64,000 nucleotides of DNA from Curvularia clavata (Eukaryota): positions 744,001 to 808,000 of the forward strand of contig CP089276.1 of the NCBI GenBank assembly GCA_023920165.1, read 5' to 3'. The position numbers were made by a program, and so were the translations under genes. Below the pieces are notes generated by a model, which was given only the letters and a program-made list of their open reading frames with translations, was not told the DNA's origin and ran no database searches. Below, piece after piece: positions 1 through 64,000 of the stretch. How positions within the stretch are numbered: position 1 is the stretch's first letter; each line of letters begins with the position of its first letter.

Positions 1-1526
1 TCTTCTTCTCTCTACTTTTCGGCGTTTTACCAAAGGAATCGATCTGGACACACACACACGAGATGCGGTCTATATACCCGGCGCAAAATTGAAAAGGGGA
101 AATTACTTTTCGACTCCTTTATTCTAACGATACCATTTGTTTGTCTACACTTTTTTCTGGCTCGTTGTTGGTTGTTGATTGTCGACGACCAAGATCGGCC
201 AATGAAATACGTTTTTTTGTAATGGGTATTGGCGGACGGCGCAAAAGGGAGTTACACAAGTTGTTGTACTTTTACTATGTCTGTTTTTGATGTAGGCTTT
301 TTGGACATGATTTGATTTTTTTTAAGCGCTGGTGTTTGTAGTGATTGAAAGATGGTAAGATTTGGGAGTGTTTGAATGGTTGCCTTTTCTCCTTGTGTAA
401 ATGGAATTTATTTATTCATTCTGTTGTTTGAGTATGTATGAGTTTGGAGTGCTTCTGTGTGCAGAGGTTGGAAAGGATGTTGGTATCTCATATATTGGTA
501 TACATAGCACTATATACGTATCTATGTGTGTTTGTATATTGTGTGTTCTTGATATGAATGTGCGTTCTATAAGGAGGGAAGCAAACAACGGGTGGAGTTG
601 GACAGAAGCTAGTATTTAACTACGGAGCTAGATTAGCAACCCCACAGCCACAACCGCTGCGCCACACCTGCTGCCTACAACTGCGTCATTAATATCCGGT
701 TGCGAGCGCAAGGCTGCATCTACTGGGCGGTCTTCACCGGTGCTTATGGATCCTCTGCCTCTAGCATTGTGCAGGACTAGTTTAGCTGGTGCCTTTCAGC
801 CCTTGCAAACTACAACTGAGAGGACAGGCATTGAATGACTGAACCCTTGACGCCCTTGCGAGACAGTGGCGCCACAGCATGAGCTTTTTTTTCGCTTGCG
901 GCGAAATGTAGATGTGAGGGCGCTTGTGGGCTGCTCAGCCCTGATGTCAAAAGCTGATGTTGCATAGTGTACTGGCCGTCGCTGAGTGCAGAAACACTAG
1001 TGTTTTGTGCAGCCCTGATATCCAAGACCGCTCTTACACACTACTCTGACCGGCTGCATGCAAGAACAGGGCATTTTGCACATCAGTCATCTGAAATCAT
1101 GCATCTCAGCGGGTAAGACGGGACCGTGTCATTCGGACTTGGGCGAACATGCAAGGCAACACCGCCACACTTTTGTCTTGGCCCAGGCTGCCATGCGCCC
1201 TTTGGGGGCTGGCTCTCTCTCCCTCACGAGAGCCGGATTGCGGGGGTGTGAACTAGCGAGTTGTGCCACTGGAGTCATATCTGCATCGGGGCAATCATGT
1301 GGTTTGGCTGGCCCGGATATTAAATGCATGTTGTTGGGCTGCACTGGTTTGCTTCACACACGCCACCAACTCTTCAACTTCTCTTACTCACTCGGTGCAA
1401 AATTCACTACTCTCATTGACGCCTGACCAGTGGAAGAGCGAACGAACCTTATAAACTCCAGAATTCCCACGATTTTACCACTATTTTGACTCTTACCCTG
1501 AACGCAGCATCGACGGGGTATTAAAA

Positions 1527-3438
1527 ATGGCGAACGTCATGGGGACGCTACCTGAAGGTCTTGCAGATGCGGCAGTTGCGATTCCAGGCCTTGGAGCGAT
1601 GATCCAGGTGCTGATTGGAAAGCTGGGATTTGACATGGGAAACCTCATGTCAATGTACCTGCTGTTGTTTGGGCTCTACCAAGGAGCCATGTTTCTGTAC
1701 AATCAGGGACGGCATTATCTACTGTATGTATCCTCGTTAGACCTTGCATGACTGGATGCTAACAACCGCTAGGAACTACGGAACTTCAGCTATTCGCATC
1801 GACGATGACGATGAGTTGTATGCTCACTTCATCACGTGGATCTCGGCCCAGCGCATGACAGAGCTTAGCCGCGATCTCAAGGCCTCGTCTAGGAAACCGC
1901 GGGCACGTTGCGACGACTCTGACGACGAGGAATCGGAAGACGAGCCAGATCTCGAAGATGTTGTCGATGAATCCGGCATCTTCAATTACGACAAGTGGAC
2001 CAGTAAGAATCCAGTCTACTACGAGCCTAATATTGGTCACGACGACTTCAAGTACAACGGCACTCGCTTTCAGTTTACAAAAGACACGCAAGAAAACAAG
2101 TATGCTCAACGATTCGAGTACCATCTTGTAATCCGCTGCATGGGCCGCAGCACACAGCCTATCAAGGACTTAATCGATCATGTGCGCGACTGGAATAGTA
2201 AAAAGGCCACTACAACCACCGATATTTTTCGTTCCGAGGGGAAATGGGGGACTTATTGGGAGCACCAGGCTACTAGGCCGTCGCGGCCTATCAGCACAGT
2301 CACTTTGGACCAAGAACAGAAGGATAAGATTGTGGCTGATGTCAACGAGTACCTTCACCCTGCCACTGCACGCTGGTACGCGGCGCGGGGAATCCCTCAT
2401 CGTCGAGGATACCTCTTCCATGGACCTCCAGGAACGGGCAAAACTTCGCTGAGCTTTGCTATTGCTGGCATCTTTGGACTGAGCATTTACTGCGCGTCGC
2501 TGAGTGAGCCTGACCTGACCGAGTCTCAGCTAGCTACGCTGTTTAGTAGGCTCCCGAACCGCTGCATTGTGCTCTTGGAGGACATTGACTCTGCTGGTAT
2601 CCGACGAGAAGGTGGTTCAGGGGGTGTCGAGTCTGATCAGGATGCCGGTGACGATACCGATGATGAGTCTGAAAAGGAGAAGAAGTCAGATGAGAAAAAG
2701 GATGACACAACCGACCTTGAGAAGAAGAAGTTGTCGCTCCGCCGCCGACTCACCCGCTCGTTGCGAAGCCAGAAAATCACCAAGACAGATAGCGAGACGA
2801 CAACCTTGGTATCAAGAGACGATGCGTCCGTCGTCAACAGCACCGATAACCAGAGCACTGAGACGAAACCCAAGACTAAGAGCAAAGCCGCCGATGAAGA
2901 ACCCAGTACAAAGAGCAAAATCTCCCTCGCTGGCCTCCTCAACATCATCGATGGCGCCGCCTCCAACGAAGGCCGCGTTCTAATCATGACCACCAACTGC
3001 CCCGAGAAACTCGATTCGGCCCTCATCCGCCCCGGCCGCGTAGACGTCCAGATCAAGTTCACCCTCGCTACACGCATCCAGATTCAGGATATCTTCCGCC
3101 GCATGTACAGCCACGAGCCCGATCTCGCTGCTGGAGGGGCCAAGGCCAAATCCTCTAACATTGCTCCTCCTAAGACTATCACTGGTACTGATACGACTGG
3201 GAAAGCGCTTGTCCCCTCCCGCCCCGCTTTCGCTACTCTGCCCGCTGAACAGCTCGACAGCATGGCGAAAACCTTCGCAGATAGTCTGCCTGAGAATGCC
3301 TTATCGCCTGCTGAGATCCAGGGGTATTTGCTCATGCGCAAGGCGGATCCGCAGGCGGCGCTGGATGGGGTTGCGACGTGGCGAGATGGGATGTTGGAGG
3401 CGAGGAGGAAGGGGAGGAAGGTGCTGGATGTTAAGTAA
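1527..3438 (+). CDS. BCS1-like mitochondrial AAA ATPase (2 exons; intron 1724-1772)
   Basis: Hydrophobic N-terminal exon joins in frame through a GTATGT...GCTAAC...TAG intron. Has WYAARGIPHRRGYLFHGPPGTGKTS (Walker A), LLEDID (Walker B), SLAGLLNIIDG, MTTN...LDSALIRPGRVD and SPAEIQG, all BCS1-family motifs. A long charged insert follows Walker B. Confidence 0.9.
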
Positions 3439-3891
3439 ATCTTGACCTCTTCACCAATCTCCCTCTTTTTTTTTTTCATCTTGTGGAGAGTACGCGGGGA
3501 TCTCTTCTCTTTCCTTTTCTTTCCTTCTCTGTTATTTTCTACAATGTCTCTGACTTGAACGAAATTGGCGGGTGAAACAAAAGCAGAAGTCCTGGATATG
3601 GGATATGCATTGGGCGGTGTTTTGATTCGTGTTTATATTCCTGTATCCAGTCGTGGATAAAGCTCAGCTCAGATGCAGCACATACATGAGCCCTTTCATC
3701 TCGTACGAGTAGAAGAACGAGGGGAAAAGGCAAAATAATCATAATGAAAAGAACTATTTCTGTTTCGATATTCTCCCCATGGTTAAAGTAGTAAGATTGC
3801 AAGTCATGCATATGCCATAATAGATATCAAACGCCCGCTACGCCTCGTAACTTTTATGCCGTATCGTCATCCGATCAAGTCCATTGTAATT

Positions 3892-5090
<1,199 letters not shown>

Positions 5091-7027
5091 GACGGCGGCT
5101 GTGCTAGGAGAAGGTGAGACGGTTGTCGATGTTGCTGTTATCGTCGGGTATATCTAAGAAGTGGCGGAGGTGGAAATGCGGATATCCGAGGTGAGAGACG
5201 TTCACTCCGAAAAAAAAAAATGATGGCACACGGATGCTTGCGACAAGGCAATCCTTACAGAAAAGGCAGGGGAAAAAAGCACAGCAAGCACAGTCGGAAT
5301 GCGCGCGAAATATAGGGTCCAGAGTGTTTGTCCGATACTACAACGGGCGTGGCGATAGGATATGGGATTGATTACTTAGCTACACAACGCCGTCAAGTGA
5401 TGTCCGATGACGAATGGGAGGCGCCGGATTACTCGTGATCCAATGCGGTTAGCGTCATCTCATGTCAATCACTTATGAGATCCGATACCCAGCGCGACAT
5501 CCTGACGAACGACAACATCTGCCAGACTCTTACTGCATTTACCCTATCAAGAAATTTCGAATGCAGTAGTCGCTCGAATTTCACCCACCGTCAAATCAGC
5601 CGCAGCGCTCACTTCAGCTGAACCCTCCGCCCAATCCTGTTAGACGGCCCGCTCCACCACGCTCCCGCCCCTCTCTCGTTCTTTGAAACCGTACCTGCCA
5701 GCCATCGCCAACGATCCTATCGCAAGCGTTCGTACCCATGACGTATTCTTCATGTTTGCTATTGTCAGATCTTCAAGACCTTGGCCGCAGTTGTGATTTT
5801 CTTACCTATGCTCCAATCGCTTTGTACGACATGCACATTCTATGCTTTGTTTCGAAGATCATGAGTGTTCCAGATGCCCAGCATTGGCATGCCCAGTATG
5901 CAAGCGTACCACGCATATGTAGATCTGCAAACAAGGCTGTGTCTATCCCTAGGCACACAGCGCTCTGATGACCCCTATTTTTGAGATCGAACGCCGACAA
6001 CTGTCTCAACTAGAAAACCCCGCTTCCCAGCACTGATGTCGTTCAACAATATTGTAAGTCTCTAAATTCCCCATGGTTCACGGACGTTCTCTGTCAATGC
6101 CATATATGGGTGGCAAACGTTCTCCACCGTTCTCCTTCCGGTATTGCTTGATCGTCGGGTATTCCTACTCTCTCAAACGTTCAATCTCGTAATTCGGTAT
6201 CGCAATCGTGTTTCTTTTAAAGGAGCACTGCAGGTAAACTTGGTCTAGACCTATCTATCGTGGTGGCGATTTCACACATGACGGCAAGGACTGTATTGAT
6301 GATGTCCGCCGTCACAAAAAGGGATAGGGCCCTTGCATCGAAGGAAAAAGCAAGCAAAAATATGGAGCAGGACAAAGTATCCAAAAGCAAAGTCGCAGCC
6401 TTTTCAGCTTGATGCGTATGGGGCTGAAGGTTACACCAAACCCGTCATTGTGTATCGTATCATGCTCTCGTGCATCCTACAGATCCCACTACGTCAGCGG
6501 TTGTGAGCTCCAGTCAACTCGCGTACTATCAGGCACATGTATAGTGAAGATCTCTTTTGTTTTGATGCCTCCAAGATCCGTGGCGACTAGCGTCTGCTTC
6601 CCCAGAAAAGCAAGGTCGTTGAGCACGATCGGTCACCAACCGTGCGATCAGATACGGGCTAATCTTTAGCAACGTTCTTTTCAGCCAACCGACCTACACC
6701 ATCTAGATCCATGCTTTTCAGCACTTCGGACAAATGCCATGGTACCATAGGCGCCACTCCACACGGCGCCATACTTTGTTCACGTTAGTACGGTATCTCC
6801 ACAATGACCCTTCACCCTTCCGTGCCGTGTGGTGTGGAACAGCGGTGCCAACACGGGGCACATACATTGCTATCCGCAGGCCGTGCCATGGCACGCCTAC
6901 GCAGACAAGCAAAGCAAAAGACATGCGGTATGCAAGGTGCTCAACACGCATATAAACGAGAACCCAGACGGCTGGGATTTCGATGCATGGCCATCAAACT
7001 CTTGACACTCTCGTTCCATCTGTAGCC

Positions 7028-8207
7028 ATGACCAACGACCTGCGGGCTGCCATGGTTGGCGTCAATACGACGCTGATCTTGCTTACCTCACTGGCTGTTA
7101 GTTGTCGTATTGCAAGGAAATTTCGAATGGTGAGCCAGTTTAGCTGGCACGATGGTATGTTGATACCAGACATCTCAATCATTTATACTAATGACTCTAA
7201 GCTCTTGCGGCATATGCGGGACTCTGCGCCATCTGCCTCTCGACAATACAGATAGCCAGCATAGGAATTGGTGGAGGTCTTACCATAGATCGAATTCCAC
7301 CTGAGAACCTTACCCCCTTTCTCAAGGTTTGTGTCTACAGCCTCTGTCTTTTTGATCACTTCAGCTGACGGTATGTTAAAAGATGGTCATGGCAGCACTG
7401 TTCTTCTATTTTATGTGCAACTGGGCTGTCAAGCATTCCCTTCTTCTTTTCTATTCCGAACTTACTTTCGAACCCTGGCATCGCCGATTCATATACGTGA
7501 TGCACGGTTTCGCGTTTGCCTTTGGTTTCTCGTGTGTCATTATCGGCATCTTTCAATGTGTTCCGGTCCAGAAACTCTGGAACAATAAGCTCGATGGATT
7601 CTGTATCGATAACAACTCGTTCGGTATCTACAACGCCGTCTTCATGCTCGTGAACGACATAGTCCTTTACATCATGCCGGTAATCTTTACTTGGAATGTC
7701 CGCCTACGTCTCTCCCACCGCATCGCCGTCAACTGCCTCTTTGCTCTGGGTGGTTTGGTCCTCGCAGCAAGCGCCGCACGTGTCTACTTCATGGACCAGC
7801 AAGTCAAAAACCCTGACTTCCCTTTCCGGTATGCCTCGATGATGCTCTGCGCCGTTATCGAAAACCATCTCGCCGTCATTGTCGCGTGCGCGCCCAACAT
7901 CAAGGCACTTCTGCTGCACGTCTACCCCAGTCTGCAGGGCAAGTTCGAAAAGATGGTCAGCGACAGCGATGCCTACAGACACAGGTACAAAGGCGGTTAC
8001 AGAACCAACGAATCCGCTACCCTCGATGTAGAGTCCTCTGGCATTATGAAAATGAAGGATGTAGAGGTCAAGGTCGAGAAGCCGGAGTTACCTCAGCTTT
8101 CATCTACCGAAAGTTCAAAGAGCGGAAGGAACAAAGATCAGTGGTGGCGATCGCCAAACAGCTGGACGCTCGAGTCTGCAACTACCACTGTTACATCCTC
8201 CACTTAG
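7028..8207 (+). CDS. PTH11-like / fungal rhodopsin-domain integral membrane protein without CFEM (introns 7155-7201, 7327-7382)
   Basis: About 7 hydrophobic segments. Family-type motifs WHD, VKHSLLLFY, FQCVPVQKLW...GFC, NDIVLYIMP, LFALGGLV, IENHLAVIVACAP. Both introns restore the frame. Confidence 0.85.
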
Positions 8208-8474
8208 GAGGGACAGGTATGTATCATGACACGGCTCATGTTTGTAGATATATCCAAGATTATCCTTTTAATTGTAGCCACTTTTAGCGTAGTACTGGGT
8301 TGTTCGTATTCTTGAAACGAACCTGTTGTCTCTCTCGTTGCTTTTAGTATTATTTTCTTAATCTCAATGGAATGTTCTCCCTTCTGGTCTTCATTTCCTT
8401 GCCCCATTATGTGCTGTTAGTTGCAGCAGCTAGGCTTTCTTGCTCTCAATAGAATCGCTATGCAGTACGTCTTA

Positions 8475-8810
8475 TTAAACCTTCTGGCTCACCGATTCCT
8501 CGCCCTCATTTGTCCTGCTCGCCCGTTTATCCGCAATTTCTCTGCCCAAGCACAGCCACCTTTTTACAGCCGCACATATTCTCTTCCGTACCGATTTCTT
8601 TTCAGGCTCTTCCTTTGTAGCGGTTGTCGTAACAGTAACGGTAGCAGAGGGCAGTGCTGGCAACGCCGTAACGCTCATGTCCATGGCATCTTGCAGATTC
8701 ACCAGAGTTGGGGTTTGGCCACGGCGCGACCACAGTCGCGGGGTTGGAGAGCGGCTTTGCTGGTCGCGGAATATGACGGAGCTGAGTGGGAGGAGGTGGC
8801 GAGATGTCAT
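8475..8810 (-). CDS. Possible small hypothetical protein (start uncertain; ORF open up to 8951)
   Basis: Stop-free frame with Ser/Thr-rich, basic, coding-like composition. First in-frame ATG at 8810. No recognisable domain. Confidence 0.3.
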   Translation of the reverse strand: MTSRHLLPLSSVIFRDQQSRSPTPRLWSRRGQTPTLVNLQDAMDMSVTALPALPSATVTVTTTATKEEPEKKSVRKRICAAVKRWLCLGREIADKRASRTNEGEESVSQKV

Positions 8811-9663
8811 TTGAATGGTTGCGATGGAGGTGCGCCTGGTGGATGCGCCGGTGATGGAGTGTTTGTTGGATGCGCCAACGACGATTTGTGTGTTGTCTGG
8901 ATCAGAGGAGGATCTTTTGCTAGATGTCGGGCAAGGGGATTGGATTCGCAAAGATTTATCACTTTGTGCCGATAGATGCTTGCAGGGTGTATGTAAGTCG
9001 CATGAATTTGCGTTGGCGGGTTACGTAGTGATTCTAATTAGCGCCTGACCTGCAAACGGAGGTGAATATGAGCGTGGGAAAGAATGTGTTTCCCGGTCTA
9101 TTAATGCATCTCACCTTCAATAGGCGCTCAATGCACTTGCGATCTCCTTTTGAATTTGCACCCATATTGGTTAGATTTGCAGGGGTGATGTACGTTTGGC
9201 GAGTAAGGGGTGATAAGAGAACAGAGGACTGGCCATCGAGGAGACAGACAGTGTTTGTAGCATGTGATAATAGTTGCTCTATTTCTCCTGAACCCTGAGG
9301 TGGTTGCGTAGTGGAGACAGTTATAGGGATCTAAGAAGCCAAGCGCGGAAGTAATTAACAGATTACAGGGTATGAAACAAGCTACCCTGCTGTACGAAAA
9401 CAACGTTACGTATAACTGTTCCTATTCTCACGCGTCTAAGTCAGCAAAAGTGGCAATGTGTCGTCCGATTCGAGTATGAGGCGATGTTTGGCTACCAACA
9501 TGACGTTGCCAGCGGACCGAACAACATCCAACGCTACGGATATCCCACTTCTGGTGCCATTCTTGAGTATTAATATCCGCGCGCTTCCGGAAACAGTACC
9601 CTCGGCGATTTTTACGATGAGATTTCCCCAGATTTCCCCGAAGGCTGAGCGGAGCCACTCGTG

Positions 9664-9701
9664 CCACCAATCATGCATCGCCCTCCTTAAATTGACCCCG
9701 C
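9664..9701 (+). promoter_or_regulatory. Putative GaaR (GARE) site CCACCAAT and adjacent CreA-type site (CCCCGC = SYGGRG on minus strand) upstream of the pectin methylesterase
   Basis: CCNCCAA(T) at 9664-9671 and CCCCGC at 9696-9701, about 200-240 bp before a pectinase ATG. Short motifs; context is the main support. Confidence 0.4.
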
Positions 9702-9902
9702 CACCATGGTTGCCGACGAGCCCAAGATGCCATGGTCAATAAAGTACCTGGACTAGAATTGGCCTGGAAACCTGGTTACGACGGACAATCAGTAGTTCTT
9801 GTTCGAAGACCATGCCGTCTTTCTTTGAATATAAGTACTGTAGCGGCCGATCCTATAGGTAAGGTTACGGCTGTGATCTCAAATCATCACCGCCCTAGCA
9901 TC

Positions 9903-10904
9903 ATGCTGTCTCACATGTCCTTGTCTGTTATTGTTCTTAGTGCACTGAGTCTGGTTTCTGCGGACAAGAATGTGCGCATAAAGCCCGACCAAGGAGCATT
10001 GGTGGTTGATGCATCCGGTGCTTACCCTAACAGCTACCTCAACATCAGTGCCGCCGTAGCAGGACTACATAACAAGACCGATGCGCAAAAGATATTCATA
10101 TTTCCTGGCACGTATACCGAACAGGTCTACGTTCCACAGCTCGCAGGGCCTCTCACCATCCAAGGCTACACAAACGATTCCACGACCTACAAGAAAAACC
10201 AAGTTCTTCTCACTTACAATCTCTCACGGAAAACCCCCGGCCTAGCCAACAACGATGTAACATCAACTCTCCGCCTCTGGACATCAGATGTCAAACTATA
10301 CAATCTCAATGTTGCTAATACTTTCGGCGCCGGTGCCCAAGCCCTAGCTCTCAGCGCGCAAAACACCAACCAAGGCTTCTACGGCTGCAAATTCACCGGC
10401 TACCAAGACACCATCTACGCCAACGTCGGTCGCCAAATCTACGCAAAGTCATACGTCAATGGAGCTGTAGACTTCATATTTGGTCTGCGGGCAGTCGCGT
10501 TGTTCAACAAGATGGACATTGAAACCATAGGCACAGGATTCATCACTGCCAACGGCCGCGACTCTGAAGACAATAAGAGCATTTACGTATTCAACAAGGC
10601 CAATATTACAGGCACCAGCGGCCCCAACTCAACTGATCTGGGAAGACCGTGGAGGCCGTACAGCAGGGTCGTCTTCCAGCAGAGCTACATGAGCGATGTG
10701 GTGACGCCAAGGGGCTGGTCGAGGTGGGATGATGTGCAAAGTACGGATAATGTGGTTTATCAGGAATACCTAAATCAGGGGCCTGGTGCGAACAGATCGG
10801 CGAGAGTGGCGTGGAGCTCACAAGGAACCGCACTGATTAAGGCGTCGGACTTGTTTGGCAGCAACTATGATCGGGAGAATTGGGTCGATATCGATTATTT
10901 GTAG
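9903..10904 (+). CDS. Secreted pectin methylesterase (CAZy CE8)
   Basis: Signal peptide MLSHMSLSVIVLSALSLVSA. CE8 motifs IFPGTYTEQV, QALAL, GYQDTIY, GAVDFIFG, LGRPW. True start is likely ATG 9903 rather than 9732. Confidence 0.93.
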   Translation: MLSHMSLSVIVLSALSLVSADKNVRIKPDQGALVVDASGAYPNSYLNISAAVAGLHNKTDAQKIFIFPGTYTEQVYVPQLAGPLTIQGYTNDSTTYKKNQVLLTYNLSRKTPGLANNDVTSTLRLWTSDVKLYNLNVANTFGAGAQALALSAQNTNQGFYGCKFTGYQDTIYANVGRQIYAKSYVNGAVDFIFGLRAVALFNKMDIETIGTGFITANGRDSEDNKSIYVFNKANITGTSGPNSTDLGRPWRPYSRVVFQQSYMSDVVTPRGWSRWDDVQSTDNVVYQEYLNQGPGANRSARVAWSSQGTALIKASDLFGSNYDRENWVDIDYL

Positions 10905-11441
10905 ATGTGTAATTCTCACTTGTATATAGCCTTTTCATAGTAAATGGCATTATATCTTTTGCTGATTTTCGATCTCAATCTCTTCTAAGTCTACCGTAGC
11001 GTATAGCTCCTTATTTATACAAGTGATGTTGTCGTATTGATGAATAAAAGGTTTAAATATTTAGGTTCTTCAATATCACAGAGTCGCAGTTGCTACATCG
11101 TGATGGAAATGTACAAATTATGGTTGAATGGGCTTTGGAAAATGCTCACATTCAGACAATGGATCATACCAACTAAACAAATACTTAGTTCTTTCATTTA
11201 GCGAGAATTAACGTCACGAATAAAAAGATCATTGAATTCTCGGAAAGGTAAGTTGTTGCCAGTCTAAATGATTCGTAGCGTTGCACATTCGGTTATGTGG
11301 TTTCATGATGACGTTCTCACAACATCACCAGCACGTCAACCACGAGCTCGAACTAACGCGCACCACTACTTGAAGCAACTTTCAAACATCAAAGTTCAGG
11401 TACTTTTGCTTTCCTCATCACACTGCAGATATCAATACACC

Positions 11442-11897
11442 ATGTTTTCGAGAATTTCAAGAAATCTTTTGCGCTCAGCACCCTTGACGAGTCGTGCACT
11501 CCCGCAGCGCATTCAAAGTATGTACCTCTCACATTGCATTACCATTCTGCCTTCTAATACAACAAATAAAGCTTTCACACCATTCGCTGCTCGCACATAC
11601 GCTGACGGTGCTGTACCTGGCCAATCGTCCAATGTGTCCAATCCGCAAGCGAGCAGCCCTGAGAGCCAGGACATCAACCACAGCGCCTCCATCGGACAGA
11701 CCGACAAGAACGATGCCGACCACGTATCGATACAGAACCCAGTCAGCCATCCAGAACAAGATCGAGCAGGAGGTTCAGAGGAGGGAACCGAGAGCCAAGA
11801 TAATATGAAGCATGACCCGAATGAATCGGATGCCAAGAAGAGGGAGAAGACTTTGGGATACGGCCAGAACAAGCCTCTGGATGCAGCCGACAAGTAA
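11442..11897 (+). CDS. Small hydrophilic protein with predicted mitochondrial presequence (probable intron 11518-11571)
   Basis: MFSRISRNLLRSAPLTSRALPQR...AARTYA is Arg/Ser/Leu-rich and acid-free, with an R-3-like site. GTATGT...CTAAT...AAG intron. Confidence 0.7.
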   Translation: MFSRISRNLLRSAPLTSRALPQRIQSMYLSHCITILPSNTTNKAFTPFAARTYADGAVPGQSSNVSNPQASSPESQDINHSASIGQTDKNDADHVSIQNPVSHPEQDRAGGSEEGTESQDNMKHDPNESDAKKREKTLGYGQNKPLDAADK

Positions 11898-13511
11898 AGT
11901 ACATGTCCTTTGGGGCTTTTAATGGTGCCTCAAATGATGGACAAAAACAAAGGGGTTTCAAGAGGAGGAAACAAGGGATTCATTAAATGGCTGCCCAATC
12001 ATGAGAGACTAAAAGGTTTAGCCAGTTGATACCCTGGATGTCTACAAACCCAAAAATCAATAACGAAACACTTTTCAAAACATTTCCTGGCTGCAGGTTC
12101 GCGGTTTGCTCAAGTTCGTATCTCAGGACCAATGTCACTGCACCAAGAATTAGGCTACAGATGATGATCTTATTCTCTGTTACTAGGCTAGCTCTTAGAG
12201 AATAAGTCATGAAGCTTCCAAGGAGCACCTCGCATCGAGTTCTTCGTGTGGCCAAGTTTACTGTTCTAGGGTATCAGTTTACAGCTATCGATCATTCTCT
12301 CGAGTGATATGGCAGCTACTAGCAAACCAGCCGGCCTTATTTACGCTTAGTATGATTGTGCTTCAGCACAGCCCAGATGAGCGAAATGATGCAAGAAAGT
12401 TTAGAACCATTCATTTGCGTTAGGTGAGCATGAGAGCTGAGACAGTTACAAGAGTTCAACTATCGAAACTTATGTAAGACCCAAAAGATCGCAATGCATC
12501 TAGGTACATCTCCGTTTTTTCCCAGCCTCACAATCCTTCGTTTTTGTCGACATCGAAGCTGCGGGCGTCCAACCTAGTAGCTTGGTTCATCACGAGTTTT
12601 ATTCCTTTGGGAGCCACAAAACGATTTTTCCAAGAGCTCGTCGTATGTCGTACTTGAAGACGGACTGACTAGCACTCGTTCCCCTATCCTTCAGGCGTGA
12701 GATTCAATAGCCTAGCATCTAAGCACATCGTTGGATAATTGTTTTTGTGTGACTGCAATTGCGCAGTTGCAGTGCCTTAACCTCCAATACCTTGGCATTG
12801 GAAAGCAGCTGAGAGTTGTGTCCTAGAATCAGGAGCAAAGGTCTTTGCACGTTACTAATCAATTTCTACAGGTAACTATGCGTGTGTTTCAACAGTCTCC
12901 CGTTCAATAAACAAGCTCACCTTGCCAGCCTCGTCCATTGCTGCCAAAGCAGTAAGAGCCGACAGTACGTCCACAAGTCCAGTCACTCAATTCACCGACC
13001 AAGAGCTACAATTCCTTCCCTCATCGCCACAGGACTTATCCATGCCTTTAAAGATGATATATGTTCCCATGAAACAGCGGGCGCGATGTTTGGCTCCTGT
13101 TTCGAAACCTGGTAGCGAACGCGGAAACGAAGCGGGCACTAGTGTTTGACACCGTCCTGAGCCAATGATGCTTGGTAGATGTATCCTAGCGCCTTGGCAG
13201 CGTCTCCTGTGGTTCATGCTACGCTCCTGAAAACCCACTTTTGCTTTTGCATCGTACGGGGGAAATGCCATGTTGGGAGGAAAACATTGCGAATTCGAAG
13301 CTTGTCCATGAATCCTACAAGGACGAGGGAGGGATATCCCGGGGTGGCACGGTTTGTTGACGGTAGCCTTAGGCATAAGTAGCATGCAGGCGCCATACTA
13401 TGTTCCTTTCCTCTTCATCGCGCTTCATTCATTTTCCATACAAATTTTCTTTACAATTTTTGCCTAGAAGGCTTTGTTGATCTTTTATTACATTCGTTAC
13501 GCAGACACAGG

Positions 13512-14489
13512 ATGTCTTTCTACACTTTCTTCACCGCGAGCCTGCTCGCCCAATATGCCAGCGCCTACACCCAAGTCAACCTTCCTTCACCGTTTATGCA
13601 GAAGAACATTGATCCTATCGTCTTCCCCGGAGAGTTCGACAAGTCGCATCTTCACTCATTTTACGGCTCCGATGCTGTCGTAGCAACCACCAAGACGAGC
13701 GCCGAGCTTCAAAAGGGCTGCACCAACGCAGAAGTTCCCGATGACATGAGCGTGTACTGGGTCCCTACTGTCTTGTTCACCACCGACAGCGGCAAAACAT
13801 ACAACCCTGTTCCCGTTATGCGCTTCAGCGCCTACTACAACTTGGGCGAGACACCCGCTGAGGTGCCTATTCCACAGAACGTTCAGATGGTCGCTGGTAA
13901 AGCAGAGGCCAAGGACAAAGCCGGCATGGACCCCAACGCAAAGGCTGAGTGGTTCTGCGAGGGCGACGAACCCGTTGCCATGGATGCCAACGGCTTCCCC
14001 AGCAAAACCTGCTCCACCCATCTCCAGCAGCTTCTCTACTTCCCCCAGTGTGTCAATACGGAGACGCTCGAGACGGGCTACAAGGACCGCGCCAACGGAA
14101 CTCCAAACTGGTGCCCAAAGGGCATGAAGTCGATGCCCCAGCTTCGCTTCTCCATCCGCTACGATCTCCGCAAGATACTTCCTAATGGCTGGTCTGGAAC
14201 CGCACCCGTCAAGCTATCTTGTGGAAATGCTTTCTGCTCGCACGGCGACTTCATCAATGGATGGACCGAGGAGGCTGCAAAGAGCATGGTTGACGCTACA
14301 AAGGACAAGTACCATTTTGCTCCCGTCAAGGGTCGTGTTACAGCCAGTGGCTGCAAGCCCAAGGATGCCGATCCCAGCCATGGTACTAGCGACTATGCTC
14401 AGAGTGTCGCCGCCATGGGTAAGCGCAGCGTTAGCGCTTGGGGCTGGGAGACTCGCTCCAGGCTTGCTCGTTTGGTCAGCAAGGCTTAA
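13512..14489 (+). CDS. Secreted DUF1996-domain protein
   Basis: Signal peptide, then KNIDPIVFPG...HLHSFYG, CT...DMSVYWVP, LYFPQC, CPKG..MPQL and HGDFINGW, matching DUF1996 patterns. Confidence 0.88.
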   Translation: MSFYTFFTASLLAQYASAYTQVNLPSPFMQKNIDPIVFPGEFDKSHLHSFYGSDAVVATTKTSAELQKGCTNAEVPDDMSVYWVPTVLFTTDSGKTYNPVPVMRFSAYYNLGETPAEVPIPQNVQMVAGKAEAKDKAGMDPNAKAEWFCEGDEPVAMDANGFPSKTCSTHLQQLLYFPQCVNTETLETGYKDRANGTPNWCPKGMKSMPQLRFSIRYDLRKILPNGWSGTAPVKLSCGNAFCSHGDFINGWTEEAAKSMVDATKDKYHFAPVKGRVTASGCKPKDADPSHGTSDYAQSVAAMGKRSVSAWGWETRSRLARLVSKA

Positions 14490-15067
14490 GCGGAGGAGGA
14501 TAGCGAATCACGAAGATTTTTCTTGTTGTATATATTATGATACCAGCTTGTTCTGACTTGAATCGAAGTAGATGTTGTTGACACGGCAGCGGCTCGCCAA
14601 TTGCATTCAGATTACGATGATACTGCAAATCTCACTTGCATCCTGTTGTAGTCGACGTTCGTTGTGTTGGCCCTTGAATCAAGCCCTGCGTGTATTACTA
14701 AGGGGCGTCCTTTAATGCGAGGTCATGCAAGGTTACTGACGATTTTGTAAGAGCCCACAAAAGTAAGCAGCCCATGCGATTCTAGGGAATACTACCATTG
14801 GAAAATGGTTACATATCGCAACCCACAACATTCACCCATCGGGGGTTGGCCTACCCCTGCATATCGCACCGCCGTGGGATTATTCTGACGTAAACACGTG
14901 TGAACATGGAAGTGTCTGGATCCTGTGAGATTCACTATTAAGTGTATTGCTTCGGATTCATAGTCACTTGAAACGAGTATTCTGCTAAAGAAAGAGTAGG
15001 TGCAAACGTTATTTATCAATTCATTATTCGTACTTCAGAATATACCAACTTTCCTGTGACGATTTCT

Positions 15068-15851
15068 CTAGTGCAGGAACTCGTTGAAGAAATTGACAGC
15101 ACTCCTCTTGGCCCTTTCCAATCCAGCCTTCTGCTTGGGGTCGTTGGGATCGCCTCGCGCAGCAAAGCCGTGTGTCAAGCCTGGGAAATAGACGTACTCC
15201 CACTGCACACCCGTCTTTGGCAACAAATCAAATGTAGCCTGCTTCAATTCAGGTGTATATGCGAAGTCGTTTTCGGGGGCCAGGATTTGGACAGGCACCT
15301 TGGCCTGCTCAATTTCTGACTTCTCAAGCATGGACGGGTGTGCAGTCGAAATGGCGTCGATGAGGGAGGGATCAGCAGCGAGCTTGAAGCAGGCCCAGCC
15401 ACCATAGCAGAAGCCAATGGCTGCGACCTTCTTGTATTGCGACTTAAGGGTTTGAGCGTGCTCCTTGATCTCCGGCCAACGAGCTTCCTTGTTGTGGCGG
15501 CCAAGGAAGGCCATGAGATCGAAGTTCTTCTGCTTCTCGGGGTTAGAGAGTGCTTCCGGGTCTACTACTTCGCCGTCGAAACTGCGTAACAATGGTTAGC
15601 TGGAATTTGTGCCAAAAGCTGGTTGGTGCTTACAGGTCAGGCACGTATACAGTCGCATTGGCTTCCTTCGCATAGTGGTCCGCAATCAATCGAATGTTCG
15701 GAAGCGTCCAGCCGAAAATGTCGGTTATGATGAGGATAGCGGCATCTTTCGAATCGCCAGTAACGTAGGCATTGACCTTGTTAAGCTTGGTCTCCTTGCC
15801 AACAGTTTGGCCGTTCCACTTGAAGCCTTTCTTACAGTTGTCGCAGGACAT
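15068..15851 (-). CDS. Dienelactone hydrolase family alpha/beta hydrolase (intron 15633-15582)
   Basis: MSCDNCKKG, TDIFGW, nucleophile elbow GFCYGG, AHPS, END and HGF give a Cys-Asp-His triad. The intron restores VPDL-FDG. Confidence 0.92.
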
Positions 15852-17262
15852 CTTGATTCTTGGTATCGAGTGTTATGAGGGCGGGGATGTGGTAATGTTG
15901 TGATTGAGGGGTATTCGAAGGAGCCTGCCGGGGTGCGCAGTCCTTAAATCCATAAGTGGATTAATCTGCCATCCCAGTGAACATGGAAAGAATACAATCC
16001 TCAATCCGGCCAGCTCGCCGTGCCATGAACCAATCATTCGGCTCGGGGGTTACATGACACGAATTGACATCCGGTATTTCCAAACCCGTTACAATGATGA
16101 CGATTGCTACTAGTGCCGGATATGATCCTGGCATAGAGATGATGCCCAGATGAACCTCGATCGCCGAATTTTGCCGAATCTTACCTTGTCGGCTGGCAGC
16201 AAAACTTTATCACCGACGGCCGAAATGTTCCTTGTTCCTGTGTGGAAGTTCCAGTTTCTCCATAGTAGCGGCGCAGATGGGCATCGGTTTTCCGGACATT
16301 GATTACAAATCTCCGTCTGTTCTGGCGAAGCGCACAGGAGCTGTTTCGAGCTGTGCTGTTTCATTTGGAGAGGAACTTCAGTTTGGTGTGTTAAACTTCG
16401 CATAAACGGCATGGCAAATTGGTAAGAAAGGACCTTCTATGGTAACGCTGCATTGTGTCATTCCCTTATACACCTCTAGCGTCCATAGTTGGAACTTACT
16501 GCGTATCGTTTTCTGAGCTCATCTTGGCATTGCTTGTATGTACTAGGGTCCGCTGGGGTGTATGCCGCCAGTAGAGGTAACGACGTCGTTCCCTTAGACT
16601 GCTGGCGAAGATTGCGTGGGCTGCTTGGGCGAAGAGGGCAGCAAGAACTCCGCTACGGTCAATGAAAGCGTCCCATATTGTACGATTAGCTTCGCACAAG
16701 TCTTTCTGAGTCGATACTAGGCATCTTGATTTTCGTTCAAGGGGACGCAGACCGCCCTTGAGCGATTTGGGGATTGAAGAGGACATTGCGTCTCGGACGA
16801 CTGAACCACTGTAGTCGGCAGCGAGGATCTTCATGGTCCAGTCTATGCTTTAGGTAGATGGTACCGATTATCGCTATCGCGCTCGTCAATAAAATTCACG
16901 ACAAAGGTGAGGAAAGTAGTCACTAATCGATATGATATTGCATGCAACTTTCATAGCTGCTCTATTGTTCGAGATTGAACATGTCTGTTGACATGCTGGC
17001 ATGCGGGTGTTGCGGGTGAAATAATGTTCATTTCAATGTAATTGTGACGGTGCGTAGATGCCGGCAGTCGTGTGTGGATAAAGGAAGGAATCAGTGCTGG
17101 CTAACTGAGTAATCACTTGCATGCGCTAATCACTTCACTCCGACACTGCACGTTGCCCAGAATCACCCGTCCATATTCAGTGCAGGAGTGTTTTACCGGC
17201 GGAATCTCCACCCCATAAGCAAGAGATCCTCGGTTTGTAAGACTGACTCCCTTCCTGATTAA

Positions 17263-19122
17263 TCATAACTTCGCTAACCTTCTCTCTGTATTTGGCTCCC
17301 ATTTTTGAATATCTGAGCAGTTGCGCCAGTCTTCCGGGAAGAAGTGGGGCCCGAGTGTCTTCTTTTGAACTTTTCCTGTAGCCGTTTTTGGTAGCTCGCC
17401 GCTGACGACCCGCAGAAGTGTTGGCAACTTGTACCCAGCAAGTCTTCGACGAAGGTCACGCCGCAATCCGTCAATTGTCAACGAACCACCAGTACTCGGC
17501 TGCTTTCCTGCGAAATTCATGTTCAAGTCATCTTCTTGCAACGATAGAAGAGCAGCGACCCGTTGCCCAAACTCTTTGTCCGGGACGCCGATAATCACGG
17601 CTTCGGCGACGTATGGCAAGCTCAGCAACTCTCTCTCAATATCTAGGGCTGATATCTTGTATCCTCCCGATTTGATAATGTCTAGAGACTCACGACCGAG
17701 TATGAAGTAATAATTCCCTTCTCTTCGTGCGAGGTCTCCGGTTTTGAAATATCCGTCCTTGTCGTGTGCCTTTTCCGTGCCTTCCGGATCATCCAGATAT
17801 TTCATGAACATGTGCTGTATGCGATGAGAGCCATTCCTTGTCAGCATTGAAGTCACTTACCGGGCTCTTGACGAGTATCTCGCCTTCGTTGCCCTTCGAA
17901 AGCTTTACATCTATGCCAGTCACAAGCTCGCCTACTGATCCCTCGGGAGTCCCCCTATCTTCAAGGCACATTTTGAAGATTGCCCCGAACTCAGTTGCTC
18001 CGTATCTTTGCAAGATCCTTTGCCTCATGATATCTGTCCAAAAGTCATTCAGCGGTTGAGGTAACGCTGAAGTCCCACACAAACAGGCGCGGAATTGCCG
18101 CGCGCCTGCAATGTATGGGGCTAACTCATCTGGATTCAGCTTATGTAGATGGCGTTGATAATATCGCCTCAGCCTCATCCACATGGTCGGAACCGCTGAA
18201 AAGAATGTGAGCCGCCTCGAAGGCTGGGTTGCTCCTTCCTTCCAGCGCTTCCATGTCCAAGCCTCATCGAACCCTCCGCTACGAAACTCAATACAGGCAC
18301 CGGATACAAGGAATGGAAAAAGGTTTATGCCGACGCCTGTGGCGTGGTGGACTGGAAGCAGATGAAGTATGACATCGTCTTCAGTTAACCGATAGTGGTC
18401 CGCTATGGACAGCGCACAGTCAAAGACGTACGACCTTCGCATCACCGCGCCTTTAGGCTTTCCAGTTGTACCACTCGTGAAGATTACAAAAGCTGGCGCA
18501 TTCTCCTCCAAAGCGCGATCCGAGGAGATGACTATATTCCCAATGCCAAGAGGAGGAGATGAGATGGACGGTCCTATCGGCACAACCCGAAATTGAGGAT
18601 TGCTGGTAGAAGTAATGCATTGTTCAAGAGCATGACATGTTTCCATATTCGCAGAGCTGGCAAGAACAAGCACTGATCTCGATTTGTCGGTGAAGTAAAT
18701 CGCTTCTTCCACTGGTAAAGCAGGTGTCATTGGCACTGCGGCAGCCCCAAGCGCCAGTACCGCTAGGATTGCAACTGCGTATTCGTATCCGCCCGCTGCT
18801 GAAACTGCCATGTACACCTCTTCTCTCCTTTGCAACGCCATGCGTGTTGCGTCATCTAGAGTATCGAGGATGGTATGTCGCAAAGCCAAGACGTCAGTGA
18901 GCAAATCCAGATGGGTCTTCTGCAACTCTGCGTGAGCATCTTCAATGGCTACGCGTGCGGGAATTCGACTGGCATATCGGAGTAGCCGACTGAACAGAGG
19001 CTATGCACATATTAGCGAACACTTGGGGCTAGTGCGCATACTTGGGTGTGGTGAAGTCGTACAGTGTTCGGGAGCACGTTGTACCCAACGTGCCTAGGTA
19101 CCACATAATATCGGTCCTCCAT
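17263..19122 (-). CDS. Peroxisomal AMP-binding acyl-CoA synthetase/ligase, ACSF3/MatB-like (introns 19062-19001, 17860-17815)
   Basis: FTSGTTGKPKG AMP-binding loop, LPVHHATG, RYGATE, GYFKTGD, DIIKSGGYKIS, LPKTATGKV. Start MEDRYYVVPRH found by splicing. C-terminus -RRLAKL is a PTS1. Confidence 0.92.
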
Positions 19123-19699
19123 TTGGTGCTACAACTATTACAGCGATTTTGTTGCTACCCAGGAGTCGGAAGACAGATATATGCGCGCGGTCACATGCAT
19201 CCTTCGCACGTGTGTCAAGGATGCGAAGCGCTACTGTATCAAGCGCTTGCCAAGGTGCGCGGGGAAGCTCGAATCGCTTGTGGGGGGTCCATGGTATTTT
19301 GGTGCAGGGTGACCTGCTAGTCGATCGTGCCACAAGATCGCGGGGAAAGACTTCCGTGGCTGTCCCCGCAGCCTGTCGCTTCGGGCGCTAACAGCCGGGC
19401 GAGGCCGCTCAACAGTACCCGTAGCGTATGCCAAACGTCTTCTAAGCAACCTGTCATTTGACTCGCACAACAAGGACTGCCGTCTTGCCCGTTCCGCTTT
19501 TAGCGACTTGTATCATAAATAGGCTGCGTCCGACCGTTCTAGCGTCCGAAAAGAGACCAAGGCTATCGCCAGGGCAAGCGATTCCGCCACCCTGCAGGAC
19601 CGACTTCCCAACAAATACGGTAGTTTACGATGCGACCAGGAACAAGACTTGTGCCCAGCCCTACATCATCCTGGTGCACACGATACGCGAATGCTAAAA

Positions 19700-19729
19700 A
19701 TGATGATGATGATGATGATGATGATGATG
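19700..19729 (+). repeat. (ATG)10 microsatellite in the ligase/transferase divergent intergenic region
   Basis: Ten perfect ATG units read directly. Confidence 0.95.
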
Positions 19730-21423
19730 CTACCACCACCTATTCTCGCTTGTCCAGGCTGCCAGCCGGAGAGTACCAGCGCACATAACGCGTCTACCGT
19801 CGATTTCCGGTCAACAGCAGACTGTCGTGTGCACTCCACTCCACACCTCTCTCTGTCTGGAGTTACATCCATGGCCATTGAGTCGACGGGCCGCTGTGCT
19901 GTGCTGTTGAATGGTTTCTCGGGCTTACTTTTCCCTGTTTTTTTACTACCGTTGTCTGGCTGTCTGGCCGTATTAGGATTGAGCCCTATGGTGGCACCAC
20001 TCACAAGCAGCAACCAAACGGATCATCAAGCGTCGTTGGCTACCCAAGAGGCGTTACGTATGTGCTCGGAAGAGCTGACGGCTAGAGCTCGGCCAATTGC
20101 TCAGTTATTTCGGTGGTTCGTTTGCGCATCGTGCATAAGGCGTTTCGCTTACCGACAGGTTACTGTCGCAAGATGAGGTGTGGCATGCCTACCCTACTGT
20201 TGTCAGCCACAATGACTATAGCCACACCTACTTTTGCCCATCAACACCTTGCTGCTCGAAATGTTTGCTGGCATCAGATGACGGTTCCGACCCACATAGG
20301 GACGGGCCACCCGCAACGTGTCTCCGTAGGCGCCTACCGATCAGATGACGTCTCGCTACTGGTCTGCTGGAATTTCTTGCAAAGATACCTCACACCGCTT
20401 TGTACAAGATACTATTCGAAGGAACAAGATGGAGGTTGATGACACAGAGCTGGGGCGGAAGTACGTTGCACTTGTTGTCGCCAGGCCAGGGGTGCGTGAC
20501 TGGTGCGCGCACGACCATGGGTACCGACGCCGAGCAATACTGCAGCAGAGTTTTTGTTACCTTGGGCGTACACCGACCACGAAAAGAGGGACCTATTACG
20601 GCGCATCAGACGATTATGGTATCGGCGATCGAACCAGGCATGGACGGCATTCTGTTTGTCTTGGCCATGGATGCTGCAAAACTACCCAGGTTATCATTTC
20701 CAATGCGCCACGCTGTACCAGAGAGCCGCTGCCGCGACCGCAGGATTGGACGACGCTGGGATGCCCGAATGTTTGCAAGCGACAAGACAAGGCAAAGAAA
20801 AGACCGGATCCATGCGTCCCTGGCCCCTGCTGACCAGGATGGGAGACGTCAGCAAGGAACGATGATCATCTTTTTTTGCGAGGTGCATACCGCAACCTGC
20901 ACATCGCCTCGAACTATCAAGCTGAGGAAGAAAAGCAAAAGCTTCGAACGCCTCTTGCTGCCCCTCGGCCGCCTTGTCTCTCTGGCTGAGACCCTCTGCG
21001 AACCCCCGCGCGTCGGCTGCATGACATCCGCATCCGCCATGTTGGGTGGTTTGGTGGTGCCTTGGGCGCAATAGAGTAATGGCGGCCGGGGAAGGCGGCA
21101 CGAGACACGTTTGGCGCAGTCGAGGGTACGGAAGCGAGTCGTCGATAGGGCAGCCCGGCGGGGAAGCGGGCGACGGGCATGGCGTAGCCGCACAGATGTT
21201 TCCGCATGCGGCCATAGCACACTCGGTCCGTGGGAGGGTGGACCGATGCCGCCCCCCTCCGTCACATCAGGCGCAGCTCCATGGGACCTTGCGGTGAAGG
21301 GGTAAAATTGGCCTCTCGTGCTTCATATGTCGTGTGCTTGTTCACCTACTCGAAAGCACCTATGACTCTTCGGCGTTTTGACACACATATATATATACTA
21401 ATAGTTTCGGGAAACGCTCAGCC

Positions 21424-23251
21424 ATGTCATTAGACCTACCAATGCTGATGAGCAGGAGCCGGCTTCTGGGCTCTGTTGCCAGCTCTGCCCCCCGCCTACT
21501 CAATATGATCACCAAGCCGGACAATCTTTCTCGTCGAACAAAGTCGTTCCATCTTTCTTGCCTAGATCAACACATAGTGCGCGTGTACATACAAACGCTA
21601 TGCGTATTTCCCGTATGTTAATCCAAGCAGGGAGACAATTGCGTAGTAGGTGCTAACTTGAGGCGCCAGTTCCCTGACCAGAACAACGCTGAAGCTGCCA
21701 TACACAGCCTTGGCAATGGCCTTCGTCTCACACTCAGGAAATTCCCTTTCCTTGCTGGAACGCTTACTCTGCCGGATCCTGGAACAGGGAAGCTCGCTCT
21801 GGAATACCCAACCGAAGTGTCGGACGAAGAGCTCAATTGTATTTTCCGTTCCAAGCAAATCACGTACCATGAGCGTGACTTTCCGTACACGTATGAGAAG
21901 TTGAAGCGGGACGGCATGCCACCCAGTGCTTTCAAGGGCGCCATGTTTGTCCCTGAAGATCTCGCCGAGTATCCAGGTGTTTCAGAGGACGGCGAAGGCA
22001 AAGTGGATTTCGACAAGAGCGACGCACCTGCAATGCGATGCCAAGCATTCTTCATTCCAGGGGGATTGGTGCTTTCTACCTACATGCATCATAGTGTATC
22101 CGACTTCTCTGGCATCAACATCTTCTGGGAAGCCTTCTCCAAGAACGTATCTAGCCTCTCAAGCCAGCATATTCCATGTGAAAGCAGAGTCTTTGGTAAC
22201 TGGCTCTCATGAAAACGTTTCAACAACGACTGACCGTGTCAGATACAACCAATGTCGCTGAGAGACAATCACAACTTCGGCAAGCCGTCGATCGACATAC
22301 CGTCCCTCAGCGAACAGGAAGCAATGCAGACTGCTACTGCGATGGACCGCCCAAGTATCACAAGACCCTATCCACAGAGACTACATGCACCCAACGTCTC
22401 TTTGTGATCCCCGTTTCTCGGATACGCCAATACCGAGACAGACTGCGGCCTCATTTCCCACCCGAATATACGCCGACAATGTGCAATGTGCTTGCTGCCT
22501 TGGTGTGGACGCACATCACGCGAGCGAGGGGAGATCGACTGCTCGAGCATGGGCTGAAAGAGACGAACCTTGGTATCGCGACGGACTTACGCAAACGACA
22601 AAACCCTCGTATTCCCGCGGACTACATGGGAAACATGGCCCTGTTCTCGAAAGGCACTTTTAGTGTTTCAGATATGTTGGCTGAAGGCCGGTGAGTTTGC
22701 TCCCTGCTGCTGTCTCACTCACGGTTACACTTTGCGAACCCGCATATTTGTCAGACCGTACTTTGAGCGAATGCTCCCCTTGGATCTGAGAAGGTTCACT
22801 GACGAGATTGCGTAGTGTAACGGTGTCTACTATCGTTCGCGTGATCAAGGAGATCCAGAGCGCCATTCACAGTGTCGATGACAATTGGGTTTCCCGCCAT
22901 CTCAAGTTCTTCAAGTCAATCGACCAAATAACCGATACCGAACTTTCACTGGCCATGACGTTTGGCTCGGACATGTACATATCCTCTTGGCTAAACTTTG
23001 GCGCCGACCTCAGCTGGGGCATACCCGGTACTGACCACGGTAAGCAATCCCTTGCCGGTCGGCCCGAATTTATCAGGCGAACCTATGCACCGAGCGATGG
23101 TGGGATCATCTTCCTCCCACGACGTCGGCAGCCTGTGAACAATGCAGAAGCACCGTTTGAGATTTTGGTACGACTCGCCAAGGAGGACATGACCCGCGTG
23201 CTAGAAGAAGAGGGGGGCTTGCGTAGCTGGGCAGATGCCGTGCTTGAGTAA
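21424..23251 (+). CDS. CoA-dependent acyltransferase, BAHD/Tri101-like (introns 21613-21669, 22196-22242, 22691-22815)
   Basis: LSCLDQ, FPFLAG, FIPGGLVL, catalytic HxxxD (HHSVSD), LAALVW, DLRKR...YMGN, and SSWLNFGADLSWG (DFGWG-like). Three canonical introns keep one frame. Confidence 0.9.
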
Positions 23252-23742
23252 GATGGTGTTCTCAACTACCTGCCGGCATGTTGATATGCTCAGACATGGG
23301 CCGGGGGAGCATAATTGGCCCGGTGCAACAGGGCGTTTATTGGCATCTTTCTTTCTCGCGCTATGTTCAAAAGAGTGTTTGGGCGTTTGCTTTACTGCCA
23401 GGGTTATTCTTTCGGTCATCGGTTGGGTTTGGACATCTGATATCCTGTACAATTAGCTTGCTTTGGAGAAGAGTGTGGGGGAGCCCCAAAAAAGTTGCAT
23501 AGCGCTTGCTTCGGCAATGTTTTACGGCCGCATCAATCTTGTATCCTGTTTTATCCTATCAGTATTCGATGTGAAGTTGCTCAGATCATCATCCACTAGT
23601 CAGGATTCTGTATGTCAACGCGGTCTGCATCAGGATAGCCCCGCATGTCCGGCTCCACATGCCTAACACGCGAGGCCCCCGCATCATTGCGCGCAGCTAC
23701 AATGTCCCCGCCCGACTTTGTTGACACCATGAACGAGACGAG

Positions 23743-23748
23743 CCGAGG
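23743..23748 (+). promoter_or_regulatory. Putative FarA/FarB fatty-acid response site CCGAGG upstream of the acyl-CoA oxidase
   Basis: Exact CCGAGG about 200 bp before the ATG of a beta-oxidation gene. It is a hexamer, so chance occurrence is possible. Confidence 0.45.
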
Positions 23749-23943
23749 CAAGCAATACCTCTCATATCTCCGCGTTAGCCCCGGGCAATGACATCCGGTA
23801 TGGTCTTCCAACACACAGGCTGTATCACTCTGTTCGTGATCCGCAACTTTCAAAGTGACACGCCCACCACACCTTTGTTCCGGACGGCTGGCGGCTGGGC
23901 TTGATTGTAAGAGCTCGATAGCAAACAGGCGGCCAATTACGAC

Positions 23944-26231
23944 ATGGCAGATTTCACCGACAATCTCAAGCCCTTGTACGACGGCACGGCAATGCTCCAG
24001 GCGGAACGCGACGGCTCGCACATCGATGCCGATCAACTAGCACACCACCTCTTAGGCAGGGATGGCTTTCTGGACCGGCAGAATAAAGTCCTCGCCGTCT
24101 TGACTAAGGAGAAACTTTTCAGGAAAGAGCAGCAGCTTAACTTGTCTCGGCCTGACCGGTATCACCTGGGTCTGGCGAGAGCAAAGGCCATTCAGAGGCT
24201 GATGAGACAAGAAGGCTGGGATCACGAAGACTACAAAATGGCCGAATACCTGAACGATGAAATGAGTCCGTATTTCTTGCATATGAGCATGTTCGGTGAG
24301 TCCCGCAATGATTATGGTTGAGAATGTTATGCAGGACCTGTGTAACTGCGAGCTTGGAGGCTGGGCTAACGTGCTCGGCGTCACAGTCACAACAGTACGC
24401 GAGCAGGCCTCCGAGGAGCAGCAAAAGTTTTGGATTCCCAGGATTCTCAACTACGACATCATTGGATGCTATGCGCAGACCGAGTTGGGCCACGGGAGCA
24501 ACGTAAGAGGGCTGGAAACGGTGGCCAAGTGGGACCCAGTTGCAAAGGAATTTGAAATACACAGTCCAACCCTGACTGCCAGCAAGTGGTGGAATGGGTC
24601 AATGGGAAGGACTGCCACACATGCCGTACGCATCTTCCCACCTCCACCCCTGTACTACATTCCAGAACCCGGAAAGCCGCCTGAAAAAAAAAGCGTCCGC
24701 TGACGTGACCCATTTTTAGATTGTTGTGGCGCAATTGCTGTTGCCGCGATCATGCAGCCCACTCAACACGAACAGCGTTTCCAAACCCAATAGTGTCGAC
24801 GCTGACTACGTCCCTCACGGCCCGCAGACCTTCATTCTGCAGATCCGGGATGAGAAGACGCATCAGCCTCTGCCCGGTATAGCGGTCGGTGACATCGGGC
24901 CGAAGTATGGCTATGCCAGTATGGACAATGGGTATATGCTGTTTGACCACTTCCGTGCGCCAAAGTCGGCAATGCTGAGCCGGTATGCAGAGGTCTCAGA
25001 GGAAACCGGCACATTGGTGCGGACAGGACATCCGGCAGTGTTATACGGGAGCTTGACATTTGTTCGGGCACAAATCATCATGCATGCAAGACTGGTCCTT
25101 GCCCGCGCTGTCACAGTCGCAGTGCGATACTGTGCCATCAGGCGACAGTTCAAGGACCGCGACTCAACTAATCCCTCTGACGAAGAAATGAAGGTACTCG
25201 ACTATCCCACTGTGCAGATTCGCATCTTGCCGCTGCTTGCGACTACGTTTGCACTACATTACACGGGCGAATACATGTACACGCTGTACCAACGGTCGCG
25301 GGAGACTATCGAGAAGGGCGACTTTGGACCATTGGCTGAATTGCACAGCGCAAGCTCGGGATTAAAGAGCCTCTGTACCACGCTTGCTGCTGATGGTATC
25401 GAAACATGTCGGCGTGCGATGGGTGGCCATGGTTTTGGCGGCGGAAGTGGGCTCGTTGGGCTAAATGCTGACTACCTCTCCAAGCCGACAGTTGAAGGGG
25501 ACAACTGGATGATTACACAACAGGTGGCTGCATATTTGATTAAGAAAATGAGCGATGCTGTCCAACGCCCAACGACATCACCCCAAGACCCGACCGACGA
25601 GCTGTTCCAGTTCTATCTCAAGAACCGTACACGTCGCACGCCGCAGGTGGTAGTGGTGAAAGAAGGAACGGTAGACGATCAAAGCATAGTCGAAGTCTTT
25701 CGATGGCGGGCAGCAGACCTATCCTATCGTGTCTATCAGGCTCGTGTAGTGGAGGAGCAGCCGTGGACCCGTCTGATGGTACAGCTGCACAACCTCAGCC
25801 GTGCATACTCTGAGCAGATTCTGGTCAGCAACTTCTACAATGGCCTCGGCTCTATTCCTTCACCCAACCAATCGGTCTTGCGGACATGCTTTCGGCTGTA
25901 TGCCTTATACACGCTTGATCAGTATGCTTCATCGTTCACGATGACGGGTGCCGTTCCGCCTGAGTCTGTGTATACTTTGCAGAATCTGATACTTGATTTG
26001 ATGGCCGAGTTGCGTCCACACGCCGTGAAGCTGGTAGATGCATGGTCAATACCAGACTGGCTTCTCAATAGTGCCCTTGGTAGGTATGATGGCAAAGTAT
26101 ACGAGGAGCTGTTCGACATGGCGCACCGGAAGAATCCGTTGAACAAAACAACGTTCAATCCAGACTGGCGGAGTGATGAGATTGTGCTGGGCAGTGGAGA
26201 CGGAGGAAGGCATATACTAGCAAAGCTATAA
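23944..26231 (+). CDS. Peroxisomal acyl-CoA oxidase, POX1/AoxA family (introns 24296-24386, 24626-24719)
   Basis: GCYAQTELGHGSNV, SKWWNG, GDIGPKYG...DNG, AVRYCAIRRQF, CRRAMGGHG, catalytic PTVEGDN, SALGRYDGKVY. C-terminus -ILAKL is a PTS1. Confidence 0.95.
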
Positions 26232-27321
26232 AAGTATGCAGTGGCGTCCAATTAGGCGAACGGGTATCTGACAGAAACCCGTCAAGTGTCAAACGTGACG
26301 AAAAGCCGAAACTTGGGGTAGCGTGAAACCGAATCGTGAAGATCATTGATTCTCGACCCACCCCTCATTTTCTTTGCGAGTGACTGCGTCCGGTGAAGGT
26401 TGGGTAGGAATACATGGTAGACAAGGGAATAAAGAGAAGAAGTAAAAATCTACCCCTGAGAGGACGTCATGGCACAGCGGCTCCACTGTCTAGCTGCAGC
26501 GTCCTGCACAAAGACTGGAGCGATATCTCCAGCCAACAGGCGATTCTGTAATATGGGGCTAGGCGACCGTTGCAAAAGGGCCGATGAGAGCCCAAAGCTG
26601 ACATGTTGCTGGTGATTCGAGGCCCCTGCTGTATGGACTGTTGAAACAGCGGTTTCTTGTGCATGTGGTGGTCGGGTACTTGTTCGGAAGCGGGCGGACA
26701 GGAGGGCCAAGCATAGCAAATAGGAGGGCAGCCAAAGGATGAGAAAGGTTGACGCTAGCAACTGGGCACGGCGGGTCGAAACACGCATGGAGTTAGGAGG
26801 CCTCTACTTGCTGTAGCAGTGTCCGCAGAAGTTGGAAAGCCGTTGGGCTGCCAAGGCCAGTGTCTTCTCCGAGTTGAGTTTGACTCAGCAACAGTCGGAG
26901 GCCTGGCGCTTGTGACGCACGACGCACGACGCACCAACTGCGGCACATCAAAGCACCCCATGCAGGGCCGTTTTCCCGACCACCGGGCCTGAACCGCAGA
27001 CAACCCCCCCATGCTTCCCATACCATTCTTTGCCCATTCTCTGCCAGCCAACCTGCATGGACTTTCTTCCGCTAGCTACCGGGCGCTTACCTTGACGTGT
27101 GTAACGGCCCTCGACTGGGTTTCAGCCTGAGCTGCACACGTGACGGCGCGCTACACTCCTTCTGGCCTGCCCAACTTCTACGTGCTTTGCGCTCCACCAG
27201 ACCCGGGACAAAGTGCCATACTTAGTGGCATTCCGGTTGGGTCATTCTTTTTTCCTGTCCCGTAATCATTACCTCGTTGTTGGTCATTCCATCTGCTTGC
27301 ACTAGACCCCGTTGCCTGTCA

Positions 27322-29601
27322 ATGTCCTATCGGGGAAGGCCCAGCAAGGGTTGCGAGGCTTGTCGAGCCCGTAAGGTCAAAGTGAGCACTTTTCTTTTAC
27401 TCAGGGCCGCCCGAAGACAAGGCTAATGTCAGCGTAGTGCGACGAAGCTAGGCCGTCGTGCAGTCGCTGCACAAAGTCCAACCACGAATGCAAGTACCGC
27501 GACCAGGCCGATATCCTCTTTCGGAACCAGACTGCTTCTGCTGCGCAGAGAGCAGAGGAATCATGGCGAAAGAGGTCCAAATCTCACCAGCGTCCATCTA
27601 CGGTAGAGAATAGTGCTCCCTACGTGAAGACTCCTCCAAGCGATGAATCGACTCCGCCGGCGCTCGACGACACGCGTTCCTCCAACGGCAGCGTACATTC
27701 GCCGAGTGGGTCGACTGACGACCCCTCCTCTCAAGATGCATCCAACATTGCCCTCGCCACTATTGACCTTAGTAAAATGACCATTACGCCCGCAGTGAAC
27801 CCTGACTTTCGCCGAAAAGCATTTGAGCGCTTCGTGTACGACTTTGTTCTGCCAGACTCGCCGACACGGCCAAAGGACGAGCCTTCTGATGCGTTGTGGA
27901 CTTTTATCCCCGTGCTGTACCAGGGCGCCGCGGAGGACTCTCTGATAGCTACTACTGTCGATGCTGTTTCTTATGTCAACTACGCGAATCGATGCAACGA
28001 TGCCCATGCCGCTGCATTAGGCGAGGAGTGCGTTGCCAAGGCTATTCCCATGTTGACCAAGGTCATTGCGGATAAGAAGCGGTCGGCCACCAACGAAGCA
28101 TTATGCTCAGTCTATCTTATGGGAGTTTATGAGGTATGCAGAGATTCTTGTGAATAAGGAAGCAAAATCTAACTTGGTTAGAACCTCACCAACGTGCAGC
28201 GAAAAGGCACGTTTCTTGCTCATCACCACGGCGCAACGGCTTTACTGCAGCTGCGAACGGTAGAGCAGTACTACAGCGATCCAATCTCAGCCAGAGTCTA
28301 CGAAGTCGCCTATGCACAGATGGTAACATTGCTCCATGTGTTTTCTGTACCTCGCTGACTCCCCACAGTTACTCGGCAACCTACAATCTGCCAAGCGCCC
28401 GCCCATGCCTACGAGAGAAGTGGTCAAGTCAGAAGAATACCTTCCAAGTCTCTACAGCAACTCTAATGTCTTTGTTATTCGGCTGATCTGGAGAGAAGCC
28501 ATGCTCCATGCGCAATGGCACGAGATCAAGCAAAGCGCGCATCCGCCTATGACCCGCTTGGCGATGCAAGAAATTCTACAGGCTGCTATCCAGTTGGAAA
28601 ATGACTTTCAGGCCTGGGAGTCGGCAATAACGCCAGCTTGGGATTACCAAATTGCACCAAACACACCAGAAGCTCGGGCAGCGTATGACGAGAAATGGCA
28701 GAGCCTCTTCTTGGCGTGTCGAGGCGCGCCGCCGGAGATTCATGCATACCCTAGCCTTAAGAGATGTTGGATATGGGGGTTTTACCGAACGACCCGGATA
28801 TTTCTTCTGCGTGACCTTCTCGAGATGCTGAATTGGATGTTGCGATTCCCGGAACCGGCTCCGTCGTATATTTCCCAAACTGGATCCGGACCGACAGCGC
28901 TGGGTGGAGAACCTATCTCCACTGCATTCAGTACTAGAAGCCTGCGCATGCGTCATTCAGCTGTTACTACTCACCTGGTCGAACTCATTGAGAGAAATAG
29001 CTCAGCTCTGCTTGGCAGTTTTACCGTCCCCATACATCTCAAGTCGTATCACGACGTTGTGGGCATGAGAGGTTACATTTGCTTATGGCCATTGGGTATC
29101 ATGGATGCCGCCCTCAGCTCAGGTCTTGTTCCTGACATCAATACACCACAGCCACCAACCGATTTTTCATCTGCTCAGATACCATCACCGAATTCCGACA
29201 GTTTCCGACCAAGCAGCGACTCGAATCTCAAGCATGCATATGCAGTAGCACCACCGTTTTCAGAACTTTCTACTATCATCTCGAGCACGGACAGCGACCA
29301 AGCATCGAGCACAAGCAACAGCCCAGTGAACAATGTACCAGCATACGACCACATGGCGAAGAAGAACCACGTCTTTGACTCGAACCCGGCGCACCCTTAC
29401 GACGGCCCAGTTAATCTTCCACCGGATTTTGAAGTGCCTGAGCCAAAGACATTGGATGTAGCGGCGAGACGCGAGTGGATCAACCGACTCATGTACTACG
29501 TAGCGATGGAGCTGGGGCTGAAGAAGGCGCTCTATGTACCGCTGACCGAGGGCTACCTACCGATAGTGAAGCCTAGTGTCGATCACATCCTGGGGCGGTG
29601 A
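27322..29601 (+). CDS. Zn(II)2Cys6 transcription factor (introns 27382-27437, 28134-28181, 28323-28368)
   Basis: Not in the ORF track as one piece. Spliced N-terminus MSYRGRPSKGCEACRARKVK|CDEARPSCSRCTKSNHEC is a complete binuclear cluster. The downstream region contains HHHGATALLQLR. Confidence 0.92.
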
Positions 29602-30690
29602 AACGGTACATAAGAGAAAGCACACTGAGACTTACGACGTATGAAGCAACAAGCGCACGTCGATGAGAGCATCCTGTCGGCTTTTTTTGAGCTTGCATCA
29701 GCAAGACATTATCTTGTGATTATTATTATTATTATTTTCGACGACCAGGCAACATATTAGTCGCATTCTAGTTTGGGCATATCTAGCGCTTATTTGACGG
29801 ATGGGTATCTGAGGAGAATGGTACATTTGTATATAGGAAGGATGTACGGAATTGTGATGCTGGTCATTGATGGGTAGTCAGTACTAGGAAGAAATCAACG
29901 CCATATGAATATTGACCTGTTCTCGTGTTAGTATGATGTGCTCCATTACCCCGGATTGCTGTCTGATCCAATAAATTCGCTGCTCCGCATGTAGGCATCA
30001 ACGGGAGTTTGATGGGAGAATGAACAATGTCGTATTTTAGGACCTCCCACCCAGTGGACACAAATATCGCGACTCAACATCGGCCAATACCCACGAAAAT
30101 CACCAAGGGAGCCAAAAGTGTTCTTACTTTGCAAGCCTAAGATTCCACCATAACAAGATATTTATGAGAAAAGGGACTTGGCATTCTCTTCTCAACATTT
30201 TGGATGATATCATGAAGCTTGTAACGATTAAAAAACCCTGGAAGGAGAGTATATTACTTTACGTCAAGTACAAGATGATTCAGAGTCTCGAATCCTATCT
30301 CAAGCCACGGAGATACGCCCCGCGCTAATCTAATCCCCGACCCCACATTCTACGCTTACATAACGCACCGCCGCTATCTGAGCTCTCACTCGACTTTCAC
30401 TTGTCGCTCTTCAGCCTCAAACGCCCTTCCCGGACTCCGCAATTGACGCTAGTGCTGCAGCGGTATCAGAACGGAACTTGTGGTTTCTTTGTCTCGCTCC
30501 AATCCTTTGTGAATATCCAGCACAAGCATAGTAGAGCCCACGTGGTCAGAAGTTGGAAGGGGAAAAAAAGCGGCAGTCATCAATTGCAAAAAAAGAAGGA
30601 GGCAGAAAAACTGAAAGAGAAGGACGCAATTCTGAGGAAACCTAAACTATCAATCCAAAAAGAGAAAGGACATTTGAAAACTCGCCCAAA

Positions 30691-31353
30691 ATGGACATCC
30701 GCGTTCTTCACCCCTCGGACATCCCACACGTCCAACTGGCCAACATCACCAACCTACCGGAAAACTACTTTTGCAAGTACTACCTGTACCACGCCATGAG
30801 CTGGCCCCAACTTTCGTACGTTGCCGTCGACGTCTCTCGCCCGCCAAAATCCCCCTACGACCCCCCGAAGATCGTGGGGTACGTGCTGGCCAAGATGGAA
30901 GAGGAGCCTACCGACGGCGTGCAGCACGGCCACATTACTTCCTTGTCTGTCATGCGAACGCACCGCCGCCTGGGGCTTGCTGAGAAGCTGATGCGGCAGA
31001 GCCAGCGCGCAATGGCGGAAACTTTCAATGCTCACTATGTGTCGCTCCACGTCCGTGTGTCGAATACAGCAGCGCTGCATTTGTATCGCAACACGCTGGG
31101 TTTTACAGTGGATAAGGTGGAGCCAAAGTACTATGCCGATGGGGAAGATGCGTATAGTATGCGGATTGAGCTGGCCGAGTTGAAGGAGAAGATCAAGGAG
31201 GACGAGAGGGAAATTTTTGGATCCGAGGGAGTGGATGAGGGCGAGGCGGTGGGGAGCGAAGGGCGCGAGGAGATGAAGAAGGTGAGGGTGGGTAGGGGGA
31301 GGGGAGTTGTAGATTTGGTGGAGAAGAATGAGGCTGCTGCTACTGCGGCTTGA
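30691..31353 (+). CDS. ARD1: NatA N-terminal acetyltransferase catalytic subunit
   Basis: [70 protein letters not shown]. Confidence 0.96.
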
Positions 31354-31787
31354 AGGACGGGATAGGAGAAGGGGGAGAAGAGGATGAACATCAAGAGCAT
31401 AGAAGAGAGATGGAGAAAAGAATAAAAAAAAATTGAATATACTACGAACGAATCAAAGTCTTGGTATCTATCTAGATTAAAAGCGAGGTTGTCCATGTCT
31501 CGTGACAAGATGATCAGCGAGACGGAATGCCAGAAATACAACCACTTGGGATCTCTCTCTCCACTCCTCTTTCGTTTCGAAAAAAAAAACGCCAACTAAC
31601 AATGCAAGACAAACATCTCGTTGAAATCGAAAAAAGCCGCCAGATTACAACAATGATACATCCCAAGCAGCCGGTAAATGGATATCGTAAATGAGTTCGT
31701 TAAAAAAAAGTCGGCATGACCTTCGTGTCCGTTGTCTTTTCATGGCACCGTTTCATCCGTCATGCCAGTAAGTAAAAACGCTCATGA

Positions 31788-33428
31788 CTACATCAAGCCA
31801 CCCAGCACCACCTTGCCCACGCCTCCGACCTCACTCTTGACGCCGGCACGACAACTATCCTCAAACTCCCTGACTACGCCTGCGAGAATAATCTTTCTGA
31901 CTTTGGCATCCGCTTTGTTGAACAAATCACCGACTAGACTGGGTACACCACCGCCGGCAATGGCGACACTCTCGGGGGTACTTAGCATGGATAGGATGCG
32001 CGTGTAGCAGTCGATGAGAACATCGCAGAGGGTGGCAAAGGTGCTGAAGAAATCCGGGTCAAAAGGCAGCGAAGGTGTTTGCAGATGGGTATAAGATTCG
32101 TTTGGCAACAGCAAGTCGTCGGTGGGCGGAGAGTCCATATTCATGCCCTCGTTGCCCGTGAAGGAGTTACTTGGGGTCAAGAGGGGGAAGTCGCCGGTGG
32201 CGCTGCTGCTTCTGCGGCCTTTGCTGGATATGCCCATGCCCATGCCCATGTTTGCGCGCTTGAACATTTGTGGAAGGCGGGCGCGGCTGAGGGTCGAGGG
32301 GTGGGAGCCGTCGGTTGGGTGCATGGATTGGTATTGTTCGAATTCGACGAGCAGGGCGTTGAGGGCTTTAAGGTAGTCGGAGGGCGAGTTTGCGTTGAGG
32401 TCGAGGATGGTGGGGAGAGAGAAGCCGAGGAGCAGGTAGTGGGTTGCGCGGCGGGCTTGGTTGCGCGACGTGTACGAGGGCAGGCGTGTCAGGTCGGTTT
32501 TGGAGAAGAGGAGCGTGTTGAACCAGTATATTCTGCCTTCGTGTCTGGAGGGGTGGTTAGCTGGAAGCCACGTTGGGTGAACAAGTTATACGTACGCCTT
32601 GCGCAGGTAGTCGAGGGTGGATATGCGCTTCGAGGCGAGCTCGTGGATGTGCTGGAAGACGAGGTTAGGGTTGGAGCCATTGGGGACGGGGATCGGGGCG
32701 GCTGGGCCCAGAGTGCGGTTGGACTGCTGGTTTGCCTGCAAAATGTCCTTTTGGGTGGGGGGATGCCTCAATGGCATGGGGACAGCCATGGCGAAGGGAG
32801 TCTTTGGCTTGTCTAGGCTGGAGGGGCTCCTCTCGTCGAGGTGGGAGTGGGAGCTTGGTGGGGCTGGGTCGGTACTTTTTTGCTTGTTGCGCGAGAAGGT
32901 GGAGACGGAGAGGCTTGGGCGCAAGGCATGCGAGGGGGGAGCTTGGGCGGGGGCCTTTTCGGGCTCCGGGGCGATTGTCAGCGTGGCAGAGTGGTTCCTA
33001 GTGTGGGAAGACGACGACGACGATGTCTTGCGCGTGGCGGTTGACGTGTTTGTGCGGAGCGAGGCCGAGCGCGATGTGGTGCGCAGCTGGGCGCCGAGAT
33101 CGGTGACGGACGAGGCAATGCTCTGCCTGCTTACGTGCCTGCGTCGCGAGGGCGTGGGCGGCTGCTTGGAGTGCAGGTCGGATTGGTCCGAGTCGTCGGG
33201 AGGGGGAGTGTTTAATCTATCGGCGGGCTGCAGCGTGAGCGTGGGCGGCGAGTCTGCGGGGGCAGCGTGCGTGTGGGAGACGGACAGGGACGAGGCCGTG
33301 TGGCGCGAGGCCCTGTTCTTGCTGCCAAAGATGGAGGGCCGGCGGGAGAAGATGCTCTGCGAGGGCTGCGTCTGTTGTGTCTGTTGTGTCTGCTGCTGCT
33401 GCTGGAGCTGCAGATGGTGGTTGACCAT
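31788..33428 (-). CDS. Conserved-looking fungal protein of unknown function (intron 32595-32545)
   Basis: Gln/Ser/Pro-rich N-terminus from MVNHHLQLQQQ, spliced to give KRISTLDYLRKAHEGRIYWFNT. Globular C-terminus LPFDPDFFSTFATLCDVLIDCY...DAKVRKII. Confidence 0.8.
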
Positions 33429-34164
33429 GGTGAAGTCGGTTCTGGGGGTGGGCGTGCTTGGGGCTTGGGGCTGGCAGAAAGTGTGGGGCTGCCGAGCGAT
33501 CAGGGGCTTTGGTTTCAGCTCACGGACCCTGGGTGAGCCTCCCGGCTGGGCCTGGCCTAGGTATGTATGTACAGCACAGCGCCGTCTTGTCGCACGTCGG
33601 GTCGGATGGGTGGGAGGGATGGAGCGAGGGAGGGGGCAGACACGACAGAAGCAGCGCGCGCAGGACGCGGGCGAGGGCGAGGGCGGGTCGGGGCGCTTGG
33701 GGTGTTTTAAAAGAAGAAAAAGACGTGCAGCGCGCACAGCACGGCACCTCTGCTGCCATGCCAGACGGCCATTGTGTCTCCGGTTCGTGGTGCCAGATGC
33801 TGGACTGCGCGCGCCTATCACGCCCCCAAGACATTCACCGACGCAGGAACACCAAGCCCTAGTAGAGCGCCCACCCCTGCCGCTGCCCGGCAATGCGCCC
33901 GAGAAGGGCCTAATCCCCTCTCAAGACTATCCTCGAACAGCATCGCGAAGACCCACGCGCCTGGCAGGCAGTCGGTCGCTAGCCACGTGCGCCCATGCCA
34001 GTAACATTGCCTATCGCCTTCTCCATCCCTCCCTCCTTTTCGCCGCATACCCCCCCAGCCAGTCAGCTGCCCGCCTGCCCGCCTGCCAACCGCCCGTCAG
34101 CCAGTATCCATCCTCCTCAGCCCCGCACGCCGCCGCCGCCTGCTACCCCACGCCCATCAACACC

Positions 34165-35863
34165 ATGCAGCAGCGCAGACAGAGCGCCCGAGTACGACAA
34201 CCCCCACCCAAGCGCCCTGCGCATGCAATTCGTAGCATGCAGTACTGACTAGGCACAGGGCGAATGGATCCCTACAGAGGGCCAGTGGCCCGTCGACCCT
34301 CAGCAAGACGTCCCAGTGTCCGAGGACCGCATCTGGGTCGACGGCTGCTTCGACTTTGCCCACCACGGTACGCACCCAAGCACCACGGCCGCCTTTCTGT
34401 TGTACTCACACACTCCCAGGCCACGCTGGAGCCATGCTGCAGGCCCGCCAGCTGGGCACCGAGCTCTACGTCGGCGTCCATTCGGATGAGTCCATCCTCG
34501 AGAACAAGGGCCCGACGGTGATGCGCCTGGACGAGCGGTATACAATCTCGGTACACTACACCAGCTAATCTCCGCCGGCTGACCATGATAGTGTTACCGC
34601 CGTCGAGGCCTGTCGATGGGCCACAAAGGCTATCCCCCGGGCCCCTTATGTCACCTCGCTGCCCTGGATCACCCACTACGGCTGTCAGTATGTCGTCCAC
34701 GGCGACGACATCACCTCCGACAGCGACGGAAGGGACTGCTACCGCTATGTCAAGCAGGCCGGCAGATTCAAGGTCGTCAAGCGCACACCAGGCATCTCCA
34801 CGACCGACCTAGTCGGCCGCATGCTGCTGTGCACCAAGTCACACTTCATTCCTTCGCTCGACAAGCGCCTATCCGGCGAAGAGGGCCCTGGCGACGAGGC
34901 AGAGCGCACAAGGAGTGGCCAGGAAATGCTGCAGCGCATCAAGGACTATGCAACCGATGCTTCAGGCCGTGCGCCAGGCTGTGATGTGTGGTACTGGCAT
35001 GCTTCCCGACCCGTTAAGCTGCGACGCACCACCACCAGCGCCGTCACCAGCCCGACACGCCCTGGCGCCCCGCGCCAAGAATCAAACGCCTCGCCCGTTG
35101 CGCCCGTCAAGGAGGAAAAGGGCAAGTTCAACCAGCTGGTCCAAGGCAAAGGCGTCAAGCCCGGCCAGTCGGTCGTCTACGTCGATGGCGGCTGGGATCT
35201 CTTCTCCTCGGGCCACATTGAGTTTCTGCGTTCAGTCACACAATGCGAAGAAGACCGTGCCAAGGACAATGGCTGGTACACGGAAGAAGCAAAGCAGGAG
35301 CGCATAAACAAGACGGGTGAGGACTACGGCCCGGTGTTTTTGATTGCCGGTATCCACGACGACGAAGTCATCAATCACTGGAAGGGTATCAACTACCCGA
35401 TTATGAACATCTTTGAGCGCGGTCTCTGCGTATTGCAGTGCAAGGTATGTCGAGTCGCGCCTTGTTTACTTGTTGATTTCCTTAACGCCCCCACTAACCC
35501 CAACAGTACATCCATGCCACCATCTTTGGTGCGCCCTTCTCTCTTAGCAAAGCCTTCCTCCACGCACTCCCGTACCCCTCTCCCCTGACCATCTACCATG
35601 GCAAGACAACCTTTATGCCCCTTCAGTTCGACCCCTACGCCGTGCCCAAGGCCATGAACATCTACCATGAGATTGGCGACCATGGCTTCCAAAACGTCAA
35701 CGCCGCCGAGATTGTCGCTCGCATCATGAAGGGCAGAGCTTTGTACGAAGAGAGACAGCGCAAAAAGGGTGAAAAGGCCGTCACCGAGGATGCAGAAAAA
35801 CTGCGCCAAGAAATGGAGCGCGAGCAGAGGAGGAGGGAGGTCGAGGGCCAGTTTGGTCTCTAG
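34165..35863 (+). CDS. ECT1: Ethanolamine-phosphate cytidylyltransferase (about 5 exons; first intron approx. 34192-34258)
   Basis: RIWVDGCFDFAHH|GHAGA (HxGH), GVHSD...NKGP, VVHGDD, RTPGISTTDLVGRM, and a second domain VYVDGGWDLFSSGH...YPIMNIFERGL. Exon 1 MQQRRQSAR is inferred from splice signals. Confidence 0.92.
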
Positions 35864-36385
35864 CATGGTCGTGGGGGCCTTGGTCACGTGGTGCCCAAGC
35901 AAGTGGGGTGCTTCATCGTTTGGCTGAATCAGGCCAAATCTATACCTTAACCTCAAACGGATGACGAAACACGAAATGCTATTTCAACAAGGTCTGCCAT
36001 GAAAACCTTAAGCGGTCTCTAGCCAAGAACAAAGCAATCACGCGCTGGGTCGGGAAATGACATCCAGTGTAGTTGCATCCCAGCTGATACAGACTCTTGT
36101 CCTTTGTTTTTTTTTCAACTGCAAAAGCCATTGGCTGTGACCTGGCTCAGCCAGCCTTTCGACATACTCTCGGCGCCCGAACATTAGATTACATCAACAT
36201 TGATCGGTGTGGAATGTAAGCAGCATGTGATCCCCAATTCGTTGTGGCTTGTCTTATCTCCCACTATTTCCGTCCTATCCAAGTGAATGTTGCTTGGACG
36301 TGGGACATGGATAATGCAATAAATTATCGAACCTCGTCACTACTGGCTGCCAATTGTCCCTTTGTGAAGTGGAATCGTACTTACC

Positions 36386-38126
36386 ATGGTTTTCCTAGTC
36401 CCCGTTGCTGTATTCCTCGTGGCCATCACTGTCCTGCATATCCTGCGAAAGCTCTGGCTAAACAGACATGTCTTACCTCTACCACCAGGGCCCAGAGGAC
36501 TTCCCATTGTGGGCAATGTCAACGACATGCCCAAGCCGGACGTTCTCGAGTGTCACCACTGGTTCGAGCACAAGGAAAAGTACGGTCCTATCTCGTCTGT
36601 GACTGCCATGGGCCAAACTATAGTTATCATCAACGACGCTACAATCGCTCTCGATCTCCTCCGTGACCGCTCTTCCATCTACTCTTCACGGCCCGGTTTC
36701 AATTTTGCCGGTGACATGTAAGCCTAGCTTCTAATTGCACAATTTTACAACTAGTAATAACTGAGCTGGTGCTAGGGTAGGCTGGCGTCACGTAACTGCT
36801 ATGATGCCGTACGGCGATACCTGGAAGATCCACCGGCGCAACATCACAAAGATCACAAGCACGACTACTTCGTTGGCCGAGTTCGACCGCATCCAGGAAG
36901 CCGAAGCCGCGTACTTTCTTGTCAATCTGCTCGAGGCACCAGAGCGTTTGCTAGATCATATTCGGCATGAAACCGGCAGTGTTATTCTCAAGATTGTATA
37001 TGGGTATGATACTGCTCGTCATGAGAGGGATCCACTCGTCGATATGGCGGAGACAACAGTTGCACAGTTTGCTGAAGCTTCGGTGCCGGGGAGGTGGGCT
37101 GTGGATATCTTTCCATTTTGTATGCTCTGTTGCTTTCCCACTTTGCTGGCTTCCCGTTTCTAACGCTTATGCTTAGTGAAGTACCTCCCCACCTGGGTCC
37201 CCGGAACAGACTTCAAAAAGACAGCGCAGGCCATGTCTGACCAACTAATCCAATGCGTAAACCAACCCTACGCCTTTGTCAAACAGCAAATGCGCGAAAA
37301 GCGACACTCGCCATCTTTCCTCTCGCAATCCATTGCTGTAATAGGCACAGACGCTGAAATGGAATTCATCCACAAGTGGACGGCACTTACTCTCTACCTT
37401 GGAGGCGCAGATACCGTATGTTTCCTCCCCTTCCCTATCTCCCTCCACTCCCACATGCCACCAACCAGGTGTATCTAGACCGTCTCAGCCCTCAGCATCT
37501 TCTTCCTCGCAATCTCTCTCTTCCCCAGTATCCAAAGCTCTGCCCAATCCGAACTCGACGCCCTCCTCGGGTCGCCCCCTCGCCTCCCAACAGCCCAGGA
37601 CCTCCCCCACCTCCCCTACATCGACGCCCTCGTCAAAGAAACCCTCCGCTGGCACCAAGTCGCTCCCATGGGCCTCCCCCATACCAACACCGCCCCGGAC
37701 ACCTACTCCAACTACCGCATCCCCAAAAACTCCATCCTCATCCCTAATATCTGGGCTTTTATGCACGATCCCTCCGTTTATCGTGATCCTTTTGTTTTCC
37801 GCCCAGAACGATTTTTAGGCAAGGACGCGGAGCAGGATCCGAGAGTGCATGTGTTTGGTTATGGGCGAAGGATTTGTCCGGGGAGGTATATGGCGGATAG
37901 GGCGTTGGGAGTTACAATTGCCATGACGTTGGCGGTTTTTAGTGTAGAGAGGGAGGGGGAGAATGAGGTAAGGTTTAGTCCGGGAGTACTGAGTCATCCT
38001 GGCCCGTTTAGGTGTAGGATTAAGCCGAGGTCGGGGATGCATGAGGAGGTGGTGAGGGTGGTGAAGGAGAAGGTGGCGAGTGAGAAGAGGGGTGATGCGG
38101 AGGAGTTGAGGGGGGTGAGGTGGTAA
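36386..38126 (+). CDS. Cytochrome P450, CYP64-clan/OrdA-like (introns 36718-36775, 37120-37176, 37416-37478)
   Basis: N-terminal anchor plus PPGPRGLPIVGN, I-helix GGADT|T, KETLRW (ExxR), FRPERF, heme motif FGYGRRICPG. Confidence 0.94.
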
Positions 38127-38464
38127 GGAGGTTGTGTCTGGGATCAGTTGAGCGTTAATGATGTGCGGATTTACGAGGAAGCTAATGTTTAGAGTTTGAA
38201 GTAGCTGTGCTACAGCGAATGATATGTGCATTACAATTTGAGGATTGAGTAATACATGTGGTGAAGTACAACTCTTTGCACTTGTCCGAAGCTTACCCGT
38301 CCTACCTGTCCTTCCATGTTATTTTTTCCATACTGCACATACACCCAACGGCCATTGAACTCCCCCCATAACCAATAGTTCTTCATTCTACAGACTCCTA
38401 CAACCATGTCCTCACCTTCCCCACATCCTTTGCCCAATCTTGCTACCCTTTCACCTCTCTTGTC

Positions 38465-39475
38465 TCACACACCCACCTTCCTTACCCACTCCACAAGTAG
38501 ATAGGCGCCACTCGCCACGCCGGACCCCAGCAACGGCCCGACCCAATAAATCCAATCGTACCCTTGAAACTCCGTCACAACCGCGGGCCCAAAACTCCTC
38601 GCTGGATTCAGACTGCCCCCTGTAAAATACACACTACTCAACTCGGCTACAAACAGGGCTCCACCAATGTACATGGGTTTTGAGTGCGCGCGCTCAAGCA
38701 TCAGAATGGTAAGGACTAGTTGAGCCGTGACGAAGGCTTCGAGGAAGAGGCCACGGGTTATTGAGATGGAGGGCGAGAGCGTCGTGGTGACGGTGAGGGC
38801 GCCCGGGAGGAGGCCTGAGATGAAGGCTGACGCGGCGATGGAGGCGATGAGTTGCGAGAAAATGGTTTGGACGGCGCGGTACCAGTGAATTTTGCGCGTG
38901 AGGAGGAGGGCAGTGGTTACCTTTGTGGAGTTAGATAGGGGTTCGAGCGGAGTTAGCAAGAGAGTGATTTCATGTTGTTGTGAGGTGCTTCAAGGTTGCT
39001 CTAAGGTTGATTTGGGATGGTGTGATACGGTTGTTAGGTGCTGACGTATGGGGTACTTACAGCTGGGTTCTATTTATACATTAGCTTTGTCATTTCTGGA
39101 GACTTGATATCAATGCTTCTTCTCAGATAGGAGACTTACAAACTTCCCACCACTAACATCAGCAAAGATGGCGACGTTGATAGCGAGCGAAATGCCAAAG
39201 GAAAAGGATATGTAGAGCAGCTTGGACACGTTTGGAGGGGGATTCTCGGTCTCCGCTACACCCGGGCTGCTGCTCACTGCGTTTAGCGCAATCTGGGTGC
39301 CGCTAAAGGCCATGGAGAGAAACATGAACGTCCCGATAAACTCTCCTAGAAAAGCAGGGGCTTCAGTGCGGAAGCTGTGGTGTGGTCTCGGGGGCTCAGA
39401 GGGCGTTGCCGTCGATACCTCGTGCAATGGGAGCATGGAGCCATGGTCCTTATCGTGGGAACCGTTTACTGACAT
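38465..39475 (-). CDS. Aquaporin (MIP family); exons 39475-39140, 39069-39061, 38920-38465
   Basis: GEFIGTFMFL, ISFSFG, VSGGKF|NPA|VT, FLEAFVTAQLV, TGGSLNPARSFGP, WIYWVGP. Confidence 0.93.
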
Positions 39476-42400
39476 GTTGGGTTATTCAATCTTTTTTTGT
39501 AACTATACAAGTTGATTGACGAGTTTTCAAGATGACGGAAGGTGTTTGAGAAGTTGTTGAGTGCCTGGCTCAACCATGGGGGATATAGGTGACGTTTTTG
39601 TACCTTCCTATCCGCCTCGACTACCCACTTAGTTGCCACTGTGTAAGGCTGGCACATTAGAAATTCCCGCTCTCGACGCTGGGCAATGGATGATCAACAC
39701 CTCAAGAACCTGTCATCAGGCAGGAAGCCATACACAGCGCTAGAAGCGGCCCTTGGACGCATTAGTGGCTTGCGGGTACTGGCGGATGTATTGTGATTGC
39801 AACATTCTGTGCCTCAAGTACAATAGAGCTAAAGTAGACCCACAGTTAGTCGTCTGACCTGAACGCTGCCGTAGTCATATATCAATGTAGAACCATGCTG
39901 TTGATGTCGATTTCAATCCCACTTTAGATCACTGATATCGTTACAGCAGGACAAGCGTGGGGGGCGTTTGCCCTTGCCTAAATAGTACGCATCTCACATC
40001 GATCAGACCACCAGAGTTCGCCAATAGTTCAATTGTTGAGGGCTGAAAGTCACTTCACGTGCGGAGACTATGCACAATGACATTAAAAGGTTGCACAGCT
40101 TCGTTAAACCGGCGACTCGTGGCGGTTGTTGTGCTGTCCAGTGGTTCAATAAAGTCGATTGCCCAAGTACCTTGTATGTGCATGCGTTGTTGCCACCGGC
40201 TTCGAGAGGAGATGCCTTTGAGAGCGAAGCAGCAACCAGAAGAATCTTCGTCGCACCACCTGAGTTGGATGCGTATGGCCAGAGTGGTACTGACCGATGA
40301 GGAAGACTAGCCCTGACAACCAACCTCTCTTTCGTCGCTCATCAAGAACACAAAGCATGCTATTCGTGCTAAGGATGGTGACTGTACCACAGTGTTAGCC
40401 CAGTCTGCTTATATAGACACTCCAACCATTGTTTGAAGTTACCCTGCTTGTTGAACTTTGGTATTGTGATCATTCGATACCGTGCAAGCGGTCGTTAGGA
40501 GTGATGGGCGTACAGCATGTTCAGGCCAGCCTTACCTCGAATCACGTCTGGTACCGGTGTTATGGGACTGCCGTCGTGCCTCAAACAAATCACCCGCTTT
40601 CCCCTAGTTAGTATTTATACATGGAACTTTTGTAGGCAGTGGTGATGCATGCAACCTGATATCGATGCTGCGGCTAAGTCGGTGGTTTCAACAGCGTTTA
40701 ATGCCTCTAGTACGCCATGCTGACTATCGCCAAAACCATTGTGTTGGGACCTCTAGTCGCACAGTCTGCAGCTGTCTCGTGCCAGCGTCTTTTGACAGTG
40801 CCTGTATATTCACGCCGGGATGATATTTACTGTTGCTTAGTGCCAGATAAAAGGCTCATGAATACTCCGTAAGTTGGCCTGACTTGCAATGGAGCTGAAT
40901 CGGTTTCACTCTTGATGACGCTTTGGTGGAGAAGTTGGAGAAGGCGTTAATCCTTGCTCGAAGTACCTCTCCACGCGTTCTTTGGCTTGGCTGAGCTGCA
41001 TGCTGACGGTAGCCACGATTCAAGGAAGGAACTTGACCCTATGAAGCTAACACAGGGCGAATTCATGAGCTGGACGTGCTCTTAGAGGCAAAGACCAGGG
41101 CGGAGAATTCAATGTACGAGATGCCAAGCATGTGCTAACGCCGATCGAGCTTAAGGCATTGGCTCCTCGGAACCCACAACCCGCTGCTTCCCGTATCGAC
41201 GATCTACTGCCCGGCCCGTAGTATAACCGATCATCACGAGGAGAAGATTGCATGGGTCATGTGCATCCACTGGCAGCAGGTATTCTGTGTTAAGCCGACC
41301 TACAGTTATTCAACGTGATGAATGATGTCGGTCGTGGCTGTTAATTGTTGGGCATATGTATCGAGTGTTGAGCATGCCTATCAACTGTCAATGAAGCGTC
41401 GAGCGCGGTGGTTTAATATTATGTGTAATTATCAAATGTCGGACATAGTTTTTGGCTGTCGGGTATGATTGTTGAGTGCCAGACGTGTTCATGAAGTGTC
41501 GAGCGTGGCTGGTGAGTAGTGTCAAGATCGCCAATGAGTGTTGATTAATGCAAGCCGCTATACGTGCTAAGTCGTATCTGAGTGTTAGGAACGACTCGAG
41601 AGAGTACAGGATAGTGTATACAAAGAGGAGATATGTGTTTCAGAACGTGGCTTACCAAGTGTCAAGTATACTACTCGCTTTTTAGAGTTGGCTGAGCATT
41701 GGATATGATGATTGAATGTCGGAAATGTTCAGTATAGCGCCTGAATACCAGGCGTGGTCATTGAGCTGTCCACTATCAAGGGTCAAACGGGTCGAATGTC
41801 GAATGTCGGATGTTGTGTACTCAATGTTACATTTCCAGCAGTCAGTGTCGAGTGTCGCTGCCGACTGGTTTTCAAGTCATTATAAAGTGCTCATTGTTAG
41901 CGCGTCAGCGCCTCAACTGTCGGACTGTCGAGCTGTAAGATGTGAGATCATCGATCGCCAAGTCATCATATGTGGTTTCCAAGCTTCCAGGCGTCAGTGA
42001 GTGTTGCTATTGGGTGTCAGGCGAGGCTGTTCAGTATCGTTAGCCATGATCAATGCACCTAGTATCTAATATTTAGCCTCCAAAAATACCAAGCGACCGC
42101 CGAAATCATCAACAACCAATAGTTAAAGTGACTAAGTGCAACTTGTTGAACATGATTTGGTGCTACATAGGACAATGGCAACCAGACATCACTAACAGCT
42201 ACTAGTCAACAGCTGCAATTTTTGAACACCAGAACTACTATTCAAATCAATCTTCCGTATACCGCGGTTCAGCTACTCATTGGAAAATGCAGCAGTATAA
42301 ACAAGAGCAAAAAGTAGTTTGGTACGCGCCACACGGCGTACAATGTTCACGAGACTGTCAGCCTCCTTCTCACCTTCAATCATCGCGTACCTACATTCAG

Positions 42401-42996
42401 ATACCTGCAGGCGCCTGTCCCCAATAAAAACCAAGGTAAAGTTCCGCGGATCTAAATTTGTAGATTGCGAGCGCGAGTTGGCATCCATCGCCGAGCTGTC
42501 AAAAGCGCCACAATGGACCAATGCGCAATGTCTTCCGCTAGCGTTCGAATATCTTCCTCTAAACGGAAAGCAGTTTAATCTAAGCGTCCATCAAAATCTT
42601 GGAACGCCGTTCTCCCGCTTCGGCAGAAGCTTAGTTGCTGATCTTTCCCGAACAGAGTCTTGGTGTTACTCTGAAGAATCTATCCTTCCCGATGCAGATT
42701 GGAAGTCACCAGCCACGTACGAAACCGCGCATTTATGTCTCCATTATTACAACACTCAAGTTCATATGGCACAATGGAGAGATGTTAATTGGTAGTCGCC
42801 GTGTGGAGGCTCATATAACAACGACAAGCTGAGCCGAATGCGACTCATGGAACTGTACAACGAAGCGCGATGACGACCACGTTAGCATTCGAACACCAAA
42901 TTGGTGGATAAGATATGACGATATGATAGAGAAGGCGAGGTTTAAAAGCACAGAGGTGAGTCTCTAGATTCTTTCATACCACGAACTACAGCAACC

Positions 42997-44501
42997 ATGC
43001 GCTCCACCATTGTACTATCGCTCCTGGCTGCGCCTTCAGCACTAGCATTCCCATGGTTGAAGCCCGAGGGTCTCGAAGCTCTGCTGAACCATCCAGAAGC
43101 ACGGGCTGAGATTGAGAGTCGTCTACAAAACCGCGATGCCGCTTCAGCAGAGCCCCGTCAACTCGGCACTGGCTTGATACCTGGACTCGTTGATCTGCTA
43201 GGAGGCACCTTGAAAGCTGTTCTAGATCCTATACTTGGTCTGATTCCCATGAATGATTCTGTGAATGGTTTGAAAAGGTTTCCTGAAGGCATGCACCCCC
43301 CAAGCAACCGTCCATATGTCACTAACAAACCACAGCAAAATACCCCTTTCAGGCTCCCGGTCCTACTGACCAGCGTGGTCCCTGCCCAGGTCTTAACACG
43401 CTAGCGAATCATGGCTGTAAGTTCGTCGACTTTGAATAACCTATTAGTAGACTGACAAACATAGACATTCCCAGAAATGGCATCGCAACAATTGGTCAAA
43501 TCCAAGCAGGAACGCAAGCTCTTTTCAACATGGGGGCCGACTTCAGCGCCCTCCTGGCCACGGGCGGAGCCATTGACGGTGGTGACATCCTTTCGACAAA
43601 GATGAGCATCGGCGGACCAGACTCCCGTGTGGGTATACTGAACGGTGCACTCAACTCGCTCCTGGGCACTCCATCCGGCATCGCAGGTCACGGCAAGTTC
43701 AACGAAGGCGACGCATCCGCCACACGCCTTGACTTCTACCTCGAAGGCGACAACATCTCCTTCCGCCCCGAGCTATTCAAGCAAATGCACCAGCAAGCCC
43801 TCGCCGTAGGCAACGGCACCTACAGCGTTGACGCCATCAAAGCCCACTTCAAGAACCGGTATGCAGCATCCAAAGCTGCAAACCCCCAGTTCTACTTCAA
43901 CCTACCTTCTGCCGCCGTCGTCATGGGCGCATACTACTTCATCCCTGGCTTCTTCTCTAATGGCACCATTGGCGCCGGTGGCATTGCAAACGAAGCTTCC
44001 ATCACGAGCTTCTATGGTGCAAAGCCCGCTCGCGCCGGTGCGTGGGACGATCCTGACCTCGAGTACACACATGTGCCTGAGCGCATTCCAGAGCAGGGCT
44101 GGTACCGTCGAGCCACTCCTATGACCGTTGCGGAGGCTGTTGCCGGCATCCTCGACGTCTACCTCTCCACTGGTCCCGCGCTGGGTGGCGCCGGTGCTGA
44201 CCAGTCCTGGGTCGTGGGCCCCTTGGATCTTCCGAATAATGCACAAGCGCTGGGATGTTTCTTGTACAACGCCGTTTATGCTAATTTCCCTAGCGAGCTG
44301 TTCAACACGGTTGCGTTGGTCGAGACGGTCGTCAATTTCTTAAGTAGTTCGTTGGTGCCTGGATACAAGGCACTGGGGTGCATGACTAACTTCCCGGATA
44401 TGAGTGGTTTGGAGCCCGGGAGGTATGATGAATGGGCAAAAACCTATGTGGGAGAGGCGAAGACTAAGGCGATTGGGAGCGGATGGTACAAGCAATCATA
44501 G
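42997..44501 (+). CDS. Secreted heme-thiolate peroxidase / unspecific peroxygenase (introns 43289-43335 probably GC-AG, 43417-43464)
   Basis: Signal peptide and propeptide, DQRGPCPGLNTLANHG|YIPRNG (PCP heme ligand), HGKFNEGDASATRLD (EGD motif), ERIP..GWYRR. Confidence 0.92.
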
Positions 44502-44818
44502 TGGGGTTTGGTGCAGGCCTACTGTTGGAGAGCTTGTTGAATCACTGCGATGCACCAGGATACAATGACCAAGGTCGATTTCATATTTCTGGCATAATAG
44601 CACTTCACTCGACTGTGGTTACGTGTTGGAATTCCTCTGTTGGGGTTGGTACTATATTCGTTCAATTCAATATCAACAATTGCGTCCCAGCACTCGTTTT
44701 GGCTGCTTCATTGTGGATCGCCCCTTGATCACCTCAGCTTAATCACGCATCGTGGCACAACGCCGAGACAACCCCTTATTTTTTCCCGTGCACAAACACT
44801 CACGACTCAGCTGCTCAC

Positions 44819-45735
44819 TCACTCGTGTACGTTGATACCATACACATGATAAGGAAAATCCTTCAGGCTATACCTCATCTCCGCGACCCCATCCTCTGAG
44901 AGCATACGCCCGTCCTCAGCCAGAACAGGGCCATCGCCACTTCCCTCAACCGGAGTCCCAAAGTCAGGAGCCTCACCATTTTCCTCCGTTCGACCCATGA
45001 GTACATCCATTTCACGCCCCTTGCATACTTCCGCCAACCCCGGATGCGGCACCCACACCACTCGCATGCCCGCACGCCTCGCAGCCTCCACCCCCGCTAT
45101 TGAGTCTTCAAAAACAAGACACTCTTGAGGCGTGAGTGGGCGCTCACCACGCGCCGTCTTTTTAGTATTCAGCCTCTTGAGAGCCAAAAGGAATATATCC
45201 GGCTCAGGCTTCTTCTTACTATCAGACATTTCCGGATCGTCACCAAACACATGCAAGGCAGGATCATCAAACGCACGTGTGATGATTGGCAAATGAGATG
45301 TTTTGAGGGCAAACTTTTCACGCCCCGCCGAGCTGGCTAGCGAGAGCAGTATTGGTGGCGATGTCTTGGATCTCAGCGTGCTGAGCAGATCGTTCACGCC
45401 AGCTAGTACCGAGCTGTTCCGGAACAGATGCGTGTGCTGCTTTTCTTTCGCTGACCATTCTGCGGGTGTAAGCGGTACCTGCGCCCAAGCCAACAGGCGA
45501 TTGGTGCCCTGGTTATGCGGCGTGAGCAGTTCAGCTGTATTTCTTGGTGCGGGGAACAGGAACTTACTCGTGAGCCTCTGCTTTGTTGGGTAGCTTTGAT
45601 GGTCCATGGGTAGTCGGGCCGTCCATACTCGCGAAGAATGTTATTGTAAATGTCTGTGTAGATGTCCTCAGAGTTTATCAGGGTGCCGTCTACATCGAAG
45701 ATGCATGCCTGAATGGGGGTTGGGTTCTGAGTCAT
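44819..45735 (-). CDS. HAD-superfamily phosphatase, HDHD1/GS1 (pseudouridine-5'-phosphatase)-like (intron 45567-45509)
   Basis: Motif I FDVDGTLINSE, LASS, KKPEPDIFLLAL, CLVFEDSIAGVEAARRAGMRVVWVPHP. Confidence 0.88.
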
Positions 45736-48393
45736 TTTTGCTAGGGCAAGTTACAGCTCATGAGGTGTGGCGCGACATCGAGACTCAGGTGTAGATGGTG
45801 TGAGGGTCCCATCTCTGCCGTCCCCGCTGGTCTACCCCGCAGACACTAACAAGGCTTGGGAACAGCTCACTTCACAAGTTTTGTTTCTTCATGAAGCCAC
45901 GGCGCTTCATGCACGCCACGCTCAGTGTTTTTATTGAGAAGAACTTCCCGTCTCCGCCAGGGTGTACCACACTGTGTGCATGTGACTGTCCATGTAGCGC
46001 TGAGTGTGGGGCATAGATAGGTGCAAAGGGGACGATTGATGCATTAGGTAGGTACGATGCACACCAAGTTGGCATTAAGTGTTGTGGAGAAGGTATAGAT
46101 ATGTGGAGCGATGGCCTGCCCTCGTAGAGCTGAAGCGTTTATCAAATCTATCAGGGATATCGGGGCCATGATAAAGTGGTGGCGTAGAGAGAATGACCAG
46201 ACACTTTGAAGTCTAGATGTGACGGTGAAGGCTATTCATTCCAAAGCAGTTAGCAATTGACCTTGAGGATTGGCGTTTGCAAACATAGCAACGCAACCAG
46301 ACACATGCCGTGTTCGTCAGCTGGTGATTTCCTCATCAGGCCACCAATGGCGTTGTCCGCGGATGGATCTCGCTTCGATCTTGCTCTTTCAAGACACATC
46401 CCTGGACTCAACGGCCTAATGCAACTGGTAAGACACGATTACACTAGAGCATCACGATTCACAGAATAGCGGATGGACGGTTGCTTCAGAATACCGCACT
46501 CGCACTCGTCTACCAGCGCGTCGGGCACGCTGTGGAACTGTTCACGACCATGCCGAATACTCTTGTCGGATGTGGGTTTGCCGCAAGGCTGGAATGTTCA
46601 AGTGTCGGCAAAGGAAAAACATTTGCATCCGACCCATGGGATATTTCCACGCTTGGCAGGGTTCCTGGTGGCTTGCGGGATGTGCGCCTAGTGTACACTC
46701 GCTCCTCTTGGCAGACGATACAGGACACCGATCTGCTGGTGTCCGAATCGACGCGCTTGCGCAAAGACATTTCAGAAAAGGGGCCATCAGCAACTCATAT
46801 GATTGGTCAGGAGATACCAACCTCGCTTTTTGAAATGACGTTGGCGTATTTTGCATCTTTGGTGCGCTTACGGCTACTTAATCGAGGCCGCAACTAAAAT
46901 CGGCGAAGAAGTTATAGCTTCCCGGGTTGCAGAGTTGTGCAAAAACGGCGCAAGCGGAGTACGACTCGAGCAACCTAGTAGATACAGCTGCTGAATCAGC
47001 TTCTTTCCGCTCTACCGGTGAAGATGGGGTGGTAGGAAACGCAAGAAGAAGCAAAGCTGAAAAGATAGCGGCCCACCTGCTTGGACATGCAAGCGAGTCT
47101 TGCAAGGATGCTCCCTAATCTCGACTTTGTGTAGTCTAAAAATGAGCAGAGATAGCAAATGGCAAGGGCCATGACTTGGATGCTCCTGTTACTAGCTTAG
47201 CTGCCCGAGTAGTGAAGTGGCGGCGACGTTGGCAAGGCTGAGGCTCGAGTCACATGCTGCTCACTGTCCAGCCAGAAGTCTACTACCATGGGCCGGCCTG
47301 TCTTGGCCATCTCGACTAGAAGCCGTATATTCGCGCGCTAGCAAAGCCACACTTGGTTGCCCATTTTGCAAAGCCCAGCGACAGCGTTTCTCAGCAGAGA
47401 ACTCTCCACCCACACTCGGCCGGGCCAAGCAGCCACAGGCGGCTCACACTCGTGCCAGGGCCTCTGTGCGAGATTACCAGGGGGAAACATGTGCTCCTGC
47501 CTTCGCCCAATGCGGAGCCGCTCACGTATCTGTTGACCCGCTGCATGCCCAAGGGCAGATATATCGATCGTGACGGATTTGGTGTTGCAACCAACGCTGT
47601 GGGCAGTCGGACAAGCTAGCCCAAGTGCAGCGGCCTCACGGTGCTATACTTAGCCCTGCACCCACGTCAGCGGGTCCGTCTCTTCCGTGAACTCTAGACA
47701 CACCGTCTCAACTCTGTCTTTGCAATCGGCTGCGTGCCATGTGTATGCACTACCATGGTGCAACCTGGACCCTGAGATCGCCCCGTGGGGTCTTAACGGC
47801 TACTCCCTGACCGCGAGGCTTCCGGGAAGTTTTAGCAAAAAGCCCCCCCCAGCACCGTGGAGCTGCAGTGTCCAGCCAGCACAAGGCCAACACCTCACGG
47901 ACAGTCAAATTAATCCCTAGCTTAGCCTCTTGGCTGATTGGCTGTGATAAGACGCGATACGTATCTGGCCATACCAAGCGCGGGACGCATGCCCTAAGCG
48001 AGTAGCAACAAGATAGCGACATCCGGTCTCTTCCTATTTCGCTTGTCAGCCGTAATACGGGACCTCGACTATTGAATCAGTGCAGTTTTTCTAGCTGGTT
48101 CCTGCTCGCCCTTGACGCCACTGCCATGCACCTCTCCCGTGCCCCCCAACCAAACTACCGACGCTACTTGGGTGACCGAGTTTTTTGCGTCTCGTAAGGC
48201 AGCGACCGAATTAGGCGTGCTATGGGTCATGCTTTCGAAATCAGTCAGTGTCCACCATCATGGCCAGCATATATAGATACCGGCCTCGATGCCACCGAGG
48301 ACATCCAGGGTTCATCGACCAGGCGCTTCTTTCTGCCCGTCGAGACTTTTCTCGGCCTTGTCTTATTCTGCCACTCGTTTGATAAACTTCCGT

Positions 48394-51248
48394 ATGCCGC
48401 ACATGGCCCGCCATAGTGCTCCCCGGCTGTCAGCCGGTCGACTGCTCGTAGTACTGTCGTTGGCATATTCAGTCAGTGCACAGGGATGGCAACTTGAAGG
48501 TTGCTATACCGACAGCGTTCAAGCAAGATCGCTGTCGGTCGGAATGGGTGTAGCTGGCGGCATGACCAACGCCAAATGCAAGGACGCATGCCGAGCAGCA
48601 GGCTATGTACTTGCTGGCACTGAGTATGCCGGAGAATGCTTTTGCGACAACCAAATACGGAATGCGGGCAAGCCAGCGCCAGATGGCAACACTGGTTGCA
48701 ATATGGCCTGCAATGGAAACCAGACAGAGATGTGTGGTGGCCCTGATCGTTTAACCTTTTGGAAATTCTATACGGGTACAGAGGCGTCGTCTTCCTCTAC
48801 TGCTGTTTCCAGTGCACCTGCGTCCAGTGCACCTGCATCCAGTGCTGCCGCTTCCAGTGCTGCTGGTACCACCAGCACTTCGGCCACTTCCTCCAGCGCG
48901 TCCAGTGCCGCACCGACCGCCACTGGTCTCCCGGCAGGCTTCTCGTACAAAGGCTGCTACGTCGATGGACCTGGGTACCGTATTCTCAACAACCAACAGC
49001 CCGATGACCAGACCATGACTGTTGAATCATGCACCAAGAAGTGTGCCCAGGCTGGTTACACGATTGCAGCTATGGAGTACAGCTACCAGTGTTTCTGTGA
49101 CAATGTCGTAAGTCTGGAAATGGTCCTCTCTTTGCGCTCGTTCACTAACTGGAACAGATCCGGATGGGAGGCAAGCTCGCTCAGTCCGAGTCCGAGTGCA
49201 ACACCAAGTGTGCGGGCAACCAAGCCCAGACATGTGGAGGTGGCAACAGAATGAGCATTTATTCCAGCCAGGATCCCGTCAAGGTTCTTCAACCACCAAA
49301 GCCTGTACAGACTGTTGACGGCTGGACATACCAGGGCTGCATTACTGACAATGTCAACGGCCCAGTGTTTCCATGGAAGTTGGTCAATCAGACTGGCAAC
49401 ACCCCGCAGTGGTGCTTGAGCCAGTGTAAGGCATTCGGCTTCATGGCAGCAGGAATGGAGTATGGTGAAGAGTGCTACTGTGGTGATTTGGATGGCATCC
49501 AGAAGACCGGTTCAACGGTTGCCCCCGAGTCGGATTGTAACACGGCATGCTCTGGTGACCCAGAGGCACTCTGTGGCCAGGGTAATCGTCTCAGCTGGTA
49601 CAAATGGACGGCCGATCCTCTGTACGTCTGGCAATATCCTACCGGTAATGCAGCGGGGCGGTATGAATTCCTTGTGGGAGGACCCATCATTCCCTTGATT
49701 TCACAGCCTTCCGTCGTTGGCAAGGTCACTCTCCTCGAGAAGTTCGGAACTGGAGAGCCCAACACGACTGGTGCTTACGAGCTCGATCCTTCCATTGGAG
49801 GAGACATCTTCCACGCTTTCCGTGAGATGACTGGTATCAAGACCGACATTTTTTGCGCTGCCGGATTGACTCTGCCGGATCGTGCTGGCCGCCAGATCAA
49901 TATTGGTGGATGGTCCACTGACTCCTTGTTCGGCGTGCGCATCTACTGGCCAAATGGAAAGCTCGGAGTCAACGGTACAAACCAATGGCAGGAGGACGTG
50001 AACAGCGTGAAGCTGCAACAGGGTCGCTGGTATCCCACTGGTCTCGTGATGGCCAACGGCTCTATGCTCATCGTTGGTGGCCAAGATGGCTCCAACGGTC
50101 GACCGGTTCCTAACATGGAGATTTTGCCCAAGGCCGGACCTGTCAAGTTTGCGCAGTACTTACAAGACACCGACCCATTCAACCTATACCCCTTCCTCGT
50201 GGTGCTACCATCCGGTGGCATCTTCATCCAGTACTACAACGAAGCACGTGTCCTAGATGAGGTCACTCTGGACACGAAGAAGATTCTGCCAAAGGTTCCA
50301 GCTGCTGTCACTGACCCCACCGGAGGCCGCACATACCCATACGAAGGTACTCAGGTTCTTCTTCCCCAATACTACCCTTACACCGATCCTCTTGAGGTTC
50401 TCATCTGCGGTGGCGCCGCCAGGAACCCACGTGTCGGACTCGACAACTGCGCCAGCATTGCACCAGATGCTACCAACCCTCAGTGGACGCTTGAGCGTAT
50501 GCCTTCCAAGCGTGTCATGTCTTGCATGGCCACGCTTCCCGATGGAACATTCTTGATTCTTAACGGAGCCGAGACTGGTGAGGCAGGCTTCGGTCTTGCT
50601 GACAACCCCAATCTGAACGCAGTCCTGTATGACTCCAGGAAGCCCAAGCACAGGCGTATGAGCGTCATGGCGAACACGACCATTCCTCGCCTGTACCACT
50701 CCGAGGCTGTTGTCATGGATGACGGTCGAGTACTTGTGTCCGGTTCCGACCCGGAGGACAACAAGCACCCACAAGAGCACCGATTGGAGGTCTTCCTTCC
50801 GCCGTACCTTCTCTCTGGAATCGCACAACCGACCTTCGATCTGCCCCAGAACGACTGGATCTGGGAAACCGACTACTCTTTCACCGTCACCTCTACCCCT
50901 GGTGGTGCCATCAAGGTTTCGCTTTTGGGCGCTGAGTCTAGTACACATGGTAGCTCCATGGGTGCTCGCATTCTCTTCCCTCAAGTAACATGCTCAGGCA
51001 CGAGCTGCACAGTTAAGGCACCCAAGGGACCGTACATTGCGCCAGTGGGTTGGTACCGCATGTTTGTCCTCGCCGGCGACACTCCTTCTCATGCTAAATG
51101 GGTACGCATTGGTGGCGATCCCGCTGGGCTAGGAAACTGGCCTAACGCGGATGCTTTCAAGCCATTGCCTGGCCTGGGTCCAGTGAACGTGGGCACTACC
51201 AAAATGGCCCGATCAGACGCAACCGTGGCTCGTGACTTCCGTGGTTGA
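48394..51248 (+). CDS. Secreted copper radical oxidase (AA5_1 glyoxal oxidase) with three N-terminal WSC domains (intron 49108-49157)
   Basis: Signal peptide (start ATG 48394 or 48403) and three GC(Y/I)xD...C...EY..(E/Q)C(F/Y)C WSC repeats. Catalytic residues in DIFCAAG, RWYPT, RLYHS, STHG. Confidence 0.94.
48808..48867 (+). repeat. Four 15-bp TCCAGTGC... tandem units encoding the SSAPA/SSAAA linker between WSC domains
   Basis: tccagtgcacctgcg / tccagtgcacctgca / tccagtgctgccgct / tccagtgctgctggt. Confidence 0.85.
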
Positions 51249-52480
51249 AATAATGACGGATAGTATCTGTCTGTTAATGATTATTGTGGAAAGTTTATCA
51301 TTCTTTGTAATGAGATGGGAACTTGCTGGTTGAGGGTGACAAATGTTACCTGGCAATTCTTCATTTCGTCCTTGCATATTTATTGTTTCTACTAGAGAAG
51401 CATCCGTAGTCATAATGTTATTTTCCTGTAACGAACCCATTCTTGAGTGCGATGATGCGTGTGTTTGTATACCAGATGAAGCCAACTGCCCTTGTTAGTG
51501 AGCATGGCCTTGCCCACTTTGTATCAGATCCGAGGGCAGTCGCCGCAGAAAACATTGAAATAGTAGTCAATTTACAATTTGAAGAGGCGCTCCGTTTGTT
51601 CAGCATTGCGGACCGGTGACGATGGATGATGGAAAAGCGACACAAGACACAACTGACGTAGCTACCAGCTGAGAGTACATGTCACGTGATAGGGTCCACG
51701 GCAAATCTAGCCGGGAGGATCTCAAGGATCCACCTCAACACCATTCCAACAGCCAATACGGTCCATATGCGCGCTTCAGTGACAGGGAGGGCCCGCGCCG
51801 CCTTGGCGCAGGGCCACGGCAGTCTTCTCCCCTCCAGCTACCACTATGATGGCTGCCGCTTACATAGCCTTCACCAATGGGAAAATCATGTGCAGCAACC
51901 TCGTATACTGGTTTTCGCCGATTCGCTCTTCTCATCAACCACCGGCGAACACATGCGTCGTCAGCAAATCACAGCTTCCAACAAACGCGGCCTTGACGCC
52001 CGTAATCCCGTCTCCCGCCTTCCACCTACCACAATCTACTCAAGAATACGTTGCTCATCCGTTAGCAAGATCTTGTCCTAGCGGCATCTAGTCATATGTC
52101 CGCGACATAGCGAAGGACGCAATGCAGTCTACTCAGCACTCGATGGTTTTTCCGTAGATGCGTATCAAATGTACTAGCAACTTGCGTGTCCATCTCATAC
52201 GCTAGACCTGTCTCCACCAATTCCGAGGGCGTCTGTTGTGACTAAAACAATTATTCCTCGTGTGAATATGGGGATGGCAAATTCCGTCGAGCTACACGCA
52301 ACATCGACATGATTGGGTGGGAGGCCTGAAGAATGACGCCGCAACCAGTACCATACCCATCATACTGGTTCGCTTTATCGGAAAGCTAGGCTTTTCGCGA
52401 ATTGTTCACTCGTTTTCCCAGGAAGCTCAAAACCTACATTTAGCCTCTCATGTCTTGCTTCTTCTTTGCCAGTAGCAACA

Positions 52481-53910
52481 ATGTCGTCGTCAAATGAAGT
52501 GCAGGAAGCGAACGTGTATACTCATGATAACCCCATCCCTGAAGAGGGTAACAGCTCCGATCCATCGCTCGAAATTGATGTGCGTCCGCCCGACATGATA
52601 GTCTTGTGACAAGCTAGTCTAACACATAGCCGTGCCAGAGCGACGAGCGCGATTCTGCCTTTGGCGACAGCCAGTCTTCATACACAATGTCTGCGACATC
52701 TTCTGTTTTCAACTTCCGCTACGAAAACGGTAGGCGGTACCACAGTTACGCCGAGGGGAAATATCCTGTGCCGAATGACGAGGTTCGCTCACGCCGCTAT
52801 CGCTTCTCTGGATGAGCTGCTGACACCCAGTGTTAGACCGAGGCAGATAGGCTTGATCTTCAACATCACGCCTTTCGTCTCACACTCGATGGCAAGCTGT
52901 ACCGAGCGCCGATTCCTGAGAATGTGCAAAATGTCCTCGACGTAGGATGTGGAACAGGAATATGGTCCATCGAGTTCGCGGACGAGCATCCATCCGCTCG
53001 TGTTCTCGGCACTGATCTCAGTCCGATTCAGCCAGCACAGGTCCCGCCAAATTGTGAATTCCTGATCGATGATTGCGAGCAAGACTGGATCTTCCGCGAC
53101 CCATTTGACTACGTCCACACGCGCGCTATGGTCGCAGCCATTAAGAATTGGGATCGTTTCTTTCAGCAAGCTTACACGAACCTCAAACCGGGCGGCTACC
53201 TGGAGTGTCAAGATCTCGCTTTTCCTATTCGATGCATGGATCCAGACGTAACTGCTGAAAACTCGCCGCTTATGCGTTGGTCAGAGTTGTTCCTTGAGGC
53301 TGCGAAACAAATTGGCCTCGACGGTACCGGACCTCGTCATTTCGCGCCACAGCTGCGCAGTGCGGGCTTCACTGATATCAACCTCAAAATGTACAAGTGG
53401 CCAGTAGGCAAGTGGGCAAAGGGTGCAAAGTTCAAGCTACTTGGCCGCTTTGTATACGAGGACCTCATGGATTGGCTACCCAGCAGTTCTCTTGGACTAT
53501 TCACCCGCATACTCAAGTGGACTAGAGAGGAGGTGGAGGTTTTCTTGTCTGAATGCAGGGCTGAGGCTAGAAGAAAGGATCGGCATTATTACGCTGATGT
53601 GTAAGTCAATTTTGAAGTTGGTATGGAGTTTTGCTAATTCTTCAGTTTTTTCTGGCATGCACGCAAACCCGAGGATGCAAGCCATTCCAGCCACGCACGC
53701 GATATAGTGCGCGAAGAAGAGCCTATCGACCGCGATGAAGGAGACCATGAGGATCAGGCAGAAGAGCCCTCGGGTGTAGGTAAATCTGTGTCAGTGGACA
53801 AGCCAGGTGAAGAAAAAACCGGCGAGAGCTCTGCTACACCCAATACCTCAGGCTCATCGTCTTCTGAGCCCCAGAAGCCAGCGCTGAAACCCGAAACTAA
53901 CGAATCATGA
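52481..53910 (+). CDS. SAM-dependent methyltransferase, LaeA-like/Methyltransf_23 (about 4 exons) with an acidic C-terminal tail
   Basis: YENGRRYH...PNDE|TEADRLDLQH, VLDVGCGTGIW, GTDLSPIQP, FDYVHTR, LKPGGYLE, KWPVGKW, and W..RKP after the last intron. Confidence 0.9.
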
Positions 53911-54054
53911 AATTATGATATGAAAGTATGTAGCTGTATTTGACAAATCGCTTTGGTTCTTGAACACTATATAAACAACGGATCAAGACAATAGTATACA
54001 ATACAGAATCTCTCGTGACATCTTAACCCGCAGACCCACAACTCGATAATCTTT

Positions 54055-55002
54055 CTAACCCCTCTTCCAACTCAGCTCCACCTCCACCAAACCAATCCCG
54101 TCCCCTTTCCTTCCCAGAAACCTCTCCACATATGGTTCCTCCGGCCCTCTAGCCCTCCACTTCCCATCCTTCCAGCACATCCTCTCCATCCACCCTGTCG
54201 GCTTGCCCCCATACTCTCCAAACGGCTTCTCGTGCGGAAAAAGCCTGGCCCAAGCGGCTTTTGGGCCTTCAGTGTCGTCTGGGAGTAAGGGAGAGGGCAG
54301 AGGAATCGGGTCCCAACGTTCTTCTTTCTCGTTTCCGATGTATACAATGGGAAGTTGAGGGGGTGATGTCGAGGGCGATGAGAGAGGACGGCGGGACCGG
54401 AGGTTGTGTTTCATTATCTTTGGTATGGCTGTCGTCGTGTGCTTAGCTGTAGCTATACCTGTGGCGTTGGTCGTGATTGTGGATGTCTTTGCGATTTTTG
54501 TTGTTGTCGTTGTCGTCGTGGTGGAGTTGGGGCGAAGGGGACGTAAAGAAGGGCGCCTTTCTTCTCGGTCGCGCCTTGGGCGAAGACGTCTATGCATTTG
54601 AGGGTGAGGCGTGGGAGGTCGACGCGCTGATGATGCGCGGCTTGCACTCGCCTCTTGCTCCGCTGGCTGAGTGCGCTGGCGCTTTGGAGCGGGATCGACG
54701 CTCAGGATTATATTGTTCGTGAAGTTGATCTTGAGAATAATTTTGTGTGATATTGGCGCTTCTTCTTCTCCTGGTTCTTCTGTTGTCTCCTCACCCTCGT
54801 TCGTGCTGTCGTTCCTTTTCTGCTTGGGCGCGTTGTTGTCTGGCTCTTCGTGCGCCTCGATGGTGCTTTCTCTTGACGGCACTTCACGGCTCGCGAATGC
54901 GCTTGCGTACGCCCTCATTCTTACATTGAATATCTCATCCATGGCTGAAACGGAGGGAATTGCGGTAGAAGACATAGCTGGTGATGGTTGTTGTCCAGAC
55001 AT
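54055..55002 (-). CDS. Hypothetical low-complexity protein
   Basis: 315-codon ORF with ATG. Mostly disordered, with a Trp-rich C-terminal segment. No domain recognised. Confidence 0.6.
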   Translation of the reverse strand: MSGQQPSPAMSSTAIPSVSAMDEIFNVRMRAYASAFASREVPSRESTIEAHEEPDNNAPKQKRNDSTNEGEETTEEPGEEEAPISHKIILKINFTNNIILSVDPAPKRQRTQPAEQEASASRASSARRPPTPHPQMHRRLRPRRDREERRPSLRPLRPNSTTTTTTTTKIAKTSTITTNATGIATAKHTTTAIPKIMKHNLRSRRPLSSPSTSPPQLPIVYIGNEKEERWDPIPLPSPLLPDDTEGPKAAWARLFPHEKPFGEYGGKPTGWMERMCWKDGKWRARGPEEPYVERFLGRKGDGIGLVEVELSWKRG

Positions 55003-55566
55003 GGCTGTTGGTGTATATGAAGGCCGTTTGCAGTCAGATTTGATTAGATACCAAGTGAAAGGTGAAGGCGGTGATACTATTTAGCTTTATCTTTCCTAGT
55101 GCTTGATATATCTATACCTCCCATGGCTTGAGACTAAATCAAGAGCAATGCAGAAAATGACAAGTTCGAACCGTGGTTGAGTGCATAATGTAAAGAGAGA
55201 ACCGTAGCCCCAAGGCAGTCATAGCCTGCCAACCATGGGTACCTGTTTAGCCCCATAAAAACTTCAAAGTACGGTGAAGATGGTGATTTTGATTTGGAGC
55301 CAATCAAGTATTGTTTGCATATCTCGAAAAACGCGCAAACCTACCGAGCTAAGGCCTCGAACTTGATTCGACTGATCGATTGCGAGGTCTCTTAGCTGCC
55401 CATGACAACTACCATGTTTTGAAATGATCGACATAAAATTAACCATACTACATAAACGATATTTACCCTATGTGAAAACCTATAAAAGACCATACTACAC
55501 GTTACAACCTATCATACCCGCGCGATAACTTCATAGAGCACTCAGATCCTCCACTGCCTCGAGGTC

Positions 55567-58500
55567 TCACTCTCGATCAAGTCCCAGTATTCTCTTATGC
55601 TCATCTGCCTCTTGGTCCTGAAACTGAGAAATCAAGTCAATCGTGCTGCGCCTCACGCTGCCCAAACTCTTCACTTCCGCCGCACAATCATCTGCACCTC
55701 GCAGAGTGCACTTATTCGCTTGGCTGGTATGACTCACTCCACTGGTGTTTAGAGAATGACCTCTGAGATGACCAAGCATCATGGAAGATTGTCTAGATAC
55801 CTGCTTGTTGTTCATAGACACACCAGTGATAGTGTTGAAGTCTTCGGAGGAGATGTTTCCATCGGTGCTCAAGCGAGGGTACGTATCAACGCAGTTCTTG
55901 TAGTAAACCGACCAGATACGAGCACTATCAGATGTGTGCTCAGAATCAGCTGCACCATCATGGAGCGAGAACTCGGCGAGATTAGGAGCAGAGGAGTTTC
56001 GGCGTCGACGAGGTGTTGCCATCGAATCAGCCGGAATTGATCTGCCCTTGCCCTTTGCAGCAGTCCTGGGAGCATGATCTTGTGTAGAAGACTTGCCACG
56101 ATCATCCGATACACTAGTGCTTTCGTTTTCTGGGAATTCACCTGCCCACACTTCGGGCAATAACTCAAGTTCAGGATGTTCAAGAATACCACCAGACGCA
56201 ATTGAGCTGCGATGTCCTCGCCCATGCCTTCTGAACTCTGTACTCTGACTCTTGAACATTTTGCCATAGTTCCTCATCAGTGCTCTACCAAGAGTCATCG
56301 AGCTACTCCTCACGATATGTCCGCGACCGATCCTCTTCTTTTTCTTCTTTTCGCCGGGCAGCAGCGGCGTAGAGGGTCTACGTTGTGTTGGACCAATCAT
56401 GTCCTCGTCATCCTTTGAAGATGCGAAATCGATAGCTGCTTCGAGTGCGAAGTCACGGGGCTGCACACTGTCTGCTTTGCCTGCAGATCCCACACGGTCA
56501 GGACGCGTATGTGAAGGATAGCGGCCCCATGCACCAACAACCTCCTTGCCGTCTCCTTGTCTCTCATAAGAATTGGCGAGGTCCTGTCCTGATTCCGACT
56601 CATCGCTAATTGTTAGAGCCCTCCGGCGAAGCATTACAATCGGCGGCTCTTCGCAACGCTCATCATCCGTGGCATGACTTGGTGCTGTAGACAGACGTCT
56701 GCTTGACCCCTCAAGCCTTGTGGCAAGGTCTGGATCATCAACGCTGACTCTCTTGGTGGAAACGCTCCCGCTACGTTCCCTGAAAGGGCTGGCATGCACA
56801 GCAAGATCCTTGTTCTTGGGCAGGAAGAGAGATGCTTTCTCTTCTTGGTGAGCTTGTAATGCACGATCCCATACTTGGTTCGCACCCTTGTTTCTTCCAA
56901 GCGCTTGCTGTTCTGTTCGTAGACTCATCAGTGATTGAGACTGTCGTCGTTGTCGATTTGCAGGGACATACAATGCATCGGAAGGGCCGTCCACACTGGC
57001 GATGGGTGGTTCAGATCTCAAACTTATGTCGCTTTGGCTCCGCAAGCCAAGCCGCTTTGGATTCAAGAATTTGATGATGGAGGGTGGCTGTGTCAGCTTC
57101 TTTTTGGGAGCAGGTGGGCTAAATTCCTCTCGAAATTTGGAAACCTTGGTATCCGCAACACTGTTCTTACATGCCAAAGGTGTCATTGGTGTTGCGTGTG
57201 GCAGAGCTTTTCCTAAATATCTGCTTAAAGTACCAAGAAGGGCTAGTTCATGATCTTCTGATGGTTTTGCGATCTCTCCATTATCAGTTGGAAAAGTTGC
57301 TGACCGTATCAGCTTCTGCGTGTTGGAGGACGAGACCCGGGAGCGCTGGATTTCAGCATCGTCACTGAGCAGGGCTCCCACTGACCCGCGACGGCTACCA
57401 AGTACGCTCTGTGGTTTATTTGAATAGACAGACGATGCAGAATCGGGCCAGACGATCGAATCACTAGGCAATACCTTTCCCCATCGAGCGGGGACCTTGC
57501 TGCTTGAAAATCCGGAGCTTGATGTCTGCCGGTCGTAACGAGAGCGCTGCTGATTTTCTCTCGATGTCTGGCTTGAGCCAGTAGTGCTATGCTCACCAAA
57601 TGCATGAGATGGGCCAGATATCTCTGGACCGCTCGCCTGCTTGTCCCACGAAAGTAATGATTCTGAGCGAAGATGGTGCGATATGCGCATATTTTGGAGA
57701 TGAACCGAATGGCGTGAGTCGTCATCATATTCCTTATTTCGCGAGCTTTCAAGATGAACTACTGTTGCCGAAGGCGAAATCTCGTTGGGCAGGTCTTGAC
57801 TAGTTGTGGACGCCCGGGAGGTGGCGCTCAAGGTAGGTTCCTGAACGCGGATCTCTACAGAGCAAGTCACAGAAGCCGTGGCAGTATCTGACGCTGCTCC
57901 AGCAACTGCAAAAGGATTGCTGTTCTCTTGGTAATGATGCCTGTCATCGCACTCTGAGTAATTGTTGCCATTCAGGTCAGTCTGCGACGTTTGAGCACTG
58001 ATGTGACAAGGAGGTACAGGAAAGTGTGACAGGTGAAGGCCTTCATTTACAGCCTCTGACCAGGCTTCGTTAGTCGTGTTGTTGTCGACAAGGCTTGGTA
58101 TCTGTAGAGGGGACAGTGCCAAAGGTTTCGGCAGGCCCATGGACTCTGTCGAATGCGAGCGTCTCAACTTGCGTCCTCTTTGAACGGAGGTGTGTGGTCG
58201 TAGGTTGGGAGTGCTGGAAATGGAGCTGAAATTTTTTGAAAGCGAGGCCATTGGCGTCTTATATATATCGTACGGACGAATGCCGCGTTCGGGATTGACG
58301 CTGGTGTGGCCATGAAACGACTCTGGCGTGTTTTTACTGAGATAGTGAGTATCGAGAAAAAGGCATAGTGAGGTGAGCCAAATTACCTGCCAGGTGTCGT
58401 AACCCAGTCGACGCTGTGAATGCTGGGTCTCTTGCCGGGTGACTTCCTGTCAATGTTTCTGGCGGTGTTGTTCAACACTTGAGCATCTGAGTCGTTGCCT

Positions 58501-59006
58501 CTTTGATTTGGCTTTTTGTTAGCGAGCAAATTGTTCCTTAAGGCTTCTTTGGTAATCTGGATTTGATGCTTGGACGCCCTCTTCTGCTGCCTGATCACAG
58601 TGTTGGGTGGGGTTCTGGGGCTGTTGTCTCTTGATGGAGTGTGTTGGACCGGGCTAGACGATTTCTTCTTGTAGATATCTTTTGATAACTTCTTCTTGAT
58701 GATGAAACGCATGCTTTTCACCTTGTGTAGCGAGTGTATACTGTGCATTGAAGGGCGACTGAAGCGTGTACGAACTGGTCGCGTAGGCGTAGAGTGGTTG
58801 CCATCCAAGTGGCGGCCATTATGGGATATATCTCTGAGCTCACAGGTATCTCTAGAACGGTCGTTCTTGAAGTGCGAGTTCGACGGATTGGTTTCTGCGG
58901 GTACGAGAGGTTGCTTTGTGGGCACCGCTCGGCTGAGACGGACGTTGAGCATCTCAGGTGAGCATGCCCGCTCATCTTCCGTGATGCAACACAGCTTGGA
59001 AGCCAT
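55567..59006 (-). CDS. Large Ser-rich disordered hypothetical protein (intron 58386-58337)
   Basis: The 207-aa and 894-aa ORFs join in frame through a GTAATT...CAG intron. Short motif-like islands: SVHLQNMRIS, WGRYPSHTR, LEHPELELLP. Confidence 0.8.
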
Positions 59007-59306
59007 ATTTCGGTGCTGAGTGAGTGGTCAGATAGACTAAGCGAGTAGATTCTCTGGTTTTTCGGTGAGTAGTGACTTCTTGCACGTGGAACGCTTGCCA
59101 ATTTCTGGTAAGAGGATTGAGGGCAGCAGCGCTATAGAGAAAACGGCATGTGGATTCCAGGCAGCAAGTAAGTCCCGAACGAATTCAGTAGAAGGAAACC
59201 AGTATGAGAACTAGATTGATGTTCATTTGAGCCTATGGGGAATGTTTGATGACAGTCGTGAGTGCCATTTTTCAGGGGTCATACACATATTCTGGCAAGA
59301 CACTAC

Positions 59307-60236
59307 TCAGCCCATCATCTTCTTACCACTCGCGTCCTCACTGTAAAGTTCCTGATCTTTTATCCAAGTCGCTACGCCTTCAGTACACAGCTCCGACACA
59401 ACGTCCCATCTACCTTCTTTAGCCGCATTCCTCACTCGCGTCGAGCTTATCCCAACACCCTCTTCTGCTTGCACCATTTCTATGTTATCGCCCCACGCAG
59501 GCTGGAAGCCAGCTGCTTCTTGCTTTCCGTTCTTTAGGTCCTGCAGGTACTTGGCCTGCTCCTCTGTGGTGCCAAACTCGCGGGACGACTCGTCGCTCGC
59601 ATCGGTTGGTCGTTGCGTGACGCGCAGCTTGTGGCCTGCATCGAAGAAAGGCTTGAGAGCTGAAAGCGGCGGATCATGCTTAGGATAGTATTTGGGGTTG
59701 CAGAAGCGGATCAGTGTGTCATAGCCGACTAGATGGATGTGTCTCGGGTTCGAAGCATAGAAAGGAGGTGTAGCTTGGGCAATGGCTGCTGACTTGTCAC
59801 TGTAGTACGGCTCCTTGGTCAGGCCAATATCTATCGAGATGTTGGAAATATCAGCATTCGAAGACAGTCTTCCGCTCTTGAGATTCTGTGACAGGTCTTC
59901 TGCAAATATTGTCATCAGGGCGATACGCTGCACGAAGCTTGCGGGGCTCGGCGCCTTGTCTGCATTGTGCGTGCTAAACAGAAGCAGCAGTCTATATGGG
60001 CTCTCCTCTAGCTGATTGGATTGCTTCAGAGCAGACGATGCAAGTGTGAAGTGGGCAAATGACGGCGGGTTGAAGGAAGAATCGAGGATGTAGAGCGTCT
60101 TGGGCTGGGTCGGCGTGTCGTTCACTGTGCGCACAACACGAAACTTGGCGGGCGACGAAGTGAATGATTGGAGCGCTGATTCGAGGTCAGGAAGTAGTGA
60201 CCTAAGCGAAGCTATGCGCGAAGCCATGTCAGCCAT
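59307..60236 (-). CDS. POF1: POF1-like nucleotidyltransferase (NMN adenylyltransferase / cytidylyltransferase superfamily)
   Basis: ILDSSFNPPSFAH, LLLFSTHNADK, LVGYDTLIRFCNPKYY, ISSTRVR. Confidence 0.82.
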   Translation of the reverse strand: MADMASRIASLRSLLPDLESALQSFTSSPAKFRVVRTVNDTPTQPKTLYILDSSFNPPSFAHFTLASSALKQSNQLEESPYRLLLLFSTHNADKAPSPASFVQRIALMTIFAEDLSQNLKSGRLSSNADISNISIDIGLTKEPYYSDKSAAIAQATPPFYASNPRHIHLVGYDTLIRFCNPKYYPKHDPPLSALKPFFDAGHKLRVTQRPTDASDESSREFGTTEEQAKYLQDLKNGKQEAAGFQPAWGDNIEMVQAEEGVGISSTRVRNAAKEGRWDVVSELCTEGVATWIKDQELYSEDASGKKMMG

Positions 60237-60812
60237 TGCTGTTGTTGCGAAGCTTGGGTGTGGAGGGGTGAGCTTCTGGTTCGTGGAACGTCATAGGTAC
60301 GGGTGACTGTCTCTACCGGTTTGGCAGGATGGGTCAACTCCAACTCCTTTATCCACTCACATCCGAAGTACCATCTCCAAAATCCGTAAAAAAGGTTACG
60401 TATCACCGTATGCCCGCTAACATTATGGATCTATAAAGACCAGTAGAAACCGTAATAGAATCGTTACATAAACATTTATTCGTATCTCTCTACACATTCC
60501 GCGCATCACGCATATCTCTTCCCCAGTAGTGCTCCCATCCCAACCCTAAAAGGCTAATTGCATACGAAGACATTGAACACATTGCGCAACGCAACGACAA
60601 CACAGCCCCAATCAATCCCTAGCTCCTTCTCCTATGACTGACACGCGTTCGTTACAATAATATAAAAGCCACTCTGAGAACGTACAATAGAAGCGAGTGC
60701 GTAATCCCCATTCCAATAACGCCCATCATGTCCAAAATTCAAAAAACACATCAACAAGTGTATGGGTGTACGTTCAAAAGAAGTAGATAAGCACAGCCAC
60801 AATCATAGCAAC

Positions 60813-63800
60813 CTAATCTTCACCCCTTTCCCCACCACCCACAGGCCTCAACCCCAGCCCCTTCGCCGCACTCCTCACGCTCTGCTGTCTCCCCAAGTCC
60901 GCGCCACTCTTCTTATTTCTTACCTTGACCGACTTAATCGAATTCGAAGGCGAGGGTCTCGGCGACGTTCTAGGAGAGAGCCTCAAACTACTCTTGCTAC
61001 CATTCATCTGCTCAAAGCGGCCGGCGATATCTTTAACGCGGCTGGGTGAAGATGACGATGGCTCAGGAGCACGTTTCTCGGCGTCCTGAGGCAGAGAGAG
61101 GACGCTGCTGCCGTCAATGTCGGCGTTTACAACACGGAGTTTGGATTTGGGGACGGTAAACATGACTTGGACTACGCGGCGCTCGACGGCGGCTTCGACG
61201 TCCCAGTCGGCTTCGCTGGCGGGAGTGATGGGCCGGCCGTCGTTGAGGGAGACGCCAAGTTGGTCGGGTAAGATGGGGGATAGAGGTGTGGGTAAGCGAT
61301 CGTCAGTGTCGATGTTGACGAGCAAGTTGCCTCGTTCTCTCCATTCTTGGCGCTGACGCTCGCGTTCGGCCATGGCGATATCTTCGGGTGCGCCCCAGTC
61401 GTCTCCAGGGGCACGGCGCCAAGTGGGATCTTCTTCGTCGTCAAGCCAGTCTTTCTTGCCTCTTCGGTTGCGCCAGAAGCTTGCATCTGAAGCTGCGCGT
61501 TTGGGCGGTGCAGAGGCTGCAGGAAACGACTTTCGGGTGTCTGCTTGACGTGGCTCAACAGGTGAGATTGGATCATCTGTATAGGGTTCATGGTAGGTTG
61601 GAGTAACCATTGACCTAGTACGTTCAGCACCCGAGGCTGATCTTGTCAACACCCTGCGGACGCTGCCTAGCCAACTCATCCTTCGCACTCTGGGCGCTGA
61701 TGGAGAAGCACTTGCCATGTCCAAAACAACTGATGTAGCTGGAGTCCCTGTGGCTGTGGCTGCTCGGCTGCGGTCTGTATCATGACCGGTATCTGATTTA
61801 GAAGAACCGGTACCTGGTCTGGCTCGCTCTGGGTTGCCACCAAGAAGTGCCTCGCCCTCAGCTTGCAGATGTGCGAATGACGAATGAGCAGTCCTAAAAG
61901 AATCCATATCTGGTTGGCCATTGCTTTGTTCGCTATTGAAGGAGTTTGTCCGAGGTTCGTCAGGAGAATGTCGGCCGAGCTCTCCTCTTCTTTTGGGTTT
62001 CTCGTGAGTCGGGCTCGCGTTGGTCGGTGACAAGGAAGCGCCAACCACATTGCTCGGTTTCCCGGGACGAGCCAATACATAGCCAAGAGTCCCATCGTTT
62101 GAAGAAGTCCAAGACATAACGCTCATATCACTCAGATTGGAATTCGTGCGCTCTGAGCTAGATTTTTCTGGTGATATTCTGCCTGCCGAGTTGAATTGAA
62201 GTCGTCCGAGGGAATGACCCCTAATGTGGCCAGGTGCCTCCAGTGTATGCGATGCGGATGTGGCGAGTGGAGTGTCTTCTTGCCAGTTACCTAGCCTTTG
62301 TGTGTCCACAGATAGCTCCGGGATTCGCGAATGCTCGCGTACCGCAGCGCTTACCTTTCGTTGCAGTTCAGCCATGCCAGAGGGTCCTGAAATAGGCGAG
62401 TGATTGTGAGCTTCCTCTTGGTCGGGTTCCTCCTCAAGTTCGTCAATGGGATGGATTCCGCTCGGACCCCGGGGCGGGCCAACGGCATACACAGGCCTGC
62501 CACCTAAACTACGACGTAGTCCACGTGTCGGGCTTGGAATCTCAACGAGCAATCCAGTCCGTTCAACATCTCCACCGCTTGTTGCCTTCCATCCTTGGCC
62601 GCCTTGTGCACCAGATGGGAAGTAGTAAGAGCCGTTCTGATCGAGATAGTCAGATGTATCCGGTCGAATGCCTTGGCGGTCAGATACCGGTGCGTAATCT
62701 TCAATGTTGTACCGGTGAGTAGTAAATGACAGGTCCTCGAGTTGTTTCTCGCGAATCTGTCTTCTCTTCTGTGACCGCTTTCTGTAGCACATACAAAGAG
62801 CGATCAAACCGCCCACAGCCAGAAGACCAATACCTATGCCAACGCCTAATCCTGCTTTCTGTCCGGTTGTTGACAAGAACCCATTCTCCCCAGATGCAGT
62901 CGCATTCATAGGGGGAGTGTAATCAGCGATCCAAGTGTTGGATGTGGTGTTGAGAAAGTAAGTTTGAGGATTGAAAGTGGATGAGTCTCTTCGTCGTGAA
63001 CCAGAAGGTGGAATGGAGTATCCTCCGGTAATCATCAGTACACCTCCTGGCAACATGGCAGCACCATGGCCATATAGGCCCGAGCCGGTCGGCAGTCCAG
63101 CGCCGGTGGTAGACGGTATTGTCCACTCCCAATCTCCGTTGCCGCCATAGCCGTCAGCAAGGTTAAGCACAATATGTTGTGGTTCAGCGGGTGTGTCGAT
63201 GTCGCCAACCCAACCACCGATGACGATGATGCTTTGCCCATCCGCACTGAGCACAGCCGTGTGACCAGATCGAGGCTCGACCTCAGTGCTATCGGGCTGG
63301 TGTACAGGAATAAACGTCCAGCCTTGCTCTGGAAGGGAAAAGAGAGCAATCTGTGACATGTTGATGAAGGCAGCACTGGTATGACCACCAATGAGTAGGA
63401 AGTTCTGTTGCTGAATCTGGGTGCCATCTTTGCGATCAGAGTATGTCGGTGACAGACCGGTGATTGTGAAGCCAGCTTCTGGAACAGGCGGTCCGCGACT
63501 TGACGATGTATCCAACTCGTAGTCGAGAGACTGTGTATTTGTGAAGGAAGGCTCAAGAGTAACAATTGAGTTGGAATAGTTTGCCGCAGACTGCCATGTA
63601 CTTGTGGTGTCGCTTGTATTAGGGCACATGCCACCGAATAAGTATGCACCCGTGCTTTCGACGTTTCCTGGTACGATCGACGAGAAGGTCATTCCACCGC
63701 TCAGATAGTTGGCGCCCATGGTATCCGCAGGGGAGCCATCCGCTACTGACACATTCTCCTGCCTCCAACTACCCCTTCCACTGCCATTTGATGTATCTGG

Positions 63801-64000
63801 GGCATAAGTCCACAGCTGTGCTCCACCCGCCCCGCGGGAACAATCCCCAGTGTATACGGTCAAGTTTCCGCCATGGTCAATAAGCGGTGTGAACGGTCGC
63901 AGAGTTGTATCGTCAAGAAAAGGTAGGGTGGAGTAGAGTGTGTTGTACGGAAGGTTCGAGGTTGAGAACGGGGCAGACAGATGGATGGTGCTGAGCTGGA
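60813..64000 (-). CDS. Kelch/galactose-oxidase-type beta-propeller single-pass membrane protein, 5' end outside the window
   Basis: Frame is open to the window edge. Kelch-like repeats (YLFGG, LLIGGH, RSGHTAV, VIGGW, GHGAAML..TGG), TM segment GLGVGIGIGLLAVGGLIALCMCY followed by RKR, then a long disordered tail. Confidence 0.85.
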   Translation of the reverse strand, partial: QLSTIHLSAPFSTSNLPYNTLYSTLPFLDDTTLRPFTPLIDHGGNLTVYTGDCSRGAGGAQLWTYAPDTSNGSGRGSWRQENVSVADGSPADTMGANYLSGGMTFSSIVPGNVESTGAYLFGGMCPNTSDTTSTWQSAANYSNSIVTLEPSFTNTQSLDYELDTSSSRGPPVPEAGFTITGLSPTYSDRKDGTQIQQQNFLLIGGHTSAAFINMSQIALFSLPEQGWTFIPVHQPDSTEVEPRSGHTAVLSADGQSIIVIGGWVGDIDTPAEPQHIVLNLADGYGGNGDWEWTIPSTTGAGLPTGSGLYGHGAAMLPGGVLMITGGYSIPPSGSRRRDSSTFNPQTYFLNTTSNTWIADYTPPMNATASGENGFLSTTGQKAGLGVGIGIGLLAVGGLIALCMCYRKRSQKRRQIREKQLEDLSFTTHRYNIEDYAPVSDRQGIRPDTSDYLDQNGSYYFPSGAQGGQGWKATSGGDVERTGLLVEIPSPTRGLRRSLGGRPVYAVGPPRGPSGIHPIDELEEEPDQEEAHNHSPISGPSGMAELQRKVSAAVREHSRIPELSVDTQRLGNWQEDTPLATSASHTLEAPGHIRGHSLGRLQFNSAGRISPEKSSSERTNSNLSDMSVMSWTSSNDGTLGYVLARPGKPSNVVGASLSPTNASPTHEKPKRRGELGRHSPDEPRTNSFNSEQSNGQPDMDSFRTAHSSFAHLQAEGEALLGGNPERARPGTGSSKSDTGHDTDRSRAATATGTPATSVVLDMASASPSAPRVRRMSWLGSVRRVLTRSASGAERTRSMVTPTYHEPYTDDPISPVEPRQADTRKSFPAASAPPKRAASDASFWRNRRGKKDWLDDEEDPTWRRAPGDDWGAPEDIAMAERERQRQEWRERGNLLVNIDTDDRLPTPLSPILPDQLGVSLNDGRPITPASEADWDVEAAVERRVVQVMFTVPKSKLRVVNADIDGSSVLSLPQDAEKRAPEPSSSSPSRVKDIAGRFEQMNGSKSSLRLSPRTSPRPSPSNSIKSVKVRNKKSGADLGRQQSVRSAAKGLGLRPVGGGERGED

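Follow-up and report, generated by a model that had tools for sequence, protein, structure and literature searches.

Gene content of the locus

The window, a stretch of 64,000 nt from the genome of Curvularia clavata (assembly GCA_023920165.1, contig CP089276.1, positions 744,001-808,000 of the forward strand), contains a candidate gene cluster at 15068..29601. The genes and features discussed below are listed in window coordinates.

15851-15634/15581-15068, minus strand: hydrolase, 243 aa
16378..16923, minus strand: extra spliced unit with introns 16874-16923 and 16448-16499 (joints in one of four runs)
19122-19063/19000-17861/17814-17263, minus strand: CoA ligase, 583 aa, C-terminus RLAKL
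19259..19369, minus strand: ligase promoter with three CCCCGC/GCGGGG hexamers
21424-21612/21670-22195/22243-22690/22816-23251, plus strand: BAHD acyltransferase, 532 aa, C-terminus VLE
23438..23452, plus strand: invariant 15-mer TGATATCCTGTACAA, in the BAHD 3' UTR or far upstream of the oxidase
23639..23748, plus strand: oxidase promoter with CCCCGC at 23639, 23677 and 23706 and the Far site CCGAGG at 23743 (-201)
23944-24295/24387-24625/24720-26231, plus strand: acyl-CoA oxidase, 700 aa, C-terminus ILAKL
27322-27381/27438-28133/28182-28322/28369-29601, plus strand: Zn2Cys6 factor, 709 aa

All five genes proved real and intact, with the modelled splicing confirmed: none of the models contained an internal stop codon, and all 11 modelled introns were recovered as joints in contigs assembled from four runs presumed to be RNA. 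In the same contigs, which cannot rank expression, all five genes were found to be transcribed, and separate poly(A) or 5' ends were visible for the hydrolase, BAHD and Zn2Cys6 genes. Models of 1901-1910 aa (P0441/P0442, joining BAHD, oxidase and transcription factor) and 923 aa (P0451, joining ligase, orphan ORF and hydrolase) were rejected as fusion proteins and are read as merged automated gene models, because they drop PTS1 ends and stop codons and because the transcript ends are separate. The earlier note on this DNA had described five consecutive genes. All five are present, but the extra spliced unit lies between the ligase and the hydrolase, making perhaps six units. Its 134-aa ORF (16834-16378) had no known relatives, no Pfam match and no usable atlas match, and showed no similarity to a HExxH gene found at the same place in relatives (best E 4.5); it could represent an orphan gene, a decayed gene or ligase read-through.

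Pfam assigned the ligase to AMP-binding and AMP-binding_C, the BAHD enzyme to TRI-like_N and Transferase, the oxidase to the ACOX domains and the transcription factor to Zn_clus. The hydrolase (DLH, PF01738; triad C131/D178/H210) belongs to the dienelactone hydrolase family. Catalytic residues are intact in all four enzymes, including FTSGTTGKPKG, TGD and K548 in the ligase, HxxxD (H204-D208) in the BAHD enzyme and the catalytic Glu of the oxidase (E456, aligned with E421 of rat ACOX1). As a correction to the earlier note, the BAHD motif DFGWG is replaced here by NFGADLSWG, with the W invariant among relatives.

The ligase and oxidase both end in LAKL, as had been claimed. Ends of the [SAC][KRH][LM] type were found on 3 of 150 stop-terminated window ORFs of at least 100 aa, and two of those three are the ligase and the oxidase; the PTS1 signals on this pair exceed chance. 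In agreement with the view that the window lacks a PKS, NRPS or terpene cyclase, the domains listed for C3:744-808 kb include neither a KS nor a condensation domain, and a Pfam scan of 54 window ORFs/exons found no terpene cyclase. Long ORFs at 19500-21300, a position of UTR and promoter sequence, had no Pfam match.

Conservation of the ligase-oxidase pair

With the oxidase exon as query, 80 loci were collected, which formed 60 groups at 85% nucleotide identity. Of the 31 groups that include 1.2 kb or more of upstream sequence, 26 contained the ligase, which was directly head-to-head with the oxidase in 20 (gap 0.3-1.5 kb), with BAHD between the two in three, with ~3-3.6 kb between them in two, and on the same strand in one. 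It was not in the sequence of the remaining five groups, one of which, L005, ends before the ligase position. Where at least 4 kb was available on both sides, the ligase occurred in 14 of 15 groups and a crotonase in 11 of 15; other neighbours of the pair vary by lineage. PTS1-type ends were carried by the ligase, oxidase and crotonase throughout. In the tree, the linked loci group with named proteins of Pleosporales, of other Dothideomycetes and of Chaetothyriales, and also fall deeper. The crotonase of this genome, also with a PTS1, is 280 kb from the pair and outside the window. The core of the locus is the ligase and oxidase, a gene pair that is old and retained widely among fungi. The remaining three genes joined this neighbourhood later and show weak signs of membership or none, and the five do not make up one module.

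That the whole locus is passive synteny with no functional link is barely credible. Background synteny exists in the Pleosporales, but the head-to-head arrangement persists down to ~48% protein identity while the flanks turn over, and the pair has PTS1 signals and promoter motifs in common. Taken gene by gene, passive synteny is strongly disfavoured for the ligase and oxidase, plausible for the hydrolase, and the likeliest explanation for the transcription factor.

The Zn2Cys6 factor bears on the earlier proposal of a single five-gene pathway (release, activation, chain shortening and conjugation) under its control, which we consider very improbable. All five genes are intact, adjacent and transcribed, and their order is kept in the Pleosporaceae. 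However, the factor adjoins the oxidase in 3 of 60 groups, all Pleosporaceae (2 of the 29 with at least 2.5 kb downstream), is absent from loci L008, L009, L020 and L054, and had an upstream region lacking both Far and CCCCGC sites in all five cases. A Zn2Cys6 regulator co-conserved with the enzymes, as in a secondary-metabolite cluster, was not found. Elsewhere (6/60 groups) the pair does have a regulator alongside, but this is another Zn2Cys6/Fungal_trans protein; its closest counterpart in this genome reaches 30% and lies at a distant locus. The factor next to the oxidase here is probably a bystander.

The oxidase and ligase and their possible substrates

Of three acyl-CoA oxidase genes in the genome, the window copy falls in a separate clade (support 0.995) from L002, the presumed AoxA-type copy, a label based on its three Far sites and general motif rather than on a named reference; the two are 53% identical over the best stretch. 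The window gene is a second, non-housekeeping acyl-CoA oxidase, consistent with the earlier suggestion of an extra paralogue. C-termini of its relatives are AKL or SKL in 110/120, with close variants in the other 10. The clade has the signature S-K452-P-T-V455-E456. A Lys precedes the catalytic Glu by four residues in 54 of 55 groups and 119 of 120 proteins, at a position occupied by Thr/Ala in the paralogues of this genome and by Ala417 in rat ACOX1, and Val455 replaces an aromatic residue before the catalytic Glu in 55/55 groups. In the predicted structure of a close relative, pLDDT is <50 at 434-457, which spans this Lys/Glu segment. The idea that Podospora has a dispensable oxidase was dropped, as PMC3338752 states that it has none.

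The ligase is a single close copy in its genome (next match 30%). The nearest solved structure is the malonyl-CoA ligase MatB (3NYQ, E 4e-18), a distant match (about 30% class similarity), with every NCBIfam model below cut-off; the protein-atlas search gave only generic AMP-binding clusters. Ligase R352, T330 and T241 align with MatB R283, S261 and H189, the first two of which bind carboxylate in MatB (PMC6122825, accessible portion). The pocket triad of MatB/ACSF3 (3NYQ, 4FUT) is kept in part: Arg283 is Arg in 23/23 ligase relatives and Ser261 is Thr/Ser in 24/24, whereas His189 is Thr/Ser in 24/24 and Met286 has become Ala/Ser/Gly. In contrast to the mitochondrial or cytosolic MatB/ACSF3 enzymes, the ligase has a PTS1. 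It may work like a MatB relative, and we do not file it as MatB.

If the rest of our interpretation holds, the likeliest substrate class is, tentatively, an acid with a second carboxylate, longer than malonate, for instance dicarboxylic acids of medium chain length that derive from plant lipid polyesters or are formed by omega-oxidation. Aryl-alkanoic or branched acids (dihydrocinnamates, indole-butyrate-like or methyl-branched acids) need a ligase, oxidase and crotonase, the set observed here, and Val455 could leave space for a group that is bulky or branched. Peroxisomal beta-oxidation of dihydro-hydroxycinnamates is described for Aspergillus niger in the accessible part of PMC8140964. Nevertheless, we regard such substrates in place of dicarboxylates as quite unlikely: the ligase resembles MatB and retains the Arg that binds carboxylate, aryl-CoA ligases score below MatB in its structure-sequence search, and the known hydroxycinnamate ligase HcsA is of the very-long-chain (FatB) family, per the same source.

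Promoter elements

CCTCGG, the FarA/FarB site (PMC5068947, accessible portion), was present in 16 of 22 shared ligase-oxidase promoters against 5.4 expected (0/5000 resamples reached 16) and absent from six, and CCCCGC in 15 of 22 against 4.2 expected; as the controls were length-matched non-coding stretches rather than promoters only, and the loci are related, these enrichments are overstated. Of eight Pleosporales loci compared, seven keep the order CCCCGC upstream of CCGAGG, and the other one covers just 151 nt. Around the genes of this genome, Far sites were found upstream of the oxidase (-201) and the displaced crotonase (one, at -174), and none within 1 kb of the ligase, hydrolase or transcription factor. 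A ligase-promoter hexamer at about -190 to -240 is also found in L008, L019 and L054, and the block 19320-19405 is 79% identical in L008.

The general CreA consensus is SYGGRG, for which there was no enrichment (20/22 shared promoters against 18.4 expected). Because of this, the glucose-repression reading rests on one CreA-type hexamer, chosen after k-mer ranking. A Far site together with a CreA-type hexamer in the shared promoter points to catabolism, and the signature favours this over the biosynthesis of a conjugate.

The BAHD acyltransferase and the hydrolase

The BAHD gene was found in Pleosporales only (44 matches) and adjoins the oxidase in every Pleosporales case checked. It is an accessory gene, inserted between the core pair. 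Its transcript spans 20572-23532 in one run, and an alternative start at the Met at 21505 would give 505 aa. The 15-mer has the same sequence in the window and in all five foreign loci that carry BAHD, is missing from the other loci, and is single copy in the genome. This, together with the adjacency to the oxidase, may reflect a real link of BAHD to the pair.

An alternative is that in Pleosporales the pair has grown into a four-gene conjugating pathway, for detoxification or for a small backbone-less metabolite. In it the hydrolase would serve to open an ester or lactone, activation and shortening of the acid would fall to the peroxisomal pair, and a cytosolic BAHD enzyme would move the acyl group to an acceptor. 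BAHD adjoins the oxidase in 5/5 locus groups that hold it, with consecutive locus tags or accessions in Exserohilum, Plenodomus, Boeremia, Lindgomyces and four Bipolaris species, and its HxxxD is invariant (19/19 relatives). The hydrolase is 1-5 accessions from the oxidase in Zopfia, Glonium, Clohesyomyces and Pleomassaria, 3-4 tags from it in Plenodomus, Neocucurbitaria and Paraphaeosphaeria, and 1 and 6 accessions from BAHD in Dendryphion and Lojkania. However, it is 20 accessions away in Lepidopterella and on a different contig from BAHD in Trematosphaeria, and it travels with the unrelated HExxH-type gene (L008, L019; the HExxH gene also in L054), which is what local inversions of a syntenic block would give; housekeeping neighbours likewise stay linked in Pleosporales (L009, L011). 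A Far site at 20963 agrees with a conjugating pathway but sits within a 5' UTR seen in run X11, and Far sites are missing upstream of the hydrolase in 3/3 cases and of BAHD in 3/5. Neither PTS1 nor PTS2 was found on either protein or among their relatives (0/120 for the hydrolase, 0/44 for BAHD). On balance we consider the conjugating pathway unlikely. The earlier inclusion of both proteins in the module also fares poorly given their lack of a peroxisomal signal, the restriction of BAHD to Pleosporales and the crotonase being the conserved third partner. The hydrolase is a loosely linked neighbour of the pair.

A proposed pathway and its significance

The earlier note was right to describe an acyl-CoA cluster that has no backbone enzyme, is linked to the peroxisome and serves an unusual acid. 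Based on sequence comparisons, we think it probable that the pair is the surviving core of an old ascomycete peroxisomal catabolic mini-cluster, an entry to beta-oxidation of a non-standard acid. The ligase and oxidase, expressed from a shared promoter and usually accompanied by the PTS1 crotonase, would enter the peroxisome via their PTS1 signals. The ligase would convert the acid to its CoA ester, the dedicated oxidase would form the 2-enoyl-CoA, and the crotonase-family partner, which has retained its Far site 280 kb away, would reposition or hydrate the double bond, leaving general peroxisomal machinery (FoxA, thiolase) to complete chain shortening. The module would be switched on via FarA/FarB and probably off by glucose, the neighbouring Zn2Cys6 factor not being the switch. 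A BAHD insertion of Pleosporales age would have split the shared promoter, and any pathway role of BAHD and of the hydrolase is putative.

A more far-reaching version, which we judge decidedly improbable, is an undescribed ascomycete-wide peroxisomal pathway for medium-chain dicarboxylates. Its enzymes would be a ligase that reads the carboxylate, a dicarboxylyl-CoA oxidase bearing the Lys, and the crotonase, and it would explain the orphan second oxidase of filamentous fungi. In Pleosporales, insertion of BAHD into the shared promoter would have rewired it, diverting an intermediate into a conjugate. If so, a catabolic cluster would be turning into a backbone-less biosynthetic or detoxifying one. 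At the least, the insertion may exemplify how a catabolic cluster acquires a conjugating step.

Filamentous fungi have extra acyl-CoA oxidases and many unassigned CoA ligases without a known substrate. One such oxidase now has its probable activating enzyme alongside it, together with a third partner, a site for a regulator and two residues of the pocket, and the substrate question could be tested on three proteins with a limited set of substrates. Were the substrates dicarboxylic, this would bear on fungal use of cutin and suberin monomers and on the engineering of strains that must not burn adipate-type side chains.

Comparison with known systems

No description of the pair was found in the literature searched, subscription papers being mostly outside it, so that absence from print is not implied; the accessible parts of PMC3764329 and PMC12445448 had nothing bearing on it. 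Penicillium chrysogenum Pc13g14410/Pc13g14420, considered as a possible adipate-induced oxidase/ligase pair, had no support in the literature searched, and a review names other genes; they do not enter the comparison. Aspergillus nidulans AoxB is AN6765. In the accessible part of PMC4117967, AoxB is not induced by suberin and AoxA is the main long-chain enzyme. These peroxisomal oxidases, like the window oxidase, belong to a family with two or more paralogues per genome, whereas the window oxidase is not the AoxA-type copy of its genome.

The closest parallel is the A. niger hcsA-katA pair of peroxisomal hydroxycinnamate beta-oxidation (PMC8140964, accessible portion), likewise a backbone-less, adjoining CoA ligase and beta-oxidation enzyme with PTS1, conserved across many genomes, that feeds a non-standard acid into FoxA-type beta-oxidation, as proposed here. 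As in that cluster type, linkage of the ligase to the oxidase exceeds background synteny, and targeting signals are present on ligase, oxidase and crotonase, though not on BAHD or hydrolase. In contrast, HcsA is very-long-chain/FatB-type, paired with a thiolase and found in Eurotiomycetes only, while the MatB-like ligase here is with an acyl-CoA oxidase and crotonase and has a wider range.

The BAHD enzyme resembles Tri101-type acetyltransferases (2ZBA) in its domains and intact HxxxD, but is distant (E 1e-17), has DFGWG replaced, forms a Pleosporales-only clade and has no trichothecene context. The AKT toxin genes are linked to a PKS. PTS1-bearing acyl-CoA enzymes are shared with AK-toxin AKT (PMC3173629) and penicillin side-chain activation (PMC7348727), both as described in the accessible portions. 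However, every AKT protein has a PTS1 and the toxin is strain-specific (PMC3173629), whereas in the window two of four enzymes have one, and the core is conserved over a broad range and has promoter sites of a catabolic type.

Gene Models and Targeting Signals

Five intact genes were modelled within positions 15068–29601 of the window, in agreement with the earlier note, and all 11 modelled introns appear as joints in contigs from runs guessed to be RNA. Their Pfam assignments, in order, are dienelactone hydrolase, AMP-binding ligase, Tri101-like (BAHD) transferase, acyl-CoA oxidase and Zn2Cys6 factor.

15068–15851, minus strand, hydrolase
16378–16923, minus strand, extra spliced unit with two well-formed introns, between ligase and hydrolase; found in 1 of 4 runs
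17263–19122, minus strand, ligase
21424–23251, plus strand, BAHD transferase
23944–26231, plus strand, oxidase
27322–29601, plus strand, Zn2Cys6 factor
G000:C3:1050579–1051307 (same contig, outside the window), crotonase orthologue L085, intronless, AKI end, Far site (CCTCGG/CCGAGG) at −174

The description of the genes as consecutive may therefore need amending for the extra unit, whose 134-aa orphan ORF had no relatives that we could find. One run assembled the ligase, this unit and the hydrolase as one contig, which may indicate read-through. Catalytic residues are intact, as claimed for all the enzymes, although the second BAHD motif is altered. Both ligase and oxidase end in AKL, and just 3 of the window's 150 long ORFs have PTS1 consensus ends, these two among them. 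The targeting signals do not extend to the BAHD transferase and hydrolase: neither they nor their relatives (44 and 120, respectively) carry a PTS1 or PTS2. The reported lack of PKS and NRPS genes was confirmed, with no ketosynthase or condensation domain listed across the window's range on contig C3. A 13,064-aa open frame elsewhere in the genome (G000:C4:4310783–4347262) carries 10 or more condensation domains and represents a giant NRPS.

The window is fungal, and its genome has three acyl-CoA oxidase genes. In a tree of 91 rows, rooted on the most distant paralogue and leaving out loci with <450 aligned residues, the window copy grouped with Bipolaris and Exserohilum within the Pleosporaceae, in a clade (support 0.995) separate from the other two copies. 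The suspected extra paralogue is thus real, and its separate clade sets it apart from the presumed housekeeping oxidase. The active-site signature S-K-P-T-V-E-G was present in 119 of 120 clade proteins; the same place in rat ACOX1 reads P-A-C-T-F-E421. The genome's third oxidase (L003, G000:C5:361341–362606) is divergent (32%), ends in PKL and lies beside a sugar-isomerase-like gene.

The Conserved Unit

Metagenome contigs were scanned once, using the oxidase exon as query, and the best 80 of 94 loci yielded 60 groups without near-duplicates. Among these, 31 groups had 1.2 kb or more of upstream sequence, and in 26 of them a ligase orthologue was linked to the oxidase; it was not found in L005, L023, L064, L067 and L073, of which L005 ends too early, behind the BAHD gene. 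Twenty linked pairs were directly head-to-head, three had the BAHD gene between, two had ~3–3.6 kb between and one was same-strand. Identities among linked loci go down to ~48%. In the oxidase tree some of these loci group with proteins from Pleosporales, other Dothideomycetes and Chaetothyriales, and others occupy deeper clades; one ligase relative is named from Aspergillus. A crotonase (ECH_1, AKI or AKL end) was present in 17/60 groups; where both flanks reached 4 kb, 11 of 15 groups had it. The orthologue encoded by this genome (70%), displaced by 280 kb along the contig, is the cluster's missing third gene. A different Zn2Cys6/Fungal_trans gene was alongside the pair in six groups. Remaining neighbours vary by lineage (domain scan of 96 of 102 selected ORFs, most others scanned separately). 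Because the linkage spans distant lineages while other neighbours change, general synteny is very unlikely to account for it, and the unit kept by selection is ligase and oxidase, usually with crotonase.

In L071 and L076 an MFS transporter gene separates the ligase from the oxidase. The clusters of L051/L052 and L071 contain, besides ligase, crotonase and main oxidase, another acyl-CoA oxidase that is only distantly related. Tandem 2EXR/DUF7730 genes lie 3' of the oxidase in L009 (3334–7011, four copies), L020, L007 and L011, with none noted in the window.

Of the five-gene module proposed earlier (release, activate, chain-shorten, conjugate, under the adjacent factor), the ligase–oxidase unit with its extra oxidase paralogue remains, while membership of the other three genes is less well supported. 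A word-based search of limited reach returned 44 BAHD proteins, every named one from Pleosporales. The BAHD gene adjoins the oxidase in all five locus groups holding it, and in Exserohilum, Plenodomus, Boeremia, Lindgomyces and Bipolaris the tags or accessions of the two run consecutively. This placement suggests that it was inserted into an old shared ligase–oxidase promoter. The ligase–BAHD gap (19123–21423 in the window) is 2.0–2.4 kb, a length kept in four loci, and is mostly covered by RNA-type contigs; it contains a (GAT)n run at ~19700–19728, and, with a 5' end at 20572, the BAHD transcript has a leader of 850 nt. Six Pleosporales loci share an identical 15-mer in the BAHD 3' UTR (23438–23452 in the window); it is single in the genome and contains a UGUA core resembling that of Puf-protein sites.

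Hydrolase linkage is looser. By accession it lies 1 from the oxidase in Zopfia, 4 in Glonium and Clohesyomyces and 5 in Pleomassaria, but 20 in Lepidopterella, and in Trematosphaeria hydrolase and BAHD are on separate contigs. It may reflect passive synteny, since the hydrolase switches side between L008 and L019 together with an unrelated HExxH gene, and housekeeping neighbours likewise remain linked in Pleosporales. That fast-evolving gene (~450–500 aa) adjoins the cluster in three Pleosporales loci (L019:1051–2583, L054:920–1554, L008:9803–9955) and is absent from the window.

Promoters and Regulation

The top hexamers in 22 de-replicated shared promoters include CCGAGG and CCCCGC. Against 76 length-matched non-coding stretches from 24 loci of the same set, CCTCGG/CCGAGG occurred in 16/22 promoters (control mean 5.4, no more than 14 in any of 5000 draws), and 15/22 contained CCCCGC (control mean 4.2), figures that are generous because the loci are related and the control is not promoter-only; the broader SYGGRG was not enriched against this control. 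GCGGGG fits CreA. In fatty-acid catabolic genes, CCTCGG is the FarA/FarB site (PMC5068947).

In the window oxidase promoter, CCGAGG at −201 is preceded by three CCCCGC, an order found in 7/8 Pleosporales loci. The ligase promoter has three CCCCGC/GCGGGG and no Far site within 1 kb upstream; the Far site was also absent from 3/3 hydrolase upstream regions. The adjacent Zn2Cys6 factor probably does not belong to the unit: it adjoins the oxidase in 3/60 groups, all Pleosporaceae, is missing in L008, L009, L020 and L054, and neither motif occurred in 5/5 of its upstream regions. On that restricted adjacency we rejected a regulator-bearing secondary-metabolite cluster.

Proposed Function

Based on the linkage, targeting signals, promoter sites and intact catalytic residues, we infer that the ligase would activate a non-standard acid inside the peroxisome, the oxidase would then desaturate it, the crotonase would take the next step and general beta-oxidation would finish the breakdown. 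We favor this catabolic core as a moderately probable model; dicarboxylates are a tentative choice of substrate within it. Dicarboxylic acids are abundant in suberin. Adipate beta-oxidation is documented in fungi (PMC7348727). Suberin did not induce aoxB in A. nidulans (PMC4117967), which, if AoxB belongs to the window oxidase clade, speaks against long suberin diacids as inducers.

The nearest solved relative of the ligase is MatB, a malonyl-CoA ligase whose contacts with the substrate's free carboxylate include Arg283, Ser261 and His189 (PMC6122825). Across ligase groups, Arg283 is kept in 23/23, Ser261 is Thr/Ser in 24/24 and His189 is replaced by the smaller Thr/Ser. With the Arg kept and His189 shrunk, the pocket may suit the carboxylate of a longer-chain substrate; by the same pocket residues the ligase is not a malonyl-CoA synthetase. 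Invariant Lys452 may act as a matching counter-ion in the oxidase, but the predicted model is unreliable at this position.

The window pair is probably of the fungal peroxisomal catabolic cluster kind. It would work like the hcsA–katA pair of A. niger (PMC8140964), but belongs to other enzyme families and has a wider range. No account of this ligase–oxidase pair was found in the literature searched, most subscription journals being beyond reach.

By Pfam, the cluster is flanked upstream in the window by pectinesterase and DUF1996 genes and downstream (36220–53604) by P450, aquaporin, heme-thiolate peroxidase, HAD hydrolase, WSC-glyoxal oxidase and methyltransferase genes.
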